Shown here: one piece after another, positions 1-64,000 of the stretch | Numbering within the stretch: the first letter of the stretch is position 1 | Layout of the letters: the number at the start of each line of letters is the position of its first letter | Virus record (IMG/VR): IMGVR_UViG_3300032322_002078 | Reading direction: 5' to 3' (one strand) | Source: an uncultured virus (IMG/VR IMGVR_UViG_3300032322_002078) | Lineage: Duplodnaviria; Heunggongvirae; Uroviricota; Caudoviricetes | DNA: 64,000 nucleotides | Made by a program: the position numbers and the translations under genes | The notes under the pieces: generated by a model | Told to the model about the DNA's origin: nothing | What the model saw: only the letters and a program-made list of their open reading frames with translations | Database searches by the model: none

Positions 1-4
1 CTCA

Positions 5-661
5 TTGCATGTCAGTAGCGCTGCGATGAAAGCAACCACCGAAGAGATAGAGAAAACCGACTTTAAAAAGCATTTGTTCAGCATCGATTCCGAGGACCCG
101 GGAGCCGTATTCATCGGTGAGAAATCCAGTACCGAAGAACTCAGGTCTGCAATAGACTCCGTGGCTCGTGAACTAGGAGACGAGTTATTCCAAGCCATCC
201 ATAAGGAGCCGGCTTTCATGGCAACAGACGGTACGAGAGCCACGCTAGGAGTGGTAAGAGAAATTCTTAAGTCCAGGAAAGCCAAAGGCGAGGACATCAG
301 CATGACAACAGTTGTAGACCACGCCTACAAAAGTTTGACGGCAATGGCTGCCGGAATGGGCAGAGCGATTATGGAGAACATCGAATACCTATGTCAGACA
401 TCCCTGATGTTTATACGGCATGGCATGGAATTCCGTAACGATAAGGTTTCACAGCCCCTATACGCGATTTCCGGCGAATTCTTTTATGCTTACATGATTT
501 CCAGGATTGAAGCCAATACAGGTGGAGAAGTTAGTCCCATCACGTTTGTAAGAGATTTCTCCGCCAACAATACCGGACTACAGGATGTCGTATCCAGTGT
601 CGTACTTAAGGCTTTCTTATACGCGGCATGGCGATACAATAAAGAGATAGCTCCGTTATGA
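5..661 (+). CDS. hypothetical protein (start uncertain, near window edge)
   Basis: 218-aa ORF whose stop overlaps the next ATG (ATGA); no recognisable motif. Confidence 0.6.
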   Translation: MHVSSAAMKATTEEIEKTDFKKHLFSIDSEDPGAVFIGEKSSTEELRSAIDSVARELGDELFQAIHKEPAFMATDGTRATLGVVREILKSRKAKGEDISMTTVVDHAYKSLTAMAAGMGRAIMENIEYLCQTSLMFIRHGMEFRNDKVSQPLYAISGEFFYAYMISRIEANTGGEVSPITFVRDFSANNTGLQDVVSSVVLKAFLYAAWRYNKEIAPL

Positions 662-1365
662 AACTACTGGCATACATAAGAGTCAGCACAGACGATCAAT
701 CACTGAGCATGGAAGCCCAGATGAAGGACATCGTGGAGTTCTGCCGGGCTGGTGGTCATGAGCTAGTGGAGGTATTCTCAGACGAGGACGTCAGCGCATT
801 CAAGGAAATCTCCAAGAGACCCGGAGGTGCAAAACTTCTAAAGGCCAGCAGAGAACATCAAGATATCGGTGTGCTCTGCACTAGGATAGACCGGATGTTC
901 AGAAACGCTGTAGACGGTATGGTCACGGCAAAGAAATGGGAAGCCCTGAATATACCGATTTACATCAAGGCCATGGGTTCTAGCGTGGTGGTCACGGACA
1001 CCGCGACGGGATGGCTGTTGTTTCAAACCCTGTTGGTACATGCAGAATTCGAACGAAATCTAACAGCCGAGCGCACATCCGATGTCAAGAAAATGAGAAG
1101 GGATAAGTTGTTGAAGTACAGCTCTCAGGCTCCCTATGGCTGGCGATTCAATAAAGATGATAGTGAAAAGCTAGAGCACGACCCCGAAACCTGGCCAGTG
1201 GTTCAGAAAGTTTTCGAACTGCGAAGACTATGCTTTAGCTATGGCGAAATAATAGAAGAAGTACGCTCTACTCACGGCGTAGAACTTTATAAAATGTTAA
1301 TCAAACGAATCTTAGAACATGAACTCAACAACACAAACAAAACGCCGTCCGGGCAGGCTGCCTAA
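658..1365 (+). CDS. serine recombinase (resolvase/invertase family) with short C-terminal recombinase-type DNA-binding region
   Basis: N-terminal AYIRVSTDDQ (catalytic Ser), RPG, TRIDRMFRN, AEFERNLTAERT, and APYGW motif. Confidence 0.92.
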   Translation: MKLLAYIRVSTDDQSLSMEAQMKDIVEFCRAGGHELVEVFSDEDVSAFKEISKRPGGAKLLKASREHQDIGVLCTRIDRMFRNAVDGMVTAKKWEALNIPIYIKAMGSSVVVTDTATGWLLFQTLLVHAEFERNLTAERTSDVKKMRRDKLLKYSSQAPYGWRFNKDDSEKLEHDPETWPVVQKVFELRRLCFSYGEIIEEVRSTHGVELYKMLIKRILEHELNNTNKTPSGQAA

Positions 1366-1603
1366 GTACGGATTTGACAACTTAAAGAAGCCCGGAGATA
1401 CCATGCGTATACTACCGGAGCTAGAAGGCTTGGAATTCTTCACCCCCGCAGATGCCAAGCGAATCACCACTTCCATATACTCCCACAGGTTGAGACACAG
1501 GTTCGGTAAAGCCGGGCGTGTGTTGACATCGCGCAGCATCACTAATTCCGATGGTAAAATAACTGAAATCTGTGTGGTATGCATGAAGTCCTCTCCATTG
1601 TAG
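1319..1603 (+). CDS. small basic hypothetical protein, possibly DNA-binding
   Basis: 94 aa; GRLPKYGFDNLKKPGD resembles common small phage DNA-binding proteins. Confidence 0.55.
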   Translation: MNSTTQTKRRPGRLPKYGFDNLKKPGDTMRILPELEGLEFFTPADAKRITTSIYSHRLRHRFGKAGRVLTSRSITNSDGKITEICVVCMKSSPL

Positions 1604-1660
1604 TCGGTTTGTACTACTTCACCGTGGCACTGTTCGCGTACCATGTGATTTCCGAATTAA

Positions 1661-1668
1661 TATCTTTG
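1661..1668 (+). promoter_or_regulatory. Bacteroidota-type -7 promoter element (TATCTTTG)
   Basis: Matches TAnnTTTG; followed by an AT-rich leader and the ATG at 1712. Confidence 0.6.
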
Positions 1669-1711
1669 CGTAAGAAATAAATTTTTATTTACACTTTAAA
1701 ATCCAACAAAA

Positions 1712-2503
1712 ATGGCAGGTTTATCCAAAGGGGATCGCGAAAACACGATCTACTGCAAACTATTCACCAAGGAACCCGGAACCGATGAAATCAATCCGTT
1801 CATTGGGCGATCCAAAAAAGTAAACGATCGGTACGAAATCGTTGAGCGCTACTCCGAACTAGAGGGCGTGATAGAAGAAATGTCTATCGGCAAATTCGTT
1901 CACAAAGACAAAGAGAATACCACTGTGAAGGTTGTGTTTCGGGACGACGAGCAGAATCGAATTCAGCTCGAAATGACATTCACCATGTTAGCATATTCTT
2001 TCCTGAATTGCTTGGCTAGCGCCGACCTGACTAGCGGAAAGCCCGTTAAGGTGGTGGTATTCAGGGGTATCAATAACAAAACAGGCGACCCTCAAGCCGT
2101 GTTGTTGATGTACCAAGGCCCAGAACGGCTGGAGTGGATGTACAAATGGGGTGAGGAAATCCCTAAAATTGAGAAAGTAAAAGTCGGAAAGAACCTAGTG
2201 ATGGACGACGAGGCCACCCAGGAATTCTTCCTTTCTTTGATTAACAGCATCCTGATCCCCGCTGTAAAAAATCGTCAGAAATCCAGCCCTCCTGCGGCGC
2301 CTAAGCCAGAAGACTTTGTCAAAGAGCATCAGGAGCGCAATCCCAATGTGGGCAGAAATGATTTCAGAAAAGGCAGTAACTCAAAGGATTCCGATATACC
2401 CGGAAAGATTGAAAACTACGTAACCAATACCCCCGATAATCATGATAGCAGTCCTCAACAAGATGGCGGTTGGAATCCTGGCGATGACGACCTTCCGTTC
2501 TGA
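1712..2503 (+). CDS. putative single-stranded DNA-binding protein
   Basis: Beta-rich N-terminus, disordered linker and acidic tail GDDDLPF typical of SSBs; lies next to a nuclease. Confidence 0.65.
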   Translation: MAGLSKGDRENTIYCKLFTKEPGTDEINPFIGRSKKVNDRYEIVERYSELEGVIEEMSIGKFVHKDKENTTVKVVFRDDEQNRIQLEMTFTMLAYSFLNCLASADLTSGKPVKVVVFRGINNKTGDPQAVLLMYQGPERLEWMYKWGEEIPKIEKVKVGKNLVMDDEATQEFFLSLINSILIPAVKNRQKSSPPAAPKPEDFVKEHQERNPNVGRNDFRKGSNSKDSDIPGKIENYVTNTPDNHDSSPQQDGGWNPGDDDLPF

Positions 2504-2641
2504 CAACTACAATGCCTATAAAGAGCATTGTAGGGTTAAAAAAGTCATCCTATCCGCGCACCCCGGCAAAGTGGGGGCTCTCGAGCGATACAAGCACATA
2601 GTAGCGCAGCGAGAAATCCTAAGAAAAATGCTGACCTAGGT

Positions 2642-2857
2642 ATGTCATCAGGTGTGAGCAGGCAGCAATGGCGTGAATTCCATTACGGAAAACCGTCAGC
2701 CGGTACTACAAAAGTGTGGTGTCTCAAATCGGGAGACCACACTTTTATTCGCGGCGCTTATGCGCTGTGCAACTGGCGTAAAAAACAAATAATCAAAAAC
2801 GGCGAGCTCCCCGCAGCCGATTTAAAAACTTTAAGAATCGTACCTTATGAGCACTGA
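2642..2857 (+). CDS. hypothetical protein
   Basis: 71-aa ORF within the operon, overlapping the next gene. Confidence 0.55.
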   Translation: MSSGVSRQQWREFHYGKPSAGTTKVWCLKSGDHTFIRGAYALCNWRKKQIIKNGELPAADLKTLRIVPYEH

Positions 2858-3815
2858 ATTAAATAATCTTATTGAGGTCATGGCCGACCTCAATAAATGG
2901 GGCAACCCTTCCTACCGACTCAAGAGAGTTAATCTGAAAAAAGGCCGGTATTACATAAAGCCTGGACGCAGTAAGCCATTTATGTTTCAGAGCGTCACCT
3001 CTGTTCTAGGGGTTTCTACCCCGCTACCCGAGGCCATCATCAAGAAGATGTGCGAGGTCGGATATCAGAACTGGAAACAATATCTGAATGAACGCGCTAC
3101 CTATGGAACCATAATGCATATCCTAGCCGCCGATCACTTAATTAACGAAGGCACCGATTTCGACGCCTTAGGTGAGAAACTGTACAACATATTCGAGAGA
3201 TTTAAAGTATCTAGCGAACTTTGGTTTTCGTGGTACGAAGACCTCAACCAGGATCTAATCGCCTTCGCTCAGTTCTGCGTTGACTATAACGTCAGACCGC
3301 TTCTAATAGAAGCTCCTTTGGCTAGTGAGGCCTACGGATTTGCCGGCACTTTGGATATCGTGTGCGATATCACTATTTCTGAAAAAGGATTTTGGGGCGA
3401 AACCTATAAAACAGGTGAGCGGAAAGGCGAAGCCAAGGAGACAAAAGCAGATGTAGAATACCTGGCTGTAATAGATTTGAAATCCGGAAGACACGGCCAT
3501 ACCGCTCAGCATGCCGAACAACTCCGGTTGTGTGAAATGCTGCTGCGCGAGAACTACCCTGAAAGAACCAGCGGAAAAATCATTAAGTTGTTTAATTGGT
3601 CGCCTAGGGATTGGCGTAGTGAAGCCAGTTATTCACTGACCGATCAGACCGACAAAAACACTGATGAGTCCGTGATACACAGACTGGCCCTAGCTCGTAT
3701 CGACAGCGGGGACCTGACTAAATCCCCTACCTATCTAAAAACATTTGGATACCTACCCTTGGGTCAAGACCCCGCTACGATATGGGATTTTGCCCCTGTC
3801 TTTGAGTTCGAATAA
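2847..3815 (+). CDS. PD-(D/E)XK (Cas4/RecB-like) phage exonuclease
   Basis: SVTSVL, GTIMH, IEAPL, GFAGTLDIV, VIDLKSG and QLRL motifs. Confidence 0.85.
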   Translation: MSTELNNLIEVMADLNKWGNPSYRLKRVNLKKGRYYIKPGRSKPFMFQSVTSVLGVSTPLPEAIIKKMCEVGYQNWKQYLNERATYGTIMHILAADHLINEGTDFDALGEKLYNIFERFKVSSELWFSWYEDLNQDLIAFAQFCVDYNVRPLLIEAPLASEAYGFAGTLDIVCDITISEKGFWGETYKTGERKGEAKETKADVEYLAVIDLKSGRHGHTAQHAEQLRLCEMLLRENYPERTSGKIIKLFNWSPRDWRSEASYSLTDQTDKNTDESVIHRLALARIDSGDLTKSPTYLKTFGYLPLGQDPATIWDFAPVFEFE

Positions 3816-3828
3816 AAACCCCATCAAA

Positions 3829-4761
3829 ATGAGAATATTTTTAGACACTGAGTTCACCGGACTTCGGCAGGATGCCGAATTGATATCCATAGGACTGGTT
3901 TCGGATAGCGGCGAATGTTTTTACGCCGAATTCATCGACTATGATAAACACAAGGTTGATGAATGGGTGCGAGATAACGTTGTAAACAAACTTGTTCTGT
4001 CTTCAAAACCCGCAACCACCAAAGGTTGGATCGACATAACTCACCGAAGAAAAAATCCTTCGTTATACAGTATTGCAATGAAGGGTGTATTAGTACATAT
4101 CGCCGACCAACTCATGACCTGGTTGGGATCCCTGCAGAAAACATCAGGCCATAAACTAGAGGTATGGGCCGACTGCAATGCCTATGACTGGGTTCTCTTT
4201 AGGAATCTACTAGCGCATTATCCTTATTTCAGCGACTTGGTATACTACATCCCTTTTGACCTCTGCACTAGGCTGTATGAGTACGGCATAGATCCGGATA
4301 TCTCAAGAGTTGAGCTCGCCAAACTGCGTTCAAGAGAAAAAGAGAATTTACTTCTTCCCACATCTATTTCTTCATCCGGAGAGCTATCTAGTATACAACA
4401 TATATCGCTGTACGATGCTGTCTTGATTAAGCGATGCTTCAACGCCGCCGGTAATATAAGCGGACGCCACGGCAGAGTTAAATCTATGCGATGGGCCATA
4501 CCGGCTAACGAGATAAATGATGTAGATGGTCACTGGGTTGACCTTAAGGATGAAATGATTCCTGTGGGTATACCGGTGTATGTGAAATGCAATAACCCAA
4601 GAATGGTTTCTCAAATCATAATCCCAGGCTTAGAGGGTTTCTCAATAGAATCCCTAGATACAAATCTACCGGATGGCCTTGAGTTAAAAGCAAGACTAGC
4701 TCCCGGATTTCTGTGGAGCCATTGGTGGAAAACAAATAAACAAATCCATGACAAAAACTGA
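3829..4761 (+). CDS. DEDDh 3'-5' exonuclease/exoribonuclease-domain protein with C-terminal extension
   Basis: IFLDTEFTG...LISIGLV, AYDW, HISLYDA motifs; start taken at ATG 3829. Confidence 0.85.
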   Translation: MRIFLDTEFTGLRQDAELISIGLVSDSGECFYAEFIDYDKHKVDEWVRDNVVNKLVLSSKPATTKGWIDITHRRKNPSLYSIAMKGVLVHIADQLMTWLGSLQKTSGHKLEVWADCNAYDWVLFRNLLAHYPYFSDLVYYIPFDLCTRLYEYGIDPDISRVELAKLRSREKENLLLPTSISSSGELSSIQHISLYDAVLIKRCFNAAGNISGRHGRVKSMRWAIPANEINDVDGHWVDLKDEMIPVGIPVYVKCNNPRMVSQIIIPGLEGFSIESLDTNLPDGLELKARLAPGFLWSHWWKTNKQIHDKN

Positions 4762-4987
4762 GGCCAATAGAATCCTGCCGTTTTTAGAAAAAATAGGCAT
4801 GAAGACATCAGACTTCACTCCAGCTCAGCTAACCGCAATGCTGAAATTCGGCAACTATTGCGTGGAAAACCATAAGAAAGAAACCATTAAATACTGCTTG
4901 GCTGTGCAAGAAATTGGAGAGCTGCATCGCTGCGAGGCGCAGTGCGATAGCTGCAGGGCCGAAATACTTAAATCAAAACAGACTTAA
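4748..4987 (+). CDS. hypothetical protein
   Basis: 79 aa with Cys cluster CxxxCxxC; overlaps the upstream gene. Confidence 0.55.
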   Translation: MTKTEANRILPFLEKIGMKTSDFTPAQLTAMLKFGNYCVENHKKETIKYCLAVQEIGELHRCEAQCDSCRAEILKSKQT

Positions 4988-4989
4988 TC

Positions 4990-5160
4990 ATGAAACTAGA
5001 AAAAAACGATTTGTACTTTGCGCTAAAGCGCATGCCAAAAGAGCTGGTGTCTTTAATGAAATCCGATACCTGGATAGGGAAAATTTTCGTCGGAGACGCT
5101 ATCGAGGCCGCCAAGAGAGGCCGCCTGATAGCCAGAGGTTATTTTGGCGCGGACAAATGA
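4990..5160 (+). CDS. hypothetical protein (56 aa, below the ORF-track cutoff)
   Basis: Translated by hand: MKLEKNDLYFALKRMPKELV...GADK*; stop overlaps the ATG of the next gene. Confidence 0.5.
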   Translation: MKLEKNDLYFALKRMPKELVSLMKSDTWIGKIFVGDAIEAAKRGRLIARGYFGADK

Positions 5161-5801
5161 AAGTATTGCTGATGGGCGAAGAAAGTCAGATCACAACCAA
5201 GTTACTCAGGGCAAGAGGCCATGAAGCATTTTCGTGCGACCTCAAGCCCTGTAGTGGCGGACGTCCTGACTGGCACATACAGGGCGACGTGTATGAAATC
5301 TTGTCCCTGGATTGGGACATGATGATCGCACATCCTCCGTGTACATTCATAGCGGCATCTGGTCAGCGCTGGCTTAGCCATCCCGATGACAGCGGTCTTC
5401 CTTTCGATGACAGAAGACCACACCCCAGTTACCCCAACCGCAGAGCGGATCGCGATGCCGCCATACGCTTCGCTCTGTCTCTGTACTACTCACCCATACC
5501 GAAGGTCTGCATAGAGAACCCCATAGGCGCACTAAGCACAATCTGGAGGAAACCCGATCAGATCGTTCATCCCTGGATGTTTGGCGATGCCGCTAGTAAG
5601 GCTACTTGCCTCTGGCTGAAAGGGCTTCCTAAACTCGAACCCACGAACATCGTGGACAAAGGGGAATATGTCTACCTCAAGAACGGGAAGCGGGAGCAGA
5701 AATGGATCTATGACGCCAGGTGGGACAAGAAAAGAACACAGGAAATTAGAAGTAAAACATTCCCAGGAATGGCTGCGGCATTCGCTAGTCAATGGGGTTA
5801 A
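5157..5801 (+). CDS. phage DNA cytosine-5 methyltransferase-like protein (short type)
   Basis: MKVLLxxEES...AFSCDL, WDMMIAHPPCT (PC motif), IENP, KATCLWL, RSKTFPGMAAA. Confidence 0.8.
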   Translation: MKVLLMGEESQITTKLLRARGHEAFSCDLKPCSGGRPDWHIQGDVYEILSLDWDMMIAHPPCTFIAASGQRWLSHPDDSGLPFDDRRPHPSYPNRRADRDAAIRFALSLYYSPIPKVCIENPIGALSTIWRKPDQIVHPWMFGDAASKATCLWLKGLPKLEPTNIVDKGEYVYLKNGKREQKWIYDARWDKKRTQEIRSKTFPGMAAAFASQWG

Positions 5802-5814
5802 TTCAAACCAAGTA

Positions 5815-6156
5815 TTACTTCTTGTTTTTGGTGATCGCCTTCTTCGTGGACTTCGACATATTGGATATGTTCGACTTCGAGCTCTTCTCTCGCTTCATCT
5901 TACCTGTATTGGGATCTGAAACGTAATCTCCTTTACCGCCGATGTTTTTGACTGTGTTTTTGATAGCTGTTCCTGCTTTTTTCGCGGTGTCCTTTATTCC
6001 CTTACGGATTTTTGGATCGCTTAATGCACCCGCGATGAGTGTGCCCGCGATAGCACCTGCGGCGATTTTGGGACCGAGGTTGCGACCTTTCTTTTTTTGG
6101 TTGGACTGCCTTGCATCTTCTTTTAGCTGCTGCGGCGTTTTTGGTTCGTTTGGCAT
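5815..6156 (-). CDS. small Lys-rich basic protein
   Basis: MPNEPK... 113 aa, K/G/A-rich; opposite strand to its neighbours. Confidence 0.65.
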   Translation of the reverse strand: MPNEPKTPQQLKEDARQSNQKKKGRNLGPKIAAGAIAGTLIAGALSDPKIRKGIKDTAKKAGTAIKNTVKNIGGKGDYVSDPNTGKMKREKSSKSNISNMSKSTKKAITKNKK

Positions 6157-6370
6157 AAATTTGTTTTTAACGGTTTCAAATATCAATTTTTTTACAACAC
6201 AAAACAACTAGAGTAAATAATTCTATCTGAAATAGATAGAATGAAAACCCCTTGATTTAACTCAAAACGTAACAATGCTAGAGCAGCTCAAAGAAGAAGT
6301 AGATCGGGCTGTCAAGAGTTGGTTGGTTAGGCATGTCGCCTAGCGCCTGTAGTTCATAAACCTTTGCACA

Positions 6371-6970
6371 ATGGAAAGAAGATTTATACAAGGATTGAAG
6401 AAACTGACCGATAAAACAGATGTTTCCTGGAAAGGATCTCTGTTTGTGACAATTGCTTACAGATGGAGCAATGAACAAGATCACAGTTACCCGGTTGGGG
6501 TATACCGAACCCTCGACAGCGCTATTAGCAATGCGAATAAAGAGGTGCAGAAAAGAGGCGGCAAATATGGCTGCAAGGTGTACGCAACACAGCATGTCAA
6601 TAAATTCAAGGAAGACAGGCTGGTTGAGATTTACGAAATCGAAAGCCCCTACAAAAGAAAGGCAGGAAAAAAAAATAACGCCAGCGAACTACTATGCGAT
6701 GAGCTGCTAGAGGTATTGTCTAGCTCATTCGGAATCGCCATAAATCTATCTGATTTCTTTAATTATAATTGCGCGGACATGATGTTAATTGATATACAAG
6801 ACCTGTATTGGGTTTTGCCGATATTCAAGAAATACGGCTGGAGCGGCATGTACGCTGCGGCTAGTTTCATTGCGAGAAAGATGCCGATTGAACCCATGAT
6901 AAACGACATATTCAGAGAGGCGTATGCAGAAATCGAAAGGATCAATCCGGAGGTTCATTCGGAGTATTGA
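6371..6970 (+). CDS. hypothetical protein
   Basis: 199-aa ORF; followed by a TATCATTCTATAAC tail similar to the cassette ends downstream. Confidence 0.65.
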   Translation: MERRFIQGLKKLTDKTDVSWKGSLFVTIAYRWSNEQDHSYPVGVYRTLDSAISNANKEVQKRGGKYGCKVYATQHVNKFKEDRLVEIYEIESPYKRKAGKKNNASELLCDELLEVLSSSFGIAINLSDFFNYNCADMMLIDIQDLYWVLPIFKKYGWSGMYAAASFIARKMPIEPMINDIFREAYAEIERINPEVHSEY

Positions 6971-7002
6971 GTAATATCATTCTATAACAAATAAATAGAA
7001 TT

Positions 7003-7791
7003 ATGAATTTACACGATTACGACATAATTATCATCAACTCCAGCGGCGGAAAGGACTCTCTTTGCGCCCTCTGGGAGGTGTGCCGATTAGCCACTGAGCA
7101 GGGCTTCCCATTTGAAAAAATAACTGTATCGCATCAAGATTTAGGCGATATGGAATGGGCCGGAACAAAAGAACTGGTTAAGAGGCAGGCGGAATTATTC
7201 GGGTTGAAAACATACTACTCGAAACGTAGAAATAAAAATGGATATGAAGAAACGCTTTTGGAGTATGTGGAAAGGCGCGGTAAGTGGCCAAGTAATAAGC
7301 AGCGGTACTGCACTAGTGATTTTAAGCGGGGTCCAGGAGGAAGGGCAGTAACTGCCTTGACCACTGGGCTGGGAGAATGTAAAGTGCTGTATGTATTTGG
7401 ATTTCGTAAAGATGAAAGCCCATCCAGAGCGAAAAAGGAATCATTGAAACCAAACAAGCAGCTGACAACCAAAAGTCGCACGGTTCACGACTGGCTACCT
7501 ATTCACGACTGGGATAAAGAAAAGGTTTGGTCGACGATTACCGCTCACAACCTACCGTACCATCCAGCTTATGATTTAGGAATGCCACGCCTTTCTTGTT
7601 GCTTCTGTATATTCAGCCCATTTGATGCGCTAGTACTAGCTGGTAAAGCGAATCCTGAGTTACTGGATAAATACATTGAAGTAGAAAGGAAGATCGGACA
7701 CACCTTTAGGGATGGTTTTACAATCGAATCTGTGCGAGCGGCAATTAATAATAATTATGAACCGAAAGGTATCAATGACTGGGTAATGTAG
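7003..7791 (+). CDS. phosphoadenosine phosphosulfate (PAPS) reductase family protein
   Basis: PP-loop SSGGKDS, RYCTSDFK, GFRKDESPSR, PIHDW, HPAY, RLSCCFC. Confidence 0.9.
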   Translation: MNLHDYDIIIINSSGGKDSLCALWEVCRLATEQGFPFEKITVSHQDLGDMEWAGTKELVKRQAELFGLKTYYSKRRNKNGYEETLLEYVERRGKWPSNKQRYCTSDFKRGPGGRAVTALTTGLGECKVLYVFGFRKDESPSRAKKESLKPNKQLTTKSRTVHDWLPIHDWDKEKVWSTITAHNLPYHPAYDLGMPRLSCCFCIFSPFDALVLAGKANPELLDKYIEVERKIGHTFRDGFTIESVRAAINNNYEPKGINDWVM

Positions 7792-7800
7792 TATCACCTA

Positions 7801-7947
7801 TAACGTTTTACAGATAAGCAAAGGCACAAATAGAGTTGGCATTGTGCGTGGATAATTAAACAATTTAAACATTAAAATATGAAGCAAAATATAACCACAA
7901 ATGTTCAATCGGAGCCGCTCACCCTACCTGGCGCAAAACCCGTGTTA
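7801..7947 (+). repeat. attC-like junction site 1 (degenerate or chimeric)
   Basis: Starts TAACGTTT...AAGGC like site 2 and ends AAACCCGTGTTA, but its two arms do not pair with each other. Confidence 0.5.
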
Positions 7948-8271
7948 TCGGTTCGGGCTTCTTGTTCGTCCGGCAAATGGCAAGCCGTTAAAAATTCAAG
8001 TTGGTCTGAAAAACATGTAAGTGAATTTGGCAATAGAGCAGGATATGTGATTTGCCATCATAATAGAAACCGTGAATTAGTAGCAGTTGCTTCTGTTATA
8101 GGAATGCCGTTTGTTGACCAAAAGGAAATTGATGCAAATGCTAAATTGATTGAAGCTGCTCCTGCTCTACTGGATGCTCTTGAAAAATTCACATTGCTTG
8201 ATGAAAACCATTATAGAGATATAGCAGGTCTAATTCAATACGCTAAAAATGTTGTTGAGAAGCTGTCATAG
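7879..8271 (+). CDS. cassette A hypothetical phage protein
   Basis: 130 aa; C-terminal ANAKLIEAAPALLDAL resembles a widespread phage motif; starts inside site 1. Confidence 0.7.
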   Translation: MKQNITTNVQSEPLTLPGAKPVLSVRASCSSGKWQAVKNSSWSEKHVSEFGNRAGYVICHHNRNRELVAVASVIGMPFVDQKEIDANAKLIEAAPALLDALEKFTLLDENHYRDIAGLIQYAKNVVEKLS

Positions 8272-8280
8272 CCTGACCGC

Positions 8281-8366
8281 TAACGTTTGGCGGCTTGGCG
8301 AAGGCTGCCTAACGAATGCTCAAAGCTCGCACAATGTCTATGGCAGCTTTTGCCAAACCGCTGTTA
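8281..8366 (+). repeat. attC-like junction site 2 (imperfect palindrome)
   Basis: TAAC-GTTT-GGCGGCTTGGCGAAGGCTGCC ... GGCAGCTTTTGCCAAACCGCT-GTTA: 21-bp stem plus TAAC/GTTA pairing with a 4-nt bulge. Confidence 0.8.
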
Positions 8367-8409
8367 TGTGCTGGGCGGTTATCAGCACTAAATTTAATTT
8401 GAAAACGAA

Positions 8410-8574
8410 ATGACAGTACAAGAATTGATTAATGCACTTGAAAAACTACCGAAAGACAAAATTGTAGTTTTAACAGAACCTGACGGAATTGGTTGGGATA
8501 ATATCGGACAAGTAATCGAAGAGGGGAGCACAGTTAAAATCACAATGGATGGAAATCATCCATTCGAGGACTAA
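8410..8574 (+). CDS. cassette B hypothetical protein (54 aa, below the ORF-track cutoff)
   Basis: Translated by hand: MTVQELINALEKLPKDKIVVLTEPDG...NHPFED*; MTVxELIxxL is a common phage N-terminus. Confidence 0.7.
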   Translation: MTVQELINALEKLPKDKIVVLTEPDGIGWDNIGQVIEEGSTVKITMDGNHPFED

Positions 8575-8588
8575 TGTAGCCTTGCACA

Positions 8589-8712
8589 TAACGTGATGCG
8601 TGTATAAGAAGTGGCGGAATTTGAAACCAAAATTTTCAGCGAACGCAGAACTTAATTAGAAATGAAAAGTTTAAATTAACCGAGAACCCGCCATTTTTTA
8701 TACACGCTGTTA
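8589..8712 (+). repeat. attC-like junction site 3 (imperfect palindrome)
   Basis: TAAC-GTGA-TGCGTGTATAAGAAGTGGCGG ... CCGCCATTTTTTATACACGCT-GTTA: same geometry as site 2 with a different sequence. Confidence 0.8.
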
Positions 8713-8742
8713 GTGGCTGGGCTTTTCACAAATCAAATAGAA

Positions 8743-8967
8743 ATGGAAAAACAAATCAAAATGTATGGTGGTGATATGATTGCCAAATACCAAGAAACAG
8801 ATGAGAAAAAGCAGATGTTATGGGATGCTTTTATTAAGTGGTGTGAAGAACACAACGCATCAACTGGGGAAAGTTTCCAAAATGATGACTTTCAAATTGA
8901 TGCACCCGATTTTATGGCAGAAGCTATTGATAAAATTGTTGTGTTTGAAACGGAATGGGGTTCTTAG
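8743..8967 (+). CDS. cassette C hypothetical acidic protein
   Basis: MEKQIKMYGG...ETEWGS, lying between site 3 and the TAAC at 8977. Confidence 0.7.
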   Translation: MEKQIKMYGGDMIAKYQETDEKKQMLWDAFIKWCEEHNASTGESFQNDDFQIDAPDFMAEAIDKIVVFETEWGS

Positions 8968-9082
8968 CCTTGCCACTAACTACCCGCTATCCGCAACTTG
9001 TTACGCTTTAGGTGCAAAATTAGCGGGATATGCGAAAGATAACATCCACCCCTAACAGCGTGAACGACAAAACTAATTTAAA

Positions 9083-9286
9083 ATGAAATCAGCTTTTTTT
9101 ATTATGAAGATGTGGCAAACCGGAAACGTAGGTAGTCATAACATTAAAAAGTTTTCAGATAACCCGAAAGAAGGTTACGTAAGCTACGATGAAGCCAAAC
9201 AAGCAATGCTAAAGTTATGGGCAGAAGATAATTGGCAGTTAAAGAAAGGAGGTTATATGTTTTCAATAATGGAGATATTTTGGTAA
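9083..9286 (+). CDS. hypothetical protein flanked by 12-bp direct repeats
   Basis: 67 aa; GCGTGAACGACA at 9058-9069 and 9299-9310. Confidence 0.6.
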   Translation: MKSAFFIMKMWQTGNVGSHNIKKFSDNPKEGYVSYDEAKQAMLKLWAEDNWQLKKGGYMFSIMEIFW

Positions 9287-9375
9287 CAGAAAACAACCGC
9301 GTGAACGACATGGCTATGTAAGGCAGTTGAGGATTATTTAACAACCCACCGTTAATTTAACCGTACAAAGGAGCT

Positions 9376-10140
9376 ATGAAAACGCTCCTTTTTTTATTGC
9401 TGTCTCTAGCCGCAACAGCCCAGTGCAGCACACCATCCACACAAGCCAACACCTATCTAGCGCTACCCAGATTCTTAACCCTGTACTTAAGCGGACAATG
9501 CATCACAGCAGACATCCAGGACACCGTGATCTGCGTTCGGGCACCTCGCATGGACATCGGTCAAATCGCAGCATTTAGCTTCTCTACGCCGAACGGTAGT
9601 CCCGCAATGGTCTCGATGAAACAATACGACCAGGACTGCGTCTTGATCCAGGAAGACGGATTGATCTCTCCGGGCTACGACACCGTCACGGTATGCTATG
9701 AGATCCAAGCCAATACGATAGATAACTTCTGTCCGTACCTAGTCCAGGCTAACGGTCTGGCGGTGACGTGGTGCAGTCTTTATGCATACTACGACAGCGG
9801 AAGCCTGCATGTAAGATTCGTGACCTGCAGTAATGTCGGCACGATTCGGTATGATATCCTGCAGAGCAGCGATGCTCAAAACTGGATAACTATCGGAACC
9901 CTAAAACCTGAATTCCAGACAAGCTCAATGGAGTCGGAATACAGATTAGATATAGACTGGCACAGAGGCGGAGAAAACTACATCGCAATCCGCGAAGTCG
10001 ATGTCAATGGAAATGTAGACATCAGTGAAGTAATACATGTTTTTATCCCATACCCTGTAAATCCAAAGATGTCTGGCATAGACCTTATGGGTCGCCAAAC
10101 GCAAGACACCAGTTACCAATTCACAATACCGGTTAAATAA
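9376..10140 (+). CDS. secreted protein resembling Bacteroidota T9SS-type cargo
   Basis: Signal peptide ending ATA-Q, Cys-rich N-domain, LAVTWCSL...QSSDAQNWITIG...YIAIREVDVNG beta-sandwich pattern, DLMGRQ near the C-terminus. Confidence 0.65.
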   Translation: MKTLLFLLLSLAATAQCSTPSTQANTYLALPRFLTLYLSGQCITADIQDTVICVRAPRMDIGQIAAFSFSTPNGSPAMVSMKQYDQDCVLIQEDGLISPGYDTVTVCYEIQANTIDNFCPYLVQANGLAVTWCSLYAYYDSGSLHVRFVTCSNVGTIRYDILQSSDAQNWITIGTLKPEFQTSSMESEYRLDIDWHRGGENYIAIREVDVNGNVDISEVIHVFIPYPVNPKMSGIDLMGRQTQDTSYQFTIPVK

Positions 10141-10142
10141 TT

Positions 10143-10385
10143 ATGCCAGCAGACAGGTTCAAGACCTTTATGAAATGGTATCGAACCATTCAAATGATTG
10201 CCGGTAGTTTGTCGGCACTAGTAATTATGTACCTAGTGATAATCGACGCCGTGAGCTGGGATCGTGTATGGAAGGTCCTGATACTAATGGCGACATTCGG
10301 ATTCCTGGATCCCAAGATCGACATCATTGCTTTCATACAGCACATGAGTCAATTTAAAAAGAACAGCAGTGATAACAGCGAATAA
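10143..10385 (+). CDS. two-TM membrane protein (holin-like)
   Basis: 80 aa, two hydrophobic helices, charged C-tail; near lysis genes. Confidence 0.55.
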   Translation: MPADRFKTFMKWYRTIQMIAGSLSALVIMYLVIIDAVSWDRVWKVLILMATFGFLDPKIDIIAFIQHMSQFKKNSSDNSE

Positions 10386-10887
10386 AGATACGGTTTTACT
10401 GAAAGGCGCTAGCCCTAATCCCCTAGACGGAATGATCGTCGATGAGATCTACGGGGCCAATGGCGATACTATAGTGTTTTTCCGTAAGGCTCCGGAAGCC
10501 ATGCTGTACACCGCCGAACGCGCAAGGGAACACAAGGTAAGAGTTAAATCCGAAATGACTATCGGCGGAAGTCCTATTGGTTATATGGTATTCGATGACA
10601 CCACGAAGTACACCAGGGAATCCGTAGTTATGCTTGACGGACAATGGAAGCCATACGAAGAATCCAAAACCGCTTCCATGATGGCATCGGATACAATCAA
10701 GCCATCCACCACTGAATACTCAACTCCGCAGCGTTTTTCTATCACTCACCCCGTTCATGATACAATCCGGGATGACTATCCCATGAACCCTATTGCCGAC
10801 GGACTTCTTGTATTTATACTTGCAGCGTTTTCGGTTTACAAGATCCTCAGCGTCTTCACTAGTAAGACGCTGAGCTCCGTTGGTTAA
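10369..10887 (+). CDS. hypothetical protein with C-terminal TM helix
   Basis: GLLVFILAAFSVYKIL near the C-terminus; start uncertain. Confidence 0.55.
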   Translation: MITANKDTVLLKGASPNPLDGMIVDEIYGANGDTIVFFRKAPEAMLYTAERAREHKVRVKSEMTIGGSPIGYMVFDDTTKYTRESVVMLDGQWKPYEESKTASMMASDTIKPSTTEYSTPQRFSITHPVHDTIRDDYPMNPIADGLLVFILAAFSVYKILSVFTSKTLSSVG

Positions 10888-10952
10888 ATATTTATCTCGG
10901 CCAGGGGTGAAATGGGTTAATATTCTTATTTTAGCGAGCTGCTGAATTTAAG

Positions 10953-11525
10953 ATGTCCATAAAAAACATACTGGCGAATTCCCGAAACTTATTCTTCCTT
11001 GAGGTTGGTGTCCACAGAAATATCTCTTCGAGCAATGGATGTTTTCGCGACTATATGTCGCACATCCAACCCAGAGATCTTTTTGATTTCATCAGGAATG
11101 ACTACGACATCAATGCCGTAGATGCCGCCATGGCGAAAGCCAAGGATCGTCCTCTTGAGGCCGTAGATGTCCAATGCAGAATAATTCAGAAAACGGGGGC
11201 GACTAGATGGACGTGGTGGGAGATCCAGTTTTATGAAGAAGTTTTTTACTTCGTGGGCGGCGATATGGTAGACGTGATATCAATTGAAAGCCATAACTAT
11301 TCGAAGATGCAGCGGCTATTGGATAAAATCGCCTGGCTGCAAAACCATAAAGTCAGAAAACCGGCAGCAAACATTATAGGTCTTTCCCTGTTCATAGAGA
11401 ACCACAAAGGACTTCCACTAGACGAAGAGACCTCCAAAATATTTAAGATGGCATCGGATTCCGCTCATGAGTTGGACCAGGCCGTTCGAGAAATAACCGA
11501 GCTCTGTAATTCAATGAATTCATAA
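10953..11525 (+). CDS. PAS-like + HisKA (H-box) protein lacking the HATPase domain
   Basis: IAWLQNHKVRKPAANIIGL matches the Bacteroidota histidine-kinase H-box; upstream region PAS-like (RWTWWEI...FVGGD); ends after the second dimerisation helix. Confidence 0.7.
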   Translation: MSIKNILANSRNLFFLEVGVHRNISSSNGCFRDYMSHIQPRDLFDFIRNDYDINAVDAAMAKAKDRPLEAVDVQCRIIQKTGATRWTWWEIQFYEEVFYFVGGDMVDVISIESHNYSKMQRLLDKIAWLQNHKVRKPAANIIGLSLFIENHKGLPLDEETSKIFKMASDSAHELDQAVREITELCNSMNS

Positions 11526-11528
11526 AAT

Positions 11529-11819
11529 ATGAAGTACGGCAAAAAAGACAAAAGACTTATTTATATTGTAGCCGAAAAAGTTGCCGACAATCGAGTTCCC
11601 GAGCAAACCGGTGTCCAGATCATAATGGATAACTGGAATGCCAAACCAGCCCCTAGTGAAGCGCAGCTCACGGCCACCCTGACTTACGTCGTTGGAGAGC
11701 TGATAGAATTACGTAAAGCAGTAGCGATGCCGAGGCAAGAAGTGCAAACACAACAAAGCTGCGTAAAAGTTTTGGAACGCCTAAAAAATCTAGCAGCGTT
11801 CGAGCCTCTAGTTTACTGA
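11529..11819 (+). CDS. hypothetical protein
   Basis: 96 aa directly after the PAS-HisKA gene; 3' end overlaps the convergent spanin-like gene. Confidence 0.5.
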   Translation: MKYGKKDKRLIYIVAEKVADNRVPEQTGVQIIMDNWNAKPAPSEAQLTATLTYVVGELIELRKAVAMPRQEVQTQQSCVKVLERLKNLAAFEPLVY

Positions 11820-12216
11820 CCTCAGATCTCAGCTTCTCGTTCTCCGCCATAACGTCTTCATTAAGGGCAATCACAGCCGTCATCCTAGTATCTATAACCG
11901 CCACGCTATCCTTCCACTCCAGGCAATCGCATTTCACCGACAGCAGACCTGTGCTGCTATCGAAATCCGATTTGATCCTGGATCTGGACCCCTCTCTTTT
12001 CTCGGCGTAAGTCATGATCGGTATACTGCCATCCGGACACCCCGGCTTGGCATAGAACCAGGAAGAATCTGCTGGTATCGACACTCCTACATTTCTTATG
12101 GTCTGCACGTACTCTGTGCTACCCTGCCTGGATTTCAGTAGGGCGTTGAATCGTTTACGCGACACGCATCCCGACAACAGGATTAAAACAGTCGCTAGCA
12201 ACACCGATGCTTTCAT
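11668..12216 (-). CDS. putative unimolecular spanin (lipoprotein with C-terminal TM)
   Basis: Lipobox LLSGC, coiled-coil, C-terminal TM SFVVFALLASASLLLYVIL; directly downstream of the endolysin. Confidence 0.65.
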   Translation of the reverse strand: MKASVLLATVLILLSGCVSRKRFNALLKSRQGSTEYVQTIRNVGVSIPADSSWFYAKPGCPDGSIPIMTYAEKREGSRSRIKSDFDSSTGLLSVKCDCLEWKDSVAVIDTRMTAVIALNEDVMAENEKLRSEVSKLEARTLLDFLGVPKLLRSFVVFALLASASLLLYVILSALQRRKSGWP

Positions 12217-12695
12217 TTGAGATCTGGATATATCATTCCTGATTTCAGCGCACTACGCAGCTCCTTTGTGCGCATTCCGAAGGTTTTTTGAAAATGAGGC
12301 CTGTCTGGTTTATTCTTCCAATCGCCGCCCCACTCCCAACCGTAGATCTTAAATATACGAACTACCTCCATCCAGTCCGCAACGCTGTCGGAATCGAAAT
12401 CGGTCTTGGTATCCCACGAAGCCTCTTTTTTGTTTACAATAAGGCAGATGTCTATGGCCAGGCCGTAGTTATGAAAACTCTCTCCGCCCCTAGCCCAAGT
12501 TACTTTTTTACCTGGGGCCGTCCGGCCCTGCGCATAAAGCGCGTCTTGCTCCTTAATGGTTCTTAGGGTGTGTGTAAATCTGCAGTACGCTTTTCCGGTT
12601 AGCGCTGCGCATATTTTTTCGTAGATCTCCGTGGCTTCCTGGCGAACAGCCGGATGGAGCTTCTGAATTCTTTGTAGTGTTATGGCATCTCTCAT
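12213..12695 (-). CDS. endolysin, M15 family (L-Ala-D-Glu peptidase-like)
   Basis: LRTIKEQDALYAQGRT, SFHNYGLAID, WGGDW, DRPHFQ. Confidence 0.93.
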   Translation of the reverse strand: MRDAITLQRIQKLHPAVRQEATEIYEKICAALTGKAYCRFTHTLRTIKEQDALYAQGRTAPGKKVTWARGGESFHNYGLAIDICLIVNKKEASWDTKTDFDSDSVADWMEVVRIFKIYGWEWGGDWKNKPDRPHFQKTFGMRTKELRSALKSGMIYPDLK

Positions 12696-12737
12696 GCCCT
12701 TTTTTACGTCCAGGCTTCGGGGTTGTTACAAGTTATT

Positions 12738-12745
12738 TATATTTG
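12738..12745 (+). promoter_or_regulatory. Bacteroidota -7 element TATATTTG
   Basis: 15 nt upstream of the ATG at 12761. Confidence 0.6.
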
Positions 12746-12760
12746 TGAAAACTTATAATC

Positions 12761-13063
12761 ATGGCAAAGAAAGACGGGCTGACATCAAAGCAGCTAATGA
12801 AGAGATCCGAATCTAAGAAAAAGATGGCTTCTGAGCAAGACTATCTAGGAAAAGCTCAAATCAAAAACAAAGTGAAGCCCGGATCAATGATGTATGAAGG
12901 CAGTGTGCTTCCTGTAGGAAAGGAAAGGCTTCAAATAGCTAAAGACATGAGAAAGCAAGCCTCTAAAGACTCATTGGATTCTATTAATATGTCGTCTGGA
13001 AGAACGGCCAAAAGCGGCGCCAAGGGTGCAGCTAGTGTGGCCTCAAAAAAGAAAAAGCGGTAA
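12761..13063 (+). CDS. small Lys-rich basic protein
   Basis: 100 aa, K/S/M-rich; appears to have its own promoter and terminator. Confidence 0.7.
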   Translation: MAKKDGLTSKQLMKRSESKKKMASEQDYLGKAQIKNKVKPGSMMYEGSVLPVGKERLQIAKDMRKQASKDSLDSINMSSGRTAKSGAKGAASVASKKKKR

Positions 13064-13067
13064 AATG

Positions 13068-13094
13068 AAATCAGCGGAACTAGTCCGCTGATTT
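13068..13094. terminator. hairpin between convergent genes (probable terminator)
   Basis: AAATCAGCGGA-ACTAG-TCCGCTGATTT perfect 11-bp stem. Confidence 0.7.
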
Positions 13095-13148
13095 ACCCCC
13101 ATCAAAACGAAACAGACATTAGTCACTCAGATTGACGTGCAAATATAA

Positions 13149-13673
13149 TTAAACACTGAACACCGAGTACAGGATGGAAAAATTATATTGCCCGTCGCCT
13201 TGTGTTGCGACATCTCCGCTAGTCCTCTGTATTTTAAGATCGTTCCCCGGGCCAAATATTCTGAAATTTGAAAAATCAGATTCTTCTACCGGCCGGAATT
13301 TCTGAATAGCCTCATTCCCTTCTATATCTAAGGATATATTAAAAGGACCTCCGCTACCCCACGCCTTCATCTCCATCAATGGATTATCGTCTTGTATGAT
13401 CTGAAATACAGGCGTGTTGGAATAGTCGTAATTCACACTGGCTCCCGATACCCATGACACAATATCTAGTGGCTGGATAATAAATCCAGGGATGCCAGGA
13501 ATCAAAATCGCGTTCAGATCTAGCGTGGGTGGTATAACAACAGTTTGTCTCATGATGCCGCCACCTGCCGAGATCGGAATCACAACCTCTCTTGCTTGTG
13601 CGAGTGTTCCGCCACTGGGAACGCGCTTAACGACAATATAGTCGTATGGGCTGAATTCGTTGTCTTGGATCAT
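13149..13673 (-). CDS. hypothetical (probable virion) protein
   Basis: 174 aa, beta-rich, in the late region. Confidence 0.6.
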   Translation of the reverse strand: MIQDNEFSPYDYIVVKRVPSGGTLAQAREVVIPISAGGGIMRQTVVIPPTLDLNAILIPGIPGFIIQPLDIVSWVSGASVNYDYSNTPVFQIIQDDNPLMEMKAWGSGGPFNISLDIEGNEAIQKFRPVEESDFSNFRIFGPGNDLKIQRTSGDVATQGDGQYNFSILYSVFSV

Positions 13674-13759
13674 ATAGTATTTATTTGTTCGTTAGTTTTT
13701 CTTTAGCCCCTTTTTTTTGTTACCTTAAATCGTTTACGAATCCTGCGAGATTATAATAA

Positions 13760-14020
13760 TTACATTCCTTTTTTCTTTTTGACAGGAGTTGTAATTCTCG
13801 TAAGTTGACTGCTTGTGCCCGAAGAAGAAACCTTTTTCGGGTATTCAGTTCTTGTTGAGCCATCAGACCCTTTAGAGTAAGTGATAACCTCTCTCTTTAG
13901 GGTGCTTACAGGTTTTGTCGCTTTCGGACTTTTTTTCTTTGGCGGCTGTGCTCCACCATTCTGAATTTTAGCAATTTTCTTTTGGGCTGCTTTGAATCCC
14001 ATCCCTTTTTTTGATTCCAT
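13760..14020 (-). CDS. small Lys-rich basic protein
   Basis: KKGMGFKAAQKKIAK N-terminus; strongly basic. Confidence 0.65.
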   Translation of the reverse strand: MESKKGMGFKAAQKKIAKIQNGGAQPPKKKSPKATKPVSTLKREVITYSKGSDGSTRTEYPKKVSSSGTSSQLTRITTPVKKKKGM

Positions 14021-14028
14021 TGTATATA

Positions 14029-14286
14029 TTATTTAGTTGATTTACTCCCTTTGCATTTCCATTTTTTTCTCGACAGGGCGTTTGGTGAGTTCGGGTCTGA
14101 CCTCCAATCGCCTTTAATCTTATTGCTTCTTGCACAATAAGCGTCAGCTTTAGCCGTGCCGGGACGTATTCTATCCTTTCCATCCTTCGCCTTTCCTGCT
14201 TGCCCGTAGCTAATCTTATTCTTTCTGCCTGTTTCCTTGTTTTCAACGATTTTAACGAATCGTTTTCCTTTCGATGGTGTTGCCAT
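14029..14286 (-). CDS. small basic conserved phage protein
   Basis: KISYGQAG...DAYCARS...LSRKKWKC pattern typical of small phage late proteins. Confidence 0.7.
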   Translation of the reverse strand: MATPSKGKRFVKIVENKETGRKNKISYGQAGKAKDGKDRIRPGTAKADAYCARSNKIKGDWRSDPNSPNALSRKKWKCKGSKSTK

Positions 14287-14299
14287 ATAGTTTTTTCTT

Positions 14300-14494
14300 T
14301 TAAAGTTCTTCTCCCTGTGGTTGTGGTTTTAAAAAAAATCCATTTGGGTCATAAACTCCTGCTGTTACAGGGGTGTAATCGTACCTAATAGGGTCATAAT
14401 CATCGGGAGCAGGAAAGTATTTTATATTATCTGCTTCGATGACCTTACTCCATAAGATGACTGTATCTGTTGTAAAATCTATTTCTACTATCAT
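14300..14494 (-). CDS. small tail-fibre-associated protein
   Basis: 64 aa, translationally coupled to the upstream fibre gene. Confidence 0.55.
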   Translation of the reverse strand: MIVEIDFTTDTVILWSKVIEADNIKYFPAPDDYDPIRYDYTPVTAGVYDPNGFFLKPQPQGEEL

Positions 14495-15756
14495 ATTTTT
14501 AGTTTTGTAGCTATGTTTGTTCCTACTGTCAAGTTAACTGCATTTACATACAAAAACTTATTCACAGTATCTAAGCATAACCATGAATAATAATACGTTG
14601 TTGCATTTGCATCTGAAGGAGTTACTGTTGCCCAATTTAATAAAGAGGTAGTAAAACATTGAACTATTGAAAATCCATTAAAGCTGCTTCCGGGCATTGA
14701 CATTAAAGAGGAAACATATATAAGTCCAGTAGAAGGGTCACAAGCCAAAGACCTTGGTGACTTTGAGAAGAAGTAGTTGTCAACTATAACCGTAGAGGAT
14801 GTATTCGGATTAAGTATAAGAGTTCTGTTATTTCCATATGAAGCTATATAATACCTATCATTAACTGGATTATAGTCAATAGAAGTACCTCCATTTAATG
14901 CCCCACCAACCGTTGTTCCAGATATAACCACTGCATTTGTCGCTGTATTTATTGCAAAAAATTCTGAATCTCCAAAAGAAACACCTGCCAAATAACCATT
15001 ATGTAGAGATGAGCCATTGTTTACATAACAAATATTTGTAACAGCAGTCGTCCCAAGAGTTGCAGCAGCAATAGTTGCCACTACAGTTAATGTACTTGGA
15101 TTTATTTCTGTTATGTTTGCACTTGAAGGGTTGGCGATATAAACCTTTGTTGAAGATATTTCAACACACTCAATACCTCCATTTCCACTTCCTGTAATAT
15201 CGGGTAATATATTTAAACCAGTTGTAGGATTGTATCTTCTAATTGTTCCTGTAGAACTTTGAGTAACCCATACTTCGTTAATACTTGAAATATACATTAC
15301 ACCAGTTGCATTTGTAAGAAGGAATCCAGTTATAAAATAACCTGTAGATGCTTGATAGACATCTACTCTTCCACTACCTGCACTTGTTATCCAAAACCTA
15401 TCAGCAGAAGGAATTACTATATGGCAAACCGCATTTGCAAATCCAGGAAATGTTCCTACTATACTCCCCGGTATCAATCCCATTGGAGAAACAGGGTCGT
15501 TTTTCCATCCCTTTGTCCCCGATGAATCAGTTCCATAAACCTTATTTACACCCGGAGTGGCTAAATCTCCATCAAGTTCAACATTGCCAGTTACAATTTT
15601 AACTGACTTTGTATCTGTAAGAGTATCTTGTTTAGTATTAAGACCAGTGTCTACATAGTCCTTAATAGCCTTTTGGGAAGGAACAACAAGGTCACTATCT
15701 AATGCTAAGTTAGGGTCTGTATCTATCGGTGTACCTCTTGTGAATCCCTGTGCCAT
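14491..15756 (-). CDS. tail fibre/receptor-binding protein with YncE/YVTN-like beta-propeller
   Basis: N-terminal VPSQKAIKDYVD fibre motif; repeated blades (KVYIAN...ITEINPSTLTVVATI; DRYYIAS; GLIYVSS). Confidence 0.7.
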   Translation of the reverse strand: MAQGFTRGTPIDTDPNLALDSDLVVPSQKAIKDYVDTGLNTKQDTLTDTKSVKIVTGNVELDGDLATPGVNKVYGTDSSGTKGWKNDPVSPMGLIPGSIVGTFPGFANAVCHIVIPSADRFWITSAGSGRVDVYQASTGYFITGFLLTNATGVMYISSINEVWVTQSSTGTIRRYNPTTGLNILPDITGSGNGGIECVEISSTKVYIANPSSANITEINPSTLTVVATIAAATLGTTAVTNICYVNNGSSLHNGYLAGVSFGDSEFFAINTATNAVVISGTTVGGALNGGTSIDYNPVNDRYYIASYGNNRTLILNPNTSSTVIVDNYFFSKSPRSLACDPSTGLIYVSSLMSMPGSSFNGFSIVQCFTTSLLNWATVTPSDANATTYYYSWLCLDTVNKFLYVNAVNLTVGTNIATKLKI

Positions 15757-17006
15757 TATCTGATTTCTCTGAATTTAATTGATGCATAAACTGTTTGTGT
15801 ACCACTTAATGAAATAGCTTTAAGTGTTAATGTTCCCAAAGAACGATGAGAACCTGCTGCATCTAAAGTAATTGGATACCTTGAAATAATGGCTGTATTT
15901 GTTACTCCCTTTGTACTACCTGATGATGCAACATATCCACCATCAATTACAATAGCAGGACTTCCGCTAAGAGTTCCTAGTATATTATATTCAGAACTGC
16001 TATATGTGCTATTTACAGCATTATATGTAGTTGTTCCTGATATGGCTTGTCCTATACAAAGCTGCCATTGAACAGGCTGATTACCTGCATTATAAATCTC
16101 AACATCTATATATGCCACTCTTGTTCTATTAGTAAATGAATTAAATGTTGTTCTGGGTCTAAGGCTTAACATATGAGTCCCACCTGTACCTACACTAATA
16201 GCTCCTGAGTCTTGTTGAAATGTATATCCAAATGCATTTATATCTTCTGTACCACCTTCTGAAATAACCGCAGAACAAATAAAGTTCATTGTAGTAGAAA
16301 CTGTAGCAGTACAAGTCATTCCGCATCTCACAGGAAGATTTGCTGTTTGGATATAAGGTGAAGCAAAAAGGTTTGCATGAAGAAATTCGTGAGCATATAT
16401 AATGTTTCCTCCAATATCAAATCCTATACGCACCCTTCCTACATACAAAGCCTGTATATCAATAACAAGAATTTGAGTCTTAGTTATATCTAAAGTAAAT
16501 CCACTTGCTCCTGTACCATCAAGCTTATCTAAGTTCCAAGAAGATTGGGTTACTGTTTCATTACCTGCTGATGATGCAGAGTAAATCACAAATTGCTTAG
16601 TAGTGCCATTAAGTTGAAACTCAATTCCATTGACTCCATCCGAATATCCTGCAAACTTCAACACATTAGCTACGGCAGCAATCATATTGAATGTTACAAA
16701 TATTAATTGCGATCTGCCTGGTTGATAGGGCAAGTACTCGTAACTCTGCATATAAGCCTTTCCTCCTGTTGGAGTTGAAGCAAACGTCATTAATGCACAT
16801 CTATTTGTGCCATCATGAGTTATTGAAGCCCCTGTACCTGTTACAATCTGCTCCATGATAACAGGAGTAAGGTCATAAGTAAACTGAGAGTTGTGTAGAA
16901 TCAATGGATTACTAACCCTCAAACGACTAAATGCATCAAGGTTAGCTGAATCTTTAATAGTTACAGCTGAATCTATAATATTGTATGACGAGTATCCTTG
17001 TGCCAT
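15756..17006 (-). CDS. tail/virion structural protein
   Basis: DAFSRLRVSNP, YQPGRSQ, QSSWNLDKLDGTG, YVGRVRIGF pattern seen in phage virion proteins. Confidence 0.7.
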   Translation of the reverse strand: MAQGYSSYNIIDSAVTIKDSANLDAFSRLRVSNPLILHNSQFTYDLTPVIMEQIVTGTGASITHDGTNRCALMTFASTPTGGKAYMQSYEYLPYQPGRSQLIFVTFNMIAAVANVLKFAGYSDGVNGIEFQLNGTTKQFVIYSASSAGNETVTQSSWNLDKLDGTGASGFTLDITKTQILVIDIQALYVGRVRIGFDIGGNIIYAHEFLHANLFASPYIQTANLPVRCGMTCTATVSTTMNFICSAVISEGGTEDINAFGYTFQQDSGAISVGTGGTHMLSLRPRTTFNSFTNRTRVAYIDVEIYNAGNQPVQWQLCIGQAISGTTTYNAVNSTYSSSEYNILGTLSGSPAIVIDGGYVASSGSTKGVTNTAIISRYPITLDAAGSHRSLGTLTLKAISLSGTQTVYASIKFREIR

Positions 17007-17007
17007 A

Positions 17008-17337
17008 TTAGGTTATTTCTGATCCGTATAATGAGAAGCTAAGGTTTGTGTTTGAAGCATAAACCCTTACTACATCTGTTGTTGCTAAAGTAATACCAAT
17101 AGTAGCTATGAATGTATCATTAGCACCTATTGGTAAATCATAGTAAAGATAGTCTTTATTTGTTGTTGTTGCTCCACCTACAGCTATACTAACTCTAAAT
17201 GTAGCTACTGTTGTACTTCTATTAGCTATAATTATAGAGCTTCCTATTGCTGATGTTGCAGCAGGTACTGTGTATAATGCCGTTTCTGTTGTTGCAGCAG
17301 GACTTGATTGTCCTAATACTTTGTATGTTGTTGCCAT
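17008..17337 (-). CDS. small virion/tail protein
   Basis: YKVLGQSSP...LYTVP...SFSLYGSEIT family pattern. Confidence 0.7.
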   Translation of the reverse strand: MATTYKVLGQSSPAATTETALYTVPAATSAIGSSIIIANRSTTVATFRVSIAVGGATTTNKDYLYYDLPIGANDTFIATIGITLATTDVVRVYASNTNLSFSLYGSEIT

Positions 17338-17340
17338 ATT

Positions 17341-18279
17341 TTATCCTCCCATTAATAAGAATGGTGATATAGAATCACCTCCTCCGCCTCCTGTATCCCA
17401 ATATGTATTTCCTGAACCATCTGTTTTCAAGACTTCTCCCGATGAACCAGCATCATTTGGAAATGTAAATGTATAAGGCGTTGTAGTGTTGCTTGCTTTT
17501 AAAATTAAAGAACCTGCCGTTAGCGCATTGAGAATCATTTGCCCACCTCTAACACCTATCAATCCAAGTTCTAGCATTACAGTGTCTGTAAAGCCTAGAG
17601 TTCCTGCTATATTGCCACCTATCTTAACACGTCCTGATTTAAGTATTTCTAAATAACCCAATGCAGGGTTAGACGATTGCCCAATGTTGTAACTGTCTCT
17701 TGGATTACCAGGAGTATCTTGAAATATATTCGTACTAGTATGCCATTGAACACCTGATGTATTGTTTTTAAACTTCAACCGTTGATTGAAAGCTGATTCA
17801 ATAAATACGTCTGCATTGTTTGTTGAACTGAATAAATACAACCTTGCTGCTGCCGAAGGACTTGAACTTGCGCCTACAATAAGGGCTTTGTTTATATCAT
17901 CCCAATAAAAAAGCGGGTCGTCGGCTAAACTTGATGCAGTGTCGAAAAATGGTATTCTTGTCGGTGTTCCGCTAACGCCTCCGCCCGACACCGTCCAGCT
18001 CCGATCCGAGCTGAGATCATAACTGACGCCGTTTATGGTAAGTGTCCTGGATACCGGAACGTAATTAGCGGCTAGATAAGCCACAAGATCAGCCTGACTA
18101 GCTACGCCTGTACCGGTTGCTATACTACCCCACGCGGCCTCGCCTATCTTGGTGCGGATAATATCGAGTATGTACTGAACCGGGATATCTAGCTCACGGG
18201 TTTTGTTTTGCCTCGGCCTAAGGCCTTTGAGAACATCCGTAACCTCTAGCGGTGGTGATATTTTTGGATTGACTGCCAT
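17341..18279 (-). CDS. tail fibre protein
   Basis: RTLTINGVSYDLSSDRSWTV and TFTFPNDAGSSGEVLKTDGSGNTYW fibre motifs; ends SPFLLMGG. Confidence 0.7.
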   Translation of the reverse strand: MAVNPKISPPLEVTDVLKGLRPRQNKTRELDIPVQYILDIIRTKIGEAAWGSIATGTGVASQADLVAYLAANYVPVSRTLTINGVSYDLSSDRSWTVSGGGVSGTPTRIPFFDTASSLADDPLFYWDDINKALIVGASSSPSAAARLYLFSSTNNADVFIESAFNQRLKFKNNTSGVQWHTSTNIFQDTPGNPRDSYNIGQSSNPALGYLEILKSGRVKIGGNIAGTLGFTDTVMLELGLIGVRGGQMILNALTAGSLILKASNTTTPYTFTFPNDAGSSGEVLKTDGSGNTYWDTGGGGGDSISPFLLMGG

Positions 18280-18633
18280 TTACACATCAGCAAATCTTAT
18301 GGAGTCCGGAATACTGTCATCCAAGAACACCTGTGGATCCGGAACACATGGATCCCCGGCTAGGGACTCTGTTTTCAATACGACCTCAGCGATACCCTCG
18401 GCATCGAGGCAGCTACACGCACAATCCTGGCTTTCATCTGTCAGGGGGTCGGGGCAACTGCGGTACAGCGCGGATGTGAGCCAGTGTAGCTTCACGACTT
18501 TCCCCAGTCGGCAGTTAAAGAGATTCTGATTGCCATCATAGAGGGCTGCTATAGCCTCTATCATGGCGTCTACCTGAGCGGACTCCGCTATCCAGGCTCT
18601 TTTTTGAAGCTCGGTTTTGGTATAGGCGTTCAT
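18280..18633 (-). CDS. hypothetical Cys-rich virion protein
   Basis: 117 aa in the tail operon. Confidence 0.6.
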   Translation of the reverse strand: MNAYTKTELQKRAWIAESAQVDAMIEAIAALYDGNQNLFNCRLGKVVKLHWLTSALYRSCPDPLTDESQDCACSCLDAEGIAEVVLKTESLAGDPCVPDPQVFLDDSIPDSIRFADV

Positions 18634-19854
18634 TTAGGCCTTGAGTTTTGCGTACAGCATTTTAACAGCTATAGAGCCGTCACCTGCTAAAGGATCACTT
18701 GTCTCGGTTCTGTAATACGTGGGTTGATTGGTTACTATCTGAGTAGCAGCGGATCCAATAGGAAGCCACATGGCGGCTTGAAACATACTGGATGTAAAGC
18801 CCAGCAACCCTGTTTTAGTAATAGCCGGCTGTGCGGCGCTACTCTGCCAGAGTGAGCCGTTCAGGTTAGTGGTATATGCGACACCGTTAAACGTACAGCT
18901 AACAATCATAGCCAAGGGGAAGTCTATAGAACTCGCCCCTGGAGCTGCCTTTACAAGAACCGGGGTTGTATTGGATTGCGCGACCTGCGCGGCACCTATA
19001 TTCACCTCCGCCAAGCCTAGTGCTATTAAATCAGATTCCAAGTTATCGAACCCGATTTTGCCCGCCACGATAGCAGAGCCGTTGTGCTTGATGATCTGCC
19101 CGGCTGTCAGAGTTAATACAGACATAAGGCCTGTGCTGGATGTTGTATTGGCTAGAATACTGTAACCCGCTATCTGAGGGAAGTCGGATAGCGCAAGAGT
19201 TTTGGATGTAATAATACCTCTCCAAGCCGTTCCGTCGAATGTCGCGATGACAAGGACGCCTCCATTAAGAGCCTGTCCTGCATTGATTGTGATCCCGAAC
19301 ACCGTCATGGTGTTCCCGCCTAGAGTTATGCCTCCGGCTAGTTCGATGTAGAACCTTGAGTTTTTCTTGACTCCGGAAGTGCCTGCTGTAATCGTATAGC
19401 TGGACAGCAGTGTAACAGCTGCGCCCGATACGACTTGATATTGAGCGCTGGATCCCGCAGTCAGTGTAAGGGTTCCGCCTGCCGCCAATACATTGACAAG
19501 CTCTACATTCTGGGCATTCTGTGGCTGCGATGTGCCGTCGGCATAATAAAACACCGTCCATGCCGTGCCGTCCCAAAAGCACTCGAATGTGCCGGGCTGG
19601 TTGAGCTGATCCGCTGAGATTGTTTTTCCGCAGATCACCACCAGGAAGCCATTGAGATTTGAGATCACGGCATTCCATCTCACCCTGAGTATAGCCGTAC
19701 CCAAAAATGTAGTGGTTGGCGAGATCGAGAAATTCGCTGCCATTGTTAGGCTGCCACTGGAATACATTAAAAGATTCTGCACTTGGCCGAATCCTACGTA
19801 TGGGTCTAGTGTTCCCCCGGCTGAGGTTAATTGAACTGGACTGTAATTATTCAT
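18634..19854 (-). CDS. tail fibre/structural protein
   Basis: G/S/T/A-rich, duplicated (W/F)DGTAW-ending module. Confidence 0.65.
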   Translation of the reverse strand: MNNYSPVQLTSAGGTLDPYVGFGQVQNLLMYSSGSLTMAANFSISPTTTFLGTAILRVRWNAVISNLNGFLVVICGKTISADQLNQPGTFECFWDGTAWTVFYYADGTSQPQNAQNVELVNVLAAGGTLTLTAGSSAQYQVVSGAAVTLLSSYTITAGTSGVKKNSRFYIELAGGITLGGNTMTVFGITINAGQALNGGVLVIATFDGTAWRGIITSKTLALSDFPQIAGYSILANTTSSTGLMSVLTLTAGQIIKHNGSAIVAGKIGFDNLESDLIALGLAEVNIGAAQVAQSNTTPVLVKAAPGASSIDFPLAMIVSCTFNGVAYTTNLNGSLWQSSAAQPAITKTGLLGFTSSMFQAAMWLPIGSAATQIVTNQPTYYRTETSDPLAGDGSIAVKMLYAKLKA

Positions 19855-19855
19855 A

Positions 19856-20746
19856 TTATGATTTTATTAAATCCATTGTGATCGTCCGAAGTCCGACCTG
19901 ATTAGCGGTTGGGTGACTTACTTCAAAAAACAAATCATACGCCGTTGTGAAGTCCAAAGACGAAAGATCTCGCTGCACTTTCAGGGAATTAGCCGTCATT
20001 ATGTCGAATGTCGTTATGACTCTAGCTGTCGACGAGCTAGTTCTTATGAACCTTACTATGGTGCGTGCCACCAATTCCGATTTTATTACCCCGGTGTCTT
20101 CGTGGGATGGCTCGTAACCCGGAGTAAGACTCCTGGTTAAGCTCACCATTGCGGCGCCGCTTCCGTTTACCATAACCCGGCGCAGTGTCCCACGGCTCGA
20201 TGTGAAGGTGTCGACATCGGATTCATAAACCACCACGACCTCATCGCCATTTGCCGTTAGCGTCGCTGCTGGAATCTGGTGAGCCGGAGATACATTGGTA
20301 AAGGTGTTAAGAGTTGCTGTGGTTAATCTAGCGCCCAGGTACTCATAAATCCTGGACGTTCCATTAGCTCCGGCCGGACCGGCGCTGCCTGTTCCGTTAG
20401 CCCCGGCGGGGCCTTGAAGACCTCCTGGAGATACTAACGAACTCAGCGCAAAAGAAGTGCCGGGAGCAGCTGATCCCGGATAGCCCAGATTAATCACTAG
20501 TAGCTGGGTTGTGCCTATGACAGCCGCCACCAAATACCATCCGTAATTAGTTCCATCCGTGATAAACAAAATCTGACCAACCCCGACAAAACCATTTCCG
20601 TATTGCCCCGCCGAACTCACATCTATCGTGACGGCTCCCGCCACGATAGGTTGTGCGAAAGCAGCCGTGGTTATAGTAAAGGCATTTTTACCATCGGCGC
20701 CAGAAGGCGCTATCGGTAACTCAATTCCAGTGCAACATCCTTCCAT
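19856..20746 (-). CDS. tail fibre-like protein with short collagen-like segment
   Basis: GADGKNA and GLQGPAGANG...GPAGANG repeats. Confidence 0.65.
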   Translation of the reverse strand: MEGCCTGIELPIAPSGADGKNAFTITTAAFAQPIVAGAVTIDVSSAGQYGNGFVGVGQILFITDGTNYGWYLVAAVIGTTQLLVINLGYPGSAAPGTSFALSSLVSPGGLQGPAGANGTGSAGPAGANGTSRIYEYLGARLTTATLNTFTNVSPAHQIPAATLTANGDEVVVVYESDVDTFTSSRGTLRRVMVNGSGAAMVSLTRSLTPGYEPSHEDTGVIKSELVARTIVRFIRTSSSTARVITTFDIMTANSLKVQRDLSSLDFTTAYDLFFEVSHPTANQVGLRTITMDLIKS

Positions 20747-20748
20747 TG

Positions 20749-21315
20749 TTAACAGGGTTTACAGTTTTTATTATCGCAGATCGACTGCGCGAATTCAAAT
20801 ATAGCTTGTGCTTTTTCGAACTTGTAGTGCGAAACCGCTTTTTTAAGAGTGAATAATGCATAATTCAACGTGGCGCTAGGGGATAACTCTTTACCGGAGC
20901 ACCCGCAGTCCGCTTTCTCGGCGGCTAGCATTTCATCGGCGCAGCACTGCAGGCCCGCGATCAAGAAAACTCGTTTCTGATAAACGTAATCAACCGCGTT
21001 TGCTGTAGTTGTGCGCTTGATGATGTACTGCCCATCAGGAATGACGTCATCGGCAGTAAGTCCCAAGTCTGTGTTGGCGACCTCGAAAGCAACGCCGGTC
21101 AAATTAGGTAGCGTAGGAAAAGCATTCACCGTATAGACATCAGAACTACCCACGGCCTGGATCTCGAAAGAGTCTGCGGTGACATTGCCTATAACTGGAT
21201 TCGGAGCGCCGAAACCGCCTGGATTCAAAACCGAATAACTTCCGGTGTCGTCGTACAAATACAACTTAAACCTGTCTCCTGATTGGCTTTTATGGAATTT
21301 ATTTACTAGTACCAC
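20749..21315 (-). CDS. tail hub/adaptor-like structural protein
   Basis: DDTGSY...GGFGAPNP, IPDGQY, C-terminal Cys clusters (DCGC, CDNKNCKPC). Confidence 0.6.
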   Translation of the reverse strand: MVLVNKFHKSQSGDRFKLYLYDDTGSYSVLNPGGFGAPNPVIGNVTADSFEIQAVGSSDVYTVNAFPTLPNLTGVAFEVANTDLGLTADDVIPDGQYIIKRTTTANAVDYVYQKRVFLIAGLQCCADEMLAAEKADCGCSGKELSPSATLNYALFTLKKAVSHYKFEKAQAIFEFAQSICDNKNCKPC

Positions 21316-21350
21316 CTGTTATTTTTTTGATGTTCAAATATATGATTTTA

Positions 21351-24300
21351 TCACTTCTTAGATCTTAAAGATTTGATTTGTTTGGTAATGAATTCGTTTA
21401 TGGCGGGTTCTGACACAGCTGAACTCAATACGGCGTCGGTTTCGTCGATAAACATCATTGACGAACCCTCTTTCCCGAATAGATCTTCTAATATAACGCG
21501 CTTGTAACTAGCGGCGCCTTGGTAATACTGAAGACCTTTTTCGATCATGGCGTTAAAAACCTCGATAGGCATTGCCTCTAGCCGATCTGGATTTTCTTTC
21601 TCCACGACATCTCTGATTATGCGCTTATATGAATCCCTTGCTTTTTCCATCTCCTTTAGAGTGAACTGCTTGCGAGTTACGTTACCATCGGCATCCACCA
21701 GGTAGTAATTCGAGAAATCCGCGCTGAGGTGTTTAGTGCTGCCCTTATTCTCAAACATCGCAATGTATCTGGCTTCCGTAGGATTGAATTTGAGTTCGGA
21801 AAACGCATCCACTAGGTAATTAACTCCTAGTGGCAATTCTCTTTTAAGACTCCAGGTCACAGGATATCCGAATGGACCGGTTTCATTGTTATCGATGACG
21901 ATATCGCTTACTATCGGCATTTTGAACACCATGAACTCGTTGAACTCCCTGGGATCTTCTTGCGCCCAATCATTGAGATAGGATATATCCCTGTAGGTGT
22001 TCTTGACCTCTGCGGGCAGCAGCCCGGATGAAATCAGACCTGCTGCCTGTTTTTCGATATACAGCAACGCCTTCTCCATTTTATTTGCATCAGCTGAGCT
22101 ATACATGCCCTCAGAGTTGGTGAGCTGAATTATATCGTTAAGAGGCTTGAGCATGGACTGCTCCTTGACCATCGATAAAGATGATAGTGAAGAGGCCGAG
22201 AGAGATTTGATCGCCCACATGATGCCTCTGGCCTCGGCTTTTACATCATCTCGCCCGGAGAAAAGAAGATCATCATACATCGCACCGGTATCCGAGAACA
22301 AGCTGAATAATATGGGGTTATCCACATACCTTATGAGCTTTCTTCCGTACACATATATGGTTCCGGGTTCCAAGCCTGTGCGTCTTTGGAACGCCATCGA
22401 CATGCCGTAGTTCTTACCTTTGTAGCCATAAAACCTACCGCTTACGAAAAGCGGGATTTCTTTCCATCTCGCTTTTGAGTTCGGCGTGCCTTCCGGGGCT
22501 TCCGGATCTCCAAACATGTAATTAATTCTCCTGTTTACCGGGATGGACTGCAGGACATCTATGCCCTCTGATTTTAACCGATCCAATTCTTCTTGCGAGA
22601 ACCGATCTTTTTCTGGATCTTCATCATAGCCCGTCATGATTGCCGATAGTACCTGAGAACCCACCGCCATAGCTACACCTACTTTAGCCGCATTGAAAAA
22701 TACGTAATCAATGAGCATGTCCTGCTTCTCTTTATTGAAAGCGCCGGTGCCATAAAAATCAGTTCGGATGCCATGTCGGTCCGCTAGTTCCTTGGATATG
22801 ACAAGACCCCTTCTTTTCTCCATCATGCGTACCGGTAATAGAATTCCGCCGGTCAGCATGTTTGTCTTCAGCGCCCATGCCGTGAAGTTCATGGGGGCGT
22901 TAACAAAGGTCGCGATGAAGAATTTAGACATCGGGATGAATTTGCCTAGGTACTGCTGGATAACCGCCACGGCCCCTAGTGTGCCTTCAGGGGTTTCCAT
23001 CAATCCTATCTTGCGGCTCAACCAGGTGGCGTCTGCGATAACTTTTTCTAACCCGGCCTGGGTTAACCCGGAGAGGTAATCGTGCTGAGCTGCTAGCGCT
23101 TTTGCCCGGCTGTTGATGGTTTGATAAGTGATCTCCATGATGCGTGATTGTATCATGAGCTTGTTATCCCTTATGACCTTGGCCTTGGTTTTGTCATCGG
23201 CTCCCTGCGGGGTGTCGGTCATGGTGTACAGCTCTTCCATGGCCTTAATGACGGCTCCCATCCAAACATTTCCATTTGACCCCAATATCTCGTCAACTAT
23301 CTCGGCTTTCTGGGCTTGAGTTAACTTGACCCCCTTGCCGGGGTTATTGAGGTTGTATTCCTTGGTTATACTTTCCAGGTAATCATACATGAGGTCAGCT
23401 GTATGCCCTTGTTGGGCCATAGCTGCTGTCAGCATATCGATCCCGCCTAGTATTCTGCCCGGCATCCTGGTGAATCTTCCCCATGCGCGAGCCAGTTTTG
23501 TTTTTCCGTTTTTAGCGAAGACCTCTGATACGCTCTCGGTCTCGATGACGTTGGTCTCACGCTTGCCCTTCATGGCCAGCATAAACTCCGTAGCTCCGGA
23601 CGAAAAGCCCGTAATGCTTGCGTTGTTGAAGAAAAGCAACGGCATCAACATATCATACCTAGGATTGTTGGGAGATACGGTTTCTTCGCCTAGTTTGAAA
23701 TGTAGCTCCCCCTTTTTTATCGGAACCCCATCCATATCCACCATGTCTTTAGTGGCGGTTTCTTCACTTAACTTGTATCCGGTTTTACTAAAGAAACCCT
23801 TAGCGGCCAGACCGGCCGCGTAGACGTTACCGCCCAAAGCATTTCTGGCTACTGTCCTTAAAGTTGTGTAAGGGAATGTAAGCGCATTCGAATTAAATGC
23901 CTTCATCATGGTATCGCTTGACATCAGGATAAAGGAGTAGAAATGCGCTGTGATTACAGCCAACTTGCTGAACTGATTTTCGATTTGATGCATCCTGACG
24001 AACTGCATCATCTCGTTGTAGAGGTGGGATCTGAATACGCTGTCAACAGGCGTCTTCGATATCATTTCGGCGTAGGTCTCCAAGATGTCTCTGACGTCGT
24101 CATCCATGTACGGCACATTGAACATCTCACTGAATAACTTGGCGGCATCAGTCAGGCTTCCGTCTGGATTCGTGACCGTGAGTTTACCGGGTTCGAATGC
24201 GCCGTATTTTATCAGCCTGAAGAGCCTTTCGGCCTCTGGGGTTTCTTTCCTGATGTCTTCCTCAAATTTTTTGGCACTCTTTAGTTTTGGCAAACTTCTC

Positions 24301-27300
24301 TTGAGTGCGCGGATTGACTCATCCTCTAACAAGGTGTCGTACTCATCGGCAAAGGCCTCAGCTAGTGCCATAGATTGTCTAGCGCCTAGTGCGCCGAATG
24401 TGGCTCTATCTATCCTGTCGGCTAGCTTGTTAACGAAGTCAGACTTGCTGTCGGCCTGTATGTCTACAGAAGAAAGTAGTATCTGGTTGAGGTCAATTGA
24501 ATTGGCCTCGATCTCGTCTTTAACCATCTTCTGCAATACAGTGTATTTGTTCCCGTATGGCGTGTCCTTGATTAAAAACGGATCTATGTCGTTTGCGAAA
24601 TAAGCATTAAGATCTCTTTTCATCGCTGCTTTTTCCGCAAGACTGTATATAGTAGGATCTAGGTTGTCAATCATGTCTTCAGCATATCCCTTAGAGAGCT
24701 CCCATGCGCTTTTGGCGTCTGCGAACACATTGAGGATTTCAACTATTTTCTGCTGGGCGGACATGGCCGTATTTGGGGTTTTGCCCAGGTCTTCTGTAGC
24801 CTTCCTGTAGAGCTGATCTATCATGAATGACAGCGGATCGAACGGCTTCTGCCCCTTCGGGGGCTTGGCTTGGTTTACCACTTTTTCTGCTAGTCTTTTG
24901 GCTATGACCTCACCTCTTTTTGCTAAGGCATTAGATTCTACGGCATCCCAGGCGTACACAAAGTAATCCGGATCTATCGACATGATATCGAGCCCTGACT
25001 TCATGAATCGCTTGTGTATTCTACGGAATATCTCTCCCTGATCGTAGATATCGTAGGCATCAATGTATTCCAAAGCCAGATCGACAATGGCATTAACTAC
25101 ATCGGGGTCCAAGGTAGCCGGTATCGCCCTGGCTTTTCGGATTCCGAATTTACCCTTGATGAAGTCGATAATAGATTTTTCTTTCTGCGCCACGCGCTGA
25201 CGCACAGTGGTCGGTACGCTTGGAGGCGGAGCCGGGGGGTTCGGAGCTGTCGGTGGAGTAGGGCTCGCCGGCGCCCCGGAAGCGGCTTGCTGGGCCTGTT
25301 TTACGGCTTGCTTTACTTTTGGCGTTTGAGCTGCCTTTGAAGCCGCTTTTGTTTTTGCTGCCTTAACTCTTCTCTGCGCTTGCTTTACGTCCTGTGACTT
25401 GCTTTTCGGGGCGTCATCATCGGTTAATGCGCGAGCCGATTGAGTTTTTATCTTCCTGGATTCCAGGGAGAAAATCATCTCCGGACTGTTGGCGTAAAGC
25501 CTGTAGAGCGCTGCGTTAGCGCGTCCATCTCTAGTGGCCTGATCCGCTAGCTGATCCATAAAGGATTCCGCCATCAGCCTGTATTTTGTACGAGTGTCGG
25601 CATCACTGGCTTGCCTGGCTAGTTTATAGGCCTGGTTGGCGATGCCTCCCATGACCATTGTTCTTACGCCGCCTTGGAGCTCCATAGCGAAAGACATGAG
25701 CTCGGGTTCGGATATACCATCTATCCCGCCCACAGCCTCCAACATTAGTTCGGCTACAGCTTCGGCCTCGGCTTGGTTCTCTACTGTATAGCCGAGGTTC
25801 CTTACCATGTTTTCGATAATTCTCCTGTTGACCCTTCTGGATGCCGGAAGACCTAGTAACGCTGTTACTACCCTTGATCTGACCGATGACTTTCCTTTTC
25901 TTCCGTATTCCAGTGTCCAGAGCCCGTCCTTCTTTACGTATTCAGGGCGGCGCTCAGACACCACGTCATAGTAAAGCCTGGTGGCATCCTGTACGCTTAT
26001 CGATATCATGTTGTCCCTCAGGCCTATCATGAAGTCCGACACCACTGCGGATACGTCCTTTCTTTCTTGCTCGGTCATCTCGTCGTAGATCTCTTTGGCG
26101 TAGTCATACATTTTACCTTGGAGGCTTCTGTAAACGCTGTCACTAGCTGTTGACAATGACTGCGGATCGTATTCCATGTAAGACGGAACCTTTGCTTTTC
26201 TGGACTCCGACCCGATCGGAGTCTGGATCTCGTCACCCTTGGATTCATATGCAATTACGGCGGGGGAAGACAAAGAAGGGAAGCTGGCTGCGATTGCCTT
26301 CCTAGTGACCTCACCGGAGGATTGTTTCTTTTTTGAAAAATTAACCGCAGACTCAGGTGCAATACCCTTATTACTTTTATCCCAATTACTCTTGTTTGCG
26401 TTGTCGACCTTGCCTATGAAGTCAGATAATCCTGATCTGAATGACTCTTCAGCATCCCTGTAGAGTAATGGGTTAGCCATTGCTCTGTAGTAAATATTAC
26501 TCAACTCTCTTGCCTGGGTTCTTAAATCTGCTGGAACATTAGGATCTCTGTCTATTTCGTAAAAATAGTGACCCACGCCATCGGGTATAGCCCAGCCCAA
26601 GGATGCTCTTATTTTCTTCAACTTGGCTATGGCTACATTTGTGTAATCGTAGTCTCCGTCGTCGTCTTTGAAATACTTTATACCGTCTTTAGCTAGGTAT
26701 CCATCTATGGTCATGACTTGTATTTCGGCTATTTTCCCATTCGAAGTCTGTATCTCAACAAGTCTTTTTGGATATCCGAGTTCAGTTGTTTCCATTTCAT
26801 TCCGCCTTAAATCAAACCGGAATCTTTTAACTATTTCTCGATAAAGAGTTTGGGCCTCTTTGTTATTTCCTACGAGAATATTAACCCTGCTTCCATCGCC
26901 TAGCGCGGTTGGTGTGGAGTCATACCATCGAACCGTTTTTATGGCGGCTCGAGATGGCCTCTTGATAGGGAATTTCGTTACGAAAGACCTTGGAACTATC
27001 TCTGCTATTTCATTGGCTATGGCTTCTATTTCCTTCTTGGCTTGCTCATAGCGAGTTTTGTCGTTTTCGAAAACAGGCTCTATACCATCTGCCAAGAATT
27101 TTTCCAACTCGGATATCTTAGCCAGTTCGTCATCAGTTAGTATCTTACCTTGCTCTGAATAATCTAGCTGTTTTTTACGCAATAATTGATACTTCTCTAA
27201 CTCTTCTGATTTTTCGATTCGTTTTTGTTCTTCGAAGGATCCCATCCTTTCGGTGGCTTTATCCCAAACATTATCGAGGTCTGTCCCGCTCTCGAATAAT

Positions 27301-30300
27301 CTAGGGGCGTCTCTCTTAATTCTTTCAAAAACCTCTCTCCGGGAGTCATATCCTGGGAAGTCTGCTCTTTGGGGGTATCTTTTTCTTGATTTGATTCTGC
27401 CTCCATTTTTGTCTATTTTGTTGATTAGTAAAGGTAATTTATTGTTAAATGCTTCATCGCCAAAATCCAGTAGAACTATAGTGTTTCCGTCTATCGAAAA
27501 GCCGTCTTGCTCAAAGCTGACATCTCTTAGTGATTGCAGAGCAATCTCTATGTTGTCTACTTCCATCTCAACTCTAACCGCATTAAAGCCTTGGTTTTCA
27601 GCAGCGTATCTAAGAACAGATACGCTGTTCTGTATTTCCGGTGCAATTAACCCAAGCAGCTGCGCAAAATCAGTAGCCTGCTCGGCGGTTACACCGCTAA
27701 GAGTTATGGCTACAGATGGCTCGGAAGATCCGTCATACCCTCCTATCGCATCTCTTAGGGATAAAACATTTATACCTAGCGCATCGGCTAGTAAACCTAT
27801 ATTTTTCTTGAATTCTATGTACGGACGAGATTGTTTGTATTTATCAAAGTCTGCGTACTCATGAATGTAGGTTTTATAAAAGGGGGCGGCAAAAAGAGTT
27901 GTTTCGTCGTCTGCTTGCTTTTGCAGTGACCTTTCGTCGCCTTGATCTATAGGCTGATCCGGAGCCACACGTTCTGTCCAGGTCCAAGATGGCATGAGGC
28001 CTACTTTTTGTTCTGCAAAAACTGTGTCTTCAATTTTAGCCGTTTGATTTGTCTCACCATACGGGCCGAAATAAAGCCAAGAGTTTTGGCCTCTTGTCTC
28101 TGATGTCATAGCGGCTATTGCTGAACCCGTGAACAACCTTACATGCGATTGCCAGGCATTCTCTTCTCCCATGGCTCTGAATCCAGCGCCTTCTAACCCG
28201 TGGCCAAAAGCATCATGGACAGCTCTAAATAAGTCATTGGCAGTAACTTTTCTTAAAACGCCGTCTTGATCCTCCCACATCAGGCCTGTGTCGGCTAACA
28301 TTGGATTTTCATCGATGTCTGATTGCGTTATTTCTTCTGTTCCGTATCCATCATAAGTTCCGTACACCGCCATTTTTTTATTGGCTCTCAAGTCCCTCAT
28401 CGCGTTCCACGGATTTCCTTTGTATGGATCTGATTTTGAGTCAAAAAACGTAAATTCATAACCGTCTTCAACTAGAGCTGCGTACTGAGCTTTTGTCTGC
28501 CTTATAAGATTTTTGTAAGCATCTATGACGGCTTTATTGCGAGGGTCGTGCACCATTTTCTCATAGGCGTATGCAAGTCTTTTTGAAAACTCGACATATA
28601 TGGGCATGTACTCGGCTTGCCTTTTTAGGTCTATTCCGTTTTCTTTTGCGTATTTTTCTGCGACTCTGACGAGGTTGATGTCTGGCCCTGTCGCGCCTTG
28701 AATAACTGGCGCACCTTCAAGCGGCGCAATGACTCTTGTCTCTCCCCGTCCTGCTCGGTTTCCTCTCTGTTGTGGTCTGTTTTCATTTTTATTTAGTTGT
28801 AAGTTTTTTAATAAACCGCCTTCTGATACCACGATTCCTGTGTATCCTGCGTCTGCCAATAATGCATCTCCGGCTTCTTGGGAGCCCATGGCTTCGGATA
28901 AAAGCCTTCGGAAGTCCGAAACCTTAGATCCAACAATACCCGGAGTCACCGCCCTGGCTAATGCGGTTTTCTGCACACCTATTTCTTTGGCGATGTCAAC
29001 GAATTCATCTATCGGCGTACCTGGCTCTTGGGATCTGCCGGCTCGAGAGGCGTCATAGACTTTTTTAAATGTCTTCCTGTCGATAAGTTTGTTTTTGACA
29101 GCGACATCAGCCACTCTTTTAATTATGGATGACGTAACCGGCTCATCGAATGCTAGGTATCTAGCACCGGCTTCGGCTTCGCTGATCTCAACTGCCCTCC
29201 TTTGGGCCGGTGTCATATCATCCAGTTTTTTCTGGCGCTTAGCTACTGCGGCTCGCCTGGATGATTCTGCTTGCTGTTGCTCTATCCTGTACCCATACTT
29301 TTCCGCGACAGATGAAGTCAGGGCTTCGCTAACACCCTGGTAACTGCTTCCCTGTGTAAACCCAGCAAAATCATTTAAGAACTGAGATAATTCGATGTAT
29401 TTGTTGTACTTGGATTTTATCTGTATTGACTTTATGGATTGCGGGGACATGCCTAGCTTGGTGGCGACTCTGGCGATGATGTCATTTATTTTTTTAATCA
29501 TCCTGGCAGCTATACCCGGATTGGCTTTTATTTCCGTGGTCGCCATTAAGGACTGCAGCTCTGTTATGACTTCTTCATACCTAATGTTGCCTTGGTATTG
29601 AGCTGCCCAGGCTTTTGCTGAAGCCACCATCTGGCTAGGTAAGATTTTTTCAAGATCTTCAATTATTTCAGAATACAATCCAGACGCATCTTCTCCAAAA
29701 GCCTTAACCAATACAGTATGGCCTAATTCGTGCTGAAGTATACCCTGAAACAGCTGCTCCCCACTCATTTTCTTATAGAGCCACTTACTGAATAAACCCT
29801 GCTGGGCTCCGTATGCATTTCTGAATGCAGTTGGGTTCTCGTAGGCCACGCGCAGTAATTCGAGGTTTACATGGATGCCCCAAGACGGATTTCCCCTCGA
29901 ATCGATGTCTTTTTGGACCAATGCGAAGCTGTCTGATCCATCTCTGGCAACGGCCAGGAACTCTGACTGATTCCTGTATACATACAGGTTTACTCCGATC
30001 TGCGCGGCTGCGCGGCTTATCCTGTCCAACACTTTAGCCATAAATGAATTGGGCTCAAGTGAGGTGTTTGCCGTCCTATCGGGGTCGATTTGAGACCACC
30101 TGGCTTTCGCCATGGCCTCTGATTCGGTCTGGGTTTGCGCGGATGGGCTAGTGGCCGCGTTGAGGTATTTTCTGGCCGGTGCTTGACCTGCAGGTCTTTT
30201 TTTAGCTAGTTGATTAGCTATATCAGAAAGCGCAGCTACATCCTTTCCGACATTACTCATCACGGTGGTAAGTTGAGATATAGCCTTGTTTAAGGCCTTT

Positions 30301-33300
30301 CTATCTTTCTCTGTAGTGGCTTGTTGTGCGCGATCCTGTAGTCCGGATAGAAGCTGATTCATTTGCTTCCATCTTGAGTAGAGCCAATCAGATGCATTCA
30401 TCGCAGACTCTTCGGTTATGCCATTGTTTTCCTGGTCAGCTTTCTCTAGGGCATTAACGGTTTCTATAACGTCCTGAGGCGCCATAGATGTAACCAGATC
30501 CATGTCATCTATGGATTGCCCTGCCTTTGTTCTTGAGGCTACTTCGTCGATCGTAAGTCCAGGTAGAACCGCAGCGCTGTACTCCGACTTCATGGATTGA
30601 GCTGCTTTCTGATCTCTGATTCTCTTGGCTTGTTGGATTGCGCCATTTATGGTGTTTACAGCGGCCTTAAATGGTTCCGAGAAGCCGTCTATGGGTCCGG
30701 ATAGCGATATTTTAACGGCTCCAGATACCACAGCGTTTAGGAACTCGGGATCGTTAGCCACCCTGCTCACCACGTCGTCCTGAGTCAGAATTACTGACTT
30801 GCCGTCAGCAAACCTAGCTATGGGGATATAAACCTGCTGACCACTCAATACTGAGTTTATATCTTTTTGAATGGCCTTTGCCCTGGTTTCGTAATGTGAC
30901 TTCGAGACCGGATCGGCTTCTGATCTGGCTTGCTCTATCAGATAATCGTGCTGGTATGCCATGGAGGCATATACAGATGAATATTCTTCAGACAAGCCGT
31001 TCTGCGAAGCTGTTTTACTATAGGCTTCAGCTTTTTTGGCATCAGCCATGAGTTTTTCGTACTCAACCTTTGATATAGCGCCTCCGGAGTATGCTTGTGT
31101 TATTACGGAAACCGCAAAATCAGTTCCTTTGACCTGTGTTAATTTATAAATTAACTGGCTTTTTATAGCCGGATTGGCATCAGATAAAGATATTTCAGCT
31201 AGGGCAGCGGCTTTTAACTTCGCTTCAAGGTTTACGGCATTGTTATGCGCCATGGCGCCGCTCATGGCACCTACACCTAGCATTCCTACGCTTTGAACCG
31301 CTACGGAATTAAACCTCTTTAGCTCGGCGTCTTGGCCGCTTAGCAGGTTTACAACAGCATCTCCAAATTCGCTTCGAAAGTCTTTTCCCTCGATGATGGC
31401 TTTTTCGAAAACGGTTTGGGGCCATTCCTGGGTGGCCACCTCTGTTGTGTATTCAGTAATCCCGCCAGCCAGAGCTCTACCAGCAAAGGTTTTGCCTGCC
31501 TTGCCGAATACTTTATAAAAACCTGATATAAACGGAAGCATTTCGATGATGTACGACGGCGCAATGGCGAGCTGAGATTCTATCGCCTGGCGATACCCAT
31601 TTAATGCTTTTTCGTATGACCCCGTACTTTCAAGTATCTGCTTCTCAATGCTCCCCGCTATAGAAGCTGTTTCTAGCGTATAGTTTGTAACCGCCGCTGC
31701 TGAGGACGCCGCTAGCGTCATGGCCTCTGTTGCGAATGGACTTCTGGATACCATCATTACAGCCGCCCCTGTCAGTGCAGTGGGGGCCTGTGTGCCTAAT
31801 ATATTTCCAGCTAGCTTTCCGAAATTTTGGGCGTCTAGCACAGATGCCCAGGTCTCTTCAGCGGGCTGCATCTTGTAGTCTTCAGCCATTCTGCCTCCCA
31901 TCTTCATAAGCAGTGGGCTATCTGTAGCATATCCTATACTTTCGACATAACCGCCGAGTGACGATATTAATGTAGGGATCAACTGCGCAACGAGTTCCGA
32001 ATTGTAAAGAGCCGGGTTGGACCTGGAGAACGCTTGTATAGACACTCTTTCGGCTGCCGATAACTCAGTTTCTCTTTGAGCTGTGATCTTTGATACAGCC
32101 TCCGATACCATTGATTCAAAAACCTTTTGATAGTCGATTCCGTTTTTCTTTAAGAAACCCTCAAACTCATTGTTTATAGCGTCTTTATATTTGGAGTTAA
32201 TTATTTGATCCTGCCGATCCTGCCTGGCCTGATATTTAGAGCTTAAAGCAGCTAGCTCATCTAGTTCTTGTTGTTGAGCGCCTTCGAATTGACCCACAAG
32301 CTCTTCGTAACCGGCGTTGTACTCATCGGTTAGGGATTGGTATGCCTGCTGGGCTTCCTCGGGATCTGCGCCGTTGTTGACGGACTGCTGCAATTGCTGA
32401 ACCGCTGAATTATACTGTTTTGTAAGTATTTCTATTGATGAATTTATGCCATCAAATTTAGCCCTGTAATTCCCGTTAACCACGTCGTTTTCGGCGCGAA
32501 GCTCTTGTTTATACGAGTTTCTTGATGCAGTTACTTCAGCATCTCTTTTTACCAGAGTTTTGCTAATGGTCTTGAAGTCCTTTAACAACAATTCTGCATC
32601 TGCCTCTTGTTGCTCCTGCAGTTTTGGGATGATCTCGTCTTTAACAACTTGCTCAATTCTAGGAAGCAGGTACTTGGCTTTTGCCTGGGCTTCTAGTTCT
32701 CCGCGATACAGCTTCCATGCGGCTCCGCCGATCTGAAGTCTGTTTTTTATCGCGAATTCATCCGCTGCATCATCTACAGCTCGTTGATTTATTCTGTCGG
32801 CCTTGTAGTCGTAAAATGCAGACCATCCGCCAGCGTCTACAAGAGAACCAACATCTGAGGCCACTTGCTTTTGAGTTGATTTAAAATACTTATCGCTTTC
32901 CGTTACTAGCTCTTGGTATCTTTTGTATTCTTGAGATGCGGGTTTCGATGGATCTTGATTGTAAACCGCTTTTGCTAGCTGCCATGCGCTTCTCTGTGGG
33001 CCCGGCGGAGGTGGAGATGCCTGATTCGGATCTGATGACATCCACTGATCTACCAAATGCATTGCGGTCTGAGTGGACTCATATCCGTGTATTTCCTGCT
33101 GGGGTTGACTAAGCATGAGTCTTTCCGCTATCGGAGCAAGCCCTGATCCAGACGGAATCGTCATGGTCGGATTTCCGGCATTCGAAAACCCAGAAGGCGT
33201 TGTCAGATCCGATTTTACTTGGCGCATTTTAGCTCGATTTGCCTGGACTTTTTTGTATCCCTGCCTAACTGCTTCCTGACTAGATAAACCTGAATTCACT

Positions 33301-33800
33301 AGCTGATCGATATCTTCATCCGGCAGCTCTTCGTAGGATATTCCAGCAGAAATCAGCTTCTCCCGAATTGTTTTGATATCGGCTTTCGGCTTGTTCAGCT
33401 TGTTCCTGTAATACATATCAAGCCCTTCCTGAACCGGCCGGCCGGCAAGAGACGATGCAATGTTATTGAGGTCGTCGTCTTCTGAAATATGAATTCCATA
33501 CTGAGATGCCATTTTTCTGAGCTGATTTCCATCTAATGTTGATGGAAATGCTAAGCCGCCCGGCGGTGTGCTCGAACCGCCAGACTTTGACTTTCCCAGT
33601 AACTCTGATACATCGTCAACGCTCTCAAATATCTCCGGGTAGAGGTCATAGACTCCTTGAACTCCGTTCTCGGATATAAACATATCCAGATCGGATTCGG
33701 TTCCGAATACATCGGGGTTTATTGACATTATCTCTGCGTATCCCCTTTTTTTTGAGGGCCCCCCATCTGCGGGAGCCTGCGAGATGCTAGCTTCTTCCAT
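21351..33800 (-). CDS. giant (4149 aa) polyvalent virion/ejection protein
   Basis: Single 12.4 kb ORF after the ejection-type genes; contains HELGH zincin motif, RAVHDAFGH motif and a RelA/SpoT-like motif set. Confidence 0.8.
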   Translation of the reverse strand: MEEASISQAPADGGPSKKRGYAEIMSINPDVFGTESDLDMFISENGVQGVYDLYPEIFESVDDVSELLGKSKSGGSSTPPGGLAFPSTLDGNQLRKMASQYGIHISEDDDLNNIASSLAGRPVQEGLDMYYRNKLNKPKADIKTIREKLISAGISYEELPDEDIDQLVNSGLSSQEAVRQGYKKVQANRAKMRQVKSDLTTPSGFSNAGNPTMTIPSGSGLAPIAERLMLSQPQQEIHGYESTQTAMHLVDQWMSSDPNQASPPPPGPQRSAWQLAKAVYNQDPSKPASQEYKRYQELVTESDKYFKSTQKQVASDVGSLVDAGGWSAFYDYKADRINQRAVDDAADEFAIKNRLQIGGAAWKLYRGELEAQAKAKYLLPRIEQVVKDEIIPKLQEQQEADAELLLKDFKTISKTLVKRDAEVTASRNSYKQELRAENDVVNGNYRAKFDGINSSIEILTKQYNSAVQQLQQSVNNGADPEEAQQAYQSLTDEYNAGYEELVGQFEGAQQQELDELAALSSKYQARQDRQDQIINSKYKDAINNEFEGFLKKNGIDYQKVFESMVSEAVSKITAQRETELSAAERVSIQAFSRSNPALYNSELVAQLIPTLISSLGGYVESIGYATDSPLLMKMGGRMAEDYKMQPAEETWASVLDAQNFGKLAGNILGTQAPTALTGAAVMMVSRSPFATEAMTLAASSAAAVTNYTLETASIAGSIEKQILESTGSYEKALNGYRQAIESQLAIAPSYIIEMLPFISGFYKVFGKAGKTFAGRALAGGITEYTTEVATQEWPQTVFEKAIIEGKDFRSEFGDAVVNLLSGQDAELKRFNSVAVQSVGMLGVGAMSGAMAHNNAVNLEAKLKAAALAEISLSDANPAIKSQLIYKLTQVKGTDFAVSVITQAYSGGAISKVEYEKLMADAKKAEAYSKTASQNGLSEEYSSVYASMAYQHDYLIEQARSEADPVSKSHYETRAKAIQKDINSVLSGQQVYIPIARFADGKSVILTQDDVVSRVANDPEFLNAVVSGAVKISLSGPIDGFSEPFKAAVNTINGAIQQAKRIRDQKAAQSMKSEYSAAVLPGLTIDEVASRTKAGQSIDDMDLVTSMAPQDVIETVNALEKADQENNGITEESAMNASDWLYSRWKQMNQLLSGLQDRAQQATTEKDRKALNKAISQLTTVMSNVGKDVAALSDIANQLAKKRPAGQAPARKYLNAATSPSAQTQTESEAMAKARWSQIDPDRTANTSLEPNSFMAKVLDRISRAAAQIGVNLYVYRNQSEFLAVARDGSDSFALVQKDIDSRGNPSWGIHVNLELLRVAYENPTAFRNAYGAQQGLFSKWLYKKMSGEQLFQGILQHELGHTVLVKAFGEDASGLYSEIIEDLEKILPSQMVASAKAWAAQYQGNIRYEEVITELQSLMATTEIKANPGIAARMIKKINDIIARVATKLGMSPQSIKSIQIKSKYNKYIELSQFLNDFAGFTQGSSYQGVSEALTSSVAEKYGYRIEQQQAESSRRAAVAKRQKKLDDMTPAQRRAVEISEAEAGARYLAFDEPVTSSIIKRVADVAVKNKLIDRKTFKKVYDASRAGRSQEPGTPIDEFVDIAKEIGVQKTALARAVTPGIVGSKVSDFRRLLSEAMGSQEAGDALLADAGYTGIVVSEGGLLKNLQLNKNENRPQQRGNRAGRGETRVIAPLEGAPVIQGATGPDINLVRVAEKYAKENGIDLKRQAEYMPIYVEFSKRLAYAYEKMVHDPRNKAVIDAYKNLIRQTKAQYAALVEDGYEFTFFDSKSDPYKGNPWNAMRDLRANKKMAVYGTYDGYGTEEITQSDIDENPMLADTGLMWEDQDGVLRKVTANDLFRAVHDAFGHGLEGAGFRAMGEENAWQSHVRLFTGSAIAAMTSETRGQNSWLYFGPYGETNQTAKIEDTVFAEQKVGLMPSWTWTERVAPDQPIDQGDERSLQKQADDETTLFAAPFYKTYIHEYADFDKYKQSRPYIEFKKNIGLLADALGINVLSLRDAIGGYDGSSEPSVAITLSGVTAEQATDFAQLLGLIAPEIQNSVSVLRYAAENQGFNAVRVEMEVDNIEIALQSLRDVSFEQDGFSIDGNTIVLLDFGDEAFNNKLPLLINKIDKNGGRIKSRKRYPQRADFPGYDSRREVFERIKRDAPRLFESGTDLDNVWDKATERMGSFEEQKRIEKSEELEKYQLLRKKQLDYSEQGKILTDDELAKISELEKFLADGIEPVFENDKTRYEQAKKEIEAIANEIAEIVPRSFVTKFPIKRPSRAAIKTVRWYDSTPTALGDGSRVNILVGNNKEAQTLYREIVKRFRFDLRRNEMETTELGYPKRLVEIQTSNGKIAEIQVMTIDGYLAKDGIKYFKDDDGDYDYTNVAIAKLKKIRASLGWAIPDGVGHYFYEIDRDPNVPADLRTQARELSNIYYRAMANPLLYRDAEESFRSGLSDFIGKVDNANKSNWDKSNKGIAPESAVNFSKKKQSSGEVTRKAIAASFPSLSSPAVIAYESKGDEIQTPIGSESRKAKVPSYMEYDPQSLSTASDSVYRSLQGKMYDYAKEIYDEMTEQERKDVSAVVSDFMIGLRDNMISISVQDATRLYYDVVSERRPEYVKKDGLWTLEYGRKGKSSVRSRVVTALLGLPASRRVNRRIIENMVRNLGYTVENQAEAEAVAELMLEAVGGIDGISEPELMSFAMELQGGVRTMVMGGIANQAYKLARQASDADTRTKYRLMAESFMDQLADQATRDGRANAALYRLYANSPEMIFSLESRKIKTQSARALTDDDAPKSKSQDVKQAQRRVKAAKTKAASKAAQTPKVKQAVKQAQQAASGAPASPTPPTAPNPPAPPPSVPTTVRQRVAQKEKSIIDFIKGKFGIRKARAIPATLDPDVVNAIVDLALEYIDAYDIYDQGEIFRRIHKRFMKSGLDIMSIDPDYFVYAWDAVESNALAKRGEVIAKRLAEKVVNQAKPPKGQKPFDPLSFMIDQLYRKATEDLGKTPNTAMSAQQKIVEILNVFADAKSAWELSKGYAEDMIDNLDPTIYSLAEKAAMKRDLNAYFANDIDPFLIKDTPYGNKYTVLQKMVKDEIEANSIDLNQILLSSVDIQADSKSDFVNKLADRIDRATFGALGARQSMALAEAFADEYDTLLEDESIRALKRSLPKLKSAKKFEEDIRKETPEAERLFRLIKYGAFEPGKLTVTNPDGSLTDAAKLFSEMFNVPYMDDDVRDILETYAEMISKTPVDSVFRSHLYNEMMQFVRMHQIENQFSKLAVITAHFYSFILMSSDTMMKAFNSNALTFPYTTLRTVARNALGGNVYAAGLAAKGFFSKTGYKLSEETATKDMVDMDGVPIKKGELHFKLGEETVSPNNPRYDMLMPLLFFNNASITGFSSGATEFMLAMKGKRETNVIETESVSEVFAKNGKTKLARAWGRFTRMPGRILGGIDMLTAAMAQQGHTADLMYDYLESITKEYNLNNPGKGVKLTQAQKAEIVDEILGSNGNVWMGAVIKAMEELYTMTDTPQGADDKTKAKVIRDNKLMIQSRIMEITYQTINSRAKALAAQHDYLSGLTQAGLEKVIADATWLSRKIGLMETPEGTLGAVAVIQQYLGKFIPMSKFFIATFVNAPMNFTAWALKTNMLTGGILLPVRMMEKRRGLVISKELADRHGIRTDFYGTGAFNKEKQDMLIDYVFFNAAKVGVAMAVGSQVLSAIMTGYDEDPEKDRFSQEELDRLKSEGIDVLQSIPVNRRINYMFGDPEAPEGTPNSKARWKEIPLFVSGRFYGYKGKNYGMSMAFQRRTGLEPGTIYVYGRKLIRYVDNPILFSLFSDTGAMYDDLLFSGRDDVKAEARGIMWAIKSLSASSLSSLSMVKEQSMLKPLNDIIQLTNSEGMYSSADANKMEKALLYIEKQAAGLISSGLLPAEVKNTYRDISYLNDWAQEDPREFNEFMVFKMPIVSDIVIDNNETGPFGYPVTWSLKRELPLGVNYLVDAFSELKFNPTEARYIAMFENKGSTKHLSADFSNYYLVDADGNVTRKQFTLKEMEKARDSYKRIIRDVVEKENPDRLEAMPIEVFNAMIEKGLQYYQGAASYKRVILEDLFGKEGSSMMFIDETDAVLSSAVSEPAINEFITKQIKSLRSKK

Positions 33801-33803
33801 GCT

Positions 33804-35507
33804 TTAGTTCGTTACTACTTTATAATACTTACCGTTTCTAACCCGTCTGACTTCGGCTGGAAGTCTTTTCCATTCGGCGTTGCTTACTTCTACCATTCTT
33901 GATGCTGACGATGGCGCTGGAGATGCCGGAGACGAAGAGCCTTGCTGGCCTATGCCGGCATAAGTTTTTAATGAGGGATAACCCTTTGATTCGGCTTCTT
34001 TTTCGAACTCCTGTATCCGCTCTGCGCCTACTTTTGTTTTTGTGTATTGCGTATAGAAGTCGGCCGCATCCCTTTTGCTGAGTTCGAAAGTCTCGGTGCC
34101 TATAGTCGATTCGTTTTGCCCTGGAATGCTGTATCCAGTTCCGGCGATAGTCATGGACTGAATGCCTTCTGCTATATATTTCTTGGAACTGGGGTCATAG
34201 TAAACCGTTGAAATGCTGTAGGCTTGTGATGGCCTCCCCTTAACGGACAGCGTAATACTTTCTGTAGGTGTCAATCCGGTGGGTAGCGTAAGGTATTTAC
34301 CAGGAGCTCCTGCGGCCTTGTTTATATTCTTTCTAGCGGTCTCGTCTTCATTGTATAGCGATACGAGTTGCTGATTGCTCATCGCAGCATATTCAGTGTT
34401 GGACTGTCTTATTTTATTGATTTGAGCCGGGGTAAAATTGTCTGAATACTGCCAGGTTTGAGCAGGCGTAGTTGGTTTTTGACCGCCTCCGCCTCCGGTG
34501 GCTTTTATAGGATTCATTCCTTCTACTTTCACGTTCGCCGATATCCAGTTGTTAAGCTCTCCGGTTTGATCGGCAACCGATATGCGCATAGTTGAGATTA
34601 TGTCTGCCGGGCTTTTTTTGGTTCGATTGGAAACCGGGTTCCCAAATTGATCCACGCCCTCTTCGGACATCTTGAGCTCGAACTGACGATAAGCGTCCTC
34701 AAAACCGCTTCGGCTTCCATAATGATCTATAAGATCCTGAACGGCATTTTCAATGCCGCCTTCGGTTCTCATTGATTGCTCCATTTTGCTAATGGCTAGT
34801 TCTTTGTTTGGGCTGTAGGTTATTTTTGTCTGCTGGTAGAAACCTGGGGTTTTCCCCATTTTACTGATGCTTCTCAAATTCTGATCCTGCGCAGCTGCCG
34901 CGATTATTTCATCGTCAGTAGGCTTTATTTCCATGAATTGAGAACTTATCGACTTCCTGGGGATGTTTTGAGTTGACATGAAAACACCGGTTTCCCCGTC
35001 GTATGAATTAGGAAATATCTCCGACCAGACCTCAGGGGTCTTGGTTTCCATATTGAGGTCGGTTATGGTCCTAGCTGTGTTTATAGAGAAATCGTAGAAC
35101 GGGTTCACGACATTTTGACCAGCCTCTCTTGATTTTTTATTAGACTGCCCTACCTGACTGATGTACGATGCGTCATTTCTGAAGTCTTCAAATAAATCTA
35201 AAAAATCACCGGGGTCGGTATAACCTTCATTAATACGAGACTTCAAACCTTGATACAGACCCCTTGTCCTATCTTTTAAGATAGGTTGAACAGTATAATC
35301 TACCTCTTTATCAACTAGCTTGAAATACCTTTCGTACAGCTTGTCTTCATTTTCTTTCTTCTGTTTTGCTTTTTCTTGATCGCCTCTAGCTTTTCTTGCT
35401 TTGGCTTGGGTTGTAAGATTGGCTAAAACGCCGGTATAGTCCTTCGGCGTTACGGTGAGCCCGATGGCTCTACCCATTTGATAACCGGATATAGGAGCTG
35501 TCGACAT
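33804..35507 (-). CDS. putative internal virion (ejection) protein
   Basis: 567 aa, between the tail gene and the giant protein. Confidence 0.6.
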   Translation of the reverse strand: MSTAPISGYQMGRAIGLTVTPKDYTGVLANLTTQAKARKARGDQEKAKQKKENEDKLYERYFKLVDKEVDYTVQPILKDRTRGLYQGLKSRINEGYTDPGDFLDLFEDFRNDASYISQVGQSNKKSREAGQNVVNPFYDFSINTARTITDLNMETKTPEVWSEIFPNSYDGETGVFMSTQNIPRKSISSQFMEIKPTDDEIIAAAAQDQNLRSISKMGKTPGFYQQTKITYSPNKELAISKMEQSMRTEGGIENAVQDLIDHYGSRSGFEDAYRQFELKMSEEGVDQFGNPVSNRTKKSPADIISTMRISVADQTGELNNWISANVKVEGMNPIKATGGGGGQKPTTPAQTWQYSDNFTPAQINKIRQSNTEYAAMSNQQLVSLYNEDETARKNINKAAGAPGKYLTLPTGLTPTESITLSVKGRPSQAYSISTVYYDPSSKKYIAEGIQSMTIAGTGYSIPGQNESTIGTETFELSKRDAADFYTQYTKTKVGAERIQEFEKEAESKGYPSLKTYAGIGQQGSSSPASPAPSSASRMVEVSNAEWKRLPAEVRRVRNGKYYKVVTN

Positions 35508-35508
35508 A

Positions 35509-36066
35509 TTAAACCATTAAACCATAACCCATTGTACCTAGTGTCCCAGCTGTGTTGTATAGACTTTGGGTGCCGGACTGCATCTGCCTAGCAAGTGCCA
35601 TCATTGTGTTGTCGTAGACCTGCTGACTTTGCTGTTGCTTCTGCATGCCTATATCAGCAATTTTCATACTCAAATCCTCGGCTTTATTGAAATTCATGTT
35701 TTGCTGCTCTCTATTCATGATATCGGATTTTGCACCGATGTTCAGATCTGATGCATTTCTTCCTATATTGAGTCCGGCATAAACCAAGTTGGCTGGAGCC
35801 CCTGTCCTTACAGCTGTGTTCATTAAGGCGTTCGTCTCTCCTGCCCCCCTGCGCCTTGCGTCTGCATACATGCTTTGGGTGAAGCCCCAGTCTTTTTTAC
35901 TCATTTTCTCGCGCTTGGCTTGGGCTTCCAATAATTCTTTTGGCGGGGTAAGCGTTGGCCTATTTCCCAATTTCCTCATTTTTCTATTAGCGCTTATCAT
36001 GTTGTACAGACTCATTATAGACTGTAGTCCATATCCTATTCCCGCTGCTGCTGCTTGTTCGTACAT
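35509..36066 (-). CDS. putative ejection/pilot protein
   Basis: A/G/Q/M-rich helical protein with hydrophobic Gly-rich termini. Confidence 0.6.
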   Translation of the reverse strand: MYEQAAAAGIGYGLQSIMSLYNMISANRKMRKLGNRPTLTPPKELLEAQAKREKMSKKDWGFTQSMYADARRRGAGETNALMNTAVRTGAPANLVYAGLNIGRNASDLNIGAKSDIMNREQQNMNFNKAEDLSMKIADIGMQKQQQSQQVYDNTMMALARQMQSGTQSLYNTAGTLGTMGYGLMV

Positions 36067-36093
36067 AGCTATTTATTTAGGTTCAAAGATAAG

Positions 36094-39000
36094 TTATATG
36101 TTGTAATCAACCGGAAGCATATTGAATTTAACCATCGCATTGACTAGTTTTTGATATTGCTCGGGCTCGAAAAAGAACCTGACCTTTATCCATTGTCCGA
36201 ATAATTCTGTACTGTCAGTAAGTGTGTCTGAGCCTATGATTTGATTCGGTATCCCCGCGAAAAACTGATCTAATATCCAAGTAAAGTCAGATGCTAAAAC
36301 GCGAGTATTGTGCGCTTTTGTCGTAAACTCTATTTTAAATGGAACTACTTCTGAGTTCGACGCAATGGAAATAAATCTTTTTGAGCGATTCACCTCCACA
36401 TTAAAAACGATGTCTATGTAACCCTCTTCGATTTGAGCGCTTCCATTTACATCATACCACTTAAGGTACTGGCCTTCGTTATGCTGGAAGAGCTTAGATT
36501 TGTATTCGGCCGGTCTTGGACTTAGGTACTGATCCTCCCACGGTATGTAAATGTTGGGGTGCGGAGCAGCGTCGGCTACCGTAAACCTGTTTTTTATTTC
36601 ATTAAAATGAAATGTATTGAGATTGTAATATTCAGTATTGGTTATCTCGGGTCTATCGAAATATAACTCCCACCCAACTGACACTCCAGGCTTTGTGTCC
36701 TGGGTAGATAGATGATCCTCTGTCACGATGTAGAACACGGTCGTTCTCTCGAAGTTTATAAAGTTTATTTCGTCATCAAGATAAACTATGTCACCTTCTT
36801 TGTATTGGACGAGAGGCCTCCATGCTTTGGTTATCCCATCACCTTTTTTATAACGAGACGCTACAGATGTCCAAATGAACTCAAATAGCAGCTGGTTCCA
36901 TACGCCATGAATTCCTTCTAACCCATCTAGCTCTGATGTGTTTGATATCCAGGATGTGGCCTTTATTAAACCTGCTCTGAATAGAGCTCTGTCTGAAATC
37001 GGAACACAGCCGTCGGCGCCAAACCTCATTAGCTTCCTGTTTATTCTATCATAGTAGCAGGTTATGTCGTCTCCGCCCTGGGATTTACCCGTTAGAACCG
37101 AGAACAGATCAGAGCAGCCAAATGAAGACACCCTAGTGCCTGATCTCTGAAGTATAGACGCATCGCCAAAAACTATCTCGGCGCCATCCTCTAGCCTCAT
37201 GGTACCACCTGTAGCGAAATACTGCTTATAGAAGGCCTTTTGTTGTAACGTGAAGAGCTCTCCGTTGTGAACAACTAAATCGGTTAAGTACCCGTCTGTA
37301 GGATCGAGGTCTTTGTATGATGCCGGAGCTATCCTTCTGTAATAATCAGATATGGCCGACAGAGGTTTTTCGTCTGAAAAAACAAACCTAGACAGTAGTT
37401 TTCTAGGCTCTTTAAATGCGGCAGGATACGACAATAAATAGCCAACACCCTTTATTTCTATACTATAACCTTCGTTGTAATTATAGGGATCCAGGCTTTG
37501 TTTATCCAGCCAAGACAGAAGATTGGTCTGAGATGAGTTTGTTAATGGATATGAACCCGGGTAAAAATCGCCATCCTCAACGGAGTAGCATAGCGATATA
37601 TTTTTTTTGGTCTGCATGGTGATACAGATGCCCTGCGTCATTCCTCCTGTAATAGTTCCGAAATCCTCGGCTGTTTTTGTTATATGCCTGATGATCTGCT
37701 GTGTTGTTAAGGTGTCTCCACCGAAAACATCTACCTCTGACACGTTTTCGCCTGGGGATATGGATGACCCCGTGTAGACGTACCTTAGGGCTTGGGCGTC
37801 TGGGTATTGAACACCCACCGGAATATCCCGCTTTATCTGGATCATTCTGATTCCATAATCCTCTGGACTTTGGTTATTGATGCCTCCACTTAAAGTCTGC
37901 TGCAGCCTTGATACAAACCCAGGATTAAAAGAGAGGGCGTTTTGAGATTCTATAGATGCTGCATCTGAAAAGCCAAACTCAACAGAAGTGTTCTCTACGC
38001 CGGCGAATGTTGTGGTTCTTACTTTTAGGTTTGCGCTTTGCCAAAATAAGCTGTTTACAGGCGCATGAAAATAAATGCCGTTAGAGCCATCTCCTTCTGC
38101 AACGAGGCCAAGGGGGTTTGTAGAGTTAAATAGGTTTATAAACCCAGCAACGCCTAAGCTGGTATTGAACGAAGTGCTAACTGTACCATTTATAATAATT
38201 ACAAAACTACCTAGTGGCACAAACATGTCAAATGTATTTGCCGGACCAATAGCGCCAGGGACAGCATTGACGTCTTGTATATACGCAGCTGGAACTTGGC
38301 CTGGGCGTGGTATTTGGCCCATGCCCTTTGTTACATACCTGTCGGTCATGTAAGCGGGCGTCTCGGGATCGACCTGAGCTAGTTCGGTTATCTCAACCTC
38401 TTCTTTCTGGGTCAGGCCATCGGTGTAAAACCTGGAATAAAAATTTGAAGGATTATTACTAAGTGGGCTGTTAAACTGTAGATCTCTAGCAGGGGATCCG
38501 AAATTTATTATTTTATCGCCTGGCTGGATGTTTTTCAACCCGGAGCTAGTGAAGTTATCCGATGTGTATATACTGCAAAACCTGTCATTCCAAATGTAGC
38601 CACCGTCTAGCCCAGACAAGGGGCCTGAGTTCATCGTAAACCTGTCGTCATAATATCTCACGAAGAACGGCAGAAATTCATCTATATCGTATGGAGTGGC
38701 GTAAGCTAACTGAGTTTCCTGAGAGCCGCATATAAAAGGAAATTCATAGGACACCACTTTTATTCCTTTGTTCGGAGTTGTTGGTGTTGGATCTCCTGTA
38801 TCTAAAGCAATTCGGGAATATACGATACTGACGCGCTGAGTCGCCGAGAGCAGAGTTCTAAATGCTGGCGGTGTCTCAACTGGAGCAGTAGCAGTCAGTA
38901 GTTCGGTAGTTGCGCACTCCACATGCATGACAGCATATCCTGATCCGATAATTGTTGGATTTGACACTTCTGCGCGGAAGAATTCAACACTTTCTATAAT

Positions 39001-41133
39001 GGAAGAAGCCTGGACGCCGTTTATCAAAACCGAATCAAAATCAATGTTTTTGATTGATATATAGGGAACCAGGTCCTTCATCTCATAGAGCTCTATGCCT
39101 GTAGGAGAAACTCCGGTCACTACCTTTCTTGTTAAATCGTATGAATCCAAACCGGATATCCGCTTACCGTCTGCAGATGTGGGCTCGGTGTCAATGGTGA
39201 TGTCAAAAAGTTTCTTTACATCAGTAGTGCTGCCATCGGTAAATTTAACCCTGGCTGATATCCGATAGGTTTCATTGAGCATATATCCGGAATAATTGAA
39301 TACGTTTCCGGGGTCTTGGGATCCACCGTAAGTAGAGACGGCGACACTAGACGAGTTATAAGATATCTCTTTTTTCTCTAAGCTGTAACGAAAGTTTGAC
39401 AAGAAATCACCGATGTCGTAATCGCTTATCCGTAGCCTCCCGAGAAGAAGTCTGTTCCTGATTATATTCAAGGTATCCGCAGAGCTGTATATCTGAGTCT
39501 GAACGTCAAATTCTGCCTGGATTACAGTCGTTGGTATTTCTGAACCGAGATGGGTAACAATTAGCTCGGATATGCCTGGCTGAGTTGCTATTTTGGCAAA
39601 AATGCCGTATGTGTTGAAGTCGATTCCGATTTGCAGCCTTTGGGCTGCGGCTATCTCTACATAAGAATATAATTCGGAGTTAATGTTGGATATCTTAATT
39701 CCGTTTGATTTAGATGTTTGTACTCCGGGCTCGTCGCCCATTATTGATGCCGGCACACCTGTATTAGCAGAATACACAGGAACCTCGTTAGATGGAAGCG
39801 ACCAATCTGTAGGCGTTCCGTCTGACAAAACACCTCTAGCAAAATATATGATATTGCCAGATAGTAACGAGCCCCCGCTAGAGTTCTGTTGCTCTAGGCT
39901 TATCTTAAACGAAGGTCTGTCTGGCTGTAATTTTATTTGCTTGAATATATTTCCGTATGAATAATAACCTGTGTCAGAGAAAAGGTTTATAGCACCATCT
40001 TCGATATAAGCAGAATCATCATTGTAGTAAAACGAGCCAAATGGAGCGCCTGTAAAGTATATACTTTTTCTGTCAAGAGAAACCTGCCCTCTGACCTTCT
40101 TTTTTAAGAATGAAAACCAATTCAACTCCTTAGACCTCAATAGCCTGGTGTAACTCCAAGTGTTTGTTACTTTGTTTTTTCTAGCAACGCCTATTTCACC
40201 TAGTCCGAAAGGATTTAAAGTTATATGAGCTGCTGAAAAATCTATTGAAGTAGCTGGTATTCGAAGAAAAATTATTCTAGCTCTGTATTCTATGTAAGAT
40301 CCTGTTGGGGTAATTATCTCTGTCTGGATTATTGTTGCATTGTAGGTTCCGTTCAACGCAACTGGCTGAGTTATTCCGGTTAAATATATCTCTACCTGAG
40401 TTCCTAGATCATAGGTGTCTCCTGGGCTTCCGAAAAAAACATCTATCGTAGCTATCTCGCCAGTTATAGCAAATGCCACAATATTGATGTTTGATATTTT
40501 TATTTTTTCCGGCTTCCGGTATTGGGGAGATGATAAGATAAAAACATCGCCGAGTATATCCCAGCTTCCTATGGGCCTTAGTGGCCCGGATCTGGTCTCA
40601 GTTATAGCTTCTCTTATTATTGAAATCGACAGCTCTTTATTTCCTGTGTTTTTTATTATATAGTCATAATAACTTGGCATCGAGCCCTGTGAGCTCTCTA
40701 TTACTATAACCCATGTATTAGGTGATGTTATTGTAGGGTAAAGTTGATCGGCCGGGTATATCTGAGAGACGACACCATTAGATGTCAAAAAACCCTGAAC
40801 AACACCTCCGGGGGCAAAATCAGAAGCGCTAAAAAAAGTTACATCTGATGGCAGCATTGAGGACAACCCGTTCGACCTCAAAAGCGAAAATCCATACAGT
40901 TCACCGGAGTCCTGTTCTGGGAATCTGAATAAATACGCCTTGTTTTGAGGCTGAACCTCGCCGAGGTCAGCTGCATACGTATTCCCGATCATCGGGGTAA
41001 TAGCTGATGATTCTCCGGATGAAGACTTTATGTGATCGATGTTCCTGGCGTCAGGATAATTGCCGTTCCTGATGTCTTGAATATCGGAATCGGTGTCAAT
41101 TCCCCCGAAGCTCCTTAACTTTACCGATGGCAT
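36094..41133 (-). CDS. tail stabilisation/muzzle-like protein (crAss-like)
   Basis: 1679 aa; FGGIDTD...YPDARNI N-terminus, YMLNETYR, VFGGDT, and a C-terminal P22 gp10-like region. Confidence 0.75.
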   Translation of the reverse strand: MPSVKLRSFGGIDTDSDIQDIRNGNYPDARNIDHIKSSSGESSAITPMIGNTYAADLGEVQPQNKAYLFRFPEQDSGELYGFSLLRSNGLSSMLPSDVTFFSASDFAPGGVVQGFLTSNGVVSQIYPADQLYPTITSPNTWVIVIESSQGSMPSYYDYIIKNTGNKELSISIIREAITETRSGPLRPIGSWDILGDVFILSSPQYRKPEKIKISNINIVAFAITGEIATIDVFFGSPGDTYDLGTQVEIYLTGITQPVALNGTYNATIIQTEIITPTGSYIEYRARIIFLRIPATSIDFSAAHITLNPFGLGEIGVARKNKVTNTWSYTRLLRSKELNWFSFLKKKVRGQVSLDRKSIYFTGAPFGSFYYNDDSAYIEDGAINLFSDTGYYSYGNIFKQIKLQPDRPSFKISLEQQNSSGGSLLSGNIIYFARGVLSDGTPTDWSLPSNEVPVYSANTGVPASIMGDEPGVQTSKSNGIKISNINSELYSYVEIAAAQRLQIGIDFNTYGIFAKIATQPGISELIVTHLGSEIPTTVIQAEFDVQTQIYSSADTLNIIRNRLLLGRLRISDYDIGDFLSNFRYSLEKKEISYNSSSVAVSTYGGSQDPGNVFNYSGYMLNETYRISARVKFTDGSTTDVKKLFDITIDTEPTSADGKRISGLDSYDLTRKVVTGVSPTGIELYEMKDLVPYISIKNIDFDSVLINGVQASSIIESVEFFRAEVSNPTIIGSGYAVMHVECATTELLTATAPVETPPAFRTLLSATQRVSIVYSRIALDTGDPTPTTPNKGIKVVSYEFPFICGSQETQLAYATPYDIDEFLPFFVRYYDDRFTMNSGPLSGLDGGYIWNDRFCSIYTSDNFTSSGLKNIQPGDKIINFGSPARDLQFNSPLSNNPSNFYSRFYTDGLTQKEEVEITELAQVDPETPAYMTDRYVTKGMGQIPRPGQVPAAYIQDVNAVPGAIGPANTFDMFVPLGSFVIIINGTVSTSFNTSLGVAGFINLFNSTNPLGLVAEGDGSNGIYFHAPVNSLFWQSANLKVRTTTFAGVENTSVEFGFSDAASIESQNALSFNPGFVSRLQQTLSGGINNQSPEDYGIRMIQIKRDIPVGVQYPDAQALRYVYTGSSISPGENVSEVDVFGGDTLTTQQIIRHITKTAEDFGTITGGMTQGICITMQTKKNISLCYSVEDGDFYPGSYPLTNSSQTNLLSWLDKQSLDPYNYNEGYSIEIKGVGYLLSYPAAFKEPRKLLSRFVFSDEKPLSAISDYYRRIAPASYKDLDPTDGYLTDLVVHNGELFTLQQKAFYKQYFATGGTMRLEDGAEIVFGDASILQRSGTRVSSFGCSDLFSVLTGKSQGGDDITCYYDRINRKLMRFGADGCVPISDRALFRAGLIKATSWISNTSELDGLEGIHGVWNQLLFEFIWTSVASRYKKGDGITKAWRPLVQYKEGDIVYLDDEINFINFERTTVFYIVTEDHLSTQDTKPGVSVGWELYFDRPEITNTEYYNLNTFHFNEIKNRFTVADAAPHPNIYIPWEDQYLSPRPAEYKSKLFQHNEGQYLKWYDVNGSAQIEEGYIDIVFNVEVNRSKRFISIASNSEVVPFKIEFTTKAHNTRVLASDFTWILDQFFAGIPNQIIGSDTLTDSTELFGQWIKVRFFFEPEQYQKLVNAMVKFNMLPVDYNI

Positions 41134-41831
41134 TATATATCAAAATTTGTATTATAAATTAATGCTGATGTAATCGCCTTTATCTGAGTTCTTTTGTTTT
41201 TAAATTCTCTCAGGTTGGCCTCTCCGTTCAAAAACCTTCTTTGGGCCATCCATTCTTGCCTGTAAGACTCTGCTTGCTGTGGGTTATACATATCATCGTA
41301 TGTCCTAGCAAATTGATAGCATGCATAAGATCTTAGAGCCCTTATTTGATAATCATAAATAACCATCAAGCAGTCTTCGTCTAAATTTCTGCCTTCATAG
41401 GTCATTATTGCATGCGTTGCCGTTGTCGTGGTGTTAAAAACCCAATACCCGTCGACTATCTGACCGGTTTTTTGTATAGGGCTATAGGAAGACGTCGAGC
41501 TGTCTTCGCAGTCGCATTGCTTTAAGTAATTTTTGTCAAAATACAACACCCTTGTATTGGGTTCAGTTGACACTTCTTCAGACGGATTTGGCGACACCAA
41601 TTCCAGCGCCAAAGGCCTTATGAATCCATCAGGAAGTCTGAACATCAGATTTTCTATCTCGAAACACTCTGTTCGCTTTATATAAGTGTCTCTGTTCCAT
41701 AAATGCTGAGCCCCTTCATATATCAATGAAAGTAAATCATCATCGTGAGTGGTATCGGTTATCCTGAGTCTTCTTTTAGCCGAAGCCAGTACGTTTTTTG
41801 CGCTAATTGGATGTGCTGTACCGGTTTTCAT
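41133..41831 (-). CDS. tail ring/tubular-type protein
   Basis: LPDGF..., ALRSY motifs; position before the muzzle-like gene. Confidence 0.6.
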   Translation of the reverse strand: MKTGTAHPISAKNVLASAKRRLRITDTTHDDDLLSLIYEGAQHLWNRDTYIKRTECFEIENLMFRLPDGFIRPLALELVSPNPSEEVSTEPNTRVLYFDKNYLKQCDCEDSSTSSYSPIQKTGQIVDGYWVFNTTTTATHAIMTYEGRNLDEDCLMVIYDYQIRALRSYACYQFARTYDDMYNPQQAESYRQEWMAQRRFLNGEANLREFKNKRTQIKAITSALIYNTNFDI

Positions 41832-42493
41832 TGCCTAACTGGTTTTGGAAGCGTCGAGTCGGGTGCTGAGTTGCTTATAGCCTCTTTTATCGTTGATACT
41901 ATTTGCTTTAGATCTGTTGATATCAAATAGTCTTTTGCCATTGCAAATATTTCGTTTGTAATCGGATAATCATCTTGCTCAGAATTGAATTCCGGAATTG
42001 AATTCGGATCTACAAATACACCTCTTACCATGAGTCTTTTTGGCGCTTTGTACGGCTCTACCATAAGTCTTATTAAAGCCATATCTGGAAAATGAATTAC
42101 CGGTGGCTCTTTTTCATAGATCTTCTTAACAACCTGATCGTCTAAGTTGCTAGTGTATTGCTCTAGGCTATGAACCTGTATGTATTGGTAAGTACCGGCA
42201 TCATTTCCTATGAACTCTAGTCCTCCTGAAAGTGACGTTCTCTGAATTGTTGGGGGAATGCTGTAAACCGCGTAACAATCAGATTCCTGTTGCTCTTTGT
42301 TGAATACAAGAAATGTAGTCTGAACAAGCTGTTTTGGAAGAACTCTTTTCTTTATAGAATATGAGGCAATGGCGACCTCTCTGCCCATCGCGAGAAGCGC
42401 AGCCATAAATCTGTAGTTAAGCCTGTTTTCATCAGATATAGCGCCTCCATCCGTAAGAGCCTGAAGTTGATCTATGTAAGCCTTTTCAATCAT
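41828..42493 (-). CDS. tail ring protein
   Basis: VRGVFVDP...DDYPI motif typical of crAss-like ring proteins. Confidence 0.65.
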   Translation of the reverse strand: MIEKAYIDQLQALTDGGAISDENRLNYRFMAALLAMGREVAIASYSIKKRVLPKQLVQTTFLVFNKEQQESDCYAVYSIPPTIQRTSLSGGLEFIGNDAGTYQYIQVHSLEQYTSNLDDQVVKKIYEKEPPVIHFPDMALIRLMVEPYKAPKRLMVRGVFVDPNSIPEFNSEQDDYPITNEIFAMAKDYLISTDLKQIVSTIKEAISNSAPDSTLPKPVRQ

Positions 42494-42494
42494 A

Positions 42495-43379
42495 TTATGG
42501 ATTTATCATGATTTCTCGATCTTGTGCGCCAGCAGCATTATAATCTTTAAAATCCAAATGAAAACTTTTCGCGGCCTCGTCTATGATGTGATTTATGAAG
42601 CCTTCATTGTAGGTTTCAAGGTACTCTATCACGTTGTCTTCTAGATTAAAGAATACAACGCTCCTGGATATGTAGTCGATTTTTGCAAGCACGGGGATGA
42701 CCCCTTCGGCCGGGGAATACGGATATATAGCTATACCTTCGTCTGAAACCTGGTATGCCGGATAATATTCGCTAGGAGATTTTAAGGTCGATATTTTTTC
42801 GTCGCTTTTAATCTCAAAACAATATGCCTCTGCAACCTCTTTTATATCGATCTGCGAGCCAGATACAAATGGGCCGCCTGCAGCAAAAGGAGTTGTCAGG
42901 CTTGAATCTGTATACATCCCGTATTTATAAACCGATACTCTTTTCAAATAAACCTCGGCTATAGCTCCAGGAGGAACTGTCCCAGGCATTGAGGTTATTC
43001 GGATACGACTTCCTGTTCGAAGCCGGAGTGGGTTTCTGAATTGAATAATCGGAGCAGAGTTCGGCGCTAAAGACACAGACACCACCTGGATTACACCAGG
43101 TACTTTTTTATAATACGTCGCGGCAACGGCTAAAATGTACTCGATTGAATTGTCGTATAAATTAACCCTTCCTGCCGATGGAGTGAATGAAACATCTGTT
43201 TTTATAACAGATTTCAGCTCAGTAAATTCTATATGCTCATTAAGACCCCTGTATTTTAGCTTAATAGAATTTATGAGCGCACGTCTAAATCGCCTATTCT
43301 TTTTAGGAACATCTTCTATTCCTGAATATGGCTGACCTATCTGTTGCTCATAAATTCTATTTATTTCAACTCCAGTCAT
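42495..43379 (-). CDS. head-tail adaptor/ring protein
   Basis: Position after the capsid block; DYIS..., HIIDEAA C-terminal pattern. Confidence 0.55.
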   Translation of the reverse strand: MTGVEINRIYEQQIGQPYSGIEDVPKKNRRFRRALINSIKLKYRGLNEHIEFTELKSVIKTDVSFTPSAGRVNLYDNSIEYILAVAATYYKKVPGVIQVVSVSLAPNSAPIIQFRNPLRLRTGSRIRITSMPGTVPPGAIAEVYLKRVSVYKYGMYTDSSLTTPFAAGGPFVSGSQIDIKEVAEAYCFEIKSDEKISTLKSPSEYYPAYQVSDEGIAIYPYSPAEGVIPVLAKIDYISRSVVFFNLEDNVIEYLETYNEGFINHIIDEAAKSFHLDFKDYNAAGAQDREIMINP

Positions 43380-43390
43380 CTGCTAGTTGA

Positions 43391-43609
43391 TTAAAATCTA
43401 CTTCGCTGACCTACCGGAGCTGTCGTTGGCCGACGCGCAGTGGTTCTGTTTATTTCCCCAGATCCTTCGCCTACTGAAGCATCGTTCTCTGAAGCATCGT
43501 TCTCTGAAGCATCATCCTCTGAAGCACCATCCTCTGAAGAATTATTTTCTAATTCCTCAGTTGTCGATTCCTCGATTGGCTGGTTTTTTCCGGCTTTATT
43601 TTTGCTCAT
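43391..43609 (-). CDS. small acidic repeat protein
   Basis: 72 aa with (D/G)ASE repeats. Confidence 0.5.
   Translation of the reverse strand: MSKNKAGKNQPIEESTTEELENNSSEDGASEDDASENDASENDASVGEGSGEINRTTARRPTTAPVGQRSRF
43474..43539. repeat. 15-bp tandem repeat (~4.4 copies)
   Basis: CTGAAGCATCGTTCT and variants. Confidence 0.85.
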
Positions 43610-43660
43610 TGCTTTGGTTTTAAGTGAGTTTTGTTTTACAATAAATTGAGTGCTAATTTA

Positions 43661-43927
43661 TTACTTTTTTGTTGATTTACCCCCTGAGCCGTTGCGTGCC
43701 CTATTTTTAGGTTGAAACTCCTGAGTTGTGCCTCCTGACTTTTTATGAGAAACATCTTTCTTATCGCCATTTCCATACGTACCGGCCTCCCTGTTTTTTT
43801 TATTAAGCTCAGCTCTGTATTTCTTTCTTTCCGGTGAGGATTGATATTTTTTATCGTAATCGTAATCTCTCCCTGTTTTTTCGTTGTAATGACTTTTGCC
43901 TTTGCCGGCTAGTTTGTTTCGTGCCAT
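43661..43927 (-). CDS. small basic protein, HNH-like (DVSH...NRARN)
   Basis: GDKKDVSHKK...KNRARNG; ATG 3 nt after a TATATTTG box. Confidence 0.6.
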   Translation of the reverse strand: MARNKLAGKGKSHYNEKTGRDYDYDKKYQSSPERKKYRAELNKKNREAGTYGNGDKKDVSHKKSGGTTQEFQPKNRARNGSGGKSTKK

Positions 43928-43935
43928 GCACAAAT

Positions 43936-43970
43936 ATAAAAAGGGCTGCATAATATACAGCCCTTTTTAT
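43936..43970. terminator. rho-independent terminator
   Basis: ATAAAAAGGGCTG-N9-CAGCCCTTTTTAT, with T tracts on both strands. Confidence 0.8.
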
Positions 43971-43987
43971 GTAAATTATTTTTGATT

Positions 43988-44986
43988 TTAAGCGCTAACT
44001 GTTACAGCTTTCTTCCCTGACGATGGAACGGTTGGTCCTAGCTGGTTTTTACCGGTGACGGTGCCTTCTTTTTTTCCTTTCCCTTCTTCCTCTTCCTGGG
44101 CGGGTTTAGTAGGTTCACTAGAAATACTAAGTTTAACAGAATTTACAAGGGTTTCGAACACCTTCTTTGTGTCCGATAGTTTTTGCTCTTTACAAGCCAG
44201 AGTATAAGCCGCCGCTGAGGTGTCTGCTGACTTGAGCATTATTTTAACCTGGCTTAATGAATCATTATCCTGTTTGAAGTGGTTCACTATTTCATCAGAT
44301 GTAGATCCTACAGGAGAATTTCCTAACCTGTAAACACTTCCAGATAAAGTAAGAACGCCTAGCGCTATGGCTTTTTCTGCCACTAGTCTAATCGATTCTC
44401 CTGACTCTGTTTCCGTCCATTCCACAAACTCTTCTATCGACTCTGCAGTTGCTAGTATCGGAGACGTGGAAAAACTGCATAACGCATTCGCGACCTGAAG
44501 AGGTGTCAGTTTACCAGGGTTTATTCCGAACCTGAAGGCACATAACCTCCATTTCTCAGCACCCAAAGAAATTAACTTCACTACTGCTGCGCTACGCTTG
44601 GTTACTAAAGAAAAGTCTTCTTCTGTACCTCTTTGCTCTAGGGTTATGATCCAATTCGTTTTTCCGGAGTAGTTTTCGTGCTGCTTTTCTGTTGATGAGT
44701 TGAATACATTGGGGTGCGATAGGATGAACTCGGCCTCTACGGTGGATTGAGATCGCTCGTCCTTGGGGTCGTATTCCAGTACATATTCTGAATCCTGAGC
44801 TGTAAAGCCTCGTCTTTTTTCTTCACGGCGAACATTTCCGCCATAAAGAGGTCCTTCATAAATCTCTCCTGACACCAAAAGATTTATCTGCTTCTGACGC
44901 TTAGGATGAATATAGGAATACTGAAAAGATGTAATACCTGAACCCGATAGGTCCACAGGTCTTAAAATAAGTTTTTCAAATGCCAT
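43988..44986 (-). CDS. conserved head-region protein
   Basis: 332 aa downstream of the capsid genes; EFILSHP and KAIALGVL...YRLG motifs. Confidence 0.6.
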   Translation of the reverse strand: MAFEKLILRPVDLSGSGITSFQYSYIHPKRQKQINLLVSGEIYEGPLYGGNVRREEKRRGFTAQDSEYVLEYDPKDERSQSTVEAEFILSHPNVFNSSTEKQHENYSGKTNWIITLEQRGTEEDFSLVTKRSAAVVKLISLGAEKWRLCAFRFGINPGKLTPLQVANALCSFSTSPILATAESIEEFVEWTETESGESIRLVAEKAIALGVLTLSGSVYRLGNSPVGSTSDEIVNHFKQDNDSLSQVKIMLKSADTSAAAYTLACKEQKLSDTKKVFETLVNSVKLSISSEPTKPAQEEEEGKGKKEGTVTGKNQLGPTVPSSGKKAVTVSA

Positions 44987-45041
44987 TTTTATCGATGTTT
45001 GTTAGTACAAAAATAAATTTTTATTTTATAGAAACAACAGA

Positions 45042-45074
45042 TAAAAAAATAAGAGGGCCAAAAGACCCTCTTAT
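45042..45074 (-). terminator. rho-independent terminator after the capsid operon
   Basis: ATAAGAGGG...CCCTCTTAT stem followed on the - strand by a T run. Confidence 0.75.
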
Positions 45075-45094
45075 CTGTGAAATCAATAATCTTC

Positions 45095-45835
45095 TTACGT
45101 CAATACAGCATTAGGGAATGCTGCGCGGACGGCTGTTTTAAAAGCAGCCGCAATAGTGCCGTCTGAATTATTGTAATAGATGTAAAGCTGGGCAAATTGA
45201 TCCCTTTTCTGCGTGTTGCCATCAGAGATGGGTATCGCGTAATTAAGAATCATCATGTCATACGAATTTCCTGAAACCGGAACCGCGCTGATTGTTTGAA
45301 ACCCTTCTGCTAAAAGATTTGCCCCCTGTCCAATCGGAACAACCCCTGGTGTAGATGGGGCTGCAACTGTAATGCCGGTTGTAAGAGCCTCTATCGTAAA
45401 CAAAGGATTTGTCACCTTCGCGGTGTGAGTAATCACCGCTGCAGCTGACGTACATGAAGCTAGGTCTACAGCTCCAGCGCTAAGCAGAGCATTCACAATA
45501 GCTGTCAAGGCGGTTGCGATAGTCGTAGTTGTGTCACCTGTAACGGCTTCATACATAACTGTCCGCGTGATGTACTCTCCGCTTAACGAGTCTTTGAATG
45601 TGATGGTATACCCGTAGCTTTGGCCAGCTGTAGCTGTGGCGACAGTAACAGTCTGCACCTGAGCAGTTGCGGCTACACCTGTTTTCTCCGTAAGGAGTTC
45701 GGCTAGTGCGGCCTCGATGGACGGAGTGATATTGGCGCCTGCCCCGATCAGGACTCTTCCTCTGGATGTAACGACATCCGCACCTGCGGCTTGAACTGTG
45801 TTCAATACGAGGTAAAGTGGTTGGTTAGTATTCAT
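45095..45835 (-). CDS. auxiliary capsid/decoration protein
   Basis: A/T/V-rich 246 aa directly after the MCP. Confidence 0.6.
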   Translation of the reverse strand: MNTNQPLYLVLNTVQAAGADVVTSRGRVLIGAGANITPSIEAALAELLTEKTGVAATAQVQTVTVATATAGQSYGYTITFKDSLSGEYITRTVMYEAVTGDTTTTIATALTAIVNALLSAGAVDLASCTSAAAVITHTAKVTNPLFTIEALTTGITVAAPSTPGVVPIGQGANLLAEGFQTISAVPVSGNSYDMMILNYAIPISDGNTQKRDQFAQLYIYYNNSDGTIAAAFKTAVRAAFPNAVLT

Positions 45836-45879
45836 TTCTTTGGATTTAAGTTTATGATTAAAAGATTTCCAGAGCAGAA

Positions 45880-47235
45880 TTAAACTAATTCCATCTTACC
45901 ACTGAACTTACCAAGCATATCGATACCGCAGTCAGCCATTACGTGATAAGAGCTGTTGTCGATATCTGTTACAACACGGTTTGCAGAAGCGGCGCGAATA
46001 GCGTCGTCGGTAGGTCCGCCAGAAGGAGCTGAGTCCATACCGGCAATAAAGGCTTCGTAATATTCAGAATCTCCGAAATGGAATTTTTCAATTGCCGGAG
46101 CAGTTCCTCCACCCTTTACAGGGATTGGATCAAGATCCAGGCAATAGCAATCGTACTGACGCTTACGGAACTCTGCGCCTGGGATGCCTGAGGCTTCAGG
46201 GAAGAATTCTGGATCGTTCAAAATAGGAAGCTCGATAAAGTTGTACTCCATTCCAGCTATAGCGTACTGCATGATGTTAAGACCACTCACGTCAGCTCCG
46301 CCGAATGTGTTAAGCCTACCGGTGTTTACGATATAATCTTTAGTGAAATTCTTCTGGATATGGTAAAGGAACCCGCGACCCATTGCAAGGAATTTTGTTC
46401 CCTGAACTGCTTTCCTGTCATATACATCCGAAAGGAACTTCTCGAACATACCCTCACTAGGAAGACCGCTCATTGGGTAATAAACACCACGACCAATAGG
46501 CCTTTCCTTAATAGCCCAGTCGATACCTCCATTGGTGTTGGTTTCTTTTCCGTTGACCAATTTCTTACCTCTGCGGCCCCATAACCACATAAACTCCTTG
46601 CGCTTAAGCATCATTTCGATTGCCAAGGGCTGCTGAGCTTCCCACCACATTCCACCAGACCACATAACACGCGACTTTATTTTGTCACGACGAGATACAG
46701 TGGTGCTCTCGCGAATAACCTGCGAGTAGTTGAAGTCGACCTCAGGGAACTGGTACAGCGATTGACGTCCAGCAGAGTTTCTAAGCGCCTGGGCGTCACC
46801 GTAGGCCTTCATAAACTTACCAGCGATGAACTCAGCTGCTAGCTGCGCTAGAGTTGTACCTCCTGGAGCCGGTGTAACCGTCACGACTCCCGCTGTTTTT
46901 GAAACAACAATACCCTGTACTGATGTTGATTCGCACATCACAAGGTCTTCGGTACGGAAGTTGTCATAAGACGGGTCTGTCAAGACCACGACAACGTTCT
47001 GCCCTACTGTAGATGCAGAGCTGATTTGCTGGATTACATATCCGTTCGTCATGAACGATTTTTCGTATGCATCCACATCCACGCTCTTCGAAGCTCCGGC
47101 GTTGATGATATTAACAAGCGTTAATAGCTTGCTGTATCCGCCGGAAAGATCAAGAACTCTCGAGAAGTCGTTGCGATCATTCAGCGCACGACTGTATAGA
47201 TTCTCTTCGATGTTCAGTGTTGATACCTGATTCAT
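45880..47235 (-). CDS. major capsid protein
   Basis: 451 aa after portal and scaffold; NYSQVIR, EFMWLWG, TNGGI, ELPILND motifs consistent with a crAss-like MCP. Confidence 0.8.
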   Translation of the reverse strand: MNQVSTLNIEENLYSRALNDRNDFSRVLDLSGGYSKLLTLVNIINAGASKSVDVDAYEKSFMTNGYVIQQISSASTVGQNVVVVLTDPSYDNFRTEDLVMCESTSVQGIVVSKTAGVVTVTPAPGGTTLAQLAAEFIAGKFMKAYGDAQALRNSAGRQSLYQFPEVDFNYSQVIRESTTVSRRDKIKSRVMWSGGMWWEAQQPLAIEMMLKRKEFMWLWGRRGKKLVNGKETNTNGGIDWAIKERPIGRGVYYPMSGLPSEGMFEKFLSDVYDRKAVQGTKFLAMGRGFLYHIQKNFTKDYIVNTGRLNTFGGADVSGLNIMQYAIAGMEYNFIELPILNDPEFFPEASGIPGAEFRKRQYDCYCLDLDPIPVKGGGTAPAIEKFHFGDSEYYEAFIAGMDSAPSGGPTDDAIRAASANRVVTDIDNSSYHVMADCGIDMLGKFSGKMELV

Positions 47236-47252
47236 TTTTTGTCAAAGATTGG

Positions 47253-48326
47253 TTAATTTGGTGTGGGGCTGCCCACCCTGGGCAGCTTGCCCTGATTTTG
47301 ATCTATAGCTTTTTGATACTTCTCGTCAACATCTCCTTTGAGTCCTGTTGCAGCTGCGTTTGACTTCGGGGTTCGCCGGTCTTGACCGGATTTTCCGATA
47401 GGTCCTTTTTCTACGCCTCTGTTGACTCCATACTCGATGTTTCTCTTGAGTATTTTCTTGCTATAAAGCGACCACATAAGATTATCTATTGTGGCTTCGA
47501 TATCCGGAACAAAAGTTTTAGGATCTCTTATCGAAAACACCTTAGAAGCCTCTACAATTTCTTTCGCCATCTCAGGGGTTACTAGAACGCGATACTTCTG
47601 GGTTCCGACTAGTGATTCAACTTTTTGCACAAACTCTTCTCCGTATTTTCTTTCTTTTTTGATAAAATCATCTCTATCTACCTCATTTTGCCCTGCTAAC
47701 TCATTGAGTTTATCTGCCAAGGTTTTGAGTTTTTGGGATGATTCGGATTCCATTTTTTCTTTAATGGGATCTATGATTTCTGTCTTCCTGTACTCTGAAA
47801 GACCGTTAAATTCGGTCAGCGCGTTCTGGATCTGATCCTCGCTTAAGTTGTATTTTTTAGCATGACCTGCGCGGTAATGAAGCTCATAAATCTGCTCAGG
47901 CTTGAGTTTTTCAACGTCAAAATAAGCGCCTCCTACTTCTTGGAGAAACGCCTTAACGTTAGAGCCGCCTCCCTGAGAGTGAAGGATGGCTGCCGAAACC
48001 AAAGGATTCGCCTTCATGGTATTGTATTCGGCCTCTATAACTTTGAGTCTTTCGTTTTCAGCTCTTAGCGCCTCTAAGTCTTTTTGAGAGCTGGCATCGT
48101 CATCTTTTTTTGTTTCCAGGAAAGCTGGCCTGACCGCTGCTGCGCCTATCTCATCGTCGCCTATATCATCGTCTTCGGTGTTATCTCCTGCTGCTGCGCC
48201 GTTATCTCCTGCTGCTGCGCCGTTATCTCCTGCTGCTGCGCCGTTATCTGTGCCGTTACCTCCCGAGGCGCCGCCGTCTCCTGGATCTGCGCTATACTGC
48301 GCTGCTGATAAAAAAGGTCTTTTCAT
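47253..48326 (-). CDS. putative capsid scaffolding protein
   Basis: Acidic low-complexity N-terminus and coiled-coil; lies between portal and MCP. Confidence 0.65.
   Translation of the reverse strand: MKRPFLSAAQYSADPGDGGASGGNGTDNGAAAGDNGAAAGDNGAAAGDNTEDDDIGDDEIGAAAVRPAFLETKKDDDASSQKDLEALRAENERLKVIEAEYNTMKANPLVSAAILHSQGGGSNVKAFLQEVGGAYFDVEKLKPEQIYELHYRAGHAKKYNLSEDQIQNALTEFNGLSEYRKTEIIDPIKEKMESESSQKLKTLADKLNELAGQNEVDRDDFIKKERKYGEEFVQKVESLVGTQKYRVLVTPEMAKEIVEASKVFSIRDPKTFVPDIEATIDNLMWSLYSKKILKRNIEYGVNRGVEKGPIGKSGQDRRTPKSNAAATGLKGDVDEKYQKAIDQNQGKLPRVGSPTPN
48180..48249. repeat. 21-bp tandem repeat x3 (GAAAGDN)
   Basis: GTTATCTCCTGCTGCTGCGCC three exact copies plus a partial copy. Confidence 0.9.
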
Positions 48327-48389
48327 ATTTTTCTAGTGGGTTTGTGGCGCTAAATTATAAATTAATACACTAGCACAAAACAAATATTT

Positions 48390-50669
48390 TTACTCTTTAT
48401 TACTAGAGTTAACCCTAGCGGCTTCCACCCTAGAATCGGCTGCTGTTTCTGCGGCATACATGTTCGCCCCGGCTTTTAGGCCTTCAACCTCTGAAAGGGT
48501 TCTATCTTTTGCGTCCTGCATGGCTGCAGATGTGGCTGATTTCAACATGGCCTCCTGGTTCATTCTGCGCCTGTATTCATTGGCGATCCTCTTGACTTCT
48601 GCCTTAAGACCGGTTTTGGTTGGCTGAGATTGAACCTCCAGAATAGCCTCAAGGGCCTCAATGTTTCCAGTTGGAATTATAGTCTGTGCTATTTTAAGCA
48701 TTTCCATTCTTTCGGCATCTGAGTATGTGTCGGTTATATCTATAACAGTGGCTATATCTTCCCATCTTAGCCCTTTAGATAATTTTAATAATGTCAATTC
48801 TTTTTCGGAAAGAATGTCTTTAGCTACCTCGCGGCCTTCGGGGCTTGAGTAAAAGTTCTTGGCTGTGTTTACAGCTAACTGGAGGACATTGCTTATGAAC
48901 TGAACATGAGTATACACATCGTTCGATATTCCCATCGTGGCTTGGGTTATAGCGCTTTGCTGGCTGTTATATCCCATGTACGTTGTGTTTGTTCCCGTAA
49001 CCGTGGGGACTGTATTGTACATCTCATTCATCAACCTTTCTTCCTCTCTTTTGACTTCGATAAACATTCTGACATCGGCATCAGATGTAAAATCTGCATA
49101 CTGAACGAGAGGGCGCCTTTCTGTCGGATCTCCTGGATCCGGAGATGCTAGATTCAGAACGGCAAATCCTAGTTTTTTAAAATCTGATTCCAGGTCTAGC
49201 GCGTCCTGGCCTTCTAGCTGTGAGCCGTCAATAAGAGGTATTCTGCCGTTTAGCTTTGCGACCCTATCCCTTATTTTCCATGATACAGCATCATGCATGT
49301 CTTGGTTGGCTACAATTCTATCCATTGCGGATCTACATATACCCGAAACCATGTTTGGTGTACAGATTTGCAATGGGAGCAGTGGTCTTTTTTTGTCGGC
49401 CGGGTGATATACCACGTTTTCGCAAAACTTATTGTCCCTTATAAACCTATTGCCTATAAGTACGGCTTGCTTGGGTATGTCGGCTATAAAATCACCAACA
49501 CTAGGGTCGTCGTCCCTGAGGACTCTGTATTCGTAAGGTTTTCTTATCTCTCCGTTTGCATTCTTTTTGTAGGCATACCTAGTGTCTGTAGCCTGTAGCC
49601 AGTACATACTTACAACAGCTATGAGCCTGTTGTTGGCGTCAATCATGCTGTAATTCAACGTGCCTTGAGGGCCATTTAAAAGAGCAATATTTTCTGATGT
49701 TCCTCCCGCCATTGAGTATAGTTCATTCCGATCATCCTCATCAAAATCCCATCTTGTAAATATTTCCTCCGGCGTCATAAATTCAATAATACCTGCAAAC
49801 CGGGCGTATGAATTATGGTCGTCATCTTCTCGATTATCAACTATGAGTCGATCTGGCCTTACGAATTTAACCTCTACCCTTCCGTTTACAACCCTAACTA
49901 CTGCCCCGGTGTACCCTCCAATCCTACAATCAAGATGGCTTCTGGTAGCGGAATTCTCTATGTTGTTATCTTTTACAATTCTGTTAAGTAAGCTCTGGCA
50001 CAGTTTTTCTGAAGACTCGAACGGCGTTTCATTAATATACTTTTTGATGCTTTCCTCAGAGCCCATCATATCCTCAGGGATTGACTTGGTTTCTACACCT
50101 CCCTGTTTTTCAATATCGTCCAAAAGTTGTCCAAACTTATATCGCATCATAGCCAGTACATACCTTTCTTCTCTGGCGCTGATGGCATCATTGGACATTG
50201 ATCTAGCCGAAATCTTAGCGTTGTTTATGTAATTAGCGTATGTGGATTTAAGAAACTCAACAATCTGGTAGGCTTTCTGACCCGGAATAAATGGAGCCGG
50301 CACTTCTTCTCCAGATACGGTCTCTGGGAGAAACGCAAAGTTAAAATTAAGCTGATCTCCATTGTAATACCTGTAATTCCTAAGTATCCTCTGGACAGGC
50401 ATCTGAGTACCTTTAAATGTTGTGGCATACTGAGATGGAATATTATACCCCATGCCGGACTGCATGTCTTGATAATATACAGGCCTGTTATAAAAAGAAG
50501 CAAAGTGCCTGACTTGAGCGGCGTCGTATTCATCCTGACCGCCGTAAAGTTCTTTTATTTTTTGCGGAGATATGCCCTGAATTGGCGCTGAATAAGATAT
50601 AGACCCAAATCCTAGTCTGCCTTTTTTCCCAGTGCCTAGTGTACTTTTATCTTTGCTTTTTTGTGCCAT
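48390..50669 (-). CDS. portal protein
   Basis: ~760 aa, NYRYYNG; position upstream of scaffold and MCP; start at MAQK after a TATATTTG box (50690-50697). Confidence 0.8.
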   Translation of the reverse strand: MAQKSKDKSTLGTGKKGRLGFGSISYSAPIQGISPQKIKELYGGQDEYDAAQVRHFASFYNRPVYYQDMQSGMGYNIPSQYATTFKGTQMPVQRILRNYRYYNGDQLNFNFAFLPETVSGEEVPAPFIPGQKAYQIVEFLKSTYANYINNAKISARSMSNDAISAREERYVLAMMRYKFGQLLDDIEKQGGVETKSIPEDMMGSEESIKKYINETPFESSEKLCQSLLNRIVKDNNIENSATRSHLDCRIGGYTGAVVRVVNGRVEVKFVRPDRLIVDNREDDDHNSYARFAGIIEFMTPEEIFTRWDFDEDDRNELYSMAGGTSENIALLNGPQGTLNYSMIDANNRLIAVVSMYWLQATDTRYAYKKNANGEIRKPYEYRVLRDDDPSVGDFIADIPKQAVLIGNRFIRDNKFCENVVYHPADKKRPLLPLQICTPNMVSGICRSAMDRIVANQDMHDAVSWKIRDRVAKLNGRIPLIDGSQLEGQDALDLESDFKKLGFAVLNLASPDPGDPTERRPLVQYADFTSDADVRMFIEVKREEERLMNEMYNTVPTVTGTNTTYMGYNSQQSAITQATMGISNDVYTHVQFISNVLQLAVNTAKNFYSSPEGREVAKDILSEKELTLLKLSKGLRWEDIATVIDITDTYSDAERMEMLKIAQTIIPTGNIEALEAILEVQSQPTKTGLKAEVKRIANEYRRRMNQEAMLKSATSAAMQDAKDRTLSEVEGLKAGANMYAAETAADSRVEAARVNSSNKE

Positions 50670-50722
50670 TGTGAGTATTTCGACAACGACAAATATAATC
50701 GGTTTAACATAAACCAACTACA

Positions 50723-51205
50723 CTAGCGATGCACTAAATTATCTAACGCATATTTAGCTATGAGGATTGCGTCTGCATTCCAAAGCGTTACCTTGGCGCC
50801 TGGGTATAACTCAAGGGCTTTTGCTTTTAATCTGTTTTTCCATTGAGTGTCGGATTCAGAGGCCTCCTTTTTCATGTTGAAATACTTCATCCAGGTCGAC
50901 GGAGTTTTCGTAACATTAGCTATGGCAAAAAACATTAACATTGCCTCTAGTGTGCCAACAACCCACCCTATGGTGTAGTTTTGCTTGGCTCCGTTTGTTG
51001 GTCGACTATGAATATTTTCTTTCATCAAAAGAAGTATGTCGTACTCAATTACAAAACCCTGCATCATTTCAATATATTCATGAAGGGTTTCTGGTGTTTT
51101 AACAGACTTTAAGTGATCGCCTTCCGGGTAACTCAACACCGTAAAAGCTCCATGCATTCCGGGGTCACAACCTATAACTACTTTTTTACGAATTACCATA
51201 AACAT
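50723..51205 (-). CDS. RuvC-like Holliday junction resolvase
   Basis: VIGCDPGMHGA, KENIH, PSTW, ADAILIA. Confidence 0.85.
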   Translation of the reverse strand: MFMVIRKKVVIGCDPGMHGAFTVLSYPEGDHLKSVKTPETLHEYIEMMQGFVIEYDILLLMKENIHSRPTNGAKQNYTIGWVVGTLEAMLMFFAIANVTKTPSTWMKYFNMKKEASESDTQWKNRLKAKALELYPGAKVTLWNADAILIAKYALDNLVHR

Positions 51206-51563
51206 TCATTCCGTATAGGTTCAGCAAGGAGTAAGCCAGCATAATGTCTAGCTTTTGCTCTAGCGTTGTGTATGTGTCTGATTCTTTTGGAGGATTAAAC
51301 ATGTCATCTATTATCTGCCTGTGGTAGTTAGATATATAGAATATTGTTCTTATTCTTCTATCGCTGGCGAATTCCGGAATCTTTATCTCGTCGCCTGGTC
51401 TGATACACTGAAGCGCATAGGCGATTAACTCCTGGTAGATATCCGGAATTCTTTTCCTTTCGCCTTCGTCGATAAAAACATCGTCTTTTTTACCCCTTAC
51501 AGCTTTGTGTATTTCAGCCGGCGCGTCATAATTTATAGTAACGACCTTTGTTCCTTTTTTCAT
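51186..51563 (-). CDS. hypothetical protein
   Basis: Start MKKGTK downstream of a TATATTTG box (51580-51587). Confidence 0.55.
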   Translation of the reverse strand: MKKGTKVVTINYDAPAEIHKAVRGKKDDVFIDEGERKRIPDIYQELIAYALQCIRPGDEIKIPEFASDRRIRTIFYISNYHRQIIDDMFNPPKESDTYTTLEQKLDIMLAYSLLNLYGMNVYGNS

Positions 51564-51615
51564 TGCTTTTGAGTGTTTGCAAATATAACAAATATTTTTT
51601 ATTTTGTATACTTGG

Positions 51616-51906
51616 CTACACGGACTCCTGAAAACAGTATCCAAACGACTGCAGTTTTGTTATAACCGATTCCACTGATTTTGACTTAACTTTAAAGCAG
51701 ATCTCTAGGCCGTTGGTTTCAAAAACGCCTAAAAGCTGATCGGGTTGACCTGATTTTTTATCTGACGCCTTGATTTTAAATGATATGAAGTACGGCGCCC
51801 CTGTCGCGGCTTTTCCTGAGGCCGATTCTCCGTCAGCGGCCTGCTGTGGAATTGACAATCTTTTTGCTTTGTTGTTTTTAAAGATTACTTCTGGATCTGT
51901 ATACAT
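51616..51906 (-). CDS. hypothetical protein
   Basis: 96-aa ORF in operon. Confidence 0.55.
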   Translation of the reverse strand: MYTDPEVIFKNNKAKRLSIPQQAADGESASGKAATGAPYFISFKIKASDKKSGQPDQLLGVFETNGLEICFKVKSKSVESVITKLQSFGYCFQESV

Positions 51907-51916
51907 GGGTTTTGTT

Positions 51917-52192
51917 TTATAATGGTTCTACTTGTGTTTCTATTGGCAGCGGGTCTAGTATAAATCTTATGGCTTTAGGATCCCGGTAAACCACAACCCC
52001 GTCTCTCTGCAGAATGCCGGCGACCATTCCGACGCCCCCGGAATGAATTGTATTGAATGGCGCCCAGAACATAAACCAGCCGCGATCTGAGGCGTTTTTA
52101 TTATTTACAAAAATAACCTCCGGACTAGTTGTCCTGATATCCGGTGCTAGGCTAGCTGTTTTAAAGTCTTTATCTTCCATGGTTAAATACAT
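51917..52192 (-). CDS. hypothetical protein
   Basis: 91-aa ORF following the terminase. Confidence 0.55.
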   Translation of the reverse strand: MYLTMEDKDFKTASLAPDIRTTSPEVIFVNNKNASDRGWFMFWAPFNTIHSGGVGMVAGILQRDGVVVYRDPKAIRFILDPLPIETQVEPL

Positions 52193-54080
52193 CTGGCCGA
52201 GATATAGAAGTTGCTTTTCCGGTCTCGGTATCTAAGTAAATTGTTTTCTTTTCGATAACCCGCCTTCCTGCGCGAGTGGTCACGTAACTAACTGTTCTTT
52301 TTACCTTGTTGTGCAGGCTGCTTTTTTCTATGGCTTCTCTCACGCCTCTGGACTGAAGAAGAAACGATATGAAAGCATCTAGTAAGTCAGTGTTGTCAAT
52401 CATGAATTTCTTGATCTCATCTATAAGGGGTTTAAGATGGAGCTGATCTATGTCGTTTTTTATAAACTTAACGAGTTCACCGGCGGCGGTTTGAGCGCTA
52501 ACCGCATCTTTGTACCATCCCAAAGGCTTTGTCTTTTTGGCTGGATTCAGGTATGCAGGCTCCCTGGAAAGCCTCAAAGAATAACCATTCCTCTTGAAGC
52601 TATCGATTAACATCTGTCCACGATTTCGCTCAACCATGAGTTCTTCTACTCCGTAATAGTCCATAAGCAGTAACGCATTCATCATGGCTGCGTCGGCATC
52701 ATGAGTTCTTTCCACATGAAAAGCAACCGGTTTTTTGGAAAACACCTCCCCAATTAATACAGCATTTTTGGACCTATTGGAATCTGATTCTCCTTCTTCG
52801 TGACCGAATGGTATGGGGTCATTCCCGGCTCCATACTTGACTTCTTTCTGAGGGTGCTCGAGAATATGAAACTCACCTGAAGTCTGGTTTAACACGGGTT
52901 CGATAATGCCGGTTGGTCTGCGCTTTAGGTCCCATCTTGTTACGGGTCGCTGTTCGCTTCTGATCCTTATACTGGCCTCGTTAATTATGTCATTTATGTC
53001 CTCGGTAAAAATGCTTTGCGTATTGATGTCGAAAAGCTCTTCGATAGTCAGCGGATACGCTTTTATGAACTGATTGAGCTTTTTCTTGCTCTTGGCTCTA
53101 TCTAGCCTCTCCCTGGTCCTTAAGATGTACTCCATGGCGCGTTTTTCATCGCTGCGCCCGTTGGGACAGAAGTTCAAAATTCTTCCGGTTGCGTTACCGT
53201 CTTCATCGTATTCCGGAGCCTCTGTTATGCAAAGTGTTCCAGGGACAAAAAGAGTGTGGACGTCATTGTTGGATGCATCCAACCAGTATTCCTGCATTCT
53301 AATAGAGCCCTGAGCTGAAGCGATACCGGCGCTACCGCCCAATACGATTGGGTTCACCTTTCTGAGCCCGGCCATCATGGAGGCCTGAGCGGAAGCCACT
53401 ACTTCATCGGGACGCGGATGCAGGAAAACCTCATCGATAAATGCAGATGTTCCTCGATATGCCTCAAAGTTAGATGCGTCCGCCGGTTTGTCGCTGGTCT
53501 GAATTGATATGATCTTTGAGTTCAGGCCTCCGATACCCCCGCTGCCGTCATCATACCCAAAATGGAGGTACCCGGTCTGCCTGCTGGAAACCGTACTTGG
53601 TTTTATATCGGGATCCAGGTTTGAATAGAATACAAGTAGTTTGTCCTTGTGGAGCTCTTCGAGCCTTTTTTTGTCCGCTGAGGTTATGAGGTTTGTTGAA
53701 CCCGGATTGGTCAGGGCCTCATACATAGGAATGGCTGATCCAAAAATTGACGACAACGCAAAACCCCTCCTTTTGGCTATGAAGTAATCCAAGAACATCC
53801 GCTTGGCGTACTCGTATTCCTCAAACACCGTTATATCTCCATCTCTTACATCCGGAGTTATCAGTACGTTCGTAGCTGTTTTATAGGTTCCCTGTGTTAC
53901 TGTGAAGTAGTGCCTGCCCGTTAAGCCACCGTAACCGCTGTACCACCTAGCTCGTTGGGTGTCCCACCACTTATCCTCTTCGTAAACCGTCTTAAATATA
54001 GATGGTTTTCCCTCCCATTTGAACAGGGGTTTTTCTTTATCCTTGGAGGTGATTATATTTATTTTTGGTATGTCAGACAT
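52170..54080 (-). CDS. terL: terminase large subunit
   Basis: LTGRHYF, Walker A-like AKRRGFALSS, Walker B FIDE, YPLTIEE, nuclease GNDP...VERN...DLLDA. Confidence 0.88.
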   Translation of the reverse strand: MSDIPKINIITSKDKEKPLFKWEGKPSIFKTVYEEDKWWDTQRARWYSGYGGLTGRHYFTVTQGTYKTATNVLITPDVRDGDITVFEEYEYAKRMFLDYFIAKRRGFALSSIFGSAIPMYEALTNPGSTNLITSADKKRLEELHKDKLLVFYSNLDPDIKPSTVSSRQTGYLHFGYDDGSGGIGGLNSKIISIQTSDKPADASNFEAYRGTSAFIDEVFLHPRPDEVVASAQASMMAGLRKVNPIVLGGSAGIASAQGSIRMQEYWLDASNNDVHTLFVPGTLCITEAPEYDEDGNATGRILNFCPNGRSDEKRAMEYILRTRERLDRAKSKKKLNQFIKAYPLTIEELFDINTQSIFTEDINDIINEASIRIRSEQRPVTRWDLKRRPTGIIEPVLNQTSGEFHILEHPQKEVKYGAGNDPIPFGHEEGESDSNRSKNAVLIGEVFSKKPVAFHVERTHDADAAMMNALLLMDYYGVEELMVERNRGQMLIDSFKRNGYSLRLSREPAYLNPAKKTKPLGWYKDAVSAQTAAGELVKFIKNDIDQLHLKPLIDEIKKFMIDNTDLLDAFISFLLQSRGVREAIEKSSLHNKVKRTVSYVTTRAGRRVIEKKTIYLDTETGKATSISRPDVFNHGR

Positions 54081-54083
54081 CTT

Positions 54084-54569
54084 CTAGCTGGTCGCCCTTA
54101 TTTTGTGATGAATGCCATTTGTTTTAACCGCGTCTCCGGAAAAATAATCCGTTGGAATAAAGCCCATTGGTTTTAGTATCTCAAACACTAGCTCTTCGTT
54201 ATGATACTTGTCGATGATCTCTAGGCATTTTATTTTGAATTTATTGACGGCCTGCTGACTCACGGCATCGTACCGCTCAGCGCACATGTGTATGGCCTGC
54301 CGATCTGCATGAATATAAAGCGCCTTGAGCTCATTGAGTTCTAGCGCTAGGCTGTACTCGGCATCGCTAAGCGGCTCTGATTCGTTCCAGATTTCGTTGT
54401 AATCCACATCCTCTCCGAACTCAAAAAGCGCGACATCGTCATCCGATATCATGGTGTTGTGTCGAACAAACCTTTTGATATACGGACTTTTTTTGAATCG
54501 TAGCTTTCTTACCCGCTTGCTTACGACTCCTGGCTGCGCTTCAGAACTCTTATTGTTTTGGCTTTCCAT
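54084..54569 (-). CDS. hypothetical protein
   Basis: 161-aa ORF in operon. Confidence 0.55.
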   Translation of the reverse strand: MESQNNKSSEAQPGVVSKRVRKLRFKKSPYIKRFVRHNTMISDDDVALFEFGEDVDYNEIWNESEPLSDAEYSLALELNELKALYIHADRQAIHMCAERYDAVSQQAVNKFKIKCLEIIDKYHNEELVFEILKPMGFIPTDYFSGDAVKTNGIHHKIRATS

Positions 54570-54961
54570 GCCAGGTATTTTTTTAATTCTTTTTCAGTTG
54601 TCGGCATCATGTGCACATTTGTTGCGTACTGATGATGAATGTAATCAGATATGGCCTCGTAAAACTCTATCCGGATTTCAAACGGCATGAATTCAATCAT
54701 TGTCATGAATTGATGCAGTTCTATTCTTTCTTCTCCCTTGGGATCGTAGTACCGAATGTAGGCATACAGGTAAGCCTCGTCAACTATTGCAAAACCATGT
54801 ATTTCAAATATTTTATACATCTCCTGCCTCATTTTTGCAGGATTTACAGAAGATGTTCCGTGGTCTGAGTAAAACCCATCTATCTGTTCTTTAATGGGCT
54901 TTTCGCGGATCAGCGTTTTGCGCTTTTTTATCCCTGATTTGTTTGTTTGCCGTGGGCCCAT
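54521..54961 (-). CDS. hypothetical protein
   Basis: 146-aa ORF overlapping both neighbours. Confidence 0.55.
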   Translation of the reverse strand: MGPRQTNKSGIKKRKTLIREKPIKEQIDGFYSDHGTSSVNPAKMRQEMYKIFEIHGFAIVDEAYLYAYIRYYDPKGEERIELHQFMTMIEFMPFEIRIEFYEAISDYIHHQYATNVHMMPTTEKELKKYLAWKAKTIRVLKRSQES

Positions 54962-55452
54962 TTCTCTGTTCTGCTTAGCTTAACTTTGGATACGCGCTCT
55001 ACTTGCTGTGGGGAAATGTACTGAGCCCGGATCTGGGCTAGGCTTTCCACAAGAGCTGGTATGCTCTGCGACATTGTTTTAATGAGATCTACACGACCTT
55101 TCTCTTCTTTAAAAGCCATTTCGATAGGATCTTTCTTTGGACCTTTTTTCTTTGGAGCGTCATCGTCGTCGTCATGACCGGCCTCCATCGATGCAGATGC
55201 CTCGCGAATACTGTCGTCTATAATTTCTTCCCGGGGGTCGGACTCACTCAAAAATTTCAATCGCTGCGACTGGTACATCAGGGAAAGCGAGAGCGATTCA
55301 TAGGCTTCGTATTCCAAAGAGCTGTAAAACCTAATGAGCTCAAGAACAGGCTTCATAGCTGGTTCTGATTTCACTAGCTTCTCTAGTATCGATATGGCTT
55401 GTTCGGGTATATTTCCGGACTGCTGTGACTCTGTAGCTTTATTTTTGGCCAT
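54928..55452 (-). CDS. hypothetical protein, terminase-small-subunit candidate
   Basis: Helical 174 aa upstream of terL, behind a TAGCTTTG box (55456-55463); function inferred from position only. Confidence 0.45.
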   Translation of the reverse strand: MAKNKATESQQSGNIPEQAISILEKLVKSEPAMKPVLELIRFYSSLEYEAYESLSLSLMYQSQRLKFLSESDPREEIIDDSIREASASMEAGHDDDDDAPKKKGPKKDPIEMAFKEEKGRVDLIKTMSQSIPALVESLAQIRAQYISPQQVERVSKVKLSRTEKWAHGKQTNQG

Positions 55453-55473
55453 GTGCAAAGCTAAATAAATTTT

Positions 55474-55854
55474 TTATTTTGTTGATGTTCGACTCCAGGA
55501 AAAGGGTTTGTGTTTTTCTTTTTTTGCCTCTTCTTTAGCTGTTCGGTTTTCTGCTTTTTTAATTTCGCGATTCTTTTTGATGTCCTGGTTGTACTCCCAT
55601 CTTTTTTTCTCTATTATAGATCCCTTGACTTCGTAAACAAAGGGTCGCTTAGATTCGTCTTGGTATTTTCCGAATGCTGGTCTAAGGTCGAGTATTTCAC
55701 CTATTTCGAACCTAGTGAGATTATGTGTGAGAATTACGTCTCCCACAGCAAGAGTAGGTCCAGGGGATTGAATTTTCATTACACCGGTATGTCTGTCATA
55801 CCACATTTGAATGACGGATATCGCTGTGTCGGGTTGTTGTTTTTCTTTTTTCAT
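55474..55854 (-). CDS. hypothetical protein
   Basis: 126-aa ORF. Confidence 0.55.
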   Translation of the reverse strand: MKKEKQQPDTAISVIQMWYDRHTGVMKIQSPGPTLAVGDVILTHNLTRFEIGEILDLRPAFGKYQDESKRPFVYEVKGSIIEKKRWEYNQDIKKNREIKKAENRTAKEEAKKEKHKPFSWSRTSTK

Positions 55855-56177
55855 AGGGGGTCTACGTGTATGATTACGGGTTGAAGAGTTCCTTTGGTTA
55901 ATTCGATTTCGTGCTGATGATACAGAGCTGTTTTCTTGAGATCATAAAAACTGCCTGTAGAAAAATGCTTGTTGAAGTCCCTGCAGGTAATCAGGTGTCT
56001 TTCTTTGGTGCTGAGGTTCAGGCATTCATAAACATCATCCCATCTATCGTTTATGGATTGCTTGTTGAGTATCCTTACAAACGTCACCAACATCTGATTT
56101 CCTTTCGATGTTTTAAACACCCATCTACACTGGTCATCCAGATGCATTGTTATTTTTGGTCTGAGGTCCGATATCAT
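55851..56177 (-). CDS. hypothetical protein
   Basis: 108-aa ORF, ATGA-coupled. Confidence 0.55.
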   Translation of the reverse strand: MISDLRPKITMHLDDQCRWVFKTSKGNQMLVTFVRILNKQSINDRWDDVYECLNLSTKERHLITCRDFNKHFSTGSFYDLKKTALYHQHEIELTKGTLQPVIIHVDPL

Positions 56178-56491
56178 GAAAGCAGCTGTTTTAGTTCCTG
56201 TATTTCGGTTTCGTGGTTTTTAACAAAGAACTCCATGGCTCCCAAAGCCTGGATGTTGCGGATCGATATTATGAGCTCTTCGATGTCGCGATCTATGGTA
56301 TGGGAGTGCACGTCTCGGATCGATATGATCCTGTCGTCGGGGTAGGCTTCACTGAAGTCTTCGGCGGCCGCCACGATATCCACTGCGTTGACGATATAGG
56401 AATGCGTCTCGGTAAGGATCTCGTAGCTGCCGTCGATAGACAGTGTTTCACCCCTAGGCGGTTCTTTGTATCTACCTGGGTTTCCTCTCAT
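56174..56491 (-). CDS. hypothetical protein
   Basis: 105-aa ORF, ATGA-coupled. Confidence 0.55.
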   Translation of the reverse strand: MRGNPGRYKEPPRGETLSIDGSYEILTETHSYIVNAVDIVAAAEDFSEAYPDDRIISIRDVHSHTIDRDIEELIISIRNIQALGAMEFFVKNHETEIQELKQLLS

Positions 56492-57289
56492 TTAGAAGAA
56501 AAGTCGTTCGGATATAATCAATCCCAAGGCTTCCCGGAGGCTGGTTTCTGGGTTTTTTGCATTCAAAACCATTAGCTTACCCATTCCTCGCGCATATCTC
56601 TCCTCAAGAGCATTGGTTATAATGTCTATTCGACTTTCCAGCTCTTTACTGAGTTCGTCGTTGCGGCTCAGAACTACTATGTATCGCGCCTGAAGTTCTT
56701 CTAGCTGCTTGAGCAGATCTTCTTTTGTTGCTGATATGCGCTTGGCACTGGGTTGTTCTGAGCTTGGAGATGCCCGATGAACCTGCTCTTGCTTGTGCTG
56801 TGGCTTTTCCTGGTCCGGTTCCTCCTGGGCATTTTCTTCGACCGGTTTTTCTTCAGGATCTTTCTCAGCAGGTTGTTCTTCCTTAATTGCGGGCTCGGGT
56901 TTCTTCTTGGCATCGGTGAGCTGTTGTTTCTCCTTGGCGTGGATAGGCTGTTGTTTTTTCTCGGCAGGGGTTTCCTGGGCTTTGGTCTCCTGTGGCTTTT
57001 TCTCGCCCTGGTCTTCAGCCTGGGTGTTTTGACTGCCCTCCGCCAAGCGTTTTATCACAACGTAGATCGACGTCGCGTTGAAGTTCTTGACGTCATCAAC
57101 CACTAAGTCGACGAACTGCTCTTCTCCGGGTTTATCCATGTCGACCTGCAGGTACCTCGGGAATGATGCGAATTGAGCCTGCTGGGTTTCCGGGCGGATG
57201 CCGAGCTTCGACAGATCGGCTTCACGGAATGCGCGAAAGTCCATACCGCTGTACATCGCGATAACAAATTTTCTTGATTGTGTTGTCAT
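56492..57289 (-). CDS. hypothetical protein with E/K/Q/P low-complexity linker and coiled-coil
   Basis: 265-aa ORF. Confidence 0.6.
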   Translation of the reverse strand: MTTQSRKFVIAMYSGMDFRAFREADLSKLGIRPETQQAQFASFPRYLQVDMDKPGEEQFVDLVVDDVKNFNATSIYVVIKRLAEGSQNTQAEDQGEKKPQETKAQETPAEKKQQPIHAKEKQQLTDAKKKPEPAIKEEQPAEKDPEEKPVEENAQEEPDQEKPQHKQEQVHRASPSSEQPSAKRISATKEDLLKQLEELQARYIVVLSRNDELSKELESRIDIITNALEERYARGMGKLMVLNAKNPETSLREALGLIISERLFF

Positions 57290-57300
57290 GGTTTTTGGAT

Positions 57301-57627
57301 TTATTTGATTTTAGATAAATGAACTTTTATTGCGTTTTTCTTATTGAGAGCGCTGACGTAATCAAAGCCGGGCCTGATGTCGTATGTGTAGCGCTGTACT
57401 GTGGTGTATTCATCGGATATGCCATGGAATAACCGGCGAACCCTAACTCTTTCGAGATGAGACTTCACTAGCACTACCTCTTTGACTTCCAGGGTCTCGG
57501 GGTTGATCTCGAAAACCTTATGGCCCCTGTGGGGGGTGATCCTCAAGACGTGCTGTTTTAACTTCTGCACCTCGGCGCGGATCTCCACGCCGTCGATGTC
57601 TTTGTTGTGTTGCTGTGTTTCTTTCAT
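57301..57627 (-). CDS. hypothetical protein
   Basis: PHRGHKVFEIN...YVSALNKKNA pattern. Confidence 0.6.
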   Translation of the reverse strand: MKETQQHNKDIDGVEIRAEVQKLKQHVLRITPHRGHKVFEINPETLEVKEVVLVKSHLERVRVRRLFHGISDEYTTVQRYTYDIRPGFDYVSALNKKNAIKVHLSKIK

Positions 57628-57638
57628 ATTGGTTTGTA

Positions 57639-59801
57639 TTAAAATGGGGGGTCATCGGACAGTCCGAAGTCATCCACAAAGTTTCTGCTGTTGAATCCGT
57701 TGTTGTAGCGATCAGGTTCTTCGGCAACCGGTTTATTACCGACGGGCTTTCCGGTCTTCCAGAACTCAAAGATATCGAAGTCGTAGTAAGGTTGAGACGC
57801 ATCGGCTTTAATCATGAATCTACCCCGCGACGGCTTGTAGATCATCTTGATGGGTTCTTCTTCCGGAGTGGGCCTGCCTCCGGTTTCCATGACCTTGATT
57901 TTGTCGACATGGATATCGGTGTACATCCAGTAGTCGGCGTTCTTGGTGTTGCGGTGAACCGTGATGAAATCATCGGCGCGACTAGCGAATTTATTACCGC
58001 CCTCGATTTCATACATCTTCGGTGGCTTGTCTGGATCTCTGCCGACCCTGCGGGCGCCGTCCGTACCGGTGTGGGCATTGAGGTATATCGACACGCCGGT
58101 CCTTCTGATGAAGACCCTCATTTCAGTGGTGGCGGCGTAATCGTAGTCGTGTTTATTACCGCCTATCATGCGGAGCTTCTTAGCTAGTTCGTCGTCTACC
58201 ACAAGCGAGTTGTAGGGGTCAATCATGACGGCGTTGTAATGGCTTTCGGACAGCAGCTCTTCGGTGATGTTGAGGATATCCCTGAAGCTGTAGACGTGCT
58301 CATTGGTGATGAATGTGAAGTGGTTCCGGATAAAGGCCTCGGCGCTTTGGAACTCGGCGTCACTGAAAGCCGACATCTGCTTGCCTGCATGGGTCTCCAT
58401 GATCTTGCGGATGACGAATTCATAGTCGTTCTCGCCGGTATAGATCACCCACCGCCAGCCGTGAGCCATGGCGCTGACCGCAGCCATGAACCACATCCAG
58501 GTCGACTTGCCGACATTAGCCAGGCCGTGTATGATGTTGAACTGGGCGGGTTTGAATCGCATGAAGTCATCGATGTGGCGATGCCCCACACTAAGGCCTT
58601 CGGGAAGACTACCGCTACGCACCATGTTGAGGTAGGGTACGGCATTGGTGAAGTCACCGATAAATGAACTTATATCGGAATTCGTGTTGTCGGGATCATC
58701 CATCTTGCTGTCGTCGGGGACCCGAACGGATTTGGCGGGACCGGGATCCTGCTGTTGGGCCGCCCCTAGCTTACCGTAACGGGTCTGAGCTGATTGTTTG
58801 GCGGATCCGTAGCCCAGCTCTTGCAGAGCTTGTATGGCGGCATGGGTATCGCCGCCGTGCTCCAACATGGTGTAGATACCGAAAGGGCTGTAGGAAGGCG
58901 TCCTGCCGTTGTGCTCGGTTTCGAAAACCGTACTGGAACTAAACACCACAAGGCGATTGGTGTCGAGGTGGTAGTATGCGCTGTGCTCTCTGCTGTTATA
59001 AGGTTTTCCAGGCCTGAGTAGCTTGACTGTATTGGGGTTTGTGTTGCCTTTTGCGGTCCAGCCGTAGCTCTCCAGAAGTGTGATGCCATCGGTTCTGTTG
59101 TTGTAGTCATCCCATGGCGTGATGTCATTAGAGGCGATTTGAGAGCGTTTTGATGACTGGGTGGTACTAGACACCGGATCTTCGGTAAAGGTCTCGGAGA
59201 ACGAACGCAAGGTGGCAATACAGGCATTATACTCGGCGGATGTCAACACCCCGATGTTGTCGAAATTGTTTTTGAGGATGCTGTATCCCGGTGACGGCGC
59301 CACCAGAAAATAACCTCCCTCGCTACGGGTTTCTATCAGGACGCGGGTTGCGGTCTTGATTTTGGGGTTGGATTTTTGGAGCTCACGGAGTTCGTCGGCA
59401 CTGCAGTCCCGCATGGCGAGTTTTCGGTTTCCCGGTAGTTTTATGTCGGGTTCGACCTTGACGATGAAATGGTAGCCTCCCGATACGGTTTTCTGAATGA
59501 CGGACTTCTTCAGGACGCCTGGGCAGGTTTCGGCGAGTTTGTTCTTGACTCTTGTGGCCAGATCTGAGGTGAGATCGTATTTGGTGTCGATGTCGAAGCA
59601 GATCAGATTGCCGCTGACCTCTCCGGCGATGATGGCGATACCCCATGCGGAGGCCGTCAGGGAGTCGATCTCGGCGCCGGGTATGTTGTGGGTATATCCA
59701 TTGCGTTTGAATGCAACCAAGGGCTGCTTTTGCTGGTTTACGGGGATTACTGAGTACCCCAGCGATCTTAATTTTTTACTCTGTTCTGAATTCGCGGTCA
59801 T
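57639..59801 (-). CDS. bifunctional primase-polymerase (Prim-Pol) fused to an SF4/DnaB-like helicase
   Basis: GYSVIPV, CFDIDTK, KTVSGGYH, ETRSEGGYFLVAPS; helicase GLANVGKST, MIDPYN, LNAH, RADDFITVHR. Confidence 0.88.
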   Translation of the reverse strand: MTANSEQSKKLRSLGYSVIPVNQQKQPLVAFKRNGYTHNIPGAEIDSLTASAWGIAIIAGEVSGNLICFDIDTKYDLTSDLATRVKNKLAETCPGVLKKSVIQKTVSGGYHFIVKVEPDIKLPGNRKLAMRDCSADELRELQKSNPKIKTATRVLIETRSEGGYFLVAPSPGYSILKNNFDNIGVLTSAEYNACIATLRSFSETFTEDPVSSTTQSSKRSQIASNDITPWDDYNNRTDGITLLESYGWTAKGNTNPNTVKLLRPGKPYNSREHSAYYHLDTNRLVVFSSSTVFETEHNGRTPSYSPFGIYTMLEHGGDTHAAIQALQELGYGSAKQSAQTRYGKLGAAQQQDPGPAKSVRVPDDSKMDDPDNTNSDISSFIGDFTNAVPYLNMVRSGSLPEGLSVGHRHIDDFMRFKPAQFNIIHGLANVGKSTWMWFMAAVSAMAHGWRWVIYTGENDYEFVIRKIMETHAGKQMSAFSDAEFQSAEAFIRNHFTFITNEHVYSFRDILNITEELLSESHYNAVMIDPYNSLVVDDELAKKLRMIGGNKHDYDYAATTEMRVFIRRTGVSIYLNAHTGTDGARRVGRDPDKPPKMYEIEGGNKFASRADDFITVHRNTKNADYWMYTDIHVDKIKVMETGGRPTPEEEPIKMIYKPSRGRFMIKADASQPYYDFDIFEFWKTGKPVGNKPVAEEPDRYNNGFNSRNFVDDFGLSDDPPF

Positions 59802-61255
59802 ATCTGTCCTCTTAGTTTGGTTCTGACATCGGCTCTGATGTCATCGATGGGGCGGGGTTGGTTATTGTGGTCGACGATTTCTACGCCGTACTGCAGTTTG
59901 GGGTTGAGTTCGGGGTCGCCTTTGAAGTAGATCTGCAGGACGTAGTTCTCGGCGTCTTGTTTTGTGCGGAAGCCCTGTTTGGCAGTTGGTTTGGGTTGGT
60001 CGGGTTTTTTGTAGATGCCCTGGCGGTCGTTGCGAACGAATGTCCCGATGCGCTTGCCGACGTCGAAGGCTTCGGCTTTGGATATCCTCGGCTTTCCGCT
60101 TGGCAGTGGTTCCATCCAGTGCGCGACGAAGTCCTCTACCAGGGTGTCGGTGTAGCGGTCCCGGAATCTGTTGAGCTCGGTACGGAGGTCGAGCTCGTTC
60201 CAATCCCGAAACGATTTTTTGCGCGGTTTGGGGTCGGCGCCGCCCTCTGGGTGTGTGTTGATTTCTTCCTGGCTTTTTGTTGGGTTTTGGGTTTTTGCAG
60301 AAAATGCGGTTTTCGCAGGTTCTCCTTTCTTTTCCCCTCTGCACTCCCCTTTGTTTACCTCTCCTAGATATATATAAAATTTTTTTTTGAATGTAATATT
60401 GTTTTTTTTAATATTATTTTCTGAATTGTTTACTTTACTAAATTCTTTTAATAAATAATCTTTATATATTAATCCTAAATAATTAATACTAATAACGCGC
60501 ACACGTGCGAGAGCACCATTTTTTTTGAGTCTGCCGGCCGTCGTGTATTGCAGAATTCCGTTTTTTGCCGGTGTTACAATGCTGATTATGTGGCTTTTAT
60601 GTTTTTCTACTTTTTCGACAAAAACTGATTCGGTTAGGTTGTTAGGTTTTTGAGTTTGTAGTGTTTCCGGGCTTTCTTGAATTTTGCTTACTGGCCGAGT
60701 TAGGTTATTAGGTTTTTTTTCACTGTTGTCGTTGCTTCTTTCTGCATCGGAAACCAAATAACCTAACTCGGCGACTTTTGGTACTGTTTGGCCATGGCCG
60801 TTTTCGACAAAAACTGATTCGGTTAGGTTGTTAGGTTTTTGAGTTTGTAGTGTTTCCGGGCTTTCTTGAATTTTGCTTACTGGCCGAGTTAGGTTATTAG
60901 GTTTTTGTTGATCGGAAGTCAGATTGAATTCAGAAGTATTGAAATATTCCTGCTCGGCTGATTTTCGCTCGGTTAGGTTGTTAGGTTTTTCTTGGCTTGA
61001 CTGCGTAAGATTTTTGACGACGGGTCTGCCCCCTTTTCTGCCATTAAGTTTTGATGTCAGAATGCGTCTGTCGGATTTCTGTATTGCGGATTTCATTACC
61101 TCGACAATATCTTTTAAGTGCGAGGGGATCTCGATGTGGTTCTGCCGGAATGCGTATTCACACAGAGCATCATAGAACACCAGTCTGTCGGCGTCGTCGA
61201 AAGATCGAATGATTGTGTAGTCCTGGCTTGATATCGCCGGAGTCTGTTTTGCCAT
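59798..61255 (-). CDS. replication initiator (DUF6291-like N-terminus, lambda O-like organisation)
   Basis: FYDALCEYAF...NGRKGGRP; internal repeats; C-terminal DFVAHWME domain; adjacent to the primase-helicase. Confidence 0.75.
   Translation of the reverse strand: MAKQTPAISSQDYTIIRSFDDADRLVFYDALCEYAFRQNHIEIPSHLKDIVEVMKSAIQKSDRRILTSKLNGRKGGRPVVKNLTQSSQEKPNNLTERKSAEQEYFNTSEFNLTSDQQKPNNLTRPVSKIQESPETLQTQKPNNLTESVFVENGHGQTVPKVAELGYLVSDAERSNDNSEKKPNNLTRPVSKIQESPETLQTQKPNNLTESVFVEKVEKHKSHIISIVTPAKNGILQYTTAGRLKKNGALARVRVISINYLGLIYKDYLLKEFSKVNNSENNIKKNNITFKKKFYIYLGEVNKGECRGEKKGEPAKTAFSAKTQNPTKSQEEINTHPEGGADPKPRKKSFRDWNELDLRTELNRFRDRYTDTLVEDFVAHWMEPLPSGKPRISKAEAFDVGKRIGTFVRNDRQGIYKKPDQPKPTAKQGFRTKQDAENYVLQIYFKGDPELNPKLQYGVEIVDHNNQPRPIDDIRADVRTKLRGQI
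60612..60990. repeat. putative replication origin: 106-bp direct repeat x2 and five 19-bp iterons
   Basis: Repeat copies 60612-60717 and 60801-60906; GTTAGGTTRTTAGGTTTTT at 60633, 60699, 60822, 60888, 60972; AT-rich tract at ~60369-60495. Confidence 0.8.
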
Positions 61256-61430
61256 CCCGAGATTATTAAGCCCCAGACCCCTGTGTTTGGAATGAGCACA
61301 GCCGAGCTCGGTACACAGGAGAATGGGGCAGTTTTTATGTCTTTCTATGGGGCCCTGCAATTCCACCTACAGGGTTGATGCAAAGCTATGGAAAGACTTT
61401 ATATTTGTGCAAGTCTTTTTTAATATTTTT

Positions 61431-61601
61431 ATGATTATTATCGTCTCAGCCTACGTATTTCTGCTGTTTATGTTCATGTTTAAGCCGACATCCATGTACC
61501 ATAAAGGTCGTTTTGACAGACCCCCCTGGGGGCCTTACTTTTTTTTCCATGTGGTATCGGTAGCCCTGGCATACCTGATTGATCGTATTTGCGGGAGCTA
61601 A
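61431..61601 (+). CDS. small membrane protein
   Basis: MIIIVSAYVFLLFMFMF... two hydrophobic stretches; downstream of TATATTTG at 61400. Confidence 0.4.
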   Translation: MIIIVSAYVFLLFMFMFKPTSMYHKGRFDRPPWGPYFFFHVVSVALAYLIDRICGS

Positions 61602-61866
61602 GGGGTCTTATACCCATTCTGAGCGGGCTCGCGCGCGAGAAAAAAATACCCCCCTGCTAGGCCGTTTTCCTAGCAAATACAGGCAATACAGCCCTGATTT
61701 AATCGCAAGCCAACCCACTAAAATAAAAAAATAGAAACCTGCTAGTTATTCGACGCGAATCAATCCAAAACATCAATAAAATAAAGTTTTGCAGCCCGTA
61801 ACGCGTCGAACAACGCGTTACCTGATAATTAATTATATTTGCAATAAACCTTTGAAAGCCCTGATT

Positions 61867-62463
61867 ATGCTAGGAAAGCAAGAAGCTATGGAATTATGGA
61901 AAAAATATTACTTGCACACTGCAAACTCACTAAAGTGCCTGGGAAACAACGACCGTAACTACTTGGCATTCAGGCGTTTGAAGCTGAATAATCACGTAAA
62001 ATACTCACCCTCAAGAACTTACCTAAAACCTAGCTCTCACTTACGAGTCCGAGCCGCTGTTAAGTACAAATATATCGACTCAATGCCCTTAGTATCAGAG
62101 GTTTACAGTAACGCAAATCATTACGCGGTCAAGCTAGTAAATAACTTTGAATATCTATGTGCGTGGCACGGCATAGCCGTCGACGCCGCATGTAAAAATA
62201 TGCGCAAACAAGGCATAAACATAAGCGCTAGGGCGCTAAGTGACTACAAGCGAATCAGCACGATTTTCAACCCCGTTTATCAATTTGCCTTGGCAATTTA
62301 TTTTGGTGAACCTTATGCAAGAATGGTGTCTCAGGACTACAGTTCACAAAAACTAAAACCTTACAGGTCCATACCACCCCAAACCCTATATAAAGACCTG
62401 ATTAACAGTCCTTACCACGTCCGTGAGCGTTACCGACTCAAGGAATTCCTACCCAAAGCCTAA
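61867..62463 (+). CDS. putative HTH (XRE-like) DNA-binding protein
   Basis: C-terminal half ...ISARALSDYKR...ALAIYFGEP resembles an XRE HTH; TATATTTG at 61834-61841. Confidence 0.5.
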   Translation: MLGKQEAMELWKKYYLHTANSLKCLGNNDRNYLAFRRLKLNNHVKYSPSRTYLKPSSHLRVRAAVKYKYIDSMPLVSEVYSNANHYAVKLVNNFEYLCAWHGIAVDAACKNMRKQGINISARALSDYKRISTIFNPVYQFALAIYFGEPYARMVSQDYSSQKLKPYRSIPPQTLYKDLINSPYHVRERYRLKEFLPKA

Positions 62464-62630
62464 CCAAAAACATAACAAGCACATTATCAGCATCTTAAAG
62501 AATGCCTTTCATTTATACTTTTAAGACAATTTAGGTATAATTACAGGTACTTGTGCCCAAAACAGTGCACCCCAAACAAAAAATAATCAGCCTGATAATC
62601 AGCACGTTAACACCCAAACTAAAAAAATAA

Positions 62631-62661
62631 TTTGGAGGTTTCAACATTCTAACTACCTTTG
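62631..62661 (+). promoter_or_regulatory. consensus Bacteroidota sigma-A promoter
   Basis: TTTG (62631)-19 nt-TACCTTTG (62654), with an upstream A tract. Confidence 0.8.
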
Positions 62662-62667
62662 TTGCCG

Positions 62668-63351
62668 TTAACGTTCTTTATACCACGGGTTTTGAGTGCT
62701 TAATATATATACCATGCGTGACGCCTGCTATAGCACAACACAAACAGTCCCAAAATTAGTTTTCAAACCAACGTCGTGAGACGTCGATAAACTAGGCAGG
62801 TCTAACTGAATTCGGAACCTGAATAAAATTAACTGAATTACTACGGGCGCACTTTAATAGCATGTTTTGCGCCGACTAAAAAAAATAAAACTGCACGTCG
62901 TTATTGCGTTTCCGCATCGACTGAATAAATAAGCGTTTATTCAGGTAAGCCGATAAAAATAACACAGGTTAGTCACCTAGGCTGCATGAATATCAACAAA
63001 CCGAATCGACAAAATACATAAGGTTGTTGCAGGGCAGCGCTACACTACAGGCAAGGCAAGCCACACATCGTAGTTAGTAAACTAGGCAACCGCGACGCAA
63101 AATCGTTAGGTTGAACGAAGGCACAAAACCACTAGCGAATTCATTTTCGCCGCGACGTGGGGACGGCATAAGTGACCAAATGTAAAAGTGAGGGCAGTGC
63201 TCACAATAATAAACGTGGCGGTTATTTCAGGCGGGTGACACGCAACATGAACTAACCTTAAAAAAATATATAGGCAGCGCTTAGATAGTGCAGCCCCGTT
63301 TTACGGGGGACGTGGCTAGGCTAATAGAATCGAATTCAGCGCTGCCTACCA
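62668..63351 (+). ncRNA. candidate large structured non-coding RNA or leader (~690 nt)
   Basis: No ORF of 60 aa or more; promoter immediately upstream; many hairpins including a GNRA-capped one; closing 11-bp stem followed by CCA. Confidence 0.45.
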
Positions 63352-63377
63352 AACAATTAATCAAATAAAATCAGCCT

Positions 63378-64000
63378 ATGAAAAAAACCAATATCTACGT
63401 AGTGAACGGCAAAACATTCACTAACGGACGCGAAGCCTGCCAATACGCCTGGGACGGCGGTTATTTACCGAACCGAAGCCGTCCCGAATTGACAGATAAA
63501 TTCAATCCTTTAATGATGCTGCAAACCGCGGCGCAAAACGGGTGCGAATTGTTTGTGAACGGCAAACCTTTTACCACGGGCGCCTCGGTGCCTAATCCTG
63601 AAAAACAGGAACCCGCGATTAAATCATCTAATAATAATAATAATAATCAGCCCATGAAGCCAAACCAAAACCTAGAGCAACCCGCGCAGCAATTAGCCGA
63701 CGCCCTGCAAAACCTGCTAAGCAGTCAAACCCCTAAGCTAGACGAAAGTCGTGTAGTTGAATTAATCAAACAGCATAGCGTCGACGAAAGCCTGCTTATT
63801 GACCTCATTCAAGCCCATAGCGGTGTGAAGGTGGTCGAAATCAAAAAGCCCGACGTACCCAACATCAAAGTCGGTGTTCAGCACAAGAATTTCGAACGCC
63901 TAGTCCAATCAATTTCGGCGGGTGTTAATGTAATGCTAGTCGGCGAGGCGGGCAGCGGGAAATCGAGCGCCGCCGCGAATGTAGCCAAAGCGCTGAATTT
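63378..64000 (+). CDS. AAA+ ATPase (MoxR/CbbQ/CobS-like), truncated by the window end
   Basis: Translated by hand; open from MKKTNIYVVNG to the edge; QHKNFERL...VMLVGEAGSGKSS Walker A. Confidence 0.8.
   Translation, partial: MKKTNIYVVNGKTFTNGREACQYAWDGGYLPNRSRPELTDKFNPLMMLQTAAQNGCELFVNGKPFTTGASVPNPEKQEPAIKSSNNNNNNQPMKPNQNLEQPAQQLADALQNLLSSQTPKLDESRVVELIKQHSVDESLLIDLIQAHSGVKVVEIKKPDVPNIKVGVQHKNFERLVQSISAGVNVMLVGEAGSGKSSAAANVAKALN

What the first reader, a model, noticed from the sequence alone, without database searches (positions are those of the whole stretch)
7801..8980. Integron-like gene-cassette array in a phage, with non-canonical attC-like sites and cassette-specific complementary ends
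Seen in sequence: three small co-oriented ORFs (7879-8271, 8410-8574, 8743-8967) are separated by imperfect palindromes that start TAAC just after a stop codon and end GTTA before the next gene. The flanks of a single palindrome do not match each other. Instead, each cassette's left end matches its own right end. A: GTTATCGGTTCGGGCT (7944) / AGCCTGACCGCTAAC (8284). B: GTTATGTGCTGGGC (8363) / GCCTTGCACATAAC (8592). C: GTTAGTGGCTGGGCT (8709) / AGCCTTGCCACTAAC (8980). Established knowledge: integron cassettes follow this logic, where crossover at G/TT makes array sites hybrids and the excised circle restores a fully paired attC. Differences from integrons: cores violate RYYYAAC/GTTRRRY, end complementarity extends ~14 bp, cargo looks like phage genes, and no IntI/tyrosine recombinase is visible in the window. 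Inference: a phage-borne, integron-like gene shuffling system using a distinct site family and an unidentified recombinase.
Basis: partly seen in the sequence, partly recalled or inferred. Interest (0 to 1): 0.9.

Follow-up and report, generated by a model that had tools for sequence, protein, structure and literature searches.

The report
Hairpin-bounded mobile gene cassettes in phage
Three small phage genes sit in a row of swappable DNA units, each made of a folding hairpin, one gene and matching ends; it works much like a bacterial integron, but related phages pair it with a simpler recombinase that this stretch lacks.

Summary
Window 7805-8980 is a row of three co-oriented units: A 7805-8284, B 8285-8592, C 8593-8980. 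Each is a hairpin, a left end GTTA-x-CTGGGC, one ORF, and a right end AGCC-T-x'-TAAC at the stop codon. Each left end pairs with its own right end, not with the end across the hairpin.

The design is widespread in phage contigs. In 60 sites defined without any pairing rule, own ends pair at 12 or more of 15 positions in 44, neighbouring ends in 6.

It is mobile DNA. Two near-identical contigs differ by two whole units inserted right after (T/C)AAC.

The unit is the hairpin plus the gene downstream of it, and the crossover lies at the right-end AAC, not at G/TTA of the left end.

A candidate enzyme exists in relatives: a 266-276 aa XerA-like tyrosine recombinase lacking the IntI insertion. Strict cassettes near it: 83 upstream on its strand, 0 downstream, 0 on the other strand. 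This window has none, so its array resembles a CALIN.

One relative (Polaribacter phage P12002L) is in print as a phage "CALIN". This scan has also noted the family before on other DNA.

Catalysis and single-strand folding are inferred, not shown.

The parts
7789..7804 (+). Docking end after the PAPS reductase gene: stop TAG, then T-N6-TAAC (TAAC = 7801-7804). The array begins right after it.
   Evidence: Relatives of this gene also end TAG-N10-11-TAAC.
7805..8284 (+). Cassette A: a decayed hairpin whose loop holds the start codon, then the left end, ORF and right end.
   Evidence: Folding is weak (own ends -19.1 kcal/mol, z -0.8).
7930..7959 (+). Right arm of A's hairpin (7930-7943) and left end L(A) at 7944-7959, both translated as part of ORF A (the ..AKPVLSVRA.. 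stretch).
   Evidence: The same module opens a different gene in L172. It pairs 14 of 15 with 8270-8284 if one base bulges.
7879..8271 (+). ORF A, 130 aa, function unknown (phrog_1273, unknown function).
8270..8284 (+). Right end R(A), AGCC-T-GACCGC-TAAC, overlapping the stop codon.
   Evidence: A metagenome contig departs from the window exactly after 8284 (table 7).
8285..8592 (+). Cassette B: hairpin, left end, 5' leader, ORF, right end.
8285..8362 (+). Hairpin of B (arms 8290-8309 and 8342-8361). The same element occurs at 81% identity in a 642-kb uncultured phage.
8363..8377 (+). Left end L(B), GTTATGTGCTGGGCG.
8410..8574 (+). ORF B, 54 aa, unknown function. Homologues occur in 10 viral contigs, with and without cassette ends.
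8578..8592 (+). Right end R(B), AGCCTTGCACATAAC.
   Evidence: Contigs depart from the window at 8592/8593.
8593..8980 (+). Cassette C: hairpin, left end, ORF, right end. The whole unit is shared at 97.8% identity with another viral contig that has different neighbours.
8593..8708 (+). Hairpin of C (arms 8598-8617 and 8688-8707, 70-nt loop). A homologous hairpin occurs in Flavobacterium phage hattifnatt9-1.
8709..8723 (+). Left end L(C), GTTAGTGGCTGGGCT.
8743..8967 (+). ORF C, 74 aa, no family match.
8966..8980 (+). Right end R(C), AGCCTTGCCACTAAC. This is the end of the array; the backbone resumes with TA...
   Evidence: Contig breaks at 8980.

Best explanation
Window 7805-8980 is a three-unit array of a hairpin-site gene-cassette system found in phages of Bacteroidota-type hosts. 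Each unit is a long imperfect hairpin, a left end (GTTR + about 11 nt), one ORF, and a right end (T-N6-(T/C)AAC) at the stop codon.

Units are inserted and lost as wholes by site-specific recombination at the AAC of a right end. An excised circle would join a unit's right end to its own hairpin and left end, giving one fully paired stem. In the array each hairpin is flanked by ends from two different units, which is why neighbouring ends do not match.

The likely enzyme is a small XerA-like tyrosine recombinase that related phages encode directly downstream of such arrays, on the same strand. This window has none, so its array is either served in trans or is a parked remnant.

Read on the + strand, the order is AAC | hairpin | GTT..gene..AAC. 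That is the polarity of the recombined (bottom) strand of an integron, but with the gene in sense on that strand. The site therefore precedes the gene and can supply its leader, or even its first codons, as in unit A.

Shown: the anatomy, own-end covariation, whole-unit indels, and the polar link between recombinase and arrays. Inferred: that this recombinase does the cutting, that the site folds as single-stranded DNA, and which strand folds.
For: (1) Anatomy in the window.

(2) The same design surrounds unrelated genes. Of 120 loci from a motif scan, 46 have a framework right end within 1500 nt, and 44 of those carry the exact complement of the left core.

(3) Own ends versus neighbouring ends. 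In 95 distinct cassettes, own ends pair at a mean of 13.9 of 15 positions (selected for 13 or more) and neighbouring ends at 9.5. The variable core is fully paired in 95 of 95 own pairs and 3 of 95 neighbour pairs.

(4) Test without a pairing rule. In 60 sites defined only by hairpin, ORF and the first (T/C)AAC after the stop, own ends pair at 12 or more positions in 44 and at 14 or more in 32. Neighbours reach 12 or more in 6 and 14 or more in 0. Shuffled partners reach 12 or more in 35 of 300. Three to four Watson-Crick pair types occur at most variable positions, and position 11 is G.T in 35 of 44.

(5) Mobility. L155 and L156 share a 94-100% identical backbone but differ by two whole units of about 268 and 348 nt. 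Each was inserted right after (T/C)AAC, with only 4-7 nt shared at the joints.

(6) Unit C is shared with L152 from the hairpin to the TAAC. Gene B has a different downstream hairpin in each of 5 contexts.

(7) The 5' ends of shared segments fall within 8 nt of a (T/C)AAC in 71 of 160 cases, against 179 of 1191 random positions.

(8) Recombinase link. Strict cassettes near relatives of the recombinase: 83 upstream on its strand, 0 downstream, 0 on the other strand. After dereplication, 44 of 54 loci have at least one, and in 17 the last right end lies 33-62 nt before the start codon. The finder gives no hit in the 64-kb window on either strand other than B and C.

(9) Folding with DNA parameters. 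Own-end sites: B -30.9 (z -5.5), C -33.6 (z -7.2). Array junctions: -21.5 and -26.0.
Against: No tyrosine recombinase in the window (52 ORFs of at least 90 aa; tblastn E > 2). Both window ends cut ORFs, and I could not find the rest of the record.

Only 4 of 30 cassette-bearing viral records have the recombinase, 3 of 11 among records at least 90% complete. Most carriers therefore lack it.

Only two clean whole-unit indels were found.

Gene B occurs with two different upstream hairpins, so exchange also happens at or near the left end.

Unit A's hairpin is decayed and its folding is no better than shuffles.

No circle junction was seen, because only assembled contigs were on hand.

Among bacterial genomes with more distant relatives of the recombinase, only 6 of 76 loci have a cassette upstream.

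The strict finder was built from features of the family, so counts made with it are not independent of the definition. One search is the independent test.
Confidence: 0.75

Rival explanations
1. The hairpins and matched ends are RNA-level signals (processing sites, stabilising 5'-3' stems or translational switches around each cistron). Genes are shuffled only because these conserved modules serve as patches for homologous recombination, as proposed for the PeSL cassettes of T4-type phages.
For: The left end lies in the 5' leader and the right end at the stop codon. The conserved non-Watson-Crick pair is G.T, which would be a G.U pair in RNA of the sense strand. A local hairpin (8368-8373 with 8383-8388) competes with the long-range pairing and covaries with it in another end type. 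ORF bodies are swapped between constant leaders and right ends. PeSL-mediated shuffling and mini-circles are documented in T4-type phages (PMC2839356, abstract read).
Against: The joints of the two whole-unit indels share only 4-7 nt, too little for homologous exchange. There is a strict polar link to a tyrosine recombinase gene. No terminator-like site lies on the + strand and no strong sigma-70-like promoter sits in the B and C junctions; that scan does not cover Bacteroidota promoters. Homologues of gene B function in other phages without any such ends. An RNA role alongside DNA mobility is not excluded.
Confidence: 0.1
2. These are ordinary integron attC sites, a CALIN, moved by a classical IntI integrase of the host or of another element.
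For: Qi et al. 2023 (PMC9892861, passages read) found attC-like sites by HattCI and Infernal in Polaribacter phage P12002L. One of them recombined with attI1 under IntI1 in E. coli. That phage's array has the same TAAC | hairpin | GTTA design with matched own ends.
Against: The hairpin travels with the downstream gene, and the genes are inverted relative to integron polarity. The cores do not fit RYYYAAC/GTTRRRY. The recombinase found beside arrays lacks the IntI insertion and scores below the integron-integrase cut-off: 150-167 bits against 265. It lies downstream and co-oriented, not divergent at an attI. End pairing extends over 15 nt.
Confidence: 0.07
3. Each gene with its ends is a small transposon with terminal inverted repeats, or an IS200/IS605-type single-strand element moved by a transposase.
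For: 14-15 nt imperfect inverted repeats flank each gene, and subterminal hairpins are present.
Against: The repeat sequence differs from unit to unit with compensatory changes, which fits pairing rather than recognition of one fixed sequence. There are no target-site duplications at the two indels. A Y1 transposase occurs in 1 of 30 carrier records and a serine recombinase in 0 of 30. Units insert hairpin-first at AAC, not as left-end-to-right-end segments.
Confidence: 0.03

Closest known systems
Integrons (IntI integrase, attI, attC-bounded cassettes)
   Same: Arrays of single-ORF cassettes in one orientation. Sites are imperfect hairpins with conserved AAC...GTT. The array holds hybrid sites, and each cassette's two ends are complementary, so a circle restores a fully paired site. 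A tyrosine recombinase gene lies beside the array.
   Different: The recombinase is XerA-like, 266-276 aa, and lacks the IntI-specific insertion. It lies downstream of the array and is co-oriented with it. The hairpin precedes its gene, so genes are inverted relative to site polarity, and some genes start inside the hairpin loop. End pairing spans about 15 nt with a fixed G.T pair. The cores do not fit RYYYAAC/GTTRRRY. The system is phage-borne.
CALINs, including those reported in phages (Qi et al. 2023, PMC9892861; Cury et al. 2016, PMC4889954; passages read)
   Same: An array of such sites with no integrase nearby, as in this window. The P12002L 'CALIN' has the same design.
   Different: A CALIN is defined by attC hits of IntegronFinder, which I could not run. 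The published account treats the sites as attC served by IntI. It does not describe the matched 15-nt ends, the hairpin-plus-downstream-gene unit or a Xer-like recombinase: 0 occurrences of 'Xer' or 'TAAC' in its main text. Its supplements were not read.
PeSL regulatory cassettes of T4-type phages (Arbiol et al. 2010, PMC2839356, abstract read)
   Same: Stem-loop motifs between small accessory genes of a phage, with gene gain, loss and replacement at these motifs. Circles are proposed as intermediates.
   Different: PeSLs are a sigma-70 promoter plus a terminator, exchanged by recombination between near-identical copies. Here the joints share 4-7 nt, the ends covary unit by unit, and a dedicated recombinase is linked.
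Single-strand hairpin substrates of Xer recombinases (for example integration of CTX phage; recalled, not checked here)
   Same: A Xer-type enzyme acting on a folded single-strand site would be the nearest mechanistic precedent.
   Different: That case integrates a whole phage at a chromosomal dif site, not gene cassettes in arrays. The comparison rests on memory only.

Membership tests
Integron (classical) | IntI integrase carrying the IntI-specific insertion in the catalytic domain (essential according to PMC8138268, passage read) | tested here: not met
   No tyrosine recombinase in the window. The relatives' enzyme scores 150-167 bits on TIGR02249, below the cut-off of 265, and matches in two stretches. 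Against IntI4 (2a3v) it has 33 residues where IntI4 has 80, while it aligns end to end with a XerA-like protein, 4a8e.
Integron (classical) | attC with R''/R' cores RYYYAAC / GTTRRRY | tested here: not met
   Only AAC and GTT are kept. The 7-mers ACATAAC, CACTAAC and CGCTAAC, and GTTATGT, GTTAGTG and GTTATCG, break the R/Y pattern.
Integron (classical) | Cassette = ORF plus the attC downstream of it; crossover at G|TT at the 3' end of attC on the gene's sense strand | tested here: not met
   Indels and shared units show the unit is the hairpin plus the downstream ORF, with the crossover at or within the AAC of the right end.
Integron (classical) | Integrase next to attI, divergent from the array | tested here: not met
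   In relatives the recombinase follows the last right end by 33-62 nt on the same strand. Cassettes: 83 upstream, 0 downstream, 0 on the other strand.
Integron (classical) | Hybrid sites in the array; each cassette's own ends complementary | tested here: met
Integron / CALIN | Sites detected by the attC covariance model (IntegronFinder or HattCI) | not testable with these tools
   No attC model is on hand. Rfam gave no hit at E up to 10 apart from two chance-level rows. Qi et al. report such hits for P12002L.
CALIN | At least two sites in a cluster with no integrase nearby | tested here: met
   Two intact hairpin sites and one decayed site lie within 7805-8723. No tyrosine recombinase lies in the 64-kb window. 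This holds only if the sites count as attC.
Phage hairpin-cassette family (defined here from relatives) | Right end T-N6-(T/C)AAC at the stop codon | tested here: met
   A, B, C and the PAPS reductase end all fit. T at position -11 in 43 of 44 relatives.
Phage hairpin-cassette family (defined here from relatives) | Hairpin between AAC and GTTR | tested here: met
   B and C are strong. A is decayed.
Phage hairpin-cassette family (defined here from relatives) | Own ends pair at 13 or more of 15 positions, with G.T at position 11 | tested here: met
   B 13, C 14. A 14 with one bulge.
Phage hairpin-cassette family (defined here from relatives) | XerA-like recombinase at the 3' end of the array | tested here: not met
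   Absent from the window. The sequence beyond the window could not be fetched.
PeSL cassettes | Strong sigma-70 promoter plus terminator stem-loop; exchange between near-identical copies | tested here: not met
   No terminator-like site on the + strand, and only weak 9-of-12 promoter-like matches, none in the B and C junctions. Joints share 4-7 nt. Caveat: Bacteroidota promoters are not covered by the scan.

The most novel reading that the evidence does not exclude
This is a second, independently built cassette-capture system that lives in phages. A plain XerA-like recombinase would recombine folded single-strand sites assembled from a hairpin plus a 15-bp stem formed by a cassette's own two ends, with the gene looped out.

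In this reading the stem gives every unit in the array its own recombinase-binding arm. The site sits in front of the gene and supplies its leader or first codons. Arrays without a recombinase, such as this one, are served in trans during co-infection. The system would thereby drive exchange of small accessory (possibly anti-defence) genes among Bacteroidota phages, from 35-kb viruses to 640-kb giants.
Probability: 0.5. Interest if true: 0.9.

Novelty: new variant of a known kind. Interest (0 to 1): 0.78.

Why it matters
Phage genomes are mosaics, and how single small accessory genes move between unrelated phages is largely unexplained. This points to a defined, testable mechanism: a recognisable site grammar, precise borders, and a candidate enzyme far simpler than the integron integrase.

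It would let annotators recognise many phage ORFans as mobile cassettes. It would give a handle on where anti-defence and DNA-modification genes are stocked. It would also show that the integron principle arose more than once. The ORF-precise borders touch the old open question of how cassettes are made.

For this window the practical result is corrected unit borders and exact joints to look for.

Tried and rejected
- **Rfam on 7000-10000 at E up to 10:** two chance-level rows, nothing relevant.
- **Generic search for any GTTR...YAAC pair with 12 or more of 14 pairs:** 51 and 29 hits per strand against about 48 in shuffles, so it is useless without the frame and the position relative to ORFs.
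- **First script for the neighbour test:** too strict, only 3 rows. Replaced.
- **Relatives of the PAPS reductase gene (28 loci):** none carries cassettes B or C, and only that gene is shared at DNA level in the 12 compared. No synteny test of this phage itself was possible.
- **Whole genome of the window:** not held.
- **Exact-stretch scans for the window's own record:** 0 matches in viral and in metagenome contigs. Whether a recombinase lies outside the window stays open.
- **Reads:** only assembled contigs were on hand. No circle junction or rare deletion can be seen in them, and parts without cover say nothing.
- **All-against-all indel search:** 6 distinct events, of which only 2 are cassette indels. 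The other 4 are ordinary gene or bacterial indels.
- **Serine recombinase of the window as the cassette enzyme:** 0 of 30 carrier records have one.
- **Y1 transposase:** 1 of 30.
- **Relatives of gene A:** only the hairpin-encoded first 30 residues matched.
- **Literature:** five searches gave no paper describing a Xer-like recombinase with hairpin cassettes in phages. Subscription journals and supplements were not covered.
Full report
**1. What is in the window**

Downstream of a PAPS reductase gene (7003-7791; Pfam PF01507) lie three small co-oriented ORFs: 7879-8271, 8410-8574 and 8743-8967.

Right after, or overlapping, each stop codon is a right end of the form AGCC-T-N6-TAAC: 8270-8284, 8578-8592 and 8966-8980. 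The PAPS reductase gene ends the same way, with TAAC at 7801-7804.

Each TAAC is followed by a long imperfect hairpin, with arms 8290-8309/8342-8361 and 8598-8617/8688-8707. Each hairpin closes just before a left end: GTTATGTGCTGGGCG at 8363 and GTTAGTGGCTGGGCT at 8709.

Left and right ends of the same gene pair at 13 and 14 of 15 positions. The ends on either side of one hairpin pair at 10 and 11, four of which are the fixed TAAC/GTTA.

The exact frames GTTA-N4-CTGGGC and GCCTTG-N4-TAAC occur only at these places in the 64 kb. Looser matches are at chance level. Rfam gives nothing.

**2. Unit A**

It is not.

- With one bulged base it pairs at 14 of 15 positions with 8270-8284, the best partner within 3 kb.
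- It is preceded by a right-arm sequence typical of the family.
- Another viral contig (L172) shares only the first 30 residues of ORF A, followed by an unrelated gene with its own matched ends.

In these units the start codon sits in the hairpin loop, and the right arm plus left end are translated.

In the window the left arm of A's hairpin has been replaced. Folding is no better than shuffles.

**3. The design is a widespread family**

blastn against named phages matched the intergenic elements, not the genes. The hits were two uncultured phages of 634-642 kb and Flavobacterium phage hattifnatt9-1. In each, the gene behind the element again has matched ends with a different core.

Of these, 46 had a framework right end within 1500 nt downstream, and 44 of the 46 carried the exact complement of the left core. 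The ORFs between the ends differ.

A stricter finder gave no hit in the window on either strand other than B and C. It gave 95 distinct cassettes in the fetched loci. Ends covary over all 15 positions, and the variable core is fully paired in 95 of 95 own pairs against 3 of 95 neighbour pairs.

That finder demands pairing, so I repeated the test with sites defined only by a hairpin, an ORF of at least 30 aa, and the first (T/C)AAC after its stop. Of 82 such sites, 60 have that AAC:

| Comparison | 12 or more of 15 paired | 14 or more of 15 paired |
|---|---|---|
| Own ends | 44 of 60 | 32 of 60 |
| Neighbouring ends | 6 of 60 | 0 of 60 |
| Shuffled partners | 35 of 300 | 10 of 300 |

Position 11 is G.T in 35 of 44, and the right end has T at position -11 in 43 of 44.

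**4. It is mobile DNA, and where the borders lie**

Gene B has relatives in 10 viral contigs.

- Four carry it at 100% protein identity between the same ends.
- Three AT-rich phages carry it with no such ends at all.
- The hairpin downstream of gene B differs in all 5 cassette contexts.
- The upstream hairpin falls into two classes.

Unit C is shared with L152 at 97.8% identity from the hairpin to the TAAC, with different neighbours on both sides.

L155 and L156 share a 94-100% identical backbone and differ by two whole units present only in L156. Each unit is hairpin + left end + ORF + right end. Each is inserted right after (T/C)AAC, and only 4-7 nt are shared at the joints.

It does not.

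Across 312 distinct ends of shared segments:

- 5' ends lie within 8 nt of a (T/C)AAC in 71 of 160.
- Random positions do so in 179 of 1191.
- 3' ends do so in 32 of 152, because many shared segments stop at the start codon.

Contigs of three lake or freshwater metagenomes carry the window's hairpins and ends at high depth. They skip or replace the ORF bodies and leave the window at 8284, 8592/8593 and 8980. These are contigs only, and X1 may be the source of the window.

**5. The enzyme**

The window has no tyrosine recombinase (52 ORFs of at least 90 aa). It does have a small serine recombinase at 658-1365, but 0 of 30 cassette-bearing viral records have one. A Y1 transposase occurs in 1 of 30.

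A tyrosine recombinase occurs in 4 of those 30 records, and in 3 of the 11 that are at least 90% complete. All four proteins are small and alike.

- Three are 266-276 aa and 38-54% identical to each other.
- The fourth is a 199-aa open frame, 46% identical to one of them over 204 residues.
- In all four records the gene follows the last right end of an array on the same strand, after an AT-rich spacer.

I then searched from the recombinase side. It has 232 relatives in viral contigs, of which 80 were kept.

- Strict cassettes lie 83 times upstream on the recombinase strand, 0 times downstream and 0 times on the other strand.
- After dereplication at 97% identity, 44 of 54 loci with at least 500 nt upstream have at least one cassette.
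- In 17 loci the last right end is 33-62 nt from the start codon.

In bacterial genomes, mostly Bacteroidota with 40-64% identity, the link is weak: 6 of 76.

The protein is closest to XerA-type models (179-201 bits, cut-off 220). It is below the integron-integrase cut-off and lacks the IntI insertion. tblastn of three such proteins against the window finds nothing.

Both window ends cut ORFs, and I could not fetch the rest of the record. The phage may still encode the recombinase elsewhere.

**6. How it most likely works**

Recombination at the AAC of two successive right ends would release hairpin + left end + ORF + right end as a circle. In the circle, the right end abuts its own hairpin and left end.

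Folded with DNA parameters, these own-end sites are much more stable than the hybrid junctions in the array:

| Unit | Own-end site (kcal/mol) | Junction as in array (kcal/mol) |
|---|---|---|
| A | -19.1 (z -0.8) | -10.5 |
| B | -30.9 (z -5.5) | -21.5 |
| C | -33.6 (z -7.2) | -26.0 |

Read on the + strand, the order AAC | hairpin | GTT-gene-AAC is that of the recombined bottom strand of an integron, as I recall integron geometry. The difference is that the gene is in sense on that strand. This explains why the site precedes the gene.

The fixed G.T pair favours folding of the + strand, but it could equally be a recognised mismatch on the other strand. I leave the strand open.

Catalysis by the Xer-like enzyme, single-strand folding and action in trans are inferences.

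**7. Rivals**

- **RNA role with PeSL-like homologous exchange (abstract of PMC2839356).** It cannot explain the short joints or the polar link to the recombinase. It may coexist with DNA mobility. The scan found no terminator-like sites in the junctions.
- **Classical integron or CALIN.** See the membership table. Four of five testable defining features are not met.
- **Transposon with inverted repeats.** See the rival entries.

**8. What is known**

Qi et al. 2023 (PMC9892861, passages read) reported a CALIN in Polaribacter phage P12002L. One of its sites was recombined by IntI1 in E. coli. I found the same design in that phage. Their main text does not mention a Xer-type enzyme or TAAC ends. 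I did not read their supplements.

Five literature searches gave nothing closer.

Earlier notes of this scan describe the same family on at least 13 other genomes. I used them as leads and re-tested the unit definition, the end pairing and the recombinase link on my own loci.

**9. Verdict**

The integron-like reading is right in its logic. It is wrong on the borders and too strong on novelty.

The window holds a recombinase-less three-unit array of a scarcely described phage cassette system. The cargo is three small proteins of unknown function, next to DNA-modification genes: a DNA methyltransferase at 4914-5801 and the PAPS reductase.

Noticed in passing
window 9054-9310: Gene D (9083-9286, 67 aa, no family) is flanked by a 16-nt direct repeat, AAC(A/C)GCGTGAACGACA, at 9054 and 9295. 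Contigs of two lake metagenomes run from 8980 to 9073 and then continue with sequence like window 9311-9345. They therefore lack gene D, which is an insertion of a different kind.
   Followed up: partly
window 8981-9073: The stretch after the array has a CCCGCTA...TAGCGGG stem and ends in CTAAC. It recurs with 7 differences in 94 nt in other contexts in two metagenomes, so it is a further mobile or conserved module.
   Followed up: partly
window 6983-7804: The PAPS reductase gene is the only segment shared at DNA level with 12 related viral contigs. It is bounded by TATAAC on both sides (6983-6988 and 7799-7804) and has no hairpin or left end. It may be a hairpin-less unit or a docking gene.
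   Followed up: partly
window 8368-8388: A local hairpin, GTGCTG...CAGCAC, just after the left end of B uses the same bases as the long-range pairing. In the CCTG end type both partners change together (L001). This is a three-way covariation that the DNA model does not need.
   Followed up: partly
window 8408-8413 and 8570-8576; 8732-8745 and 8959-8965: ORF bodies are replaced exactly between the start codon and the stop or right end, while leader and right end stay constant, in many contigs. How new ORFs enter a constant frame is unexplained.
   Followed up: partly
window 658-1365: A small serine recombinase (235 aa; Resolvase domain E 1e-25; PHROG integrase or invertase families) lies 6.5 kb upstream of the array. 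It is not linked to cassettes in other records.
   Followed up: partly
loci L001-L173 (table): Distances from AAC to GTTR cluster near 40, 68, 80 and 118 nt, suggesting a few discrete hairpin classes.
   Followed up: no
window 21351-33800 (- strand): A single 4149-aa ORF. It was not searched against any family.
   Followed up: no
window 60633-60767: GTTAGGTTGTTAGG and CCAAATAACCTAAC pair at 13 of 14 positions, 120 nt apart. That is within the chance range of the generic search and was not examined further.
   Followed up: no
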